A stretch of DNA of 64,000 bases from Octopus sinensis (Eukaryota): NCBI RefSeq assembly GCF_006345805.1, contig NW_021831849.1, forward strand, positions 1 to 64,000, given 5' to 3'. The translations under genes and the position numbers were made by a program. Shown piece after piece: positions 1-64,000 of this stretch (its first letter is position 1; every line of letters begins with the position of its first letter). Under the pieces are notes generated by a model. The model saw only the letters and a program-made list of their open reading frames with translations, ran no database searches and was not told the DNA's origin.

Positions 1-330
1 GAACATAACAAACTCGATTTGTTTGTTTTCGACAAGATAAAGAATCAAATTTTGTTTGTGGAAGTTGGGATAACATCTTCCCAAAACTTACAACAAGTGC
101 AGATCAAAAAATGAGAAAATATGACCTTCCATCCAAAAAGCTAGAACTAATCTATTGCAAGAGTAAAAATAGTATTTATTGTATTAACATGGGATGGGCT
201 GGTTAGTTAAAAATTTCTACAATATGCATATTCGCTTAACATTAGTAAGAAAACGCACGTATACATTCAATCACTCACTATAAATAAAACCCTTGAGCAT
301 GATTGTTTCTTATAGAAACAGACCTGAATT
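1..330 (+). mobile_element. Degenerate 3' fragment (REL endonuclease) of an R4/NeSL-like non-LTR retrotransposon
   Basis: Reads HNKLDLFVFDKIKNQILFVEVGITSSQNLQQV, then frameshifts. This parallels NKPDIFVYDKIKKEITLIEVGITSQ in the intact ORF at 19951-23493. Confidence 0.7.
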
Positions 331-1203
331 GTGGGAAAGAACGCTTGAGCTGAACAAAAGAATAAACGAAATTTATCACAAAATAAGTGTGTTCCCAACA
401 TCGCCACTGCCTGTCAGTACCTTGAAGGGAAAGAGGCGGGTCTGCCTACCCTAATCACTTTGCAAATAAAAGAAGTAGCGACCAGAGGAACTTTAATTAA
501 TTAATACTTACTTTAAATTCTATTAAAACATGGATTGTTTAATATAACAACTAATCGATTAAAATATATTAGTACGGATTATTGAATGAATTTTTATTTT
601 TTATTTTTTGAGTTTCTTATTTTATCTTTCTTAGTTTTTTTGTCAATAGTAGGAATCGTCGAAACGTTAGAATAAAGATATGTATAATCATCAGTTTCTA
701 CATAAAATTAAACATTAGTAAATCATTATAATTACCATATTTTTGTCCATTTGCATACATATTTTCATCTTCTTTTTTATTGGCAGTTATAGTTTCTGAA
801 TAATTTTCAATGCTTTTATATTGATTAACTTTTGAAGTATTTTTTTGTCTCATTTGACAAATCTGACAATAATAAATACGTATACATCAAATTCAATGTT
901 TTTTAATTTATTTTCAATTTTTTTGATGTTCGATTCATTTTTGTTCATTGTCAAAATAATTTGATTTAATTTTGTTAAATCATCATAATTACAAACCTAG
1001 TTGAATGATTTTATTGTATACTTACTTGCGAATTTACAGAATCTAATCTATTTTGCAAGTCTTTAATTTCATTTTGTAGATATTGTTCATTTTTCAAAAC
1101 TTTTTTTTGTATTTTATCTAAATTATAATTCATTTTTTCGTTGATGCTTTCTAATAGTTCGGTTTTTTCCTAAATAATAATATTTTTAGCATTATTATAA
1201 AAT

Positions 1204-2333
1204 TTATTTTGTAAAAAACACCTGTAAAATTTTTCTGTGAATGTCTTCATTTAAATTATTCACTTTTTTACGAAGCTCCAAATTGTGTTCTTTAATTAGA
1301 TGAGAAATTGAATGAAATGCCTCTTTTGTTGTATTTTTATATCTTCTTCTGAAATTTAATTTTAGAAAGTGATACTTTGATTGATTAATATTGTTTAATG
1401 CATATTTGAATTCATTAAACACCTGTCTCATTTTATTGTCATTTTTATTAATTATATTGTTTTGATTAAAAATATATTCCATTATTTTGTTTTCAGATCT
1501 CTAAATCAACAATGAGATTTCTACTTCTATGTTGCTTTTTAATTCATTGTTAATTTTTGAAATTTCTGATTTTGTAATTGACCTTATAGCTTCTATAATA
1601 GACGAATGTGGTTTATATTCGTTTTTAATTTCTTCTATTTGACTATTGATATACTTTTTTAATTATTCATATTTCATTTTTATACATTATATATTCTCTC
1701 TTCAAGATGATATATTTTGTTATTTAAGTTACTGTCATTCTGAAACATTTTTTCTCTAATTTCATTGATTTGATTTTTAACACTATTCAATATTGTGTTT
1801 CTGATGTCGACCAAATTATTTTCAAGATTTTTTATTTTATTTTGATTTAACATTTCGTTTTCCAGAATTTGTTTCATTAGATTAATATTTTTAGTATCAC
1901 TAAAATCTTTTAAAAATACTTTATGACATTGATTGTATTAGTTTAATTATGCTTCCGAGTTCGGTGTCATGAATTTGAATCGAATCATGGACAGTTTTAA
2001 GAACATGCCAAATTTGAGAATTACTATAAACTTATTTTGAATTATTAAGTACGTTGTATCATTTTTGTTAGTTGTAATAGTATTGAAGTGTTTCAAACTG
2101 TTCAAAACGTTTTCAAACTGCATTATTTGTTTTTCCTTGATAAATAATAATTATTGTACATTTTTGTGTATAATATTTTCGATTTCCTTAGATTCTTTAT
2201 TTCTCTCTGTCGTATAGTGGTAAAAATTTCTTTTTAATTCTTCAATAATTGAAAACAAGGCTGAACAGTTTCCGGTATTGGTATTAACCGCATGTACTAT
2301 TTCAGATGGTAAAAATTGCAGTCCTTCATTCAA
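1204..2333 (-). CDS. Putative multi-exon N/K/I-rich coiled-coil protein of unknown function; ends uncertain
   Basis: ORFs 2151-2333, 1680-1877 and 1204-1482 lie on one strand. The first two can be joined in frame through 24-30 nt GT-AG introns (e.g. gtacaataattattatttatcaag). No family motif recognised. Confidence 0.35.
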
Positions 2334-3194
2334 TCTTTAAATTTTTAATGATTTGTTATTAATACCTTATATCTGTCATTTTATTTTGATTAGATAACAT
2401 AATTTTATTTTATCGGAAGTTTAACTGAAAATAAGTTTTATTCCAAAGGTATTGAAAATATTTTAGCGTAAACGGATTTTTATATAAATTTAACGCCTGA
2501 TTAATTAACCAATAAGTTCTTTTAGAATTAGAATTTGAATGCCAATCAGAATTTTATTTTGTTATATTTATGTTTAAAGGTAATTGCTACATATACACTT
2601 TATCAATAAAATGTAATGTAGCCATGTGATATTGATCATCAAACATATCAGGATTTTACCAAATTATTAATCAAAAATCTACTCCATCTAACTAATAAAG
2701 CGGTTGAAATCCTGGCCTAGACAGGGGTCAGAAATTTATGACTTTAAATTTAAAATTAATAAAAAATTCAGCATGAACGAAAGGGTACTAATTCAATAAT
2801 TTAATTTTAAAGACTATTATATAGTTTTAAAAGATTTTCCAAAGAAGATAGTTACAGGTTTCTTCTAGATGATTAAGTCATTTATCAATAAGTTAAAAAT
2901 CGAATTGTTCAGCTTACGTCAATTTCCTCATCTATAAAAATGCGTTTTCAATAATATAAATAATTAATTCAAAGGATTGAAAATAATCCTGAAAAGATAG
3001 TATCGGTATTAGTTCTCCTCTGTTTTAAAGAATTCAAATAAAATCTAGTCTTTTATGGAAACTAAATTTGTTAGTGATTACAAAAATCCTAAAAAAATGA
3101 AGTAAAATCGCAAAAAACCGCACTTACCGCAGAGCCATAGTATTTTATAGCTCCGCACAGGCGGGACACACACTTTATTTTAAGTAAAGAGTTT

Positions 3195-3405
3195 TTTATT
3201 TTTAGCTAATCGTAGGTAGGGCCAGGGGAGAATCTTTACTTGCTTTTTTTTTACCGTGTGTGAGTCCAGGTTAGAAAATCCAGTTCCGCAGTGACTACTC
3301 ACTGATGACGACGTCACTCGTCAAGCCTTTTATAGCATCGATGGGAAGTGGCCGGACTCGAACCCGTGACCTAGCAGCAGAGACCTAACCACTATGCCGT
3401 CCACG
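3195..3405 (-). mobile_element. tRNA-derived SINE-like element
   Basis: Minus strand has A-box-like GGCATAGTGGTTAG and B-box GGTTCGAGTCC with a shortened anticodon arm, then a unique body, ending ...CCTACGATTAGCTAAAAATAAAAAA. Confidence 0.55.
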
Positions 3406-3476
3406 TTGCAGGTTTAAAATCGCAAACCTGCAAAAAAATCATCTATTATTTAAAGGACTCACTTACTACTCTATAC

Positions 3477-4268
3477 CAGAGGTTTCCAAGCTTTTTTTTA
3501 CGCGCCTCCCTTAGAGAAAAAGTACAATCTTGCGCCTCCCTTTATATTCCATAATATAATACAATTATTATTTTATCAAAAACAATTTTTTAAAACAAAA
3601 AGTTAATGAGATAATTTTTTTTCCATCTTGGCGCAAAGTTTTTCAAATCTTGGTGTCATCGCAGAGAGTGCTACTCTTAGCTCATTAGTCACTACTAAAC
3701 GAGTTCGATATTTAGATTTAATTGCAGCTAGTGCAGAAAATCCAGTTTCGCATAAATATGAAGTAGCAAATGGCAACAAAACTTTCATTGCTTTATTCGA
3801 CAAAATTTCATATTCCGTTCTTACATTCAACCAAAAAGAAATTAGCGGTTCTCTCTCAAATTTTTGTTTCAATGTTTCAATAATTTTCCATAGAATCAAC
3901 AAAGATACGTGTGAATCCTAACAATAAGTAAGATGGAAAGTATTTTCTTGTCTTTGGAGTGGTATTGATTATATTCCAATCATTTTGATTTTTTGAACCA
4001 TCGTCAAAATCTTTATTATTCGTGAATTTTCTTTTGCAACCACTCAAGAATTTATTCATGTGTTAAAATTATTTAATTGTCTAATAAATTAAATAAATTT
4101 TTGAAAAAATATAATTTTTAAATTAATAACTCTTATTATCGGAATATAGTCACGTTTTTTACATAGATATAATTTTCTAAAAAATGTTTCTGAAATACTT
4201 TTCGCGCCTCCCTTGACACGAGTCAACGCCTCCCTAGGGAGGCGCGCCTCCCCATTTGGAAACCTCTG
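3477..4268 (-). mobile_element. Non-autonomous hAT (Buster/Charlie-like) deletion derivative, copy 1
   Basis: TIR CAGAGGTTTCCA at both ends; 8-bp TSD CTCTATAC (3469-3476, 4269-4276). Retains the transposase N-terminus (3877-4059) and the C-terminal dimerisation motif PFATSYLCETGFSAL (3603-3902). Confidence 0.92.
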
Positions 4269-4309
4269 CTCTATACGATTTCAGAAAAATATTTACATTC
4301 TGCATTATT

Positions 4310-4870
4310 ATTATTATTAGCACTGTCATAGGAACATAATGTAATTTAAACTAATTAAGTTCCCACATGTGCCACATATGAGACTATCTTTTCGGTCATA
4401 ATTTTCCATGATGTGCGGTTGTATGCTATACTCCTGAGAGTATCTAGGTCGTCTCCATTTTTCAGTTGTCTTTTAACGCGTTGTAGTTCTTTTGAGATTA
4501 CAATAGGTAATGTATTTCGTGGGCGTCCTCGGGACGCAGATCTTTCGTCCTTTGCGTAATATGATTCCATTGCCCAGTTAGCATAAACATCCTGGTCGAG
4601 TCTTAGAATGTGGCCCAATAGGCGCCAACGTGCTTCGGTAATGTCCACACTGACGGGTCTGCTGTTGCAGATATTGTATAGGGTGGAGTTCTTGATTTTC
4701 TTTGGCCAGTTGATGCCAATAAGAATTCTTAACTGTCTTCTATGGAATGCATCAAGAGATTTTGATTCAGACTCAGATATTCCCCATGTTCCTCCGTTGT
4801 ACAAAAGTATGGGTTGAGTTAGTGACGCAACTCTATTGCACAAAGTCTTAATCACATATGAGGCTACAAA
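4310..4870 (-). mobile_element. 5'-truncated RTE-like LINE, 3' end
   Basis: ORF 4355-4855 (LLYNGGTW...DAFHRRQLR...RWRLLGHILR...RGRPR) is homologous to the C-terminus of 9455-10438; (TAA)n tail near 4310. Confidence 0.8.
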
Positions 4871-6029
4871 GAGATTTTACTTTACATTCTGCATCTGCTC
4901 GTTTTTTCTTGCAATACGATTGTTTTTGTGAAGTTTATACATTTACATTAGGTCATTTTTAAATGATATTTATATTTTAAACTCCATTACAAATGAATTT
5001 GTTAGTTTATGCTTACAATTCATAATTCGAACAACAAATATCGTTCCAGAATTGTCCAATACATCGAATTAGCAATGGAGCGACTGTTTCTAATTGATCT
5101 TTAGTAAATTCGCCAAAATTTTAAACAGAGATAATTTTAAGAAGTTTCACTTTTATGCATAGGTGACTTTTATTTAAAAACTCTTTAATAGTGTTTAATC
5201 TAATTTAGAAAGTTATTCTAGACTCTACTTATGTGTAAGAAATCTTTGAATCTTGACCATGTGTTTTTTCTGGTTTCAAAAGCCGCAAGTATTTTTTTGA
5301 TTTTCAGAATAGTTTTTTGTGAGATTTAATTTTTCATTCAATTGCTCTTCTTATTTTCTTGTCTTCCCCTGGCCCTACCTACGATTAGCTAATTCGACTA
5401 GCATATTTTTTCAAATTTACGCAAATAAATTTGATATCGAATCACCCAAGCTCTCTTTGATTATCCATAGGCTTTTAAAATGTATTTTAGTGTTATTAAA
5501 CGAATAAAAAATATTAGTTTATCCAATTGTACTACCACCGATAGCATATAACTTTAAAACAATCCATAACTGCCGAAAAATGAATCCAAGGGAGGTCTTA
5601 CATCAAGAAGTGTTTTATTCGACCAATCAATAACATTTCTTACATCAAAACCACACCAATCGACATACCAGTCGTGACAGTCGAAGGTTAATTGCTACCT
5701 AAAGAATTAAACTTTAAAATTTCTAATTCTTGCACGAGGAGAAATATCGTCACTGAAAATTAAATTTTTAATTTAGAAAATAACTAGACAATGCAGTTAT
5801 TTTGAACTGCCGGCCTGGCAGTTCCCTCGGACGATCGCCAACGAGACTCTTTGGAAAAGATGACGAGTCTCGTTGGGATCCTTGTTTCGTCTGGCAATCT
5901 TCGACCCCAGCCGACGAAGGAAATATCGTCACTTCTCCTGTGGAAACGCCGTAAACTAGGACTAAGAAAATCACTAATATATTTGTTTCCATATTTAAAA
6001 TTTTGCGTGAAGGGCCTCCTATTTGAGAA

Positions 6030-6245
6030 TTTCTTTGTTTTACATTCTAAACAAAAATGTGGAAATGCTATGAAAATGGGATTTTTTTAATTCCAAGATT
6101 GTTCCTATTACAATATTTGTGAGTCAATACGGTGTGTTAAAATTTGTGGTTAATTGATAAGAAAATAAAATAACACAAGATGAATTTCCCAAGCCTAATA
6201 CAACAATTGAAGCATTGAGGACGTTAAAGCCCTGTTTCGTCATTC
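6030..6245 (+). pseudogene. Thiolase (acetyl-CoA acetyltransferase-like) internal fragment
   Basis: HSKQKCGNAMKMGFF[frameshift]NSKIVPITIFVSQY, 30-nt intron 6132-6161, then ENKITQDEFPKPNTTIEALRTLKPCF. Matches the thiolase segment F..EIVPV...DEFP....E....LKP.F. No flanking thiolase exons seen. Confidence 0.6.
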
Positions 6246-6329
6246 TCAAAGACATTTTGTTTGGTTATAACTTTATGCTTCACGAGACAACTGAAAAAAT
6301 TATGTTTTTTTGTTCATGGGCCAGAAAAA

Positions 6330-6588
6330 CCCTCTGGACATTCTAGAAAAGATCGAAATGATTTGATTGGATTTGAAGACTAAGAAGAAATTATCAATGC
6401 GCGTAAAATTGCTTATGACAACATTCTTGTGGCTGAACAAAATGATCCAAAGACGAAAGAAACTGCGGTGCTATCTACTAGCAAAAAAGAATGAACTTTC
6501 TGGAGTTATAATTGAGGGAGGTCGTGTGATTATAAGAACTGACTCGGACGTAAATCGACCAAAGCTGCCTCTATATGATGGGCTAGAT
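6330..6588 (+). pseudogene. Possible integrase C-terminal (GPY/F-like) remnant, interrupted by the hAT at 6589
   Basis: GGRVIIRTDSDVNRPKLPLYDG continues after the hAT as GIVFYVKAVYDNLYVLE; loosely like Gypsy/Ginger integrase tails. Confidence 0.3.
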
Positions 6589-7460
6589 CAGTGATTCTCA
6601 AGTGCGGCCCCTAGGATTTAATTGAGGGCCTTATGTTTCTATAAATATTTTATTTTTTGTCACGTTTTTTTATTTGTTGTTGTGATGTCGAATTCTAAAC
6701 GTTTTCGAAAAATTTCCAAGGAAAATAGGATTTTTAAACTCATATGGGAAGAAAAATATTTCATTATTGAGGTCAATGGAAAGCCTTTTTGCCTAATATG
6801 CAATTCTATTATTGTAACTTTAAAAACGTATACAATCGAACGGCATTACCGTTCCCACTCTATTCATTATGACAAATTCACTGGTGTTTCTCGGACGAAA
6901 AAACTAAAACAAATAAAAGAAGATTATTTAAAGCGATCATCCACTTTCAAAAGTGGGACATATTCGTCTAATATTAACCTGCCATCATACAAAATTAGTT
7001 ACCTATTGGCTAAAAATATGAAGCCTTATTCTGATGGCGAATTATATAAAACGGCAATAGAAATATTTGCATCGGAATGTTGTTCGCCCGCTGTTTTCGA
7101 TATTGCACACAAGTTACCTCTAAGTAACGATACTAAAATTAGGAAATAATACCGCAATGAACTAACGGATATCCATCTAGATCAGATGTTGCGGATTTCG
7201 ACATCTAATATCGTACCAGATTTTGAAAATATGACAAAGTAGTTTATAAATTCTTTCATTCATTGATATAACAAATGTGCGGCGATAGGACGCAACTCTA
7301 AATTGCATGTACACAGTAAAACAAAAATCATGTATTTTCTTCAGTTCAACCTGAAATAACAAATATCTTATCTTCATTAAGTTGACAAAAAAATGTACGG
7401 CCCCTATAAATAAAAAATTTGATTTTGCGGCCCCTGGCTCAAAATTCTTGAAAACCACTT
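6589..7460 (+). mobile_element. Internally deleted hAT (SPIN/GTF2IRD2-like)
   Basis: Imperfect TIRs CAGTGATTCTCAAG / AAGTGGTTTTCAAG; 8-bp TSD GGCTAGAT (6581-6588, 7461-7468). ORF 6622-7149 has WEEKYFIIEVNGKPFCLIC...IERHY (BED-like zinc finger). Confidence 0.9.
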
Positions 7461-7619
7461 GGCTAGATGGTATAGTGTTTTATGTCAAGGCCGTTTATGA
7501 TAATTTATATGTTCTAGAAGCATCTTGACGGACGTGCATATTTCGAAGTCGAAAAAGCTTAACTTACTTTTTTTATTAATGCAAATTTTTAAATCTGATT
7601 GGTTTTAAAATTAGGGTTC

Positions 7620-7755
7620 GAGACCTAGCTTGTCCGCAAAAGACTTGACATGAGAGGGGAAGTTCATCTCTACAATGCGACCCATATACCTGTATAACTT
7701 GGGAACATGGGCATGTACAAGACAGGAATACGAAAAGCTTAACTCTTTTCACATA
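7620..7755 (+). mobile_element. Small RTE-like LINE fragment adjoining the Tc1 insertion
   Basis: MRPIYLYNLGTWACTRQEYEKLNSFH parallels VKPVLLYSSSTWGISDAELKTIDSFH of ORF 9455-10438. Confidence 0.5.
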
Positions 7756-9213
7756 CAGTGCCTGACAAAAAAAATTGGATTTGTAATAAATCGACTTTTT
7801 TTAAAAATAAATTATAATTTAATTTTCTTACATCATTCTTGGCAAAATTAGAATTATTTTTTTAATTTTTAAAATTATTTTTGGTTTTTAAAATTTAATT
7901 TTAAAGCAGAATTTAAAATTTGCCGGACAAAAAAAATTGGATTTGGACAAAAAAAATTGGATGTTCGTATAAATGAAGCGTAATTCAAAAATCCATTTAT
8001 CTGATTTTACAAAAGGAGTAATAATTGGATATTACTCTTCAGGAAAAACAATTGAAGAGATATCTAAAATACTGAAAATTCCCAGATCGACCGTGGGATT
8101 TGTGACAAGAAAATTTTCCAAAGAAGGCACTACTACGCGAAAAATTAAATCTAGACGTTTACCGAAACTCTTTTCAGATCAAAAAAACACAATACAATTA
8201 ATCTCGAGAGATGAACCCTCAATTTCTGCTGTGTCTCTTTCTGAGATAACAAAAACTCAATTTAATGTGGACGTATCTCCCAGAACAATTGGTCGTATAC
8301 TAAATTCATTTGGATTACATGCCCGAGTTGCAAAACACAAACCTCTTTTGATATCAAAAAACATCAAATCCAGATGGTTAATTGCGAAAAAGTTTTTAGC
8401 CATATCTGACGAAGAATGGAAGAAAGTCATCTTCTCCGATGAGTCATGTTTTGAGGTCTATATCAGCAAAATAAGGATCTATAACAGCAAAAAAAACGGT
8501 ACTGCATATGAAAAGTCCAATATCGTACCTACTGTTGAGTATGGTGGAGGAAAGTTAATGGTTTGGGGATGTTTCTCATATGAAGGCGTCGGTAATCTTG
8601 TTATTATAAATGGAAAAATGAACAGTGCTTATTATTTAAACATTTTGTCAAATAATCTGGAGCAATCAGCTCTAAAAATGGGGTTAAACTCATGTATTTT
8701 TCAACAAGATAATGCTTCATGCCACAGTTCTCGAGTAGTTAAAGAATTTATATGCGATAGAAAATACAAAATTCTTGATTGGCCGTCTCAATCACCTGAC
8801 CTTAATCTAATTGAGCATGTTTGGGCAATGATGAAGAGAAAATTATTGCAAAAACCGCCGAAAAACTTGAAGGATTTGGAGACAAAATTAGTTGTGATAT
8901 GGGAGTCAATACCGAAAAAATACCTAGAAAATTTAGTTATGTCAATGAAAAAAAGAAGTTTGGAAGTTTATGAAGCACGTGGAGGGATTTTAACTTATTA
9001 AATTTTAATTTGTTTCATTAAAATAAAAAATCCAATTTTTTTTGTCCGGCAAATTTTAAATTCTGCTTTAAAATTAAATTCTAAAAGCCAAAAATAATTT
9101 TAAAAATTAAAAAAATAATTCTAATTTTGCCAAGAATGATGTAAGAAAATTAAATTATAATTTATTTTAAAAAAATCGATTTATTACAAATCCAATTTTT
9201 TTGTCAGGCACTG
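7756..9213 (+). mobile_element. Full-length Tc1 element with ~200-bp IR-DR terminal inverted repeats
   Basis: TA|CAGTGCCTGACAAAAAAAATTGGATTTG ... CAAATCCAATTTTTTTGTCAGGCACTG|TA; near-perfect TIRs of ~200 bp, with inner direct repeats at ~7920 and ~9030-9054. Confidence 0.97.
7973..9001 (+). CDS. Tc1 transposase, DD34E, 342 aa, uninterrupted
   Basis: N-terminal HTH region; catalytic motifs VIFSDES, FQQDNASCH and SPDLNLIE, with 34 residues between the second D and the E. Confidence 0.95.
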   Translation: MKRNSKIHLSDFTKGVIIGYYSSGKTIEEISKILKIPRSTVGFVTRKFSKEGTTTRKIKSRRLPKLFSDQKNTIQLISRDEPSISAVSLSEITKTQFNVDVSPRTIGRILNSFGLHARVAKHKPLLISKNIKSRWLIAKKFLAISDEEWKKVIFSDESCFEVYISKIRIYNSKKNGTAYEKSNIVPTVEYGGGKLMVWGCFSYEGVGNLVIINGKMNSAYYLNILSNNLEQSALKMGLNSCIFQQDNASCHSSRVVKEFICDRKYKILDWPSQSPDLNLIEHVWAMMKRKLLQKPPKNLKDLETKLVVIWESIPKKYLENLVMSMKKRSLEVYEARGGILTY

Positions 9214-9419
9214 TATAGGACTAAAAGAGAACAGGAACCACGTCAGTCTTGGAGGAAATTCTGGAGCAAGATGAGCCGCACCAAGGACGGCATTGTTTGT
9301 TGTCCTTGGGGAGGTTTTTAAAACCATTGGGAAACCACGACACCACCAATGATTACTTTGATTTAAGGACGTTGAAATTTAAAAAGTTATTATTGCTAAT
9401 TAACGGCGGTTGTTCTTCT

Positions 9420-10385
9420 TATTATTAACACATTCCGTAGGAACATAAACAAAGTTATAATCCCACACGTGTCACAAGCGAAACAATCTTCTGGACCATC
9501 CTTGTCCATGCCCCTCTGTAGCGGGCGAGATCCCGCAAAGATTCTAGGTCGTCCAAGTTTTTGAAACTTTTGCCATGAAGTTTGAGATCCCTCTCCAGAA
9601 CTGCCGGAAGAGTGGATCTAGGTCTTCCACGATATTTGTCTCCATGTTCGGAGAAATAATCGTCCATTGCCCGATTGGCCGGAGCTCTGGGGTCCATTCG
9701 CAAAATATGGCCAAATAATTTCCACCGGCCTCCAACGATTTCTTGAGACAACGGCGTAGCATCGTAATGTTTATACAGAGATAGATTGTTAATTTTTGAT
9801 GGCCAGTGTATTCCGTGTAAGAGACGTAGTTGTTTACGGTGAAAAGAGTCTATAGTCTTCAGTTCAGCGTCCGAGATCCCCCATGTTGACGAGCTGTATA
9901 GTAGAACAGGCTTTACGAATGCATTATAAAGCCTTGATCTGAGAGCCCGATTTATCGGCCAAGCTTGGAGCCATTTTTTACATATTCTGCTCAGAGCCGC
10001 AGTAGCAAGCATCTTTCTACGAGAAATGTCTTCACTATCTCCAAGTAGAGAGCCGAGTTTGTTGGTATTCCTCCATGTTTCGCCAATTCTTGTGTCCATT
10101 CGTTTTATCTCCGTCAATTCAGTTTTGGAAGTGTTAATTATCAGAAACCATTTGTTAAGTACCCGTGAAGAATTGTTTAGTAGATGAATTAGATCATCTA
10201 TGTTGTCCGAGGCAAAGTCCACATCGTCGGCATATACAATTTCGGTAATAGAATCATTATAGAAAGTTCTCAAATCTCTCAAGGCGGCTTCCAGATAGAT
10301 TACAAATAGCAGGGGGGAAAGAGAGTCTCCCTGAGGCGTGCCGACATTTGTTTTGAACCGTCTGGAGGAGACTTTTTTTTGGTTG
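9420..10385 (-). mobile_element. 5'-truncated RTE-like LINE (RT C-terminal half, ORF 9455-10438)
   Basis: GTPQGDSLSPLLF and IVYADD RT motifs; 3' tail TATGTTCCTA...GTGTTAATAATAA resembles the tail of the copy at 4310. Confidence 0.9.
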
Positions 10386-10477
10386 AGGTGGTGACAACCC
10401 TCTATTGCACAATGTCTGATATAACACAAGCAAAACAATCATACGTTGTTCTTCTGGGGCAAAATTTCATCTAAAAT

Positions 10478-13060
10478 TTATCCCGAAAAATAATGAAAAA
10501 AGGGAAAAAAGTCATCGAACAAATAGAGTGCATAGAAAACGTCTCCAAGATGGAAGAACACAACATGACGCACATTATGCCTAAGAGATTTGGTCTGATG
10601 GGTTTTTCGTGCGGTTGTGCCAATGCACGCAAGTACGGGCTCTTCTGCTCGATGTGCGAAAACTTTTTCTACCTCAGATGTGTAAGGATGTCCCAACAGG
10701 CTGCATCCTCAGTCAGTTTTTGGAACTGCAATGCATATATAGGGTTTGGTCGGAAGACTCAGACAAACATTCCGAATGAGCTTGCCGAATCTAATGAGCC
10801 GTTGGATTTTTATTGTCTGAGCAAAGGAAGGACAAAAAGATTTCACTCAAGATCCCGAGATCCGTCCGGATTTCTGCAGCTAAATCCCTGGCTTCCATTA
10901 TTGACGATGCACTCACATTCAACGATCAAAGGCCTGGCTCAAACTCTTCGGCTTTGCCCCGCTTGCACTTGGCATACCTTATATTTAGCCAAGGAACGAC
11001 ATCGGAACACTAGAGAATGCGATGGAAACTCCCTCTCCTTAAAAATGAAGAAAAATATCCAGGATTTCCAATTACAATTCATTAACAAAACGGAAGTTTT
11101 GAAACCAACACCCCAGATGTCGATCATACGATCTTTCGGAATCGTCGGATACACTCGGAGAGAGAGTAAATTGTAAACTTTTTGAAGGCGATGTCCGGGC
11201 GGCGTTGCGGTCGTTCCAGCGACGATACTGTTCTGGGCACAACGCCTGAAGTTCTCGAGCAGATCAGACGGAAACATCTACGTGCGCCGGAAGATTATCG
11301 CTTATTCGTGCTTCCGGGAAATATGCCAAGGATAACTGCTACCGAAGGTGAAATGCGGGGAACCATTTTGTCGTTCGCGGCGAGCAGCAGTGGAGGTCTC
11401 GATGGCCTGCTTTAGGTCACATTAAGGATTTCACGTTTGGGGATACTGTAGAGGCTGGCTGCAATCTTTATAAATCAACTACATAACTGGTCATTGGTAT
11501 TTTGAACGTGGATATCCCTACTCTCGCAAGGGAGCTTCTTTTCAGTGTACATTTACTGGCTTTCAAAAACCCGAAGGTAGAGTCCGCCCCATTGCCGTTG
11601 GGAACTACTTCAGAAGGCTAGCAGATAAAATTGTATGCAGCCTTGTCTGTCCGAGAATATCTCAAGAATTTTCTTCCTTCCAACTTGGAGTTGGTGTAAA
11701 GAACGGATGTGATGTGCTTTTTCATACAGTAAAACGAACAAAATCCCAGAAGGGCGGCAAGCTTTACATCTGCAATGCCTTCAATTCACCGCCGGAGGAT
11801 CAAATTTTTGAGACTGTAAGCAAGCGAGCCCCTTAATCTATTCCACTCGTCTACCTGGCCTACGGAACCAAGTCTTCACTCGTCTTTGGGGACAAGATTA
11901 TCTTTTCGGAGACTGGAGTCCAACAAGGAGACCCTCTTGGTCCACTTCTCTTTACTTTGGCAATTGATGAAACTTTTTGCTCTATCAGCGCGGAACTGAA
12001 CCTCTGGTATCTTGATGATGCAACGAGGAGGGCTGTGGTGAAATGTTGATCCTGTCACAAGTCGTGCCTATACTACGAAAACTCGGACTCGAAATAAATA
12101 TAAAGAAATCGGCGCTAATAAATATCACATACTCAGAGAGTGATTTTATCAACGTGAAGTCTTTCAACTCAATATTACCCGGGATTACTGTCTTACTTCG
12201 GGAAAGGGAATACTTTCTTGGGTGCCCACTTAGCAAAGGACTCACGGGGAAACTCTCCTCACTCAATGCGAATACTGCATTCTTCCCTTTGAAAAATAGC
12301 TTTGGCTTGCCTAAACTCCAATACGCTCTCCGGTGTTCTCCCTGCTTTGAATATCGGGACATCCTAGAGTCACTGGATAGGACTTTGAGAAAGTCAGCTG
12401 AATCGCTCTTGAACATCCACTTAGACGAACCTGGTTGTTATCAATGTAACCTTCCTACAAGCGCCGGGAGTACGAGTCTCAGGTTGGGAGTGGATTTCGC
12501 ACTCAAGGCATATCTGTCATCGCTTTCAAGCTGCAGTCATCTCGTCCAGGAAGTCCTACATCACACTACTGGACTTTCCTTGAACATAGTATTTGACGAG
12601 GCTGCAGTGGAAGGAAGCTGGATTTTCGATCCCGGATGATAATATCATGTAAGGCTATTGTTGATGACCTGAAGCGGTTAGTTGAACAAACACAGTCTTG
12701 TCTGTTCGCTTTCTGGGGCACAACACGGGAACGGCGCAAGGCTCCAGGAATTTCCATGCAGTTCATTCGGACGCTTATGGACGACGATTGTGTGAGGATC
12801 GGTGTTGCACAACGTTTGGGTCTTGACGTTTGTCTGGAACACAGATGCCAGTGCGGAAGAACAGTTGATTCCGAAGGACTACACCCCTTGTCTTGCAAGA
12901 GGAGTGCAGGTCGCGCTCCCCGCCATGCTCCACTTACGGCATAATACGACGGGCCCTCAAGGCCGTGGGATTTCTATCATAACTTGAACCCATCGTGCTG
13001 GACCGGAGAGATGGCAGAAGCCCCGATGGAATAACTCTTTTCTCTTACTTCCTGGAAGAT
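10478..13060 (+). mobile_element. Degenerate near-full-length CRE-like non-LTR element (PHD-like finger, RT, CCHC, start of REL)
   Basis: CGC...LFCSMCENFFYLRC...WNC at ~10610-10740; GVQQGDPLGPLLF and WYLDD at ~11915-12020; CQCGRTVDSEGLHPLSCKRSAG at ~12850; many frameshifts. Confidence 0.85.
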
Positions 13061-14299
13061 TAATTCTCCCGGTTGAGCTGCTAATGCGGCAAAATTGAAA
13101 AGAAGTTTCATTACTGTTTGAGAAGAGCGGGAATTCTGCGGGTCATGAAGTCCAAGAAAACACATATGACCACAATCGTAGAATTTATCACTCGAAAATA
13201 CAAAATTGGAGACCACGGAAGTCTCAATGTGAAGGCACTGCAAGGATTACAGAATGAATACCTAATTGCAGAAATCAGGAAAAAACCTCTGCATTCAATC
13301 CTCTTTAATTGTTTGGAGGATACTAATGTCGATGTTACGGAGTCCTCCGCGTGGTTAACATATGGAAACATCTCTCCGAGATCAGAAGCATCCTTCTGTT
13401 TACTACAAGACCGCAATTTCCTCTTTGGAGCAGGAGAAACGAATTGCAAACATTGCAACTCTGCGAAAAAAACTGTTGACCATCTAGCTACCAGGTGTGG
13501 GCGAATGCTAAACAGCGATTACTTACGACGGCATAATGAAGTAGTGAGATGTATTCACTTACATCTCTGCAGACAGTATGGAATAAAAAGGTCAAAAAGA
13601 TTGAAGACCCATTCAGTCCAGTCTATAGTTGCAAATGAAGCAGTTGAGATCAGAGTCGATAATACTATAAGTACTGACACACACGTTCATAACAACAAGC
13701 CCGACATTTTCGTGTGGGATAAAATTAAGAATACAATTACACTAATCGAAATTGGAATAACTTCGCAGCAAATTTTTAAAAAAGTCGAAGTCGAAAAATC
13801 CCACAAGTATGATCTCTTAGCAAGTGAATTGGCTTTAATCCACAAAGCAAAAGTGAATATAGTACCCATAGTATTAACGTGGGATGCCATTGTCAGTAAA
13901 TACTACAAACAATACCAGAATAGTCTGAAAATTGAGTACCCTGTAAGAGCATACATCCAAACTATTCTCATGAAGAAGACTCTTGAAAGTATGTGCATCG
14001 ATTATAAACATGGAATGATGTCCCAAGAGGACGACGGTTTTGAAGAAAATATAACTTTCCTTGATAACAACATAAATCAGAAACTCGACGAAACCGACTT
14101 AATGACGGGAGCATTTGAAAAAGAGTCCTACTCCTATAATAACATTAATCGAGAGGAAGAGCGATGGAACTATGAATTAGAACCTGATGAAAGTCGTCTC
14201 ATCCGAGAAAAGAAGAATGATCCTTTAGATTGCCTAAAAGAAGTTTGGAGACCGGTCAAGGTTGTCCGTGTTGGGGCAAAGAGGAGGATGGTCTATTGA
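13060..14299 (+). mobile_element. 5'-truncated R4/NeSL-like element (ORF 13118-14299: CCHC knuckle plus REL endonuclease)
   Basis: CKHCNSAKKTVDHLATRC, RHNEVV, KPDIFV and LIEIGI; collinear with the C-terminal third of 19951-23493. Confidence 0.9.
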
Positions 14300-14459
14300 G
14301 CTGGAAATTCGTTTAATTAGTTTAATATCACTTTTATTTTAAGACCAAAACACCGTCAATTTTGAAAAAAAGTAAAAAGTAGCCTTTTTATCAGACTAAC
14401 CCTGTTTTGCATACTGATTTTGTGAGTAACCATTAGCCTCTCTTGCATAAACGTGGTGA

Positions 14460-16040
14460 ACCAATCCTTTGAAACGTCACAAGACACTCCGACTAGCAAG
14501 GACAATTTTCGGAAGATTTACATGATCTTGGGATCAACTATGCCTTGACAATGTACATGTGCGATATTCTGAGGTATCCTCATCCTGCTTACGTGAGTGC
14601 GCAGGAGACTTCATCAGTGAAATACGCCCACGTATTGAACTTCAAATGGCCAGGAACTTTATGGGGATTGAAAAAATAGTTTTTGGGTGTCAGTTAAAGG
14701 ATGGGCAAACGCGAGGCACTGGCACTAAAATGCTGTTCCTGTCCCTCTTGCTTACCTCAGTCCCCAAGAAACCCCAAAATCTTCTCTGGCATTTGCCTGG
14801 AAGAATTTTCTCGCAATTTCCTCTCTCCGCCTCAGCCGCTTTGTGCTCGTGAAAATCCCTAAGGCCGCTGGCTTCCGAATCTTTAGCTTCTCTAATTAAT
14901 GACATCCTTTTGTCTCCATCCAAATCCGCTTGGGTCCAAATCTTCCTATTTCAACTCTCTTGGGGTCCGCATCATATCAAAATTGATCGTGGGCGACATC
15001 AGAGCAGCCATGAGAGTTCTGCCTATATTGGTTTGTAACTTTCTTGTTTTTCTTCGCTTGGAGTACGCACTCATTACTTCATCCTGTTTCCGTTTTCTGG
15101 ACGAAGTCGGAGAATTCGATTCGCTGCTGAGAACTGGGGCTGGAAACAGGCTATTTTGCCTAGCAGGGACGGCGGTCGGATTCCTGGCCACCTCTGTTCT
15201 CTCCTTGCCATGCTCCTCACACCAATGCAGACCTCTCGTAATCCAGATCCTTTCTCTCCCCTCCGGATCGCTCACGGACAAAGAGCTTTCATACGGATTC
15301 AGATTCCCAAAGATCCTTGCCAAATGTGCGAGTGGACGGAGGCCAGCAGCTCTCAGTCTTTTCGGCACTTAGAGTCTTACGGACACCAACACCGGCTTGC
15401 TTGCCTGTTATCAGGAGCATCTCCATGTACGAGCGCTTGGATTAACGCCTATCCCTCTCCTGCAGCAGGAACCTTGCTAGACCCAGAGTGCTTAAAAATC
15501 GGAATCTCTCTCCGACTCTGCTTGGACATCTACACCACTCACGAATGCCGATGGGGGAATATTGTCGACGTAAAGGGCCTCCACCCTTTTTATTGTCGGG
15601 GCTGAAAAACATTGTTAAGCACGCCCTCGAGGCCTCTTGAGTCCTCTTGCAGCTCGACTACCAGGCTTCTCAAGGGACGACGGGAAAAGACCCGAGGGTG
15701 TGTCGCACGTTTCATAAAAGTGTGGAAAAGCACGTTTGCGTCTACATGGTCCGATACGTTTGCGTCCTTTGCAATTCTTGGGTCCGCATCCGAAGCAGGT
15801 TCTCTTGCCAAACGAGCAGAAGACAAAAGCTCAAAAAATACTTTTCGCTCGTAGACGGGTTCTATTCGTGCCGGTCTCAATTGAAATCTCGGGGGTTCTC
15901 GGCACAAGAACCTTTCGATTCTTCCAAGACATCGGGCTTGAAATCTCCAAACGCAAATAGGATCCCCGCGAAACTCGATGGCTTTTCGAACATGTTTCGT
16001 TAGCCATTCTGAGAGGGAATTGCGCCTTGATCCTTTGAGT
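14460..16040 (+). mobile_element. CRE-like element with the RT core deleted; left boundary uncertain
   Basis: Plus-strand pieces KIPKA/SLASLINDIL, KLIVGDIRAAMRVL, LEYALITSSCF, WKQAILPSRDGG, HQHRLACLL...SAWINAYP, DDGKRPEG and SLAILRGNC. No PQG/YLDD segment between the second and third pieces. Confidence 0.8.
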
Positions 16041-16250
16041 TTTGTCAAAGCTCCGCCTGTATGACCCTTTGTTTTGTTTTCTTGTTGTTTGAATAAACTA
16101 TCTTCCATGAAATGAAAAGTTATCTAATTAAACAGATAACACAAGGTTCTAAGTATAAAGGAAATTAGGTTTTCAAGATCTAATTAAACTCCCGTCTTTC
16201 TTGTTATTGAAATAAATTATTCTATTATATTGAATATTTTTTTGATATTC

Positions 16251-16765
16251 ATGTTTAGTAGTAGGTTGTTAAGCAGAGTTGTCGGCCGATTGATATTTTC
16301 AAAAGTTTGTTTAGTAAGGAGTTTTTTTAAATACACTCAGCCAAAAGTGTTCAAAAATTTATATTATAAAATAGAATCTCGGTTAACTTTGTGTTGCCTG
16401 ATGGCAAGAAAATAACAGTTGATGCAGTAGAAGGTCAAAACTTGTTAGATGTTGTGATCAACAATGATCTCGACTTGGATGGATTCGGTTGGTGAGGTTT
16501 TTATTTAATTTAGGGGTCTGTGATGGAGTATTGGCCTGCTCAACGTGCCAACTTATCTTTACTCCTGAGAATTTCAACGAACTATCTCATAAGCCTTGCG
16601 ACGAAGAACTTGATTTACTTGATCTTGCCTCCACACCATCGGAATTGTTTTTTTCTTGAATTATTAGATAGTTCGAGACTTGGATGCCAGGTTGTGGTTA
16701 CTGAAAAGATGAATGGGTGGGACATTGTGATTCCTATTGACAGAGTTGACCATAGAATTTTATAA
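16251..16765 (+). CDS. FDX1: Mitochondrial [2Fe-2S] ferredoxin (adrenodoxin-type), 5 exons, ~133 aa
   Basis: Predicted introns 16305-16340, 16349-16374, 16488-16513 and 16647-16671 give MFSSRLLSR...GFGVCDGVLACSTCQLIF...SRLGCQV; N-terminus resembles a mitochondrial presequence. Confidence 0.9.
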
Positions 16766-17049
16766 TAAAAAAAAATTTTATTAAAATGTATTTATAAGCG
16801 TTTTTCCACACCTTGAAAGTTTCTTTTAATTTTGAGAAATTTTTGGATCCTACAATTATTTTTACCATTCAATTAAAAAGATGAATTATTTTTAATATGT
16901 CAGAATCTCACATTCCTGTTTGGCAAAGTTGAGGAAACTGACTAAGGCTTTTGCGGTTTGAGATTTATTTAGTATAGTCGATTGGATACGTTTGTGGTTT
17001 ATGAGGTTTTTGTTGTATAACTCTGGTAGATTGAAATTCTATCGGATTT

Positions 17050-18310
17050 AATCAATGTTTGTAGTGACGATCAACCTAAAGAAAAATTGGTTAAAGCGCA
17101 AAGGACTCAGTACACAAAAACGGATACGCTTATACAATTCACTGGTAAAACCTGTCCTTCTTCACAATGCCGGAACATGGGGGCTTGAATTTAGATTCCT
17201 TCCATAGAGACCAACTTCGGCGCACTCTAGCCTCTAAATGGCATTCTAGACTCAGCAGTAAAACAGTTTATGCCAGAGGTTTCCAAGCTTTTTTTTACGC
17301 GCCTCCCTTAGAGAAAAAGTACAATCTGGCCTCCCTTTATATTCCATAATATAATACAATTATTATTTTATCAAAAACAATTTTAAAACAAAAGTTAATG
17401 AGATAATTTTTTTCCATCTTGGCGCAAAGTTTTTCAAATTTGGTGTCATCGCAGAGAGTGCTACTCTTAGCTCAGTAGTCATACTGTAAGACATTGGTAC
17501 GATGCTAGTAAAGCATTTGAAGGACAGAAACAAGTTTTTTTAACGATTTCGTTGGTATCAAACTCTTCTAATTTTCTTTTAAAAAATTCTTCAGACTTAT
17601 GGACATGTTCAGAATGCATCGTTTCAAAATGTATCTTAATTTGCATGGCCTCATCTATCTGCTGCAAGTGTTTTGAGGCAAAGCAAACAGAGGGGTTTTC
17701 ATGAATCAAAAAGATACGTGTGAATCCTAACAATAAGTAAGATGGAAAGTATTTTCTTGTCTTTGGAGTGGTATTGATTATATTCCAATCATTTTGATTT
17801 TTTGAACCATCGTCAAATATTTATTATTCGTGAATTTCTTTTGCAACCATCAAGAATTTATTCAGTGTAAAATATTAATTGTCTAATAATAAATAAATTT
17901 TTGAAAAAATATAATTTTTAAATTAATAACTCTTATTATCGGAATATAGTCACGTTTTTTACATAGATATAATTTTCTAAAAAAGTTTCTGAAATACTTT
18001 TCGCGCTCCCTTGACACGAGTCAACGCCTCCCTAGGGAGGCGCGCCTCCCCATTTGGAAACCTCTGGTTTATGCCATAACATCAATTAAAGGCACCGGCA
18101 AACACCGCTATGGAAGACTATTTCGTAACTGACGGTACTCGTTTCGGTGGACGCCCAAAAAATACTTACCCGGTGACACAAGAAAGAGACCTCTAGAGAG
18201 AGAGGAAAAATCTAAAGGACAGGGACGATCTTGACGCATTACGCGACGTCGCCCAAGATAGAGGGAAAAGGTCCAAATTAATAATTCTTATTGTTTCTTG
18301 TGATGCACCA
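17050..18310 (+). mobile_element. Degenerate RTE-like LINE fragment split by a hAT
   Basis: LYNSLVKPVLLHNAGTWG before the hAT; AMEDYF...GRPKNT...DDLDALRDVAQDR after it. Confidence 0.7.
17274..18066 (-). mobile_element. Non-autonomous hAT (Buster-like) deletion derivative, copy 2
   Basis: Same TIRs and ends as 3477-4268; 8-bp TSD GTTTATGC (17266-17273, 18067-18074); different internal segment (ORF 17479-17733). Confidence 0.92.
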
Positions 18311-18989
18311 GCTTTGTCATGATCGATGGAATCGCGAAAGTGCATAAATAAAAATAATAATAGTGACGATCGTTTAAATAAATAGATTTCACAAATAATA
18401 CGCAATTTGATTACTTGATCAGACAACCCGATTTGTCTCTGTGTTTAAGGCATGGTGTTGACGGCAACTTTATATGTTATATAGCGTTGAATAATATTTA
18501 AAAAGATCCGAGGAGAATATACGTGATAATCTACAAATATTTAGTTATATCGATGCTGTAAACAAGAATGGTTAGTATGTTCATATGAATATTAAATCCT
18601 TATTCAACTTATGGTACTTTAATAATACGAGGACGGCCTACAGTATTTGGAGACCTCTTGAGAAGCATACCCACACATCAAGATGTGAAGATATAAAAGG
18701 CAAAGCTTGTTGAAACTGATGATCTAATGGCAAGACGGTTGAAATAAACGACCACGATAAGGATAAACAGAGTTAACCGTCTAATAATGCGTTTCTTTAA
18801 CGGTAGATTCACAAATTATGAATCTTTGATGATATCGTAGATTTTCATTAGAAAGAATTAGATCTTCCAAAATAAAAATTCGTTTGGGAACAGTCCTAAT
18901 TTACTTTTCTTAAACCCTAAGAACCCTTGAGATATCAACAATCATGATATCACATTGGAGTTTAACAGTTCAAAATTTTTCTGTCACAG

Positions 18990-19110
18990 ATATAAAAAAT
19001 TATCATTCAATGGCAATCCATTCATCCACAGTTGTCTGCATATGTCTGCATATTGGCCGTTGTTCGCGGCAATGCCTATTCGATTATGTCGTCAGCCGCG
19101 AATTAATTAT
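18990..19110 (+). mobile_element. Small CRE-like 3'-end remnant
   Basis: LAVVRGNAYSIMS matches the ISLAIVRGN terminus of the other CRE-like copies. Confidence 0.5.
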
Positions 19111-19369
19111 ATGCGCTTTTTACAGCTCGTGATTGGAATTGTAGTACCTTTTTAAAAAAAAAAATTATTAATTGTTTCAAATTGCCCATAAAATTCTAAG
19201 AAACCAAAAATTTCCATTTTCAAAAGTCGAGTGTATTATAATTTCTTCAAGGTAAAATTATGATTTTTAGAGGTAAAATGTAGCCGGTTGCCTATACATA
19301 TTCATTTGCCAATGTCACATATTCCTATTAATTTTTTTTATTAAAAATATTTTAGTTTTTATAACCTCC

Positions 19370-19564
19370 AGACGATGCAAAACGCCTTGTTCTTGAAGAT
19401 GCAAAACGTCCAGACGGCTGTACGCTTTTCGCTTTTGAATCCGGGAAGCAGCTCGTTTGGGACGTCACCTGTTCTGACTCTTTCGCCAAGGGTGCCTTAA
19501 ATGCTACGGCTTGTCGACCCGGTTCGTCGGCCGAGAAGGCCGAATTCGCAAAACTAACGAAATA
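19370..19564 (+). mobile_element. CRE-like REL domain, left half (continues at 24738-24935)
   Basis: AKRPDGCTLFAFESGKQLVWDVTCSDSFA...AEFAKLTKY, resumed at 24738 by KYEDLLDRFCFWAIAVETSCVFG. Confidence 0.85.
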
Positions 19565-19937
19565 TGTCACAGGCGCTGGGCACTACCGAGCGCTACGGGT
19601 TACCCGAGTGGACTTAAAAAAAAATCAAGAAAAAATACTTGAAATTTTATGTTTCAAATTAATATACTTAATTTTTTTTTTTTTTTTCATCAAAGGAAAA
19701 ATGGGGAATAAGTTATACACGAATTAATAGAGAGCCTGGAGGTCAGCTCAAAGTCGCCGCACTGCGTATCGAGTGGCAGTTTCCGCGGAGCACTGCGATA
19801 TACTTAATTTGATCAAACACGTAAAAAAAGTTATAATTTTTTTTATTATATTTTTTAATTTGTTAAAATTATAATGCACAAAAACTTGCTTTAAAAATTA
19901 CTATATTAAAATAAAATATATTTATTAAGATTTAATA

Positions 19938-22900
19938 TCATTAATTTTTTGTGGTGTTGTGCATGTCCGTTTTTATCAATAACAAGAAAACGAATCCCAT
20001 GGGCCTTTCTGCAGAATCAAATAATAAAAACAGTATAGTGGATGCAGGAGTGTTGTCTCTGGGGCTGGATAACGGCACAAGAACTAATATTAACAATAAT
20101 CCTACAGTTGGAAGTCGTGCTGCACCAACTAACTTTCATTCCATGTCCGCCATTATTAAGGATGTCAAGTGTGTCTCTGAGACTGAATGGGTGTCTCAGG
20201 TGTTCTATGCTATCAAAGAAAGATTTGGAAGGATGCCTAGAGGTGGCTGGGATCTCATTCTGAAAAAGTTCAATGAAAAATACTTAAAGTGCTCAAGTCT
20301 ATATCAACTAAAAAAAATGGTCAAACCACTAAATGGGAATCAAAATGTAGGGAAAAGAGGCGATTGTAGTGAAGGAAAATCTAACATGAATATTGAAATT
20401 TCTAACTTCAAGAATTGTCTAGAAGAACTCAAAGTCCAACTCGAAAGAATCAAATCTATTCCTAGAGAGTCTCGAAAACCTACCCCAAAAATCCAAAAAA
20501 ATAGAGTGAAAACTAATATTCTGTCTGGATTGAATTCTGCAATTTATCGTATTACAGAAGATAATCCTCCACAAAATATGGATCAGATTACAGACATATT
20601 ATATGCTGCACAGTGTGCTTATTTGGCCTTAACTATAAGACCAAAAACAAAAAGCACATGGTTGGAAAACACAGAAAACAAAATTTCGAAATTAGCAGCT
20701 GAAATTAAATTAGTGAATTCCTTTTCGAGACAAGCATTACCTCAATCTGAAAAGAAAAATGTAATGGATATTCTTTGCCGCTACGGGTATAAAAAATCTA
20801 AAAAGGGAGAGCTAATGAGAATTGAGGCCTTAATGAATGACCTAATCAGAATTAAAGAGAAACAAATATCCATTTATAACTCGAGGAAAGAGTTCCGAAA
20901 AGACAATGCGTGCTTCGAATTAAACCGTAGAAGGTTTTACCGAAACTTATCGTCGAATAATGAGGTAACCTTATATGGCTTTGATGATGATGACTGCTTG
21001 TTATTCTGGGAGAACGTCTGGAGAAAGAAAAATATGGATCACGTTTCGTATAATTGTGTGGATGTGAGGTCTACCGGTGGTGAAGCTATGGAACCTCAAT
21101 TCACAAATGAGTTGGTTAAAGATATGCTCAAATATGCGCCTGATTGGAAGGCGTGCGGATGCGATGGAACATATAACTTTTTCATCAAGAAAATGAAATC
21201 ATTACATGAATTCTTGTGTAATGAAGTAATCCGGATAATCAAGGGTGAGTACATGCCCGAGAGTTGGTTTTACACAGGATTAACTTACTTGATTCCAAAA
21301 AAGGATGATTGTGAGAATCCAAAGGATTTACGCCCTATAACGTGTATGCCAACTTTGTACAAGCTTGTAACGAAGTGTGTGAATGTTAAACTCTCTGATT
21401 TTGTGGATGGACTTGGGCTGATTTCAGACAATCAACTTGGAACCAGAAAGCAATGTCAGGGTGCGAAAGAGCAGGCACTTATTAATCAATGCTTGAACAA
21501 GGAATATGGAAACAGTCTGTACTCTGCTTGGGTGGATGTAAAGAAAGCCTTTGACTCGGTTGATCACCAATTTTTATTCCACATATTGGACAGCTCTGGA
21601 ATTCCACTCTGGATTATTAACTTTGTGAAAAGTATAGTCAAGAAGTGGAAAGTAAATCTACATCTTGATGGAAGGAAAATTGGTTCAGTAAAGCTAACCC
21701 GAGGAATTTTACAAGGAGATTCATTATCCCCATTGCTATTTGTTATGGTAATGGATCCCCTAAGCAGGATCCTGAACTCTAAATTCCCCAAATTGCAAAT
21801 TAATCAGGAGGATCTAAATATGTTGACATATTCTACCAATCACCTATTTTTTATTGACGATCTAAAGATATTTGCTCTTAAAGAGGACAGTGTTATTAAA
21901 ATGATGGAAGCTGTTAAAGAATTTTTTGACATCGTTGGCCTGGAGATGAACTCTGAAAAATCGGCCTCTAATGTCAAATCTTTATCATGCTGTGAGACTT
22001 TGGAAGGAATCAATGGATATCGCTATTTGGGCGTATTTGAAGATGGAGGAAGTAATGTCCTCAAGAATAAAGTTATGAATTCAATAATGGAGAATGTAAA
22101 AAAAAGAATAACTATGTTGTCAAAAACAAAATTGAATTCGGTGAACTTATTCTATGCCATAAATGAATATGCATTGTCCCTATATAATTATTATATTGGG
22201 CTAATTAATATTGAGCCATATGAATTTGATGACATTGATAAACAAATACGTCGACTGCTCATGACACTCAAGTTACATCTCCAGCCTGCAAATAAAGAAA
22301 GGCTGTATTTAGACCGCAAAACTTTTGGAAGAGGACTTGCCTCCATCTCGTTCAAGAGCGAATTAATACTCATGCAATTCCTTAAAAGCTTGGAAAAACA
22401 GTCGGCTGTGTGTTTGCGAAGGTCGGGGATTCTGCGAGTTATTAAAACAAAGAAATGGCATTTGGCTACAATCGCAGGATTTCTTACCTCTAAATACGCT
22501 ATTGCTGACACAGAAAGCATAGATATTAATTCTCTCAAAGACATTCAGAAAAAATATTTGCTAAACAAAATAAAGTCCAAGTCACTACACTCTGTTATGT
22601 TCAAATGCCTGGATGAATCAAATGTCGATCTTTCTACTTCCTCAGAATGGTTAGCCAAAGGAAATAATGGCTCCCGAAGTGAAGCATTATACTGCCTTCT
22701 GCAAGATAGAAATTTGTTTTTTGCAAACACGAGGCCGTTATGCAATCATTGTAAAAAAAGTAAACAAACTGTTGATCATCTGGCCACTCAGTGTGGTAAA
22801 ATGCTCAATAGCGATTATCTCCGAAGACATGACGAGGTGGTTAAATGTGTCCATCTTCATATTTGTCGAATGTATGGAATCAAAAAGAACAGGAAATTAA

Positions 22901-23549
22901 AGACTCATTCAGTTCAGTCGATATTGTCAACTCAAAATGTAGAAATTAGAGTTGACACGTCAATTATAACAGAAAATAAAGTCAACTTCAATAAACCGGA
23001 TATCTTTGTTTATGACAAGATTAAAAAGGAAATAACCTTAATCGAGGTGGGCATAACATCTCAGGACCGCTTAAAACAAGTGGAAGTTGAGAAACTTCAC
23101 AAATATGATTTCCTTGCAAATGAACTATCACTACTCTACGAATGCCAAGTTAAAATTATTCCCGTGGTTCTGACCTGGGATGGTGTTGTCACAAGATGCT
23201 TCAAAAATTATATGGATAAACTATATATTGAAAAATCTACAATGACATACATCCAATCGGTTGTGCTCAAAAGGACGCTAGAGAGCATGATAATTGAACA
23301 CAAGCATGGAATGAAAATAACTGGCGAGGAATATGCCTCTGCGACCGATCAACTAGTAGAAATGGCATGCCGCCAGGACACTCCATTCAAAGATAAAAGA
23401 CGCACAACAACTGACGCAGAGATAGAGAATGAAGAGGAACAAGCAGCAGACTCTTCTCCTAAAAGGAGAAGAGAGACTACCAATCAGGATTGAAAATCCT
23501 AATTAAATATCTTAACCTTAATTAAATTTTGGTTTAATAAATTATTAAT
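19938..23549 (+). mobile_element. R4/NeSL-like REL non-LTR retrotransposon, apparently intact
   Basis: Single long ORF; candidate 13-bp TSD TTAAGATTTAATA at 19925-19937 and 23550-23562 (AT-rich, so moderately supported). Confidence 0.85.
19951..23493 (+). CDS. Reverse transcriptase / CCHC / restriction-like endonuclease polyprotein, 1180 aa
   Basis: RPITCMPTLYK, WVDVKKAFDSV, GILQGDSLSPLLF, LFFIDDLK, CNHC...HLATQC, KPDI...LIEVGI; no stops. First ATG is at 19963. Confidence 0.95.
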   Translation: MVLCMSVFINNKKTNPMGLSAESNNKNSIVDAGVLSLGLDNGTRTNINNNPTVGSRAAPTNFHSMSAIIKDVKCVSETEWVSQVFYAIKERFGRMPRGGWDLILKKFNEKYLKCSSLYQLKKMVKPLNGNQNVGKRGDCSEGKSNMNIEISNFKNCLEELKVQLERIKSIPRESRKPTPKIQKNRVKTNILSGLNSAIYRITEDNPPQNMDQITDILYAAQCAYLALTIRPKTKSTWLENTENKISKLAAEIKLVNSFSRQALPQSEKKNVMDILCRYGYKKSKKGELMRIEALMNDLIRIKEKQISIYNSRKEFRKDNACFELNRRRFYRNLSSNNEVTLYGFDDDDCLLFWENVWRKKNMDHVSYNCVDVRSTGGEAMEPQFTNELVKDMLKYAPDWKACGCDGTYNFFIKKMKSLHEFLCNEVIRIIKGEYMPESWFYTGLTYLIPKKDDCENPKDLRPITCMPTLYKLVTKCVNVKLSDFVDGLGLISDNQLGTRKQCQGAKEQALINQCLNKEYGNSLYSAWVDVKKAFDSVDHQFLFHILDSSGIPLWIINFVKSIVKKWKVNLHLDGRKIGSVKLTRGILQGDSLSPLLFVMVMDPLSRILNSKFPKLQINQEDLNMLTYSTNHLFFIDDLKIFALKEDSVIKMMEAVKEFFDIVGLEMNSEKSASNVKSLSCCETLEGINGYRYLGVFEDGGSNVLKNKVMNSIMENVKKRITMLSKTKLNSVNLFYAINEYALSLYNYYIGLINIEPYEFDDIDKQIRRLLMTLKLHLQPANKERLYLDRKTFGRGLASISFKSELILMQFLKSLEKQSAVCLRRSGILRVIKTKKWHLATIAGFLTSKYAIADTESIDINSLKDIQKKYLLNKIKSKSLHSVMFKCLDESNVDLSTSSEWLAKGNNGSRSEALYCLLQDRNLFFANTRPLCNHCKKSKQTVDHLATQCGKMLNSDYLRRHDEVVKCVHLHICRMYGIKKNRKLKTHSVQSILSTQNVEIRVDTSIITENKVNFNKPDIFVYDKIKKEITLIEVGITSQDRLKQVEVEKLHKYDFLANELSLLYECQVKIIPVVLTWDGVVTRCFKNYMDKLYIEKSTMTYIQSVVLKRTLESMIIEHKHGMKITGEEYASATDQLVEMACRQDTPFKDKRRTTTDAEIENEEEQAADSSPKRRRETTNQD

Positions 23550-23733
23550 TTAAGATTTAATAATTGTTATCTTACATAAAAACAATTCTAAATGTATCTA
23601 CTACAGATTTAATTCAAGAATAAGGCGTAAGACGTTTAAGCTCTAAGGCTCCAAAATTTTCATATAACGTTACACAGAAATTGAAAAAAACTTTTTTTAT
23701 GGATTATAACTAAAATTTTAATTATTTTTGATC

Positions 23734-23961
23734 TTTTTTTTTTTTTTTTTTTTATATGTAATTAACAAATAGTTATTAACTAACTAAATTCCCGGCATCG
23801 TAAATGGAAACACAGTTTCCACGTACTATGGCCAAGGAAATCCTTTCGAAAAGCCACTTGGACTCGCGTGGGTCTCCCCGTTTATGGGAGATCATGCGGC
23901 CAAGCTTTTTTAGAAAGGAAAGAGACTTTTCGCCGATGACGCCGGAAAGAGACTTTTCGCC
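23734..23961 (-). mobile_element. 5'-truncated CRE-like insertion with poly(A) tail and TSD
   Basis: SGVIGEKSLSFLKKLG...WLFERISLAIVRGNC; A20 tail at 23734-23753; TSD TTTTTGATC at 23725-23733 and 23962-23970. Confidence 0.85.
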
Positions 23962-24557
23962 TTTTTGATCTTTATTTATTTTTTTGATTCGTTTCATGTG
24001 GGTTTTTTTCATTGTTCCGTCGGACATTCGTAATTCGACAATATTGTTTGACAATATACTGGAAATTTGTACAATATCTCCAAAGTCTCACCTTTTGAGA
24101 TCAATCAGATCTATCTGAAATCTCTCATTTGGTTGTGAGGCTATAATGTGGTTTTCAGGATCAACTATTTTTAGTGGTGTCGCAAATCGACATCACATTC
24201 CGATACTACTTTCCTGATGATTTCGCGTTTAACAAAAAAATATCTCTGATTACAAAACTCTTCCAACGTGTTATGTCCGCAATGAGTCATTTGATGAATT
24301 TGCGTAGCCACTAATTGCATCTCCTCATGATTGTCTGCAGGAATGACTATTTTATGGTTTCCACGTGAGTCTTTAAGATATAGCCGCCCGGTAATGAAAA
24401 TAAAATTCTTGGACTTTCGAGTTAATCTGTATTTTTTTTGTTTAGATATTCCAATGATCCCTTGCTCTTCCAATATTTTAACTATATGATCATATTCTTG
24501 TACAGTTTTGACAAAACAGCGAGGCATCAAGAAAACTTTATAGAATACGCATGGCAA
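23962..24557 (-). pseudogene. Ginger/Gypsy-type integrase remnant (HHCC zinc domain, start of the catalytic core, C-terminal tail)
   Basis: LYLK...KIVIP...HQMTHCG...REIIRKVVSEC, frameshift, PNERFQIDLIDLK, deletion, then GDIVQISSILSNNIVEL...HMKRIKK. Confidence 0.8.
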
Positions 24558-24737
24558 ATTATCTATTTAAAAATTATCAAATGCTGCGCCTTTTAAAAAT
24601 ATTGAAATTATATATTTATTAATTTTAAATATAATAACTAAAAAAATTTAGGTTTAATTTTTATACAAAATTCTTTAAATGTTAAATTTGAGCATTCAGT
24701 AACCCGTAGCGCTCGGTAACCGGTAGCGCCTGTGACA

Positions 24738-24935
24738 AAATATGAGGATTTACTCGATCGATTTTGCTTTTGGGCAATTGCCGTCGAAACTTCCTGTGTT
24801 TTTGGGACCAAGACGCTTGCTCATCTCAAGAAACTTGGCCGCATTTGCACCTACCGCTCCAGAAATCCGAGGGAATTTATATTCCTTATTCAGAGGATCT
24901 CGCTGGCTGTTTTACGCGGGAATTGTCTTTCAATC
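24738..24935 (+). mobile_element. CRE-like REL domain, right half
   Basis: KYEDLLDRFCFWAIAVETSCVFGTKT...IQRISLAVLRGNCLSI. Confidence 0.85.
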
Positions 24936-25539
24936 CCCGAGCCAGTTCATAATAGCTATATTTTTTTTGACGATTTCTCTTATTCATTAAATAATCTTTT
25001 TTATAACATCAGCCGCTCAATATAATTTTTGTCTAAATCCAAAAGACCCCCATTAACTGGCTTACCCGTCTTTAATAAATAAATAAAAAAAGACCCCATT
25101 ACAATTGTCTTATTTGAAGGAACGTGTAGGAACCTTCCCGACTGGTATGTAAATGATGATGTTTACTCCCATAGTCCTCAAATCACTCCCGAGATTCTCG
25201 AATAAATTCAAAACATACCAGACCATAATTTAATTTCCACTTTAACCAGGATTGTCCAAAAGTCATCATTAACTTGATCAAAAACTGCACAATAAGTCTC
25301 AGTCGACCATGTTTATAGAATTGACTAGTCAGAAGGATAAATTACTTCGCTAAACTCAGCTGTCTTTTCTAGATTTGTATCAAGCGGCTCTGAAAATATT
25401 CACACTAACAGAATCCTAAAAGACTACCCGGTTATCCATTGCAAGCATCTGGAAAGTAAACGTGTCTGGCAAAAATAATGAGGTTAATCTAATCAACTGT
25501 GTGACTGAGTAGGAAATAAAGACTATTAATAAACAAATG

Positions 25540-26353
25540 TTAATCTTCTTCCTGGACAGTACGTCTGCAGACAGGACAGCCCGAGCGCTGGAATGAGTAA
25601 GTAATGGGAACCAGTTGCAGCCAGTTTGTGATACAAGGCACATGGAAAACGTGAGAACAAGTGAGATTGGCGACATTCTCGTCAAGCACAAACAGGTCAA
25701 GACAGATTGGACATCGAGCCTGATCGACTAGAATGTAAAGACAGAGAATCGTACCAATGTCGGCCTCGATAATTGTAACTTTGTTCAATCGGTCAATGAC
25801 GTGTTGAGGACATGGACGATCGCCATCTTCCAAATCAGCAAACAGTCGTTCAGCAATGTCGAGCCAATTCCCCTCACGCATTAGGAGGACAGACTCGGAG
25901 CCGAAAGTAGAAGACATGATAAGGGTGGGAAGGATGTGTTCTACCATTCTATAATCAGTCAGACACACACTCACCCTCGCATTGTGTTCTGTTCGTCCTG
26001 ACTATATAGGTGAAAGGAGAATCGGTACAACACTCTGGCCCTCTCCAGTCTACACACTTCTTGACAATCACTTACTCATCCTCCCCCACAGACATCGAGT
26101 CTTGACTATTCTAACACTCCTCCAACAAACATACCATTTCCGTTGTCTCCGAATTATAGTACTCGTTCACTCCACCACTGCCCCTTAACATTACCACAAC
26201 TTGTACATTCCACTCTGCACTTCCACGAACCCCCCCATGCACGTAGGGCACACGTAGTCCTGTCCTATCAGTCACAACACACACCTGCGATGTTATGTTC
26301 ACGTTTCCATTGCAAATATAGCAGTAAGCCCAAACTCCACTTTGTTCGCTCAT
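25540..26353 (-). CDS. RNF126: RNF126/RNF115-like E3 ubiquitin ligase (N-terminal zinc ribbon plus RING-H2), multiple ~23-27 nt introns
   Basis: YCYICNGNVNITSQ|intron 26260-26284|DYVCPTCMGGFVE; C-terminal CPICLDLF...LTCSHVFHVPCITNWLQL|intron|RSGCPVCR. Confidence 0.85.
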
Positions 26354-26399
26354 CACAACAAAATAAACATTCTCATCATCTATTTTTTCTAATTTAAAT

Positions 26400-27800
26400 T
26401 ATTTTCAAAAAACAAAATTCCGTCCCTTTGGAAGAAATCACGTATCTTTACATTAATCAAACCAAACGAACTGGGTGCCATTCCAACTTCCTACTGCCTA
26501 ATTTCTCTTTTATGCACGCTAGCCAAAATTTTCGATAGACTAATTTTTTACGAGTATCCAATCACTTACTAAATCCCACAGCCAAAATGGTTTCAAACCA
26601 CTTTTAACAACTACCCACTTAACAACGGTTTCGCAATTCGTCCTGGAAAAGAGACCCCCAAAACAAACAGTCCTAGCTTCCATCAACATCTCTAAGGCCA
26701 TCTAGCTCAGCGTCCTTTGATGTGGACTCATCGACAAAATTCTGAAGAGCGATTTAAACTCGAAATACAAATCCTAGCTTATAGATCATTGTTCTAAACA
26801 ACGTTATCTTTAAAATAGGGTACCTGCAAGGTTCTGTGCTATCTCCGTCTCTGTTCAATCTATATTTTCATGACTTTCCGGTCAACGACCCAAACAAATT
26901 GGCACTGTCTTATGCAGACGACATTATTATCGCCCCAAAACACGAAGACTAAAAAGCCGCCTCCTTCAACATTCAGCAACAACTGTACTCCGCTAAGAAT
27001 TGGCTCACCGAAAACAGTCTAGAGACTTTGCTCTCAAAGTCCTCGGTCACATTATTATCTTTTGAGACAGTCAAGCATACATCCCAAGTTATCTCTCACC
27101 TCCCGCTAATAAAACACATAACTGTCTTCGAACTTACTTTTGACCCAACTATGTCCTTCAACAAACATGTCTCGAGCATTTCGGACAAGGCAAACCGGCG
27201 CACAAACATTCTAAAACAAGCACTCTCCAAACGAGTCTACAAACAATAAATCAGCTCCACACTAAGTTACGCGAGTCCAAGCCGGGCTCCCTGCTTACCT
27301 AAAAGCTCCACAGTGGAACTTCAATCAGTACAAAACAAGGTTATGCGTATTATATCCGGATACTTAAATCAGGACCCATCGGCCATCTCCACTGTGAAAT
27401 TAATCTTCTCCTGACAGAAGAGCATCTAAATATGAGAGGAAGACAATTCCTATTTGATTTGAGAAAATTATACCACCCTTGCACTGGTCTAAATGTGCTA
27501 AATGACAATGGTCGTTTACTGAAGAATAGGCCTACAAAACAATACTCTGGGATCTTTTCTAAAATCAATGTCCCGAACTAATGTCCACATCCAATGAAAA
27601 GAATTCACGATTACATTTTAACGTCGAAAATTCTAAGGTTGACTCCTAACCTCGTTTTTAATAAGCTTCCACCAATGTTCACCCTTCAGGAATGCTCTTG
27701 CTTGTTCCGGTCAGATTAATTTTAATCGTTTCTGCGCTGGTCATCATTATTTATTATGTCGCGAACCCAATGCAAGCTCGATCGCTAGACGCTTCCAATC
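26400..27800 (+). mobile_element. Heavily degenerate I/Jockey/CR1-group LINE RT remnant
   Basis: QGSVLSPSLFNLYFHDFP...SYADDIII at ~26830-26930; downstream FDPTMSFNKHV; many stops. Confidence 0.65.
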
Positions 27801-27864
27801 AATGTCAGATTGTCGATCGCTAGACGATTCGAAGTACTAACAGCCACGGGCGATCATTCTCTCA

Positions 27865-28075
27865 AGGGCTCTCAAGGGTTTTTTTATAGTGAGTGATTGA
27901 ATATATGCGTGCGTTCTCTCACTGATGTTAAGCAAATATGCATATTGTAGAAATTTTTAAAGTAACCAGCCCATCCCATGTTAATACAATAAGTACTATT
28001 TTTACTCTTGCACGATAGATTAATTCCAACTCTTTAAATAAGAGGTAATATTTTCTCATTTTTTCGATTTCACTT
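27865..28075 (-). mobile_element. R4/NeSL-like REL 3' fragment, related to the piece at 100-300
   Basis: The reverse complement shares long stretches with 100-300 (e.g. GTATTAACATGGGATGGGCTGGTTA, TCAATCACTCACTATAAA). Confidence 0.75.
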
Positions 28076-28366
28076 AAAATTTCTATTATATTAAGAATTT
28101 TGTTATATTTAACTATTATCTGTCAAAATCAACTTCTTAACTCTTTTTCAACATTGTTAGTCTTTTTAAATGTATTCTTGTTACCGATCCATCTCTACTT
28201 TTTACATTGACAAAAATTTCTAACATTTCTGGAAAAATAGTAACTGGATTTCCATATTGTCGTTCTAACTTTGTTAATCTAAGAGAATGATTCGTCCCAT
28301 AATTTTTTTAAATGCGAGGCTTTTTAGTAATCAAAATATAATATAAAATCCCCAAAATCCAAAAGT

Positions 28367-30575
28367 TTAATTTAGATTAGTCGCCGATTGGATGGACAAA
28401 CAATTCCCGCATAATATCGCGAGCGATATCTGTTGAAAATACCAGCTCGTTTCACGACTGTCGTGACTCCTTTTCGAGACAATTAAATCAATCTCTAGAA
28501 GGAATTTAAGAGCTTTTGTGCTAATTACTCCACTGGTTTCGAAACCCAGGAGGACAAAGCAACAAGTGTCGACCAAGGAAGCATACTTTACGATTTTCTT
28601 GGTTTCAGCAAGAGGAGTAAATCCAGGCCGATAAGCAGAGTTTATAAGCGATAATGAAGAGAACAAGTCGACACTGGTTGCATCCTATATGAGGGCAAGT
28701 CCAAATCTTAAACATTAATAATGTAAACCCGATAGAACGTTTTCTTCCCAACGGCCCAGTGTTTCTTAACGTGGTCCCCAGGAATATGTTTAGGTCAATT
28801 AATTTTTATGACTAAAAAATTATTTCCGATGGTAAAAAATAAGATTGGTGACAATGAATTTGAAAAATGGTTTCCTTTTTTGATTATTGATAATCTCGAA
28901 AATCTTGAAAATAAAATTTGAGATTATTTCCTAGTTACTGAACCAATTGCGACTTGGATAATACACCCTTTTATTACGGAAATCAATAAATTAATTTATG
29001 ACGACCATGAAATTGATTTCCAAGAACAGTTGATTGAATTACGAAATTCGCAGTTTCGCAAGTTGACATTCAATTCGCATTCGATTATGGAATTCTAGAT
29101 TTTTGTTATTAATGAATATCCAATCTTAAGTAAAAATGCACTGGAAGTGATAATTCCCTTTTCAACCACTTATTTATGTGAAATGACAATATCTTGTTAT
29201 TCTGAAAAGTAAAGTTCTTAACCGACTTAAGGTGGAAGACGATATGAGAATGGCACTTACCAACATTGTACCAAAAATTGAACAGCTAGTTTCTAAAAAA
29301 GAGGATCAAAAATCACACTAACTCTAAATACTATGATTTTTTAATTTTTTGAGCTTTTTATTAAATTGTTTTGTTACTGGTGGTGTCCAAAAAATTCAAC
29401 AGACTAAAGTGGTCCCCGGTCAAAAAAGGTAAAGAAACACTGGTCTAGTTCAACTGGTTCCAGTACTGAAGGAAATCCGCGCTTTACGACATCATTTAGT
29501 GAAGCGTACCTGGGAGTCATGCCGGCACTAAAACGACAGGAGAAAGGGTGTAATCCCCTCCTGTCGACGAGTTTGTCATATTTGCAACAATGTGGCTGCC
29601 AAATCTCAATTCCAAGGCGTATACAGATGCCGAAACAGACTGATTCGTTGTTCAGGAACATACCGGCTGTCGAAATCAACAAAGCTTCAAGCCAATCGGC
29701 CGAATGTGGTTGACAAGGGCAGTTAATACTTGTCAGGTGAGACTAGTCGGCGTGTAAGCAAATATTTTCAAGTATGTGTGAGCAATAAGTAATATCCTAG
29801 TTCCTTTGAACTGAAGAAATTTCCGGGTTTTTGGGCCTACGAGAAGCCCATTTGTTGACATCTGCATCATATTTCGACAACTCACACTGTTCAGAAATGG
29901 GAAAGAGAACAGAGTTGACGAAATTATTGGAAGTGGACAGTGATGATAGGTAACATGGAATGGATAAATCACCGAAATGCCCTCGCAACAAATAGATAAA
30001 TTGACAGGCAGTATGTCTCATGTTTGAATTTGATATTCACGAGCAACAGAGGGCTTTGGAAATCAGATTATTAAGGTGTTCTTGTTCACGAAAGCAGGGC
30101 GATGACCGCATAAAAAAGTAAGTTTTTGGATAAAAAGATAGTTTTTTAGTAGAAAAAGCTCCAGATGAGATTTGAGTTTGCAGATACGTGAGATAAAGAT
30201 TTCCATCTCATCTTTCTTGTCACAGAGAGCTTTCCTAATGCCCTTGCCACTGATTGGCGAACAGAGGATAACAAGGTTGTCAAAGATGGTGATCCTCAAT
30301 TGCTCAACATGGTGAGATAAAGTTAAAAATGAAGATTCGAATTCAGATAAATTTGTGGACAGGCAGATCAGGCAACCCTAATAGAAGCAAACGCAGAAAT
30401 AATTTTTGTGACATCATGTTATACGTCCTCAATAAGTCCTCCATGAGTAACGTCGTCAAGATACCAAAGATTTACTGGTGGTAATCAATGCAATAAATGG
30501 ACATGCAGAGACATGTCGAGGACGTCTCTCGTTGAACGAGAATTGGACTCTTAGTATTAACATATATGCGGAATA
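28367..30575 (-). mobile_element. Degenerate CRE-like element interrupted by a hAT
   Basis: LLKNYLFIQKL; FGICIRLG...HCCKYDKLVDRRGLHPFSCRFSAG; LGFETSGVI...QISLAILCGNC. Confidence 0.8.
28757..29442 (+). mobile_element. hAT (Buster-like) deletion derivative
   Basis: TIRs CAGTGTTTCTT at both ends; internal QEQLIEL...EYPILSKNALEVIIPFSTTYLCE. No TSD match found. Confidence 0.75.
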
Positions 30576-30581
30576 AATGTA

Positions 30582-31100
30582 CAGTCAAACCCATTTAAAC
30601 CGATTTCTCTCCGGACCAACAGAATTGTCCGGTATAAAGAGAAGGCCGGAATATTGAACAAGTCATTAAATTTACTTATAACCAAAAAGTAAAACAGTGA
30701 TATTAATAGAAATCTCTCAATAGGATTTCCTCGTATTTAGCCTCGATTCAGCAATTGCTTTATTGTTCAGATAGATCAGACTGAGAGTAATGCAGGGTCT
30801 TGAGTGCAAGCAAGGTGGCAGATTTTATCTAACATTTGTTGGACATTTGTGCGTGTTAATTTCTCTATATTTTTTGGTTTTTTTTTGCTTATCAGAATCT
30901 GAGTCACTGTCATCTTCAGAAACTGAGACTGTTCAGTATTGCTCAAATAGGGATGATTCTCTATCTTCGGGATTTTCAATGGGTAGATCCAAGTCTAAGT
31001 TGACAAATTCTTTTTCTGTTATTTCCATTTGGAATCGTACAGGACATTCCCCAAATTTAACATCAAAAGGTGTCGCAAATATTTTCATTAAGGGTAATTT
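30582..31100 (-). mobile_element. pogo/Tigger-like 3' remnant
   Basis: TA|CAGTCAAACC terminus at 30582; minus-strand EFVNLDLDLPIE...SEDDSDSDSD acidic tail typical of pogo/CENP-B C-termini; other end absent. Confidence 0.5.
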
Positions 31101-31541
31101 TTCTCTAAAATTCTATATTTTTAGTATATTTGTAACCAAATCGACCCCAAAACGGCACTCAAATTGAGAAATTAAGTCGCAAATTATTGATATATATTTT
31201 CCAAAAAATGTTTTAAGTTAGATAAAGCCAGACAATAGAGGCATGGCTCATTGTGACCTCGTTTGAAATTCTATTTCGTATGAAGCTAAGCCTCTTCCAA
31301 ATTTTCCGTTTTTATCATTGCTTCCATTAAGGAACTAAAATGCAGGTAAACATTAATGCAATGTTTCAAAGAATCTATTTAAAGTACGAAAAATAGTTGG
31401 GAAATATTTAATTATATATATAATTATATTATTTTTAAACATATATATAAATTTTGTTTTTTTGAGTTTTGTGTGTTATGGATAGATGTTCCTATTTTTT
31501 GTATTATACTTTTTTTAGTCAATTCACATTCAATTTCTCGT

Positions 31542-31848
31542 ATGAGTAGTGACAATATTAACAATTACGACGATGATCAATTTCTAGACCCCAGAATTCT
31601 TAGTTATCCTAATTTTAGAATAAATTTTCAGATCGTCAAAATTCTAGCAAAATGCATCGTGCACAATATCAGTCATACACAACTCGAGAGTATTTGCACA
31701 AAACAGTTGTGCCCATCATAATACAGTCAATGATGTCACTCTGCAAACAAAGGTTTCGTATTTTCAAATTATATTCAGGCCTGAGGATCCAATTGAATTT
31801 GTCATCGATTATCTCAGGCGTAATAAACACAATATTCGGAATAATTAA
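31542..31848 (+). CDS. DPY30: Dpy-30 homolog (COMPASS subunit), 3 exons, 83 aa
   Basis: Introns 31603-31631 (29 nt) and 31753-31778 (26 nt) give TREYLHKTVVPIIIQSMMSLCKQRPEDPIEFVIDYLRRNK, the Dpy-30 motif. Confidence 0.9.
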
Positions 31849-32215
31849 TAATTCATTCTTTGTTTTAATTAGCTTTTCGCATTTTTTTCTTTAGATAAGA
31901 AACGACGTTTTGTGATAGTATATAGAGAATGCTTGTTAGAATAACCTCCACTTTACTTCATTCTGACTTAAATTGAAAGAAAAAAATCGACGCAATATGC
32001 CTTCACTAGAGTACTTGAAATGTGACAAATCAAAATATTTAGAGCTTATTCTGAAAAATGTTAATTAATATTATTTTCTTCTTATTCAACATATCGTAGT
32101 TTTCAAGTCCCTGGCAAAGAACAAATAATTTTCCCGCAATAAAAAAGGCATCAATAATATTTCATTTAAAAACCATGTTATTAGAAATTATAAAGAAAAA
32201 TGGTCCCGATTAGCT

Positions 32216-33352
32216 TCAACTATAATTATCGTAATCCTTCGTCTTCTGGAGTCCTTCTCTCAAGGAGACTATTGGTTTATAGTTCATATCTTTTTTTGCT
32301 CTCTCACACGAGTAGTAGTGATGTCTTCCAGCGAGCGAGACAATCATAGGTGTCAGAGATGGTTTAAAATCGACAATTGGCATCAACAATCTCCTCAGAA
32401 AATGCAAAAGAAAGGCAAAAAATAGCATGAGAATGAAAGGAATTTGAATAGAAGGCTTATCCTGTCCATAAAATTTCATTATGTCGGCCATGAAATCCCA
32501 AAAGAACACAGTTTCATCATTTGTAATATTATAGGCCTTTTTTCGTAAAATAAAAAAACCTTTCCAGCCAAGCGACCTTCAATTTCAAGATTTTCTAATG
32601 CAAGAATATGAGCATGACTAACGTTCTCAACGTATGTAAAGTCAACAACATTTGTACCGGATCTAAAATAACCAACCAAGAGTACCCAATCATAAATCTC
32701 TTTTTGAGAGAACTGCAATTTTTTTTGATTGATGGAAATACTTGATCTCCTGGTCCGAAAATTCCGTGGGGCCTGAGCGCAACGGTGGCAAGTTCTGGAG
32801 AATTTGCGTCCAAAACAGTCTTAAGTTTATTAACATAAAAAAACTGATTCTTGCATTATTTTAGATTTTGTATATGAATCGGGTGAATTTAGAGCGTAGG
32901 GCAATGTCTCATCGCCGTTGATGGTGTCATGTAGTGGATCAAAAACTACACTGGCTGAACTTGTCAGAATTAGTTTCTGAAGTTATTAAATTTTTAATAA
33001 AATACTTGAATTTTTGCTTCTTTACAGACATTAATAACATTCTTAGTCCCAAAATAGTTGACCTGAATAAATAGTTTTTCATCTTGACATAGTGGAGGTG
33101 GAGATGCGAGTAGAAAGACAGCTGAAACATCTTCTGTTAGGCATCTTCTTAAATCCTTATGAAAATTAATACAATTATTATTACAGATTTTACTAAAAGA
33201 CTCCCGGACATGTACTCAACGTCAACAAGCTGTTCTTTTGGACGCACAATGTCAAATACCCGCACTTTATACCCTCTGGAGGATAAAAGAGGTATCAAAT
33301 TTGTTCCCAAAAAACCACAGCCTCCTATAACAACACAAATCCCGCAGCTCAT
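32216..33352 (-). CDS. NSDHL: Sterol-4-alpha-carboxylate 3-dehydrogenase (NSDHL-like 3-beta-HSD), multi-exon
   Basis: Rossmann [21 protein letters not shown], catalytic [17 protein letters not shown] and C-terminal [19 protein letters not shown]; short GT-AG introns between ORF pieces. Confidence 0.9.
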
Positions 33353-33569
33353 GTAAATAGCACAAATAAACTAATAATTGATAAATTACTTTAAAATTAT
33401 TTAAAATGACATCTAATTTAAATTTAAGCAAAAATAGTGAAATCACTCTATAATCTCCAGTATTAATGTATACACACCAAATTGGAGTCACCTAATTAAT
33501 TACCCTAATTAACTGTTGGTGATTTTTAGGTTAAAAATAATAATAAACACCAACTTCTGTCCAAGTATC

Positions 33570-34109
33570 AATCAACAGTGACAAATTAGACGACTTCTAT
33601 TCTTCTTTGTTGTAGGTATATAAATCTCTTCCTGTCTTGTATAACGGATCGACATGGGGAATCACCAAAGCCGATCTGAACAGTTTGAACCAATATCATC
33701 GAAATCAACTGAGAAGAATTATGAACATACAATTCCCAAGAAAAATATCAAACTCGGCCTTATAAAACAGATCTAACTCGATCTCCATGGACATCCTGGA
33801 ATCCAGATGGAAACTTTTTGGGCACATATTGAGACTGGACAACCTCGCTCCGCGAACATCGCCATGGAAAACTATTTTGCCCAATCCAAAGGAACTTTCC
33901 GTGGAAGACCTAGAGTCACTCTACCTACCGCGTTAAACGAAGACTTGACAGGAGTAAACAAAAGATTGAAAAGTGGGGACGATCTTGATTCATTACGGAC
34001 TATAGCAAAGAACAGGGGGGCATGGAAACAGATGTGGGTGAGGATACTGGCTGTGGCACAAGGAAAACTTAATTAAATTTATGATTTTCCGACAGTGCTA
34101 TATAATAAT
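33570..34109 (+). mobile_element. RTE-like LINE 3' fragment
   Basis: LPVLYNGSTWG...YHRNQLR; AMENYF...FRGRPRVTLP; tail GACAGTGCTATATAATAAT. Confidence 0.8.
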
Positions 34110-35316
34110 TAGGGCAACCGGAAAGTTGCTCTTAAAAATGTAAAAAATTGACCTTAAAAGTCAACTAAATTGCTTCAAAAAATAAAAAAAGTTGACATAA
34201 TATGCATAAAAAGTTGCCCCAAGAAACAGAAATTTATTTATTAAAGCACAACATTAAATAATATTTAACATTTTCAGGTAAGAAATTTCTATCTTTGGTT
34301 AAAATTTTGTGAAGAATAGAAAATGATCTTTCTACTTCACCCGATGTTGCCGGGCAATCCAATAATAATGCGTGGTGAAATGAAGTAATTGGTAGCTTAG
34401 ATAACTCCATTATTTTGAAAATGTCTTTTCTTGAAATTCGTAAGCTTATGTAGTCTCGAATTTTGCATTGGGAGCTGTATTGATTGCAATACAATCAATT
34501 AAAAAATATTCTTGTGGATTTTTTAACGTTCCAACAAGACAATTAATATACTTCTCTTTTCCAAAATCACTTTCGTCAATCATTAAAACAATTTGTTCAC
34601 TTGAAACTGTGTTAATAATTTGTGAAACCATCCTTTCACCTAGAAATGTAACAATGTCTCTGCATTTGGTTTCCGAAGGAACAGAATGTCCATATTTATT
34701 TAAAAAACCAATAATTGATGTATTTCGTAACTTATGAAGTGGAATATTTGCTGATAAAAATGCATTTGCAAGATCCACGGCAAAACAATCAGCAGTAACC
34801 TCATTTTTACTATGAGTATCCAAAGTATTATTAGTATCTGGGATTCTCAGGATATGCTTTTTAGAATGTCTGTGCTTATCAATAAACCATTGCTTATTAG
34901 CAGTTACGTAAGAATTACATAATTTGCAGAATAATTTTCCATCCAGTGAAGATGAAAACTCCTTAGGATATTTTTTAACAATAGAAGAAATTCGCTTAGT
35001 GTTGGAACTCCTGTTTTTAAGCATTGTAAAAAAGCAGTCAACAAAAACCGAAGAAACGTGCACTATGAAATTATATTAATATTAAAAAAAAATGTTATTA
35101 TAAATTTTTATTACTCAATAAAATAAAAGTTGACAATAAGAGTAAAAAAGTTGCTCAATAAAATAAAAGTTGACGGTAAGAGTAGAAAATTGATTTTGTT
35201 GCTTTTATAACTTTTTATATATACATTTTTTTATCGAAATAATTTGACTAATATCATTTTAACACTATAATTAAACCAAAAACTCAAGTTGACTTTGTTG
35301 ACTTTCGGTTGCCCTA
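34110..35316 (-). mobile_element. Internally deleted hAT of the CGGBP1-related type
   Basis: TIR TAGGGCAACCG; 8-bp TSD ATAATAAT (34102-34109, 35317-35324); ORFs with LFCKLC...KHRHSKKH, AFLSANIPLHKL and CPATSGEVERSFS; subterminal AAAAGTTG repeats. Confidence 0.9.
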
Positions 35317-35324
35317 ATAATAAT

Positions 35325-35660
35325 ATAAATCTCTCAAAACATTGTTCATGATATTACTGGAGATTGGAACGCAAAGGCAGGACGTAAGAGTAGGCATGGA
35401 GAATTCATGAGAAGTCATGGAAGAAGGATCAAAAATCAATTAGGATAATCGCTTGCAAAATTTCACAATACATTCAAACTATTTATATGCAATACTGCTT
35501 TTAGGCAGTCAGCAAGACATAAAACTACATGAAGCTACAAGACATAAAACGACACAGAAAGGAAAAATCTGAGAATATTAAGAATATAATTAAATAGACT
35601 ACATTATCTGCAAACAAACGTACAAGGCAATACTACGATATTTTCAAATAGCCAAGAATA
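35325..35660 (+). mobile_element. RTE-like apurinic endonuclease fragment
   Basis: GDWNAKAG, CNTAFRQSARHKTT and IDYIIC-like segments; homologous to 40260-40980. Confidence 0.65.
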
Positions 35661-35681
35661 CACTTAATGCAGAAAAAAAGC

Positions 35682-36320
35682 CTCTACAACGGGCTATCCG
35701 ATTTACTATTTAGACAGGGAACATATTCACTCGCCCGATTCGCTATTTATGAAACATTTAAAGAAAAAATTTCTCAAAAAACCAATAAACCACTCCTATT
35801 TTATCAAAAAATATGCTTGGCCGGGTTTTCTGGGTTTGTCGGCGGAATTGTTGGCAATCCCGGAGATATGGTCAACGTCCGAATGCAGACTGACATGTCA
35901 AAGACCGTCGAAAGCATTTTATTACTGTAGATCCCTAGCTACAAACATGTTTTTGATGGACTAGTTCGAGTATTAAGAGAAGAAGGAACCATAAAGGTAC
36001 TTAATGGAGTAACCATGACTTCAACCCGCGGTTTATTTATTAAAATTGGCCAAATCTCAATTTACGAACAAGTGAAGGAAATGCTTCTCAAAACAAAATA
36101 TTTAACGACAATACTCTCCTTCATTTTATTAGCAGTTTCGTGGCGGTAGTTCATTTGGATTACTGTAGGGAGCAGTGGCAACGGTAATCTGCCAACCTAT
36201 CAATGTAATGAAGACTCACAATTCTAATTACTCAGTATTGCAGATTTATTAATCTTCAAGTCTCTATTTGAATGTTTTAAGGACGTGGACCGTGATGGGG
36301 TTAGTGGATTCTTTAAAATA
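35682..36320 (+). pseudogene. SLC25A10: Mitochondrial dicarboxylate carrier fragment; N- and C-termini missing, frameshifted
   Basis: LYNGLS..LFRQGTYSLARFAIYE, GNPGDMVNVRMQ, YKHVFDGLVRVLREEG, GQISIYEQVKEML and GAVATVICQPINVMKT. Confidence 0.8.
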
Positions 36321-36583
36321 TTTTTAATATTTTTACTATTAAATTTACTTTATAATTGGTTGCCTAGCCATTGAGAAGGACAACTAAAGTTCTAGAAGAC
36401 TACTAGTGAGCAAATATTCCGTAGATTTACTAGAAGATACTTTGTTGTAACGACGGGTCTTTGGGGTTAATATAATTTTGTCTAAAATCCTTAAATTAGA
36501 AATAGTTTATTCCTGAAATAAATTTCCAAATTAGTGTTCAATAAATTACCTAAAGTCACACTATTTTTAAATTTGACGTCAAA

Positions 36584-37069
36584 ATGACTTGGATTCTTAC
36601 AATTAACATAATTAGTTCATTAATTTTAACAAGTAGTTGCTGAATAATAATTATTGTAGTTGAAATGCTTTCCATGTTTATTCCCACAATAATGAACGTG
36701 CATAGACAGCATCGTATAGTGCAGTCAGAAACAGACAAAAAAATTAGAGAAATCAATGGAGAATATATTGGCGTACTTAACGTCGGAAATTATTCAGAAG
36801 TAAACCTTATTCGGGACGAAATTAATTTGATCAAATACTGGGCCTCCTACTGGTCTCCGATTACATCTCAAAAATTTCATATGGGAACAAACATTGATAA
36901 AATAAGCCATTTGCCCACAGGAAATGATATTTTTATTGTTAGAAAGTTATCATCAGCTCGTACTCCACATAATGTGAGACTATTTATTTCTCATATGAAT
37001 TTTTTATTTAACGGAGAACTTAATGTCACGGGAGAAGTAAATGTTAAATTCAAAAACTTGGAAGATTAG
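36584..37069 (+). CDS. Orphan protein with hydrophobic N-terminus, 2 exons, 152 aa
   Basis: ATG at 36584; a 27-nt GT-AG intron (36633-36659) joins MTWILTINIISSLILT in frame to ORF 36665-37069. No family recognised. Confidence 0.55.
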
Positions 37070-37369
37070 TCACTGTAATCTGTAAGAGAAATTTCATCAA
37101 ATTATTATAATTTAGTTCTTCAATGATTGAGAAATTATCAAGTTTTTATTGGGCAACTGAAAATGTTTTTCTATGAGAGATTTATTCTATAAACAGTTAT
37201 AATAAATCATTTTTGTCTAACGATTTAGGGATGGTTGGTTTTGCTCTCTCTGGACAAATTATTCTCATCGAGTTTCTTCTGTTTTTTAATTTGATTTTGA
37301 TTAAAATAAATTATAATTTTTTAAATATTTTTTTTAAATAATCAATCAATTTCAAATTTTTCTTATTTC

Positions 37370-37720
37370 TTAAATCTTTTCAAGTTGAAATCTGAACTCA
37401 TAATATTTTTGGAGTGTCTCGAAAGATGTATTTTGCGCTACATTTTCCAACTTATCCATCATTTCATACGTTTCTAATATCGTTGTTTTGTCCTTTGTCC
37501 CAATTCCATTATAAAATTCGCGACTTTTGACTAGATCTTCGTTTTCTTCAGATATTACTTCAGTTATTATTTCTTTCAGGACTTCTTCCCCGCAATTTTT
37601 ATCTTCAACTAATTCTTCTCTATTTTCCTCAATTTTCTTCCAACAATTAATTATTGTTGTTTCTTTAACTTTCATCCACGCTTTTCTAACAAGTACCATA
37701 ATCTGTCGCATATCTACATG
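37370..37720 (-). mobile_element. pogo/Tigger transposase C-terminal fragment
   Basis: VRKAWMKVKETTIINCWKKI motif. Confidence 0.65.
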
Positions 37721-38090
37721 AAAATGATTTAAAAGAATTGATAAAATATTCTGAAGAAAATCCAACAAAAACATCGAAAGAGATCTCAAATGAAATCGGA
37801 AAACTAACAAATAAAAAAATTTCATCAAGAACAATTATAAGAAATCTAAACGAAAATGGTATATTTGGGCGTGTCGCTAAAAATAAACCATTTTTGAACA
37901 AAAAAACACTGAAAAAAGATTGAAAATAACGAAAAAATTTTTAACCATATCTGATGACGAATGGAAAAGTACAATTTTTTCGGATGAATGCGTTTTTCAC
38001 GTGATTCCAAACAAAACAAGAAAAATAGTTTATAGGAAAAGCGGTGAACAATTTAAGTCTAAAAATATTTCAACAACTGTGAAATTTTTT
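37720..38090 (+). mobile_element. Tc1 transposase internal fragment (second family)
   Basis: SSRTIIRNLNENGIFGRVAKNKPFL; LTISDDEWKSTIFSDEC; collinear with 7973-9001 but divergent. Confidence 0.8.
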
Positions 38091-38133
38091 TTTTAATTAT
38101 AACAATTTATTTCAGAAACGAGTTAATTATAAG

Positions 38134-38960
38134 TAGGGTAACCGCAAATATGACCTAAAAAATTTCAAATATGACCGATAAAATATGACTTATATGACCT
38201 TAAACGAAAAAATATATGCCCTTAATATGACCTAATAAATTTTTATTTTTATGTATTAATAAAGTTTTAATAAGGCTTATATTTAGAACTAATCACTCAA
38301 ATTTATTGTAATATAACGAAAAGTAATATTTAATGTTATCATTTTTAAAGTTTCTTTGAAGCATAGAAAAACTTCTTTCAATAGAAATAGTTGTTGCTGG
38401 ACATTTCCATAATATCGAACAAATTTCTGGTGAACAATTATCAATCTTAGCAGTATAAATTTCTTTTAATCGATTTTTATCTATTCTTTTACGGAAATAT
38501 TTAGATATTCCACATGGATCATCCCCAAAATTTATCACATTAATAAATTTAACGGCATCCTCAATGGTAAAAAAAGTTTCTTGGCATTGATGTAATCCAT
38601 CTAATATGTCACTATAACATGATTTTATCAATGCAAGGTTTCTTTCCAAATTAATTGAATCTAAAGCAGTTTTTACTTTATCTAAGATTTTCCCTTTTTT
38701 GTTAAATTCAGGACCAGAAACTATAGTGCGAACTGTATGCATGTTTTTCGAGTAGTAAAGGTTGCACTAAGCCAGGTTCCCCATCTTGTAATTATTACTT
38801 CAGGTGGCAATCGACGAAAAGCATTAAAAGTTAATTCGTCAAGTTTTTCAGGGTTTTTGTTGGGGCGGGGTTCAACTGTACTATCATTTCTAAACTCAAA
38901 AAACAATAAATTAATTCAAACAAGTTTTGACGTGGTGCTTTCCCTTAGAATGCCTGCAGT
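38134..38960 (-). mobile_element. CGGBP1-related hAT 3' remnant; only one terminus present
   Basis: Terminus TAGGGTAACCG with AAATATGACC subterminal repeats; ITRWGTWL and CPATTISIERSFS. Confidence 0.75.
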
Positions 38961-39007
38961 TATATATAATTATAAACGAAAGAATAAAGTAGCCCAAAAC
39001 AACTCAG

Positions 39008-40167
39008 TTAAATGTAACTATTCTTCATTCCGCGAGTACGAATGATGGTCTCAGTGCCTCTGACCATGTCGGGGACATTAGGATCATCAGAGAAGAGGAG
39101 TCCAGCAATGTCAGTCATGGATGCCTTATCCAACAATCGATTGCCCCTGAGATCCCTCTTGATGACAGCAAAGGGGACATCCACATTAAAGTGATGAAGC
39201 AATGCCTGCAATTGTACAGTCCTGGCACAGTCGGGGACATGTTCTCCATAGATGACCTTAACAAACCCCATCATGGTGTCCGGCGTGCAGTCCAATTCCA
39301 ACACCTCCACATTGTGCTTTCTAAACAGCACTCGGAGACAGTCAGAGCGGACAGCCAACACAAATTTGTGTACCCGGACTGACTGGGAGTCCCCACACCT
39401 CAGTTCGATGTCACACAGTCTCCCCTCATTCCTCAACTCACTCAACTTGTCCCCAAAATTGAACACTCTCTCCCGATACAACGGCCCATATAACGAAACT
39501 GGCGGGAAATATTAAACCATACCTTTTTCCCGCCTTTCGGGCTCAGATTGGATAGGCCGGACAGCCAGTTGGTCCTCAAACAGACTAATCTGCACATTGA
39601 GGGGGAAGGCGTGGTTGTGAGCCTCCACCATCGACTTAACCACCAGAAACTGATGACATCTCGTCAGTCCCACATCAATTCGGAAAGGACACGTGATTCG
39701 GTCATACAGTCTGAACTGCATGTCCGCCCCGCAGTGAGTCGAGCATCCGTAGGTCAGGTTGTAGAACAGCAGAGAAGGGTTTGTCCTCTTGCCTGTCCTT
39801 CTTGTTTGCAGTCGACGGATTTTCTTGGCCACGACCGGCAGGAGGCGGATTCGACGCACGTTTTGCAGGTTGATTAGTTTGTGGGCCAGTTCGTCGAATG
39901 ACACAAATTCGTCCCCTTCAGAGATTATTCGATCTCCCTCGTACGAAGGGATCACTGCGTTTGGACATTCGTTTAGAGAGGGTGGGAAATTATGTAGTTG
40001 TTCTGTCTGGTGGGACAACAGTCCTTCATCACTTTGGGCACCCAGTTCGCTGTCTTCTGACACTACCACGTCCATGTTTGGGTATTCTTCCTTCAGGCAC
40101 ATCACATTGTTCTTTAATTGGTCGTATGATGTGAATAGTGACTAAATTATACTCACCACACTACCAT
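39008..40167 (-). CDS. FAR1/ZSWIM3-N-like DNA-binding domain fused to a BTB(-partial BACK) domain, 3 exons, ~370 aa
   Basis: ATG-only exon 40165-40167; introns 40142-40164 (23 nt) and 39499-39522 (24 nt) keep frame. Motifs FVSFDEL...LTYGC...CPFRIDV...HQFLVV...HNH, then LRNEGRLCDIELRCG...VHKFVLAVRS and LLFSDDPNVP. Confidence 0.75.
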
Positions 40168-40259
40168 TCCACTACAAACTATATCTATATCTATTTCTTA
40201 TTTTATTACTAATCAAATTAACTATTAATTAATTATTTTTATCAATTAGTTTGACAACT

Positions 40260-40980
40260 CTGCCAAAGGCAATAGTCCTCATCCCTTAAAATAAAATGGG
40301 CAGGTCGGCATCATTTTCTTCAAAAGTTTGGGGATTAGTTGATTTGTTTTTATACTTCTCAGATACGTATCACGGCATTTTCTGTAATTATTTCCCGTTT
40401 GTTTTAATGACAGTGCATTTAAGTTGAGTTTCCTCCTCCTGTGAATAGCATGTGTTCCTTTGATATTAATTTTGTTCCTTATTAGATGCTTATTCAATGA
40501 AATTTTGGCAATGATTATTTTGTAGTCACTGTGGATAATTGACCCCCCATATGATCTTGCGTCAATGAAAAGTGCTTTGTCTTTAGCTCGACAGATTATG
40601 TAATCAATCTGGTTGTAAATGTTTATAACTTTGCCACAAAAATTTTTCGACACCCTGTCCATGTAGTTTTATGTCTTGCAGGGTGCATAAATGCAGTGTT
40701 GCACGTTTGCCTGACAAAAATTGACAAGCAATGTACTTGCAACGTTCCGTATTCCTCTTCCGTGTTTTCCCATGAAGGTTTTATTTGGGCTTCTTTTAAT
40801 TCCCACTTTAGCGTTGAGGTCGCCAGCGACGAGTGTACAAGTTCAGAATAAACTTCAAAGAGACAGGAGTATAACAGATCTATCTCAATACGGTCTTTTT
40901 CAATCCATCCGCTATGTGATGTGTATATGTTTATAATGGATAGCAAGCTTTTAGATTGGCAAAGCTTGTTCATGCTAATC
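40260..40980 (-). mobile_element. RTE-like apurinic endonuclease fragment
   Basis: CNTAFMHPARHKTTW; YNQIDYIICR...DARSYGG...HSDYK. Confidence 0.75.
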
Positions 40981-41069
40981 TGAAGTACGCAAATCCGATC
41001 ATTTATGCTCTAGGACGGTGAATCATTGGTCTCACTTTATCACAAATCCTTACCCAAAATGTCTGCATT

Positions 41070-41900
41070 CTCTCTGGAATGAGATGAAATGATAGCCAGT
41101 TTCTCAATTCCATGCCAAGCAGCCTGCCGTTTTTCTGGGAAAGTCATAAGGTCGGAATGTGGAATCCAACTGGGTGATTCTCTCGGACGTCTTTTTTTGC
41201 TGTCTGTGTTGATCATGTGGTACGCATCTCGCTTCCTTGGAGAGTCTTCGCACGCAAGCCGATCAGATGCAACTAACTTCCTTTAACTGTCATGCCAGCC
41301 TTACTCGGGGGATTGGCTAAATGCTCTCTACTTTTGGAGGACGAGGCTGTTTGTATCGGAGTGTGTATTCGATCTGGACTTGATATATGCCAACTGTACC
41401 GTTGCCGATATGATTTCATGATCCTTTCAAACAGATTACATGCCTTGTTCTGTGAGAAGAGTGCTGGCCGATTTCCGCGTGAAGTGATTAAGAGAGCATT
41501 TGATTCCGCAGGATTCCCGTCTATCTTGGAACCCGTTGGTCTCTTTCGGGGTGATGGAAAACGTCCCAACGGGATGACTAAATTCCCATTCAGAGGAGGT
41601 AGGTCACTCGTTTGGGACATGACCTGTTTGGATTTCCTGTCAAAGAGGTTGTTGTCCAGGACATGTTTTCCAAGATATGCTTGCGGGCTTGCAAGGAAAA
41701 AGAAAATATTGAAATACACTTAGCTTTCGGAGGTCTATGAGTTTGTGCCCCTCACCTTCGATGGAAAACAGACTGAGAAGTTGTTACGGCTGGTAAGCAA
41801 AAAAATCGCATTGAAAACTAATGACCGAAGGGGGACGAACTGGCTCTTCCAGTGCGTCTTGGTCTCAATTTTTCGCTGGTACTGCCTCTCGATTCACAGC
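41070..41900 (+). mobile_element. CRE-like element with large internal deletion
   Basis: ECGIQLGDSLG; GVCIRSG...CRYD...LHALFCEKSAG; GDGKRPNG...LVWDMTC. Confidence 0.8.
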
Positions 41901-42244
41901 GAGTCGCGGTCGGACTGACCATCAAGTCTGCGACATAGATATTATGTCACATGCCTCAGCGATTACTATGCCCCACTCGTTACCTCTGAGAAATATGATT
42001 TTTAATTTTTAAGAAAAATTAAAAAATCAATCATAATGCAATAAAATTTGAATTGTGTGAAAAGCTTAAAGCAACATAATTTGATAGTTTATAAAATTTA
42101 AAATTAATTATTTTGTCCTTTATTTGATTCTTTTCATGTAAACTATCTTTGTATCTCCATTCGAAAATTCTACATTAACGCGGTTATAAGAAAGATTGAT
42201 TTGATCGTGACAGTATCACAACAAGCACTTTCAAATTTTTTCAA

Positions 42245-42381
42245 ACCCTAACCCCAACCTTTGCCCTAACCTTTACCCTAACCCTAACCCCAACCTTTAC
42301 CCTAACCTTTACCCTAACCCTAACCCCAACCTTTACCCTAACCTTTACCCTAACCCTAATCTTTACCTTAGCCCTAACCCC
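42245..42381. repeat. Telomere-like (CCCTAA/TTAGGG-variant) array with a 36-bp higher-order unit
   Basis: Unit ACCCTAACCCTAACCCCAACCTTTACCCTAACCTTT repeated ~3.5 times. Confidence 0.85.
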
Positions 42382-42535
42382 GACAATAAACAGCATGCTT
42401 AATTTATTGTTTTTTAATTTTAATGGTTAAGCATTGAAAAAATAAAAATCCATAATATTATTAATTTTTAAATTAATAAGTAAATATATTTCAATCGTCT
42501 AAATATTTTTAATTGAAATTTTAGAATTTAGAGCA

Positions 42536-42572
42536 ATGGTAACGCGTGGGGCATGGTAACGCGTGGGGCATG
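42536..42572. repeat. 17-bp perfect tandem duplication
   Basis: ATGGTAACGCGTGGGGC x2 plus ATG. Confidence 0.9.
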
Positions 42573-42594
42573 TGACATATTAGTTACTAGCTCA

Positions 42595-42615
42595 GCAGTT
42601 CGCTTCGCTCACTGC
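42595..42615 (-). terminator. Helitron 3' hairpin (rolling-circle stop signal)
   Basis: GCAGT-GAGCGAAGCGA-ACTGC, 4 nt upstream of the terminal CTAG. Confidence 0.8.
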
Positions 42616-45600
42616 GAGCTAGCTCCTGCGGAGGCCCTGCTCGCTACGCTCGCAGTTTCCTTAAATAAGTATAAATTTATGTAGATATATAAATGCGACC
42701 TGCTTTGATATAACCTTATTCTAAGGCCTGTGGATAAACGATGTTTGCAGTCCGTCCATCCTTGGCAAATATAAATAAATTTTCTCTTCTACCTACCCTT
42801 GAGCACCCCACATACAGCTGGCCATGTGAAAAGCACTCGTTCTCTAAAAATAAGCCTACTACCTTTAAAGACTGTCCCTGGGCCTTGTTTATTGTCATAG
42901 CAAAACTTATCTTCAGCGGAAATTGTAGTCTCTTAAATCTAAAAGGTAATTCTTCCGAAATCAGAGGTATTCGTGGGATATAAACATCCTCACCTCTGTA
43001 ATTACCTGTTAATATTGTCGCTTCTATTACGTTAGCCATCAAATTCTTGATAACCAACCTTGTACCATTGCATAATTTAGGTGGCGCAAGATTGCGGAGT
43101 AACACAACCGGTACACCTATTTTTAATTTCAATAGATGATTCGGCATTCCAGATGGATCTAAGGAATTTAAAAATTCTACAGGATATTCGCAGGCCCTTT
43201 CAGGTCCATAATAACGTCGACCGATTTATATATTCTTTCTCTGCCAGGGATTTTATTAATAAATCTAAATTTATATTAAGTACCTCATCATTAAGTGGAG
43301 CTAATATAGCTCGTTCACGCAGCCAGTCGAAATTCACGTAGTGTTCAGATAGTTCGGAATAGACGGCATTCAATAATTCTTCTGCAGTTTCTACGAAAAT
43401 ACATAATTCTTCCGGTAGCCTAATTTTCTGGTCTTGCATTTCTGAAGTGATTGCCCCATTTCCAATATCTAGATGGATTTGTGGGAATATGCTATTAACG
43501 CCTTGTAAATGTGCACGTACATTTACATCTAAGCTTACCTTTTTCACGTGTGTCCACAAATATGACGATTTGAGGCAGGCATTCAATTCATCCGCAGGCG
43601 TCCCTCTTTGAATAATTGGCAGCGTCTGTCTAAAATCACCTGCCAATACAACTATTGCTCCCCCAATAAATGGTCGCTACAATTCTTGATATCTCTATAT
43701 GTTCGATCAACTGCTTCGAATGCGCTTTTATGAGCCATCGTACATTCATCCCAAACAATTAACCTAGAATGCATAATTCTATTACCCGTAGTTGAATTTT
43801 TTTTTACATTACAAACCGGTTCAGTAGTATATGAGAGATTCAACGGAATGTTGAATGTCGAATGTGCGGTTCGACCGCCATCTAAAAGAGTTGCAGCAAT
43901 TCCAGAAGATGCAACTGCTAAAGCTAGTTTATTTTCGCTCCTGACCTTAGCTAATAATAGATTTAGAAGATAGGTCTTACCTGTTCCACCCGGTGCATCA
44001 ATAAAAATGATAGAACCGTTTTCTTCTTGGATGACTCGATTAATTTCTCTGTATATTCCAACTGGCCAGTGGTTAAGCTTTGTTCTCTTTCTTCCACTAT
44101 TGTTCGAAGTTCTTCTAAATTATAATGCTCATCAAATGAATTAATATTATGAATATCGCTGATTATAAAACCAAATTCACCTACACTCTTACCAACGATA
44201 GATATTAGCAATCTATCTATCATGATTAATCCAATGTTGAAAATCTCTGCATCGAAACTCAATCTATTCTTCTCTCTTAATATATCTTCACACATGCTTT
44301 CTCGGTGACCTTCCCACAGTTGTTGTGGATTTGCTAACCCACAATGGGCTAGCATCAAAGTAAATAAATACCTTAGTCGCGATGGGGAATCTGCAAGTTC
44401 AGCTTCTGTAAAGTCTGATTCCAGTGATTATCATCCTCTAAAAGACCTAATTTAAAACAGGCTTCTCTGTATGTTTCGCAGAGTACTCCATCTACAGTCC
44501 GTAGATCAGTGAAAGATTCTGGCCCTCGTACGGTGTGCAAAAGTAACCTAACACAATAACATTCAAATTATTTGGATGCACTGTATATACTCTACCCAAT
44601 GCATCTGCACTTACAATTCCTGAATGTCCATTTACTGGATTTCCTCTTATCCTTCTCTTAAATCTCTTCCCCGCGACATCCCATGTATAATATCTAGGAA
44701 CATCAACATAATATATAGTCTTTGCAAATTGATCTGTACGACATAATTCGAAGAATGCCATCAGAGTTGAATTTCTTGCATTTGTAACTTGATTGCGTGC
44801 ATTCTGCTCTGTGAAATAAATTCTTTGCCCATTTTCCAGGTGAACCCCTAAATGCATAACCAATGGATATCTTTCATGAATCGGATATCCAAAAATTCTC
44901 CATGCTCCTTCATTACTGCAGATATAGCGTCCATGTTGATAAAAAGTTGGCTCATCACGTTGCTCTATTGAAAAGATTGCCTGATCTGACCCTTTATTAA
45001 TGTACTTACATACATATTTAATTGATCTAATTGAATTACAAAATTCCACATTGATATGTGCATCAAAAATCTTACTTAATAGTGGATTATAAGGCACTAT
45101 CCATCTGTTATCAACTGTTATTTCATTTTCTTTTCCTTCGTGGAGGGTTGCAGTATATCCTCCTTCAGCTGCTCCTCTTCTCTGGTAAAATGGAAATCCA
45201 TTTTCACCTGTTTGCGTGTTAATTATTAAGTTTTTGGGTACCCTTTAGAACACTTACCATCTTGCATACACGGTGATGATCTGTTATATATGCCACACGG
45301 ACCATGTATCATATTTCTTTTGATGATCTCGTATAATTCTCTATCTTCATTTGGATTTGGCAATTCTGCCCGTATGCAATCGTCTATCTCTGTAGGCCTA
45401 ATTTTAGTTACTAACTATACTAATATATGTATATGTGGTAAACACCTCTTTTTTGCCACTCTACTGTATACATGTGGCATCTTGTCTTCCCAAAAATCTG
45501 TCCCTTGCATAGAAGATCAATCATCTTATCGACTTTTTGTTTAAAAACACGTGCTATGATGTCTTGTCTATACTCGACCTTTTGTCCTACAAATAGTTAT

Positions 45601-45792
45601 CACTAATTTCTGGCCATTTCGGATTACACGTAAAAGTGATAAACAGATCCGGAGTTCCGTAATTCTAACGATGTCATAGCATCTTGAGTTCGCTCATGCA
45701 TATATCTTGGTCCTCCCGTGAATGACGAAGGCAAAATAACCATTTGACCTACATTAGACACATTACGTCATTCATTATGGCATCTCTTAGAT

Positions 45793-46325
45793 CAGGGTTC
45801 TCAACCTTTTTAGCTCAGGGCCAAATCGATAATTAAGATAGCTTCGCGGGCCGCACAAAAATTTTTATATATTTTATATTTTCCATTTTACTAAATATTG
45901 ATTCGCATAAATATGTAGATTCATATTGCATTGTGTGTTATATTTTGAATTTGTTTTGAGGAATTAATTCGTAAAAATTAATAATGGCGCATTTTTGAAC
46001 AATGCCGCCAGTTTCTATCATGTTGTAAATTAATGAGTTCTAGTGAAACTTTGCAGGCGCATCCTTAATTTCCACGCTGAATGGAGTTGCGAATATTTCA
46101 TCAAAGGAAGGAATTCTTTAAAATTCTAAAAATTAAATTTATATAAATGTACCCCAAACGTGCTTCAAATTGATAATGAAATCACCAATATGGATATTAA
46201 CCTTAAGAATGAAAATTAATTTAAACATTATTAAAAAAATTACAAAAGTTAGTTACTCTAGAGGGGCCGCAAACAAAATCCTGGGGGCCACATGCGGCCC
46301 CGGGGGCCGCATTTGAGAACCGCTG
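45793..46325. mobile_element. hAT-family MITE inserted in the Helitron Rep region
   Basis: TIRs CAGGGTTCTCAA / CAGCGGTTCTCAA; 8-bp TSD TCTTAGAT (45785-45792, 46326-46333); splits EEYIHL|RDAI. Confidence 0.92.
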
Positions 46326-47475
46326 TCTTAGATGTATATACTCTTCTGCTCTCAGTTTCCGCTGATTCAACCGAATGTAGAGAAGTCTCTCTGCCTCTAT
46401 TTTCGCATACATATCTACAATAAACTGATTAAATAACTGGCCTGTACGATGTAGAATGTTGAATTCCTGCTCTCTTATCATCAACCTATAAGAATAAAAT
46501 TCCATACAACTGGTTTTTTTAGTAGTAGTTAAACCAGTCGACGGATTAAAATGCATTACCTTAAAATTGTACCCATCCTCTCCTCTCGGAAATAATAATG
46601 GGTACTGAAGTGCATCATATGACCGATGTGTCTCTGAAATTCTCATTAATCCAGTGGATCTCTTGTTTATTATTATGTCTCTCGAGTCATAGTGTTGACA
46701 CCTACTATTAGAATTCCAACCTGGTTTGACGTTGGTGCGTTGTATCGACGGTTATGTTCATTTGCAGGTGTCCTATCCACTGCATTAAACACCTTACAAT
46801 CTCATCTGCTGTGGATCTCAGAACAGATCTAAAAGATGAAATATACGTGTTGCACATTTGCAACATATTTTGTAACGAACTAATAATGTTGCCTCGTAGT
46901 CTTGAATCTGCTAGACATCTTCGGTTAGATTGTTCTTCGTGATTATCTATAAAGTAAATTTGTAAAAATTTAAAATCCTCGCCTTCACTTGGAAGGAGTG
47001 AACCCATCCTGTGATACACTGCCTTGCCCAAGTATAAATGTGGGCATATAGCCCGTCGGATTGAAATTTCCACTTGTACCAAAAGATGTCATCTGAAAAA
47101 CATTATTGTACCTGCGAATATTATCAACGAAGTGCCTAGATGATGGTGTATCATTCCTCAACAGTGTTAAAAGAGGCTCAGGAGGCGGGTCTAAAACTGG
47201 TAAACGTACCTTTCCGCGACTGCAGCACATCCGATAGTTTCCCCCTTAAATTTCATAGCTAAACAAAAAGTACATATCTCCGTTAAAGCACCTATATTAC
47301 CTAAATCACTATAGTCAGTGTGTATATTATAACTAAATCCTACGTTTACCAAAGATATATAATTATATAACCTACTATTCCGTCGTGAAACGCGATGACG
47401 ATTTTCAGCATTATGCTCATTCTGGGTTTGTTGGTTCTTTCTTTCTGTATTTCTTCTTGTGTTTGATTCAGTCGA

Positions 47476-48097
47476 TGTTCCCTCTGGTCTTCGGGCTCCT
47501 GGTCCCGTCTAACAGCAGTCCTGACCTTGTCCAGCTTTGTCTAAGTTCCCTCTGGTCTTCAGGCTCCTGGTCCCGTCTAACAGCAGTCCTGACCCTATCC
47601 AGCTGTTGTCTAAGTTCCCTCTGGTCTTCGGGCTCCTGTTCCCGTCTAACAGCAGTCCTGACCTTGTCCAGCTGTTGTCTAAGTTCCCTCTGGTCTTCAG
47701 GCTCCTGGTCCAGTCTAACAGCAGTCCTGACCCTATCCAGCTGTTGTCTAAGTTCCCTCTGGTCTCCGGGCTCCTGTTCCCGTCTAACAGCAGTCCTGAC
47801 CCTATTCAGCTGTTGTCTAAGTTCCCTCTGGTTTTCGGGCTCCTGCTCCCTTCTAATCCCAGTCCTGACCTTGTCCCGCTGTTGTCTAAGTTCCCTCTGG
47901 TCTTGGGGCTCCTGGTCCCGTCTAGCAGCAGTCCTGACCTTGTCCAGCTGTTGTCTAAGTTCCCTCTGGTCTTCGGGCTGCTGGTCCCGTCTAGCAGCAG
48001 TCCTGACCTTGTCCAGCTGTTGTCTAAGTTCCCTCTGGTCTTCGGGCTCCTGGTCCCGTCTAACAGCAGTCCTGACCCTGTCCAGCTGTTGTCGAAC
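47476..48097 (-). repeat. 69-bp coding tandem repeat x9 (23-aa unit RQQLDRVRTAVRRDQEPEDQREL) in the Helitron N-terminus
   Basis: Read directly from ORF 47468-48271; the ninth unit has a 1-nt deletion. Confidence 0.92.
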
Positions 48098-49130
48098 TTC
48101 CTTTTGATTCTGTGTCTCTTCAGACCTTTTCCTAGCCATTCTCAACCTATTTTTTTCTCGTCTAAATTTTGCCATTTCAGAACTCTCATTTGACCTCTTA
48201 ACTGGCATTCTAATTCGCTTACTTAAACTAACGCATATATCATCGTGACTATAGTGTCTTGAATTAGCCAAATCTACATTTATTAATTTACGTTTTGCGC
48301 TATATAGATCATCTAAAACCTGTGTATTTCCAGAATATTCTATGTTCGTTAATCTGGAATCTGTTTCGACGTACTATAAAATAATTTACAGTTCATGTAT
48401 TAATACCTTTCTAACATTCGGGTTTTCATTTAGACGATTTGGAAGATTAACTTCTGTAATGCTTGATACACTGGCATTACCTCCACCTAGACCTACCTTA
48501 CCTACACTGCCTACGCCTATATTAACTACACCTACATCATCTACACCTACACAAACTACATTTACCGCCTCACCATTTAAGCACATTTCATCTTTATTAC
48601 TCCCCCCAATCTCCCCTCGTTTCTCTTTTTTTGTTATATGGTCCATTTTCTCTTGTTGTTAACATTCTCAGATCTCTCTTGATAGGACATTCTTATGATT
48701 TTGTAAACGCGAATCAGTAATTTATATTAAATTTCTACGTAAATTTATTTAGTGAAATTTATGTAAAGTGTATTATCCAATCAAAGCCATTATACTTAAT
48801 TGCCTCTATGTTTAAAGGAATTGAAACTTTAGCATAATCGAACTTGTCTGTTTCGGTGAAGAAAATGATAATCAGCCTCATCTTTGGGTATTATACAGAA
48901 AAAAATTAAAGCCTGTTAAATCAAGGAGATTTAAATATAGGCAAATTGAAATTTACATGGCTAATTTGAATTTTATTTGCCTCTATCTTTTAAGGAATCT
49001 AAACAGTAGCATAATCGAATTTGTCAGTTTCGGCAGTTAAAAAGATAATGAGCCTCATCTTTGTGGAAAAACATCTAAGCCCGTCAAAGTAATCTGAATA
49101 AAGGCAAATGTAATTTAGATGACTAATTTA

Positions 49131-51528
49131 TTGAATAAAGGTAAATGTAATTTAGATGACTAATTTGAATTTTAATTGGCTCTATCTTTTAAGGCATTTA
49201 AACATTAGCATTATCGACTTTGTTAAATTGCATAAATTCATTTTAAATTTCTAAATTATTTGACTGGAAGGGATTATATATTTAATGGTATGCAATTCTA
49301 TTCAGATTGCCTCTTTTGGCTGGAAGGGATTATATATTAATTTGCTATGCAATTCTATTCAAATTGCCTCTAACATAAACAGGCCTTAAAGCTTTTTTTA
49401 AATTGAACATGTAAATTTTGGCGATCGAAAACAGTAATTAGCTTCATCTTTTGTGTATTATAAGGAAGAAGAGTACAGATAGTCAATTCAAGGTAATTTA
49501 TAAATGGCAATTTGTAATTTAGATGTCTAATATGAACGAATATCATTAAAAAAATATTTTAGAAAAAATACGTTATTAAATTTTTAAAGTACAAAATTGG
49601 TTTTCTTTATTGTTGTTCATTTTTTTATCTGTTTGCATTGTTTTCATTTGATTTTAAGTTTTGCATTTTTTAATGTTTTTTGGTATATATAATTTTTTGT
49701 GCATTTTTTAATTCTTTTTCCTTTTTAGTTTCATTGCAATATATTTTGGATTAATTTTCGTTTGTTTGCATTATCTGTATTTTTCTGTAATTATTGTTTC
49801 TGAGACTTTAGGAAACACACACACGCACAAACACACACTCACAAAAACACACTCACAAACACACACTCACAGACTCAGAAACACACACACAGAAACACAC
49901 AGGCGTATAGACTTTGTTTTTTGTTTTCATATTTGTTTTATAAATTTGTTTTTTTATTGTGATTTTTTATTTTGTATTTCTATTGTGTTTTTTTCTTTTT
50001 ATAGTGTTTTATTTTTCTCTTTGGATTTTTCGATTTTATATCATTTTTTAATTTTTTTAATTTTTCTTTAATTTTTTTATTTTTCTTTATTATTTTTTAT
50101 TTTTGTTTAATTTTTTTAATTTTTCTTTAATTTTGTTTATTTTCTTTATTATTTTTTATTTTTGTTTAATTTTGTTTAATTTTTCTTTAATTTGTATTTT
50201 TTTAAATTTTTTAATTTTTCTTATATTTTTTTATTATTCTTTATTTTTCTTTAAATTTTCTTTAATTTTTTTTGTATTTCTTTAATTTTTTTCTTTATTT
50301 TTTTATTTTTTTCTTTATTTTTTTATTTTTTTAATTTTCATCATTTTTTTGATTTGTATTTCTTTATTTTTCTTTAAATTTTCTTTAATTTTTTTTGTAT
50401 TCTTTTTTAATTTTTTTCTTTATTTTTTTTTTTTTTTTTTCTTTATTTTTTTATTTTTTTAATTTTCATCATTTTTTTGATTTGTATTTCTTTATTTTTC
50501 TTTAAATTTTCTTTAATTTTTTTTGTATTTCTTTAATGTTTTTTATTTTTTTTTAATTTTCATCATTTTTTTGATTTGTATTTTCTTCTATTTTTGTAGG
50601 GGGGATGGGGGGAGTATTTTTGATTTTTGAGCTTAAAAAACAAATTAAATTAGAATCAACAGTCACATAACACACCGAGTAGTTATTTAACAGATTTAAG
50701 AACGATAAGATAGATAATTAAAACAGGCATACCCAAATAAATTTAAAGTTAACGCAAAAACAGAAATAAATAGTTAATATTTCTACGCGTTTTCGCATAA
50801 ATGTCTTGTCAATAGATAATCAATTATGTAAATCTTTATTAAAATTTGCTTTTTACTTTTTAATTTAAAGATTAGCATACTTGAGGTTGTCAGTTTCGGC
50901 GATTAAAAAGATAATAAGCCACTTTTTTGAGATATTATAAGGAAAGATTTGAATAAAGGTAAATGTAATTTAGATGACTAATTTGAATTTTAATTGGCTC
51001 TATCTTTTAAGGCATTTAAACATTAGCATTATAGACCTTGTTAAATTGCATAAATTCATTATTAAATTTCTAAATTATTTGACTGGAAGGGATTATATAT
51101 TTAATTGGTATGCAATTCTATTCAGATTGCCTCTTTTGGCTGGAAGGGATTATATATTAAATTTGCTATGCAATTCTATTCAAATTGCCTCTAACATAAA
51201 CAGGCCTTAAAGCTTTTTTTAAATTGAACATGTAAATTTTGGCGATCGAAAACAGTAATTAGCTTCATCTTTTGTGTATTATAAGGAAGAAGAGTACAGA
51301 TAGTCAATTCAAGGTAATTATAAATGGCAATTTGTAATTTAGATGTCTAATATGAACGAATATCATTAAAAAAATTTTTTAGAAAAAATACGTTATTAAA
51401 TTTTTAAAGTACAAAATTGGTTTTCTTTATTGTTGTTCATTTTTATCTGTTTGCATTGTTTTCATTTGATTTTAAGTTTTGCATTTTTTAATGTATTTTG
51501 GTATATATAATTTTTTGTGCATTTTTAA
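49131..51528. repeat. ~580-bp direct repeat pair (49131-49710, 50949-51528) flanking a CA microsatellite and T-rich low-complexity DNA
   Basis: Near-identical blocks starting TTGAATAAAGGTAAATGTAATTTAGATGAC; CA-rich run 49806-49900; T-rich repeats 49910-50600. Confidence 0.85.
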
Positions 51529-51592
51529 GTCGAGGACTTTCTTGTAGTTCATTTTAACAAAAACGCAGAAAATAATTTTGTTTAATTTTTTG

Positions 51593-52250
51593 GCTCGAAG
51601 GGTTTGGGGGACCACACCATGTGAGTCGAGGACTTTCTTATTGTTCATTTTAACAAAAACGCAGAAAATAATTTGTTTTAATTTTTTGACTTGAAGGTTT
51701 TGGGGGACCTCATCATCGAGGATATTCTTTCTTATTAAAATTTTTTGACAGGACGGTTCTTAGAGGATATCAACCTTTTATTGTGCCTCATTATCGAATA
51801 ACTACAAAAGGGAAGGTTTTGACAATTTGATCTGGTTTGTAACAATTTGAATGTGGGTGTGCACAGACAGACAGACACACAGACAGACACACACCATACC
51901 ATTTTATTATTAAGAGCTCGAAGTTTTGGGGGACCACACCATGTGAGTCGAGGACTTTCTTATTGTTCATTTTAACAAAAACGCAGAAAATAATTTGTTT
52001 TTAATTTTTTGACTTGAAGGTTTTGGGGGACCTCATCGTCGAGGATATTCTTCTTATTAAAATTTTTTGACAGGAAGGTTCTTAGAGGATATCAACCTTT
52101 TATTGTGCCTCATTATCGAATAACTACAAAAGGGAAGGTTTTGACAATTTGATCTGGTTTGTAACAATTTGAATGTGGGTGGTGCACAGACAGACAGACA
52201 GACACACAGACAGACAGACAGACACACACCATACCATTTTATTATTAAGA
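51593..52250. repeat. Tandem duplication of the Helitron 5'-terminal ~325 bp
   Basis: Both units end in CAGAC...ACACACCATACCATTTTATTATTAAGA (at 51915 and 52250). Confidence 0.85.
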
Positions 52251-53160
52251 TTTTCTTCAATTTCCAGAAGCCGCCAACTTGTCAGAGAGGTTCTACTCCC
52301 CTTCAACGAACTCTCTCTGGAGTTGCCGACTGCTGACTTCCTGGAATTCTGGATCAATTCCAACCTTCAGATCCCTTCTGAGATGTCCAGACAGAGGGAT
52401 TGGGACGAGATCTGGCCAGCACACTCGTTCTCCACGCTTCAACCGGCCTTGTACCAACACCGCCAAGCCTGCCTGCTTTCTACAGCACACGAGCATAGTG
52501 GTTCTTGGCTCGACGCTTACCCAACGTCATCGACGGGTTCCCTATTAGACAACGAAACACTGCGTATCGGGGTCGCTCTTCGGCTGGGGCTCGATGTCTG
52601 CGCCCCTCATCCCTGTCGATGCGGTGGTACGGTGGACGTGAAAGGCCTCCACCCCCTCTCCTGCCGCCGGAGCGCAGGCCGCTCGCCTCGCCATGGAGCA
52701 ATCAACGACGTAATTTCAAGAGCTCTCAACGCTGCTGGCTTCCCCAACGTGCTTGAACCAGCCGGATTGGACAGAGGGGACGGCAAACGCCCGGACGGGA
52801 TGACCACTTTCTAATTCCGGAATGGCAATTGCCTGATCTGAGACGCCACGTGCGCAGACACGTGGTCCCCATCCGCTCTACTGTCATCTGCTCCTTCTTC
52901 CGGCTCGGCCGCGGCCCTGGAGGAAGCCCGCAAAGTAGAAAAGTACAAGAATCTTGCCACTCGGCATTCCATCGTGCCTGTGGCTTTTGAGACATCAGGC
53001 GCTTCCGGTCCGCTGACCTCATGCTTCTTAAAAGACCTCGGAATCCTCATTGCTCGGAAGAAGATGGATGCTCGCGAGTCCTCTTGGTTGAGGCAGAGGA
53101 TCTCGCTTGCAATCGTGCGCGGAAACGCGCAAGCAATCCGTTCGGCTGGGCTATAACCCC
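52251..53160 (+). mobile_element. CRE-like 3' portion (CCHC plus REL), least degenerate copy
   Basis: SGSWLDAYP...LRIGVALRLG...CRCGGTVDVKGLHPLSCRRSAG...GDGKRPDG; VPVAFETSG; QRISLAIVRGNAQ. Confidence 0.9.
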
Positions 53161-53449
53161 TCCTAATTATTAGTAACATATTTATTCGATTTAATTGTTT
53201 TAATATAGAGTTTAAACTGAAAAAAATGTTATTTTCTTTGTTCTTTTTGATTTGATATCAGAATACAATTCGAAACAATTTAAAGTTCATTTGAATTGCG
53301 TTAATATTAGTATAGTCTTGACTCAAGACTCTTAAGTATAATACTTTTCATATTATTCAACATTTTAAACGCATCTTTATGATTTAGGTGTTTTTTCTTC
53401 AAAAATACCACATATTTGTTTCTCATGTTCATCTTTTAAACGTAGTATA

Positions 53450-54247
53450 GTGGTTGTTGTGGTGTATATGTCAGTTTTCAAGAGTGAAAATAAGGCAACA
53501 ATAAAGACAGAAAACGAGCATTTATCATATAAAAACAAGTTTGGAGGCAACATTACTGTTGTGCTTAAAGTCAATAACCCCTCGATGGGATCTATTAATA
53601 TTTTTAACACGCTATGCAACATGAAATCGATCAAGAAGGCACGAGTTTCTCGCCGACAGTCAGGAGAGTTTCTACTGAATTTCAAAGTCGAAAAAGATGT
53701 GGAAAACTTTCAAATTGAATTAGAAGAAAGCAAACCTTTTGGAGAGGGAGGCCAGTCTCTCAAAAATAAGAAATTCGGGCCAGTGGCAATAATTCTAAAA
53801 AATGTCCCAACTTGGATCGAAATTGAGGAACTCGAAGACTTCCTGAAGGGCAAAGTGAAAGGAAAAATGACTCTCGAACATTTTGAGAAAAGGGGAGTGA
53901 GACTCCCTATCATTAAATTGGTAACTTCTGATCATGGAGAAGCTCAATCGCTTGTACGATTGGGGCTAAAGATTGGCTTTTCGAATGTAAAGGCCGAGTG
54001 GTACAGAAAACCGGAAGTCCAGTGCTATCGATGCCAAGGGTTTGGCCACATAGCACGCTTCTGTAAAAATCAGGAGAAATGTCTATTTTGTTCAGGTACA
54101 CATGCTGGAACAGATTGCAAGGACTCTAACATGAAAAAATGTGTCAACTGCGGTTCTTCGAGCCACTTGGCAAATTATCGGGGCTGTGAGAAAGCTAAAG
54201 AAGCTTCAAAGCTGAAAAATGATAAAATTCTGTTCAGAAACTGTTAA
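53450..54247 (+). CDS. LINE ORF1 gag-like protein with three CCHC knuckles (frameshifted near its end)
   Basis: CYRCQGFGHIARFC, CLFCSGTHAGTDC and CVNCGSSSHLANYRGC; the inverted sister copy reads on through KNDKILVQKLL. Confidence 0.85.
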   Translation: MVVVVYMSVFKSENKATIKTENEHLSYKNKFGGNITVVLKVNNPSMGSINIFNTLCNMKSIKKARVSRRQSGEFLLNFKVEKDVENFQIELEESKPFGEGGQSLKNKKFGPVAIILKNVPTWIEIEELEDFLKGKVKGKMTLEHFEKRGVRLPIIKLVTSDHGEAQSLVRLGLKIGFSNVKAEWYRKPEVQCYRCQGFGHIARFCKNQEKCLFCSGTHAGTDCKDSNMKKCVNCGSSSHLANYRGCEKAKEASKLKNDKILFRNC

Positions 54248-54568
54248 AAGAAGCTTCGGAGAATGCTAAAATCAACCAAACAGACATAAAAAATTTACCC
54301 TTGAAGCCATGGGCGGGATGGAACGTTCCAAGAGTTAGGAAAACAGTTGAAGTTGGAACACAGACAGAGGAAACGACTATATCTCACTCGGCGGTGCAGA
54401 CTTTGTCGACTTCAAGCTGGGTCAATGACGGGTCGACCTCGAGCTGATTAATTAGTGAGCTCGAAAGGTCTATTAAGGACGTGACCAGAACTAAAAAAGA
54501 TGCCAAGCTTTTACTCGGTTTGGTGGCTCTCCTAAAAGAGGGAAGCAGCCAACAAAATAAATCAAACA

Positions 54569-57100
54569 GTGACCAGGATTACCCTGGTTAATGCCCGCTC
54601 TCTTCGAAAGCGGGCAGCAGAGCTGATAGCTCTTATCAGCACAGTTCAGATGGATGTATTTATCATTAACGAGACGAAAATGAAGAAGTCTGGAAGTATC
54701 ACTATTCCTGGATACAGCTCGATTGATATTCCTTGGCATCCTGGTGCTAACGCCGGCACAGGAACATCAATATTTTACAAAAAGTCTATTGACATTCGGA
54801 ATCCAAGAATAATTGAACAGAATGTATGTGAATTAGCATCCATTGATTTAAAAACTTCTATTGGATGGATAACCGTTGGAGGTATATATACTCCAAAAGG
54901 TTGAAAGATTATTCGTCGATTGTCAAAAATTTTATGGAAGGAAATGAAAATCCAATTCTTGTTGGAGACTTAAATGCGAAGCATTTTGCATATGGGTGCG
55001 TGAAGTCAAATCAGGATGGAAATTGTTTACTTGAGATCAAAAAAACCTCAAATTTTCAAATTTTAACGTCTGAAGAGCTTAACCACTTTCAGCAGCAAGG
55101 TGGTGATCGATTAGGATTGTTTATTGTTGCAAATGCCTTAAGTGGTTTGTGTGACCGGCCTTATGTTGAAAATGATGTTGGGAGTGACCATCTTCCGCAA
55201 ACGATGAAACTACGAACGGGAGCAGTTCTCACTGAGGATGTATTTCTTGGTTATAATATCAGCAACATTAATTGGAATCATTTCAATTTTTATATGTCTA
55301 TGAAATTGGCAAATACTCAAGAATTGAAAATACTAAATCTTGACGAGATCAATTATTTGGATGAAAGAATAAGGAACATTATTCGAAATTATCTGGAGGA
55401 CTATGGAAAAAAGAGGTTTCTCTTCTCGTACAAAAATCGATTGATAAATGAAGAGCAATCCGAACTACTTCGTGAAAAAAGGAACTTGGAAAGTAAACTA
55501 TCTTCCTCAAACAAAGAATAAAATCGATTAAAAACTTATCAGAGGAATTATCTAAGGATATAGTAGAGGAGAGCTGGAAAAAAGAATGCTCTAAACTCTC
55601 TCATAAAAATCCGAATTTTTGGAAACTTTTCTCAAAGATGAGTTCTGATAAAAAGGGTGGAGAGATAAAACTCAAGTCCAGTGATGGCAATCTGATTCCA
55701 AGAGAGGAGGTACCTGAGAAGTTAAAAGAGCAGCTAGCTAAGATTCAAGAAGTGGACCCTTTGTCTATGATTTCTCAGACTATACAAAATGAGACGTGTA
55801 TTTGGGAGTTACTATCGCTTACGGAGGGGCCATTATGTGGAGCTATTTCTATGGAAGAAATCAAATCAGCAATACACGGATGTAAAAATAAATCCCCTGG
55901 TTGGGACTAAATACCGATGATTATCTTCAAAAAGGCGGGAATGCCTTTGTTATATGAACTATGGAAGCTATTTAACTCTTCGTGGAGTATTGGACATGTT
56001 CCCCAAGCATGGAAGAGGACAATTGTTCGCATGATCCCGAAGAAGGAAAACCGAGTTCGGATCCTGCAAATTACAGACCAATCAGCCTCATATGTTCTAT
56101 CTCAAAAATCATGGAAAAAATTGTCTTTAAAAGACTATCAACTTATATTGAAGATAAACAGTATCTCTTGAAAGATCAATGGGTTTTCGGCGGAACAAGG
56201 GCACTGGAAATTGCTTTTCACTGTTAAAGGAGGCCATATCTACAGCACAAAGGAAAAAAGAGTATCTTACGGCTGCATGTCTAGACATATCAAAAGCATT
56301 TGATAGCGTCTGGCATGCCGGGCTATTACGAACTTTATACAATTTTAGCGTTGGAAAGACAGCCCTAGTTTGGATGAAGAGTTTCCTCTCGGAAAGAGAA
56401 TCGTTTGTACGGGTCGGTAACCAATTATCGAAGAGAATTTTGCTTAAGTGAGGAGTTCCGCAGGGATCTGTCATCAGTCCACTTTTATTTAACTGTGTGA
56501 TGTGCGACATCCCTCAAGTGGATCTCCCTAGCATGGAGATGGTCATCTACGCAGATGATATTTAATTATGGATTTCTCTATGAGCAAGTCAATATCGTGG
56601 AAAAGAACCCACAGTCATATCGAAAAAATTGGCAAATGGTGCCAGGATAAAGGCTTGTCTTTATCTTTTGAAAAAAGCACTGTTTGCTGGATTGGTAAAG
56701 GAGAAGGAAACCTGATGTTTGTATTAACACCGGAGCGATAAAACCCGTGGATGATCTTAAATACCTCGGAATAGTTGTGGATGCAACTGGTTCATTCAAG
56801 ATGTATATAAGGAAGAGAAAGAACAAGGCTACCCAAATGTTGAAAGCTCTGATGCGATTCCAGCTGAAACCGGAAACGTTCTTATACGTATACTCTGCGT
56901 GTATAGAACCCTTCCTGATCTATGGATCTCAAGGATGGTTCGGAAGCTGCGAAGGAAAGAAACATATTGATCTTTTGGAGAAAACGCGGAGATATGCCAT
57001 TAAACTGGCACATGGCTTGGACTTAAAATCCAAACTAACCCCAGAGCTGGAGGGATCGGTACGATCCATTGAAAAACTGTTGCATCACTTAAATAAATAG
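54569..57100 (+). pseudogene. LINE ORF2 (APE endonuclease plus RT), multiple frameshifts/stops
   Basis: ITLVNARSL, INET, VGDLNAKH, GSDHLP, KSPGWD, LDISKAFDSV, GVPQGSVISP, IYADD and YLGIVVD. Confidence 0.9.
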
Positions 57101-57294
57101 TGGTGCAAGGGGTCGTTATTTTTATCGAAGGGACATCTGGTGTCCATTAGAATTGACCCCAATCAGCAAACAAACTTGTTTCTTCCGTCAGCCTTGGTTT
57201 CGTTTGGCTCTTCTCTCCCCTTTTAATCTAGTGACGAGTTTGTTACATAGAAAATAAACATTTCAATTCAATTTCAATTCAATTTTAAACGTAG

Positions 57295-60231
57295 ATAACT
57301 TCGAATAATGTTTCTCATTCTTTCATCGAAATAATTGATCTCGTCAAGATTTAGTATTTTCAATTCTTGAGTATTTGCCAATTTCATAGACATATAAAAA
57401 TTGAAATGATTCCAATTAATGTTGCTGATATTATAACCAAGAAATACATCCTCAGTGAGAACTGCTCCCGTTCGTAATTTCATCGTTTGCGGAAGATGGT
57501 CACTCCCAACATCATTTTCAACATAAGGCCGGTCACACAAACCACTTAAGGCATTTGCAACAATAAACAATCCTAATCGATCACCACTTGCTGCTGAAAG
57601 TGGTTAAGCTTTTCAGACGTTTAAAATTTGAAAATTTGAGGTTTTTTTGATCTCAAGTAAACAATTTCCATCCTGATTTGACTTCACGCACCCATATGCA
57701 AAATGCTTCGCATTTAAGTCTCAACAAGAATGGATTTTCATTTCCTTCCATAAAATTTTTGACAATCGACGAATAATCTTTCAACCTTTTGGAGTATATA
57801 TACCTCCAACGGTTATCCATCCAATAGAAGTTTTTAAATCAATGGATGCTAATTCACATACATTCTGTTCAATTATTCTTGGATTCCGAATGTCAATAGA
57901 CTTTTTGTAAAATATTGATGTCCTGTGCCGGCGTTAGCACCAGGATGCCAAGGAATATCAATCGAGCTGTATCAGGAATGTGATACTTCCAGACTTCTTC
58001 ATTTTCGTCTCGTTAATGATAAATACATCCATCTGAACTGTGCTGATAAGAGCTATCAGCTCTGCTGCCCGCTTTCGAAGAGAGCGGGCATTAACCAGGG
58101 TAATCCTGGTCACGTTTGATTTATTTGGTTGCTGCTTCCCTCTTTTAGGAGAGCCACCAAACCGAGTAAAAGCTTGGCATCTTTTTTAGTTCTGGTCACG
58201 TCCTTAATAGACCTTTCGAGCTCACTAATTAAATCAGCTCGAGGTCGACCCGTCATTGACCCAGCTTCTGAAGTCGACAAAGTCTGCACCGCCGAGTGAG
58301 ATATAGTCGTTTCCTCTGTCTGTGTTCCAACTTCAACTGTTTTCCTAACTCTTGGAAAGTTCCATCCCGCCCATGGCTTCAAGGGTAAATTTTTTATGTC
58401 TGTTTGGTTGATTTTAGCATTCTCCGAAGCTTCTTTTAACAGTTTCTGAACCAGAATTTTATCATTTTTCAGCTTTGAAGCTTCTTTAGCTTTCTCACAG
58501 CCTCGATAATTTGCCAAGTGCCTCGAAGAACCGCAGTTGACACATTTTTCATGTTAGAGTCCTTGCAATCTGTTCCCACATGTGCGCCTAAACAAAATAG
58601 ACATTTCTCCAGATTTTCACAGAAGCATGCTATATGGCCAAATCCTCGGCATCGATAGCACTGGACTTCCGGTTTTCTGTACCACTCGGCCTTTACATTC
58701 GAAAAGCCAATCTTTAGCCCCAATCGTACAAGCGATTGAGCTTCTCCATGATCAGAAGTTACCAATTTAATGATAGGGAGTCTCACTCCCCTTTTCTCAA
58801 AATGTTCGAGAGTCATTTTTCCTTTCACTTTGCCCTTCAGGAAGTCTTCGAGTTCCTCAATTTCGATCCAAGTTGGGACATTTTTTAGAATTATTGCCAC
58901 TGGCCCGAATTTCTTATTTTTGAGAGACTGGCCTCCCTCTCCAAAAGGTTTGCTTCTTCTAATTCAATTTGAAAGTTTTCCACATCTTTTTCGACTTTGA
59001 AATTCAGTAGAAACTCTCCTGACTGTCGGCGAGAAACTCGTGCCTTCTTAATCGATTTCATGTTGCATAGCGTGTTAAAAATATTAATAGATCCCATCGA
59101 GGGGTTATTGACTTTAAGCACAACAGTAATGTTGCCTCCAAACTTGTTTTTATATGATAAATGCTCGTTTTCTGTCTTTATTGTTGCCTTATTTTCACTC
59201 TTGAAAATGACATTGACCCACTAGATAATAATCTCCGTCTAGACATATCAAAAGCATTTGATAGCGTCTGGCATGCCGGGCTATTACAAACTTTATACAA
59301 TTTTAACGTTGGAAAGACAGCCCTAGTTTGGATGAAGAGTTTCCTCTCGCGAAGAGAATCGTTTGTACGGGTCGGAAACCAATTATCGAAGAGAATTTTG
59401 CTTAAGAGAGGAGTTCCGCAGGGATCTGTCATCAGTCCACTTTTATTTAACTGTGTGATGTGCGACATTCCTCAAGTGGATCTCCCTAACATGGAGATGG
59501 TCATTTACGCAGATGATATTTTAATTATGGATTTCTCTATGAGCAAATCAATATCGTGGAAAAGAACCCATAGTCATATCGAAAAAATTAGCAAATGGTG
59601 CCAGGATAAAGGCTTGTCTTTTGAAAAAAGCACTGTTTGCTGGATTGGTGAAAGGAGAAGGAAACCTGATGTTTGTATTAACACCGGAGCGATAAAACCC
59701 GTGGATGATCTTAAATACCTCGGAATAGTTGTGGATGCAACTGGTTCATTCAAGATGTATATAAGGAAGAGAAAGAACAAGGCTACCCAAATGTTGAAAG
59801 CTCTGATGCGATTCCAGCTGAAACCGGAAACGTTCTTATACGTATACTCTGCGTGTATAGAACCCTTCCTGATCTATGGATCTCAAGGATGGTTCGGAAG
59901 CTGCGAAGGAAAGAAACATATTGATCTTTTGGAGAAAACGCGGAGATATGTTATTAAACTGGCACATGGCTTGGACTTAAAATCCAAACTAACCCCAGAG
60001 CTGGAGGGATCGGTACGATCCATTGAAAAACTGTTGCATCACTTAAATAAATAGTGGTGCAAGGGATCGTTATTTTTATCGAAGGGACATCTGGTGTCCC
60101 ATTAGAGTTGACCCCAATCAGCAAACAAACTTGGTTCTTCCGTCTCCTTGGTTTCGTTTGGCTCTTCTCTCCCCCTTTTAATCTAGTGACGAGTTTGTTA
60201 CATAGAAAATAAACAATTCAATAGTCAATAG
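57295..60231. mobile_element. Second copy of the same LINE with a 5' inversion and ~890-nt deletion
   Basis: 57295-59213 is the reverse complement of ~53468-55392; 23-nt filler at 59214-59236; 59237-60231 is a direct copy of ~56279-57282; followed by TTTTAAACG. Confidence 0.88.
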
Positions 60232-60299
60232 TTTTAAACGCATTTTTCTCATGCTCATGTCCATCCATCCACAACGAGGATGTGAAGTTCATCCATTTG

Positions 60300-60884
60300 C
60301 ACGTTTGCAAACTGTTTGCAGCAAAGAAAACTGGTAAGCTAAAGTCCCATTCGGTGCAACCAAAATGTTGAGATACGGGTGGATGCATCAATATTGACAG
60401 ATACCAAAGTTACCAATAAACCTGATATATTTATTTACAACAAGCTGAAGAATGAGATTACCGTCATTGAAGTGGGAATTAATCGCAAGAGAGACTTAGT
60501 CAGCCGAAATGGAAAAATTACATAAATACTCTGCTTGAAGAACTAAAGATACTTTACGGGGCACCTGTGAAGATTATTGCAATTGTGAAGACATGGGGCT
60601 GGATGGTTTCAACGTGTTACAAAGCCTATATGGAAAAATTATCCGTTCAAGGCCCGATGAGAACATACATTCAGACAGTGGGAAGCCTGGTGGTGCAGCA
60701 TAGGCATGGCATTCATACGCCTCAAGAACAATTAATTACGGCAACCACACAGTTGGTTGAAATGACAAACCAATTTTGCGAAAACCCCTCGGATGAAACA
60801 AATGGGCAAATTATGAACGACTCGGAAAATGAAAGTGATAGTGCGGTAAATAGTTCTCCCAAGAGGAGAAAAATTTCCCTCTGA
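60300..60884 (+). mobile_element. Degenerate R4/NeSL-like REL 3' fragment
   Basis: NKPDIFIY...VIEVGIN; ORF 60567-60884 ends SSPKRRKISL, like the intact copy's SSPKRRR. Confidence 0.8.
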
Positions 60885-60899
60885 TTTAGGAGCACATAC

Positions 60900-62330
60900 A
60901 AATTTGTTGTAAATACTAGTGGTTGATATTCTTTACAGTGGAATAGGTTGAAACAAAAAGTTGTAAAGCCTGCATCTAAATTCAATTCGAGTCCTTTGGC
61001 TCTTAGCCATCCTTTTTTCAGTGTGCACATTGCTGCGTTTTCCAGTGTTTTCCTCTTCGTACATATTTGATGTCTCCTAGTAAAAAGCTGAGCTTATTAG
61101 TATGTCTCCATCTTTGCTGAGTAATATTTTCTTCTTTTTTAATTTCCGTAATTTCAGTTTTGTATACATTTAATTTTCGTAATTTCAGTTTTGAAACCAT
61201 TTCCCAAGCTCTGAAAATGCATTTTCTAGTAGGTGTTGGACTGCGGTAAGTCCCGTGATACGAAATTCACATCATCCGCATAAAATGTCTCTTCTATGTC
61301 TGCTTTATAGTATTTACGAAGGTCACAGATATGGTGAATAGTAACGGGGAGAGGGAATCACCGTGTGGTGTCCTGATTCCTGTTTTGAAACTGTGAGAAG
61401 TTGTTCCTTTTATCTTCACAGATAGTCTTGTCTTCTCCAATAATAGTCTGATTATCCTAACCGACGATTCATCCAGTATTTTCTCAAACACGTTCATTAG
61501 TTTCTGTCTGTTTATTAAGTCGAAAGCTCCGGAGAGATCTATTCTCAACACGCTCTTAATTTTTTGTGCATTTCGCAGCGCCATCTGTGGCTCCAAATAA
61601 TATCCGCCGTAGACTTCCCTTCTCAAAACCCACTTTGACTTGCTGATAGGTATTCAGCCACACTTTTTACCCGACTTAGTGCAATGTTTGCCATCACCTT
61701 GCGTATCGAGTTCAGAATTATTATCAGACGAAGATGTTTTCTATTTATCTGCTTGACTTTCCACTGTAATTCCTTTTGTTGAATATTGAGCTTCTTTTTA
61801 TACTCTCCTCTGACGTGTTTGCCCTTTTTATCCGCAGCTCTCCGTGTCACTTTGCCATATCTGGCGTGTTTGGGTGGTGATCCAGTTTTTTGGCACGATG
61901 ATTTCGGACTCCAAAACATATATTGGCCCACTTGAAAATCAACAGGTTTGTTTGATTCCACAGAGTTCGTGCTGATGAATCTGGAACCATTTTCTTTATA
62001 AGAGTTTTTATTTGTTTGTGATATTTAGCTCTGTAAGTAAGCTCTACCCACAATTTTTGTCTGAAAATATATATTGGCCTTTTGTCTCGCCATCTTCGTG
62101 TTTTCAGTGTGTTTCTCCTCATTCAGGTGCTTTTTACACAGAGTTTCGGTGTCTGCTGTTGTCCCCGATAGAAGCATGCATCATTTAGCAGATGTTTATC
62201 AGACTTTCAGCAGTAGATTCAATTATATATATTCTCGGTCTCCCCAACAGAGTTTTTTCTTAGTCCGTGCCAGGTCGTCTTGTTGCAAGCTGAGTGCATG
62301 AAGGCAGTGTTACACAGGAAGAGACTATTT
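60900..62330 (-). mobile_element. Degenerate RTE-like LINE (APE end through RT)
   Basis: IDLSGAFDLINRQKL; TPHGDSLSPLLF; YLSASQSGF; many frameshifts. Confidence 0.75.
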
Positions 62331-62663
62331 GCTTGGTTGGTTACTTTTTGTTGGTGATATACAATCCGATAATTTTCGTTTCTCTTATAATTTTTGGCTG
62401 GTATTTTGACTATTTTGTAGGCGGTTGGATGAATGAATATTTATTTTTACTTATTTAAGCTTTTATTTTATAAAACATTCAAATTAGAAAGTGATCACGA
62501 TTAAAAATATCAGTCACGATAAAGTCAACTTACTTCCACAAAGAATACGTCCAGTAAATTAATTAGGAGAGTTAAATTCGTCACGCCTATAGAAAGAGCT
62601 ACGGTAACCCAGAAAATGCTTTTGTTTATCCAAAAAACACATAAAATAAATTACACATTAAGG

Positions 62664-64000
62664 TTACTGAAGAACGATAGCGACCTAATATAGCAAATCA
62701 TCGGCATCACACCTGTTCGGGGGGAATAGGAGAAGTTCGCCAATTGAACAAATAATAGTACAAATTTCCATCTCCCTTCCCAAACTTATGCTGATCAAAG
62801 AATCCATTATTATCCATTATGTTTAGGGCATTAAAAACATCTATCCCGACCTAGGATAATCTAGCAACAGTTACACTTCATTCGCATACAAAAGGAGGCC
62901 ACTGACCATTTCATGCAAGGGATTACTAGAACAAGCATAATAGAACAAATATGCGGAATTTAAAACGGAATGGCGGGGATTATTCAGTATTGATGTCTGC
63001 AGAATATACGCGGAAATAAAATCGACAACGTTTCCGTTATCATCCTGCAAAAATTCAACAAAACAAAAACTTCCACAACAAAAGACCAAACAACGTTTTC
63101 TCTCGGCAAAAACCAATGACAGAACTCGTCAAGCCCAAATTCAGCATGCATACTGTATTTACTTAGAAACTGCCAAAACAAAAAGAAAGACGACTTCATT
63201 AAGAAGAGCATGTGCCGTCAGACAGTGACGCTCAAGCATAGGCTGAAATCCTTTTGGTTTATTAAGCCTCTCCAATGAGCATAACTTACAATATTGTTTT
63301 AGAGAGATATTAGAGGGAGCTCTTGCAAACTGACATTCCACAAGTTTTTTGACGTTGATGAGTCGATGATAATAGCAGACAGAAGCTGAGGGTTTGGATA
63401 TGATCTTCCCTCCAGTATATATAGCTTGGAAAATTCCCTGGAGATTTACTAGTCTTCTTATTTCCCGAATGAGAACAGTAGCCATACGATTTCCACGTAA
63501 TTTTTTGTTTACACATAAAAAATTTACATCGACAGAGTCAAATTTTCTTATAAATATTTGAAATATTAGAAAAAACTTGTCCTCAATGTGGACGACATAT
63601 GGAACAGCGGATATGAAACCACACAATTTTCGGTTTTTAGTAACTCTAATTCCCAAATGCCATTCGGCACGCCATCCTGGGGGCTTAAGTGCCCTAACAA
63701 GTGACCAAAACGAATTTTTTATACCATCTGAGAAAATCCTTGGAATAATTAAATCTAAATAAATTATCACTGTCTTCAACATAATGGTCCCTCAAAAGTT
63801 GATATACCTCATCCAACTACAAAAATAAAAATCATTATAATAATTGAATGTTGTAATGACGACTAAGATACTACCATTTTATGATCGTTGATATCTAAAG
63901 TATTGTCCCATTGAAATCCTTCTGGTAGTCCGTATGGTGTTTGTCTTACTTGATCAGCTGTTGTAGCACACTCATACTGTTCGTTTCCCTCAACATGTTC
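62664..64000 (-). CDS. NMT1: Glycylpeptide N-myristoyltransferase, multi-exon; 5' end beyond the window
   Basis: [64 protein letters not shown]...[16 protein letters not shown] and VAIVLQ-stop; introns ~25-28 nt (e.g. 62685-62712). Confidence 0.93.

Follow-up and report, generated by a model that had tools for sequence, protein, structure and literature searches.

A candidate minus-strand gene in which a ZSWIM3_N/FAR1-like zinc finger precedes a BTB domain, with a putative 24-nt intron in the linker

The window analyzed here, i.e., the whole 64,000-nt stretch of DNA, carries on its minus strand two open reading frames, ORF A and ORF B, which lie in the same frame, 30 nt apart, and are separated on straight translation by a single TAA codon. 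An earlier reading of the bare sequence (the original prediction) had described two such ORFs as joinable in frame, and this is what is found. In the preferred model, they belong to two exons of 580 and 491 nt, respectively, with a predicted product of 356 aa; the first exon codes for an acidic, disordered N-terminal tail (aa 1–55), for the zinc finger, and for the initial half of an interdomain linker. The total of 371 codons given originally, for a version with an additional start exon, is arithmetically right, as that model comprises 1113 nt with the stop included. The sequence observation as a whole, that is, the ORFs, their common frame, the GT..AG pair, and the domains, is confirmed as real. 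The coordinates are collected in Table 1.

Table 1. Positions of the features discussed in the text, numbered along the window
Feature	Position	Strand	Details
ORF A	39512..40105	minus	197 aa
ORF B	39008..39481	minus	157 aa
Exon 1 (preferred model)	39523..40102	minus	ATG 40100-40102; 193 codons + 1 base
Exon 2 (preferred model)	39008..39498	minus	rest of linker, BTB, 54-aa C-tail; stop TAA 39008-39010
Candidate phase-1 GT-AG intron GTATGGTTTAATATTTCCCGCCAG	39499-39522	minus	24 nt; holds TAA 39512-39514
ZSWIM3_N / FAR1-like WRKY-GCM1 zinc finger	39611..39919	minus	aa 62-164; Pfam PF21599
Predicted Zn ligand C120	39743-39745	minus	
Predicted Zn ligand C138	39689-39691	minus	
Predicted Zn ligand H162	39617-39619	minus	
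Predicted Zn ligand H164	39611-39613	minus	
BTB/POZ domain	39179..39445	minus	aa 212-300; Pfam PF00651, E 8.6e-14
Alternative start (speculative)	40142..40167	minus	ATG 40165-40167, then 23-nt GT..AG 40142-40164
AT-rich 5′ flank	40170..40262	minus	13% GC at 40200-40259; directly upstream of CDS
Partial N-myristoyltransferase (NMT) gene	62685-64000	minus	at window end

The pattern of ORFs and domains exceeds chance. With one stop allowed, the longest open stretch extends over 376 codons, whereas none of 500 shuffles exceeded 240, and no frameshift is seen across it. The GC contents of the three codon positions of the CDS (GC1/GC2/GC3) are.557/.359/.585, and coding periodicity is seen separately in each of five segments, namely the N-tail, zinc finger, linker, BTB domain, and C-tail. 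Two independent Pfam matches, one per ORF, add to the case against chance. The coding region was also proposed to be GC-richer than its surroundings, and it is (~50% GC vs. 36.1% for the window); the edges of this GC-rich island coincide with the ends of the CDS, as expected for a coding effect. An inserted element was considered as the source of the island and rejected, as the island edges match the CDS ends. The very AT-rich stretch upstream is a possible promoter or 5′UTR region.

The same layout bears on a simpler reading, in which two independent genes, one for a stand-alone finger protein and one for a stand-alone BTB protein, lie next to each other. The stop codon between the ORFs would suit this arrangement, as would the existence of stand-alone WRKY-GCM1 proteins in animals (PMC1702500), but the ORFs share one frame and the short gap between them leaves no room for a promoter. 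Moreover, the first in-frame ATG of ORF B after the TAA is encountered only halfway through the BTB domain (...DTMMGF...), so that an intact BTB domain is not translatable from ORF B on its own. Two separate genes are, in our opinion, highly improbable.

The domain in the N-terminal half was identified by several mutually consistent approaches. ORF A matches PF21599 with an E-value of 5.3e-7 and 30.6 bits, the cutoff being 27.8, and the match covers model positions 3–102 of 102; the spliced protein scores 29.1 bits, a small margin over the same cutoff. When the domain is aligned with its two top-scoring ZSWIM3-like matches (alignment A1), residues C120, C138, H162, N163, and H164 are invariant, and the invariant C-C-HxH residues are the expected zinc ligands of the family. 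Modeled alone with AF2 (pLDDT 71, pTM 0.65), the domain forms a four-stranded antiparallel sheet with strands at aa 87–94, 113–120, 141–146, and 153–159. In Foldseek comparisons, the six best PDB matches of this model are structures of the Aft2-DNA complex (4lmg), AtWRKY1, and AtWRKY18; the probability for Aft2 is 0.99–1.0, with modest E-values of 0.02–0.26 and TM scores of 0.43–0.47. A comparison of the sequence profile of the domain with the PDB likewise ranks Aft2, WRKY33, and WRKY1 above all other entries. Within the WRKY-GCM1 superfamily, Aft2 and FAR1 share one branch, which contains an insert and derives from MULE elements (PMC1702500). A profile search with the domain found 11 proteins, 10 of which contain PF21599 only; those that bear names are from crustaceans. 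The Pfam match, the zinc ligands, and the structural and profile matches to Aft2 and WRKY proteins thus agree with the FAR1/ZSWIM-like character originally suggested for this half, and support, at the level of sequence and predicted structure, its assignment as a ZSWIM3_N/FAR1-like zinc finger of the WRKY-GCM1 type. The sequence preceding the finger is acidic, with 11 D/E vs. 1 K/R in aa 1–55, and has a pLDDT below 50 in the AF2 model, in which the linker that follows the finger (aa 167–202) is disordered as well.

Structure prediction, which had been suggested as a check on both halves, returned the WRKY-GCM1 fold for the N-terminal half and the BTB fold for the C-terminal half. The modeled BTB fold extends over approximately aa 200–311 with pLDDT above 90 and includes helix α1 (aa 200–217). 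Foldseek lists 216 PDB matches for this domain at E ≤0.001, among which the BTB domains of PLZF, KEAP1, myoneurin, and Kaiso appear at E ~2e-6; TM(target) is 0.72–0.76 for PLZF, myoneurin, and Kaiso. The nearest solved BTB domains by sequence are mostly of the transcription-factor type (ZBTB17/NAC1, PLZF, PATZ1, CP190, and ZBTB18). The KEAP1 and KLHL structures score level with those of ZBTB proteins, and Foldseek does not split the ZBTB-like from the KLHL-like subtype. Pfam, AF2, Foldseek, and the sequence matches are therefore in agreement that the C-terminal half is a BTB domain, as first proposed.

The extension of this domain by a BACK region, which the original prediction had entertained, did not materialize: neither BACK nor a 3-box follows the BTB domain, only 54 residues with pLDDT below 50, and Pfam finds no match at E ≤1 to BACK, FLYWCH, FAR1, MULE, or SWIM domains in the ORFs or in the spliced protein. 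Since BACK and the 3-box are missing, the accompanying suggestion of a Cullin-3 (Cul3) adaptor gained no positive evidence. According to that reading, the gene is real and its product a substrate adaptor, the BTB domain of which binds Cul3 while the finger brings in DNA-bound or protein substrates. The BTB domains of KEAP1, KLHL proteins, and SPOP, which are among the best Foldseek matches, would be in line with such a function, and the best match of the BTB domain in the representative library, P0001, may, in our reading of its sequence, be a MATH-BTB/SPOP-like protein with two BTB domains in tandem. The 3-box/BACK region, however, is what sets apart the Cul3-binding BTB domains of the KLHL type (PMC11426971), and no other domain is found downstream. 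Furthermore, the A2-B3 loop is short, like that of PLZF, and reads K-H-N-V-E in alignment A2, the register of which is uncertain; in our reading of this alignment, N-V-E takes the place where a hydrophobic-x-E motif would be expected, and the loop appears to have no clear motif of this kind. We give the Cul3 adaptor a slim chance.

Joining the two halves into one protein depends on the candidate intron, which was described in the original prediction as a canonical 24-nt GT..AG segment linking the ORFs. The segment is present and in frame. It reads GTA...CAG, and its length is a multiple of three; its excision deletes the TAA, keeps the frame, and joins ...EPERREK to VSLYGPLYRERVF... at aa 193/194, within the disordered interdomain linker. 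No other in-frame GT..AG pair of up to 31 nt spans the stop, the remaining spanning pairs being 48–120 nt apart.

The plausibility of so short an intron can be judged from the partial NMT gene at the end of the window. Its seven GT..AG introns measure 58, 31, 30, 25, 26, 26, and 28 nt, i.e., six of the seven fall within 25–31 nt, and their excision yields a 370-aa product with gapless full-length matches to both Pfam domains of the enzyme (NMT, positions 5–158 of 160, E 1e-64; NMT_C, positions 1–185 of 198, E 6e-58). Introns of such sizes are thus normal in this genome, and an intron of 24 nt is plausible in it. Among animals, introns below 30 bp have been reported only for myxobolid myxozoans and for Dicyema japonicum, and their 5′ splice signal is reduced to “GTa”, giving the pattern “GTa...AG” (PMC13644364). 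Given this restricted occurrence, the host is probably a dicyemid or a myxobolid myxozoan. The candidate intron shows these same features, with GT..AG ends, a length within ~20–31 nt, and a GTa 5′ signal.

It should be noted that a removable stop is not a rare event. When a TAA was placed at random in codon-shuffled versions of the CDS, 32% of such in-frame stops could be removed by an in-frame GT..AG of 20–31 nt; the rate drops to 11% if the removing segment must begin with GTA. For this reason, the intron is not proven from the sequence alone. Combining an even prior with null rates of 0.11–0.32 gives a real intron a probability between roughly three quarters and nine tenths. We lowered this estimate to the bottom of that range or slightly below, because the gene has no other introns and because its GC3 is 0.59, compared with 0.34 in NMT, the one clear host gene of the window. 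On this basis, the segment is probably a real intron, and its splicing is likely.

The main alternative to an intron is that the TAA is a real nonsense mutation in an ORF that was once continuous and the GT..AG pair coincidental; the locus would then be a relic, a gene that died recently, giving at most a finger protein of 196–197 aa and leaving the BTB part untranslated. The null rate of 0.32 leaves room for this, and the location between fragments of transposable elements (TEs), the codon usage, which differs from that of NMT, the failure to find a homologue in the databases searched, and the single intron of the model, compared with an average of ~6 per gene (a figure for D. japonicum), all point in the same direction. 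On the other hand, a relic would hardly be expected to show one stop and no frameshift in 376 codons, to retain the key residues of both domains together with confident folds, and to have its stop placed precisely within the linker between the domains, in a segment of typical intron size that starts with GTA. We consider a relic unlikely. The GC3 mismatch with NMT and the TE-fragment setting are compatible with recent, TE-related, or decaying sequence.

The neighborhood of the gene was examined for the remaining parts of a mobile element. Pfam searches of three frames of the gene strand gave nothing at E ≤0.1 in 37300–39010 and 40100–41300, and no BACK, MULE, SWIM, or hAT domain was found in the scans of neighboring ORFs or flank frames. 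No convincing inverted repeats (TIRs) flank the gene. The remark that TIRs and a DDE core are missing nearby is thereby upheld, and the SWIM finger proves to be absent as well; neither a MULE nor a SWIM domain occurs in the protein or within 1.2–1.7 kb of it on the gene strand. Additional 3′ exons, a test for which had been suggested, did not come to light either, as no Pfam domain is found in three frames of the gene strand over 1.7 kb downstream.

These observations bear on the possibility that the locus belongs to a mobile element, as its cargo or as part of its coding sequence, e.g., a MULE derivative in which a BTB domain has replaced the DDE core or another transposon with a captured gene fragment, and that it would accordingly be a multi-copy sequence and not a host gene. 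A DNA-binding domain of the Mutator-transposase type (PMC1702500) is what such an element would bring, and the island is sharply bounded by a LINE-like fragment on one side and a hAT-like end on the other. The GC3 of the gene, unlike that of NMT, resembles the values of some GC-rich TE ORFs elsewhere in the window, such as 52173–52814 with 0.59. Against this, the locus is single-copy within the 64-kb window, no convincing TIRs flank it, any MULE, SWIM, or other transposase domain is missing from the 1.2–1.7 kb around it on the gene strand, the window contains no partner for the hAT-like terminus at 38134, and the GC-rich stretch ends exactly where the CDS does. A mobile-element origin of this direct kind is, in our view, quite unlikely.

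The association of a BTB domain with a TE-derived DNA-binding domain is in itself a known theme. BTB domains are joined to TE-derived DNA readers in mod(mdg4), with FLYWCH, and in pipsqueak, with PSQ-HTH (PMC1702500; PMC11426971). Mod(mdg4) and the insect BTB-FLYWCH proteins resemble the predicted fusion in combining a BTB oligomerization domain with a TE-derived WRKY-GCM1 finger, a combination that yields an oligomer targeted to DNA or chromatin (PMC1702500; PMC11426971). In Mod(mdg4), however, the BTB domain is N-terminal and of the hexameric TTK type with an FxLRWN motif, and FLYWCH is encoded by alternative C-terminal exons, whereas in the fusion the finger comes first, FxLRWN is absent, FLYWCH gives no Pfam match (E ≤1), and the locus has a single isoform. 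The ZBTB factors (PLZF, ZBTB17/Miz-1, NAC1, and Kaiso) share with the fusion a long-form dimerizing BTB domain and include its closest solved sequences; they read DNA through C-terminal C2H2 arrays, unlike the fusion, where the sole reader is N-terminal and nothing follows the BTB domain. ZBTB11 in addition has a TE-derived domain, an integrase zinc-binding domain, N-terminal to its BTB domain (PMC12062965).

As regards the finger, ZSWIM1/ZSWIM3, plant FHY3/FAR1, and the stand-alone animal proteins P0003, P0005, and P0009 share PF21599 and the C, C, and HxH ligands with the fusion. These MULE-derived FAR1-like proteins either retain the MULE core together with the SWIM finger or consist of a stand-alone domain; the fusion has a BTB domain instead, and the identity of its finger to ZSWIM/FAR1-like proteins is only 26–31%. 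The yeast iron-responsive factors Aft1/Aft2 (Rcs1), transcription factors that evolved through recruitment of MULE transposases (PMC1702500), represent the same insert-containing WRKY-GCM1 branch, and Aft2 (4lmg) is the best structural match of the finger; in contrast to the fusion, they are fungal and have no BTB domain, and the sequence likeness is confined to the CPFRIR...HxHE core. A broader parallel is offered by KRABINER and other KRAB-transposase fusions, in which a transposase DNA-binding domain was captured beside a host effector. Such host-transposase fusions, of which there is good documentation, arise by exon shuffling and give rise to new sequence-specific regulators (bioRxiv 10.1101/2020.05.07.082677). 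Those fusions, unlike the present one, are vertebrate and mostly combine KRAB with Tc1/mariner, hAT, or P-element domains, and the text of that study makes no mention of BTB or Mutator (bioRxiv 10.1101/2020.05.07.082677).

Searches for the entire architecture were negative within the collections covered. The spliced protein had no match among 5.8 billion proteins in a word-indexed search, these collections being without the source proteome; a full HMMER search against 1.84 billion representatives yielded eight weak matches, each to one domain and none across both halves. As both domains are divergent, negative results for the two halves together carry limited weight. A scan of JGI metagenomes returned no match, and exact-protein look-ups of a Tc1 ORF and of two versions of ORF A found none on record. 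The statement that the source proteome is not among the protein collections searched follows from the NMT control: the best database identity of this protein is 49%, to assorted metazoans, with no self match. Within the same limits, no orthologue or paralogue of the whole fusion was found in the searched collections. Literature searches on WRKY-GCM1, ZSWIM3, or FAR1 together with BTB likewise turned up no account of the architecture. The view that it is undescribed thus holds for the specific combination, for which neither a protein with both halves nor a published description was found, but not for the general theme. The fusion differs from the known examples in its finger family (ZSWIM3_N/FAR1-like and not FLYWCH), in the position of the finger before the BTB domain, in having no second DNA-binding domain, and in its host lineage.

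Taken together, the domain, frame, and intron data are best explained, in our opinion, by a single lineage-specific two-exon gene on the minus strand, with a 24-nt intron, that would encode a DNA-binding, dimerizing BTB protein; we hold this explanation, which builds on sequence and predicted structures, to be slightly better than an even bet. By analogy with Aft2 and WRKY proteins, the basic, zinc-stabilized four-stranded sheet, with its intact C-C-H-H site, would read DNA. The flexible linker of ~40 aa would tie the finger to the BTB domain, which is modeled in the long form, with helix α1 present, and may therefore pair two chains. The paired protein might then bind paired DNA sites and could recruit partners, with the acidic N-tail as a conceivable effector region. 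The role envisaged is that of a BTB factor acting in transcription or on chromatin, with its DNA reader ahead of the BTB domain and not behind it.

How such a gene might have arisen is a separate question. The finger may have been acquired by capture of a MULE DNA-binding domain, in an independent domestication within a parasite lineage that would be among the most gene-poor in animals and would have lost most conventional transcription-factor families; a Mutator finger would have been placed before a BTB domain by exon shuffling across the 24-nt phase-1 intron, in the inverse order of all described BTB transcription factors, and the outcome would be a transcription or chromatin factor restricted to this lineage. 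We would put the likelihood of this scenario somewhat short of even.

If the predicted two-exon gene is expressed and conserved, it would represent a clean case of a non-vertebrate, non-insect regulator born of transposase-domain capture, and would indicate that BTB has been paired with TE-derived DNA readers more than once and in both orders. Animals of this group have an extremely reduced repertoire of transcription factors, to which the gene would add a lineage-specific member; it would, moreover, offer a compact case for how 24-nt introns delimit shuffled domains. If it is not expressed, the locus would be another decaying fragment in a repeat-rich region.

Several minor features of the locus and the window complete the description. 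The bare-ATG exon with its 23-nt intron that was proposed for the start of the gene does occur and joins in frame, and would add 13 residues (SLFTSYDQLKNNV) upstream of the methionine at 40102. It is nevertheless unnecessary, because an ordinary in-frame ATG is available at the start of exon 1; when the 5′ flank is shuffled, a pattern of this kind, defined post hoc from the data, appears 1.1% of the time. The window as a whole resembles the genome of D. japonicum, which has 36.7% GC and 49% repeats with many LINEs (PMC6736024), in its GC content of 36.1% and its heavy repeat load, mostly of TE fragments. The exons of the fusion gene, at 580 and 491 nt, differ from the D. japonicum average, being long compared with a mean of ~198 bp at ~6 introns per gene (PMC6736024), which counts against the preferred reading. 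Rfam and tRNA scans of the window gave nothing. Finally, the hAT element proposed at 38134–38960 has no Pfam match, and no partner for its terminus TAGGGTAACCGC was found in the window, but its terminal sequence appears hAT-like: it reads TAGGGTAACCGC... and is accompanied by subterminal AATATGACC repeats at 38134–38242.

The N-myristoyltransferase gene at the end of the window is interrupted by seven GT-AG introns (58, 31, 30, 25, 26, 26 and 28 nt), and splicing these out makes the NMT and NMT_C Pfam matches contiguous; the top identity of the protein in the database is 49%. The introns of less than 30 bp in this gene mark the genome as one of very few such animal genomes.

The C-terminal region (CNHCKKSKQTVDHLATQCG...) of the reverse-transcriptase ORF is found again in the 393-aa ORF; the two are copies of one retroelement family, of which at least one retains a full-length ORF. 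By eye, the 342-aa ORF resembles an entire Tc1/mariner transposase, and the element that it belongs to may have been active recently. The two ORFs with zinc-finger regions may be the N-termini of hAT/GTF2IRD2-like transposases. On the downstream side of the candidate ZSWIM3_N-BTB fusion gene, three subterminal AATATGACC repeats come after the hAT-like terminus, and the ORFs next to it (38293-38906, minus strand) resemble a hAT C-terminal region by eye. These ORFs gave no Pfam match, and no second terminus matching the first was found within the window.

Features of the window
Feature	Position	Strand	Remarks
Zinc-finger ORF	6622-7149	+	N-terminal region; Pfam zf-C2H2_12 ("Spin-doc zinc-finger"), E 3.5e-6, slightly under cutoff
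Tc1/mariner transposase (by eye)	7973-9001	+	342-aa ORF, uninterrupted
393-aa ORF	13118-14299	+	shares C-terminal region of 19951-23493
Reverse-transcriptase ORF	19951-23493	+	1180 aa, intact
Zinc-finger ORF	34446-35063	-	N-terminal region similar to that of 6622-7149
Tc1/mariner-type fragment	37738-37923	+	same kind as 7973-9001; Pfam HTH_Tnp_Tc3_2, E 3e-12
hAT-like terminus TAGGGTAACCGCAAATATGACC	38134-38242		with subterminal repeats
GC-rich ORF	41292-41723	+	motif common to 52173-52814
Interstitial telomere-like array	42244-42359		36-nt unit AACCCTAACCCCAACCTTTACCCTAACCTTTACCCT
69-nt tandem repeat	47477-48101		long ORFs open on both strands; ~48% GC
T-tract array	50033-50572		extremely AT-rich; periods 7, 20, 59, 128
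322-nt repeat unit	51593-52216		1.9 copies, 96% match
GC-rich ORF	52173-52814	+	motif common to 41292-41723
N-myristoyltransferase gene, partial	62685-64000	-	continues past window end

The telomere-like array, 3.2 copies (98% match) of a unit composed of CCCTAA and CCTTTA variants, lies between inverted repeats of 45 nt each (41940-41984 and 42538-42582; 82% complementary, 553 nt apart). Together, the repeat pair and the array may represent a foldback or MITE-like element bearing telomeric repeats.

The two GC-rich ORFs, in which the motif ...AGFP(S/N)(I/V)LEP(V/A)GL.RGDGKRP(N/D)GMT... recurs, appear to be pieces of one unclassified repeat family; a Pfam scan of the one scanned, 41292-41723, yielded no identification. 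Directly upstream of the other lies the 322-nt unit repeat. GC content falls to 16% across 50001-51000, the region of the T-tract array. The 69-nt tandem repeat comprises 9.1 copies (91% match), and one ORF across it, on the minus strand, encodes 267 aa with QEPEDQRELRQQLDKVRTA-like 23-aa repeats.
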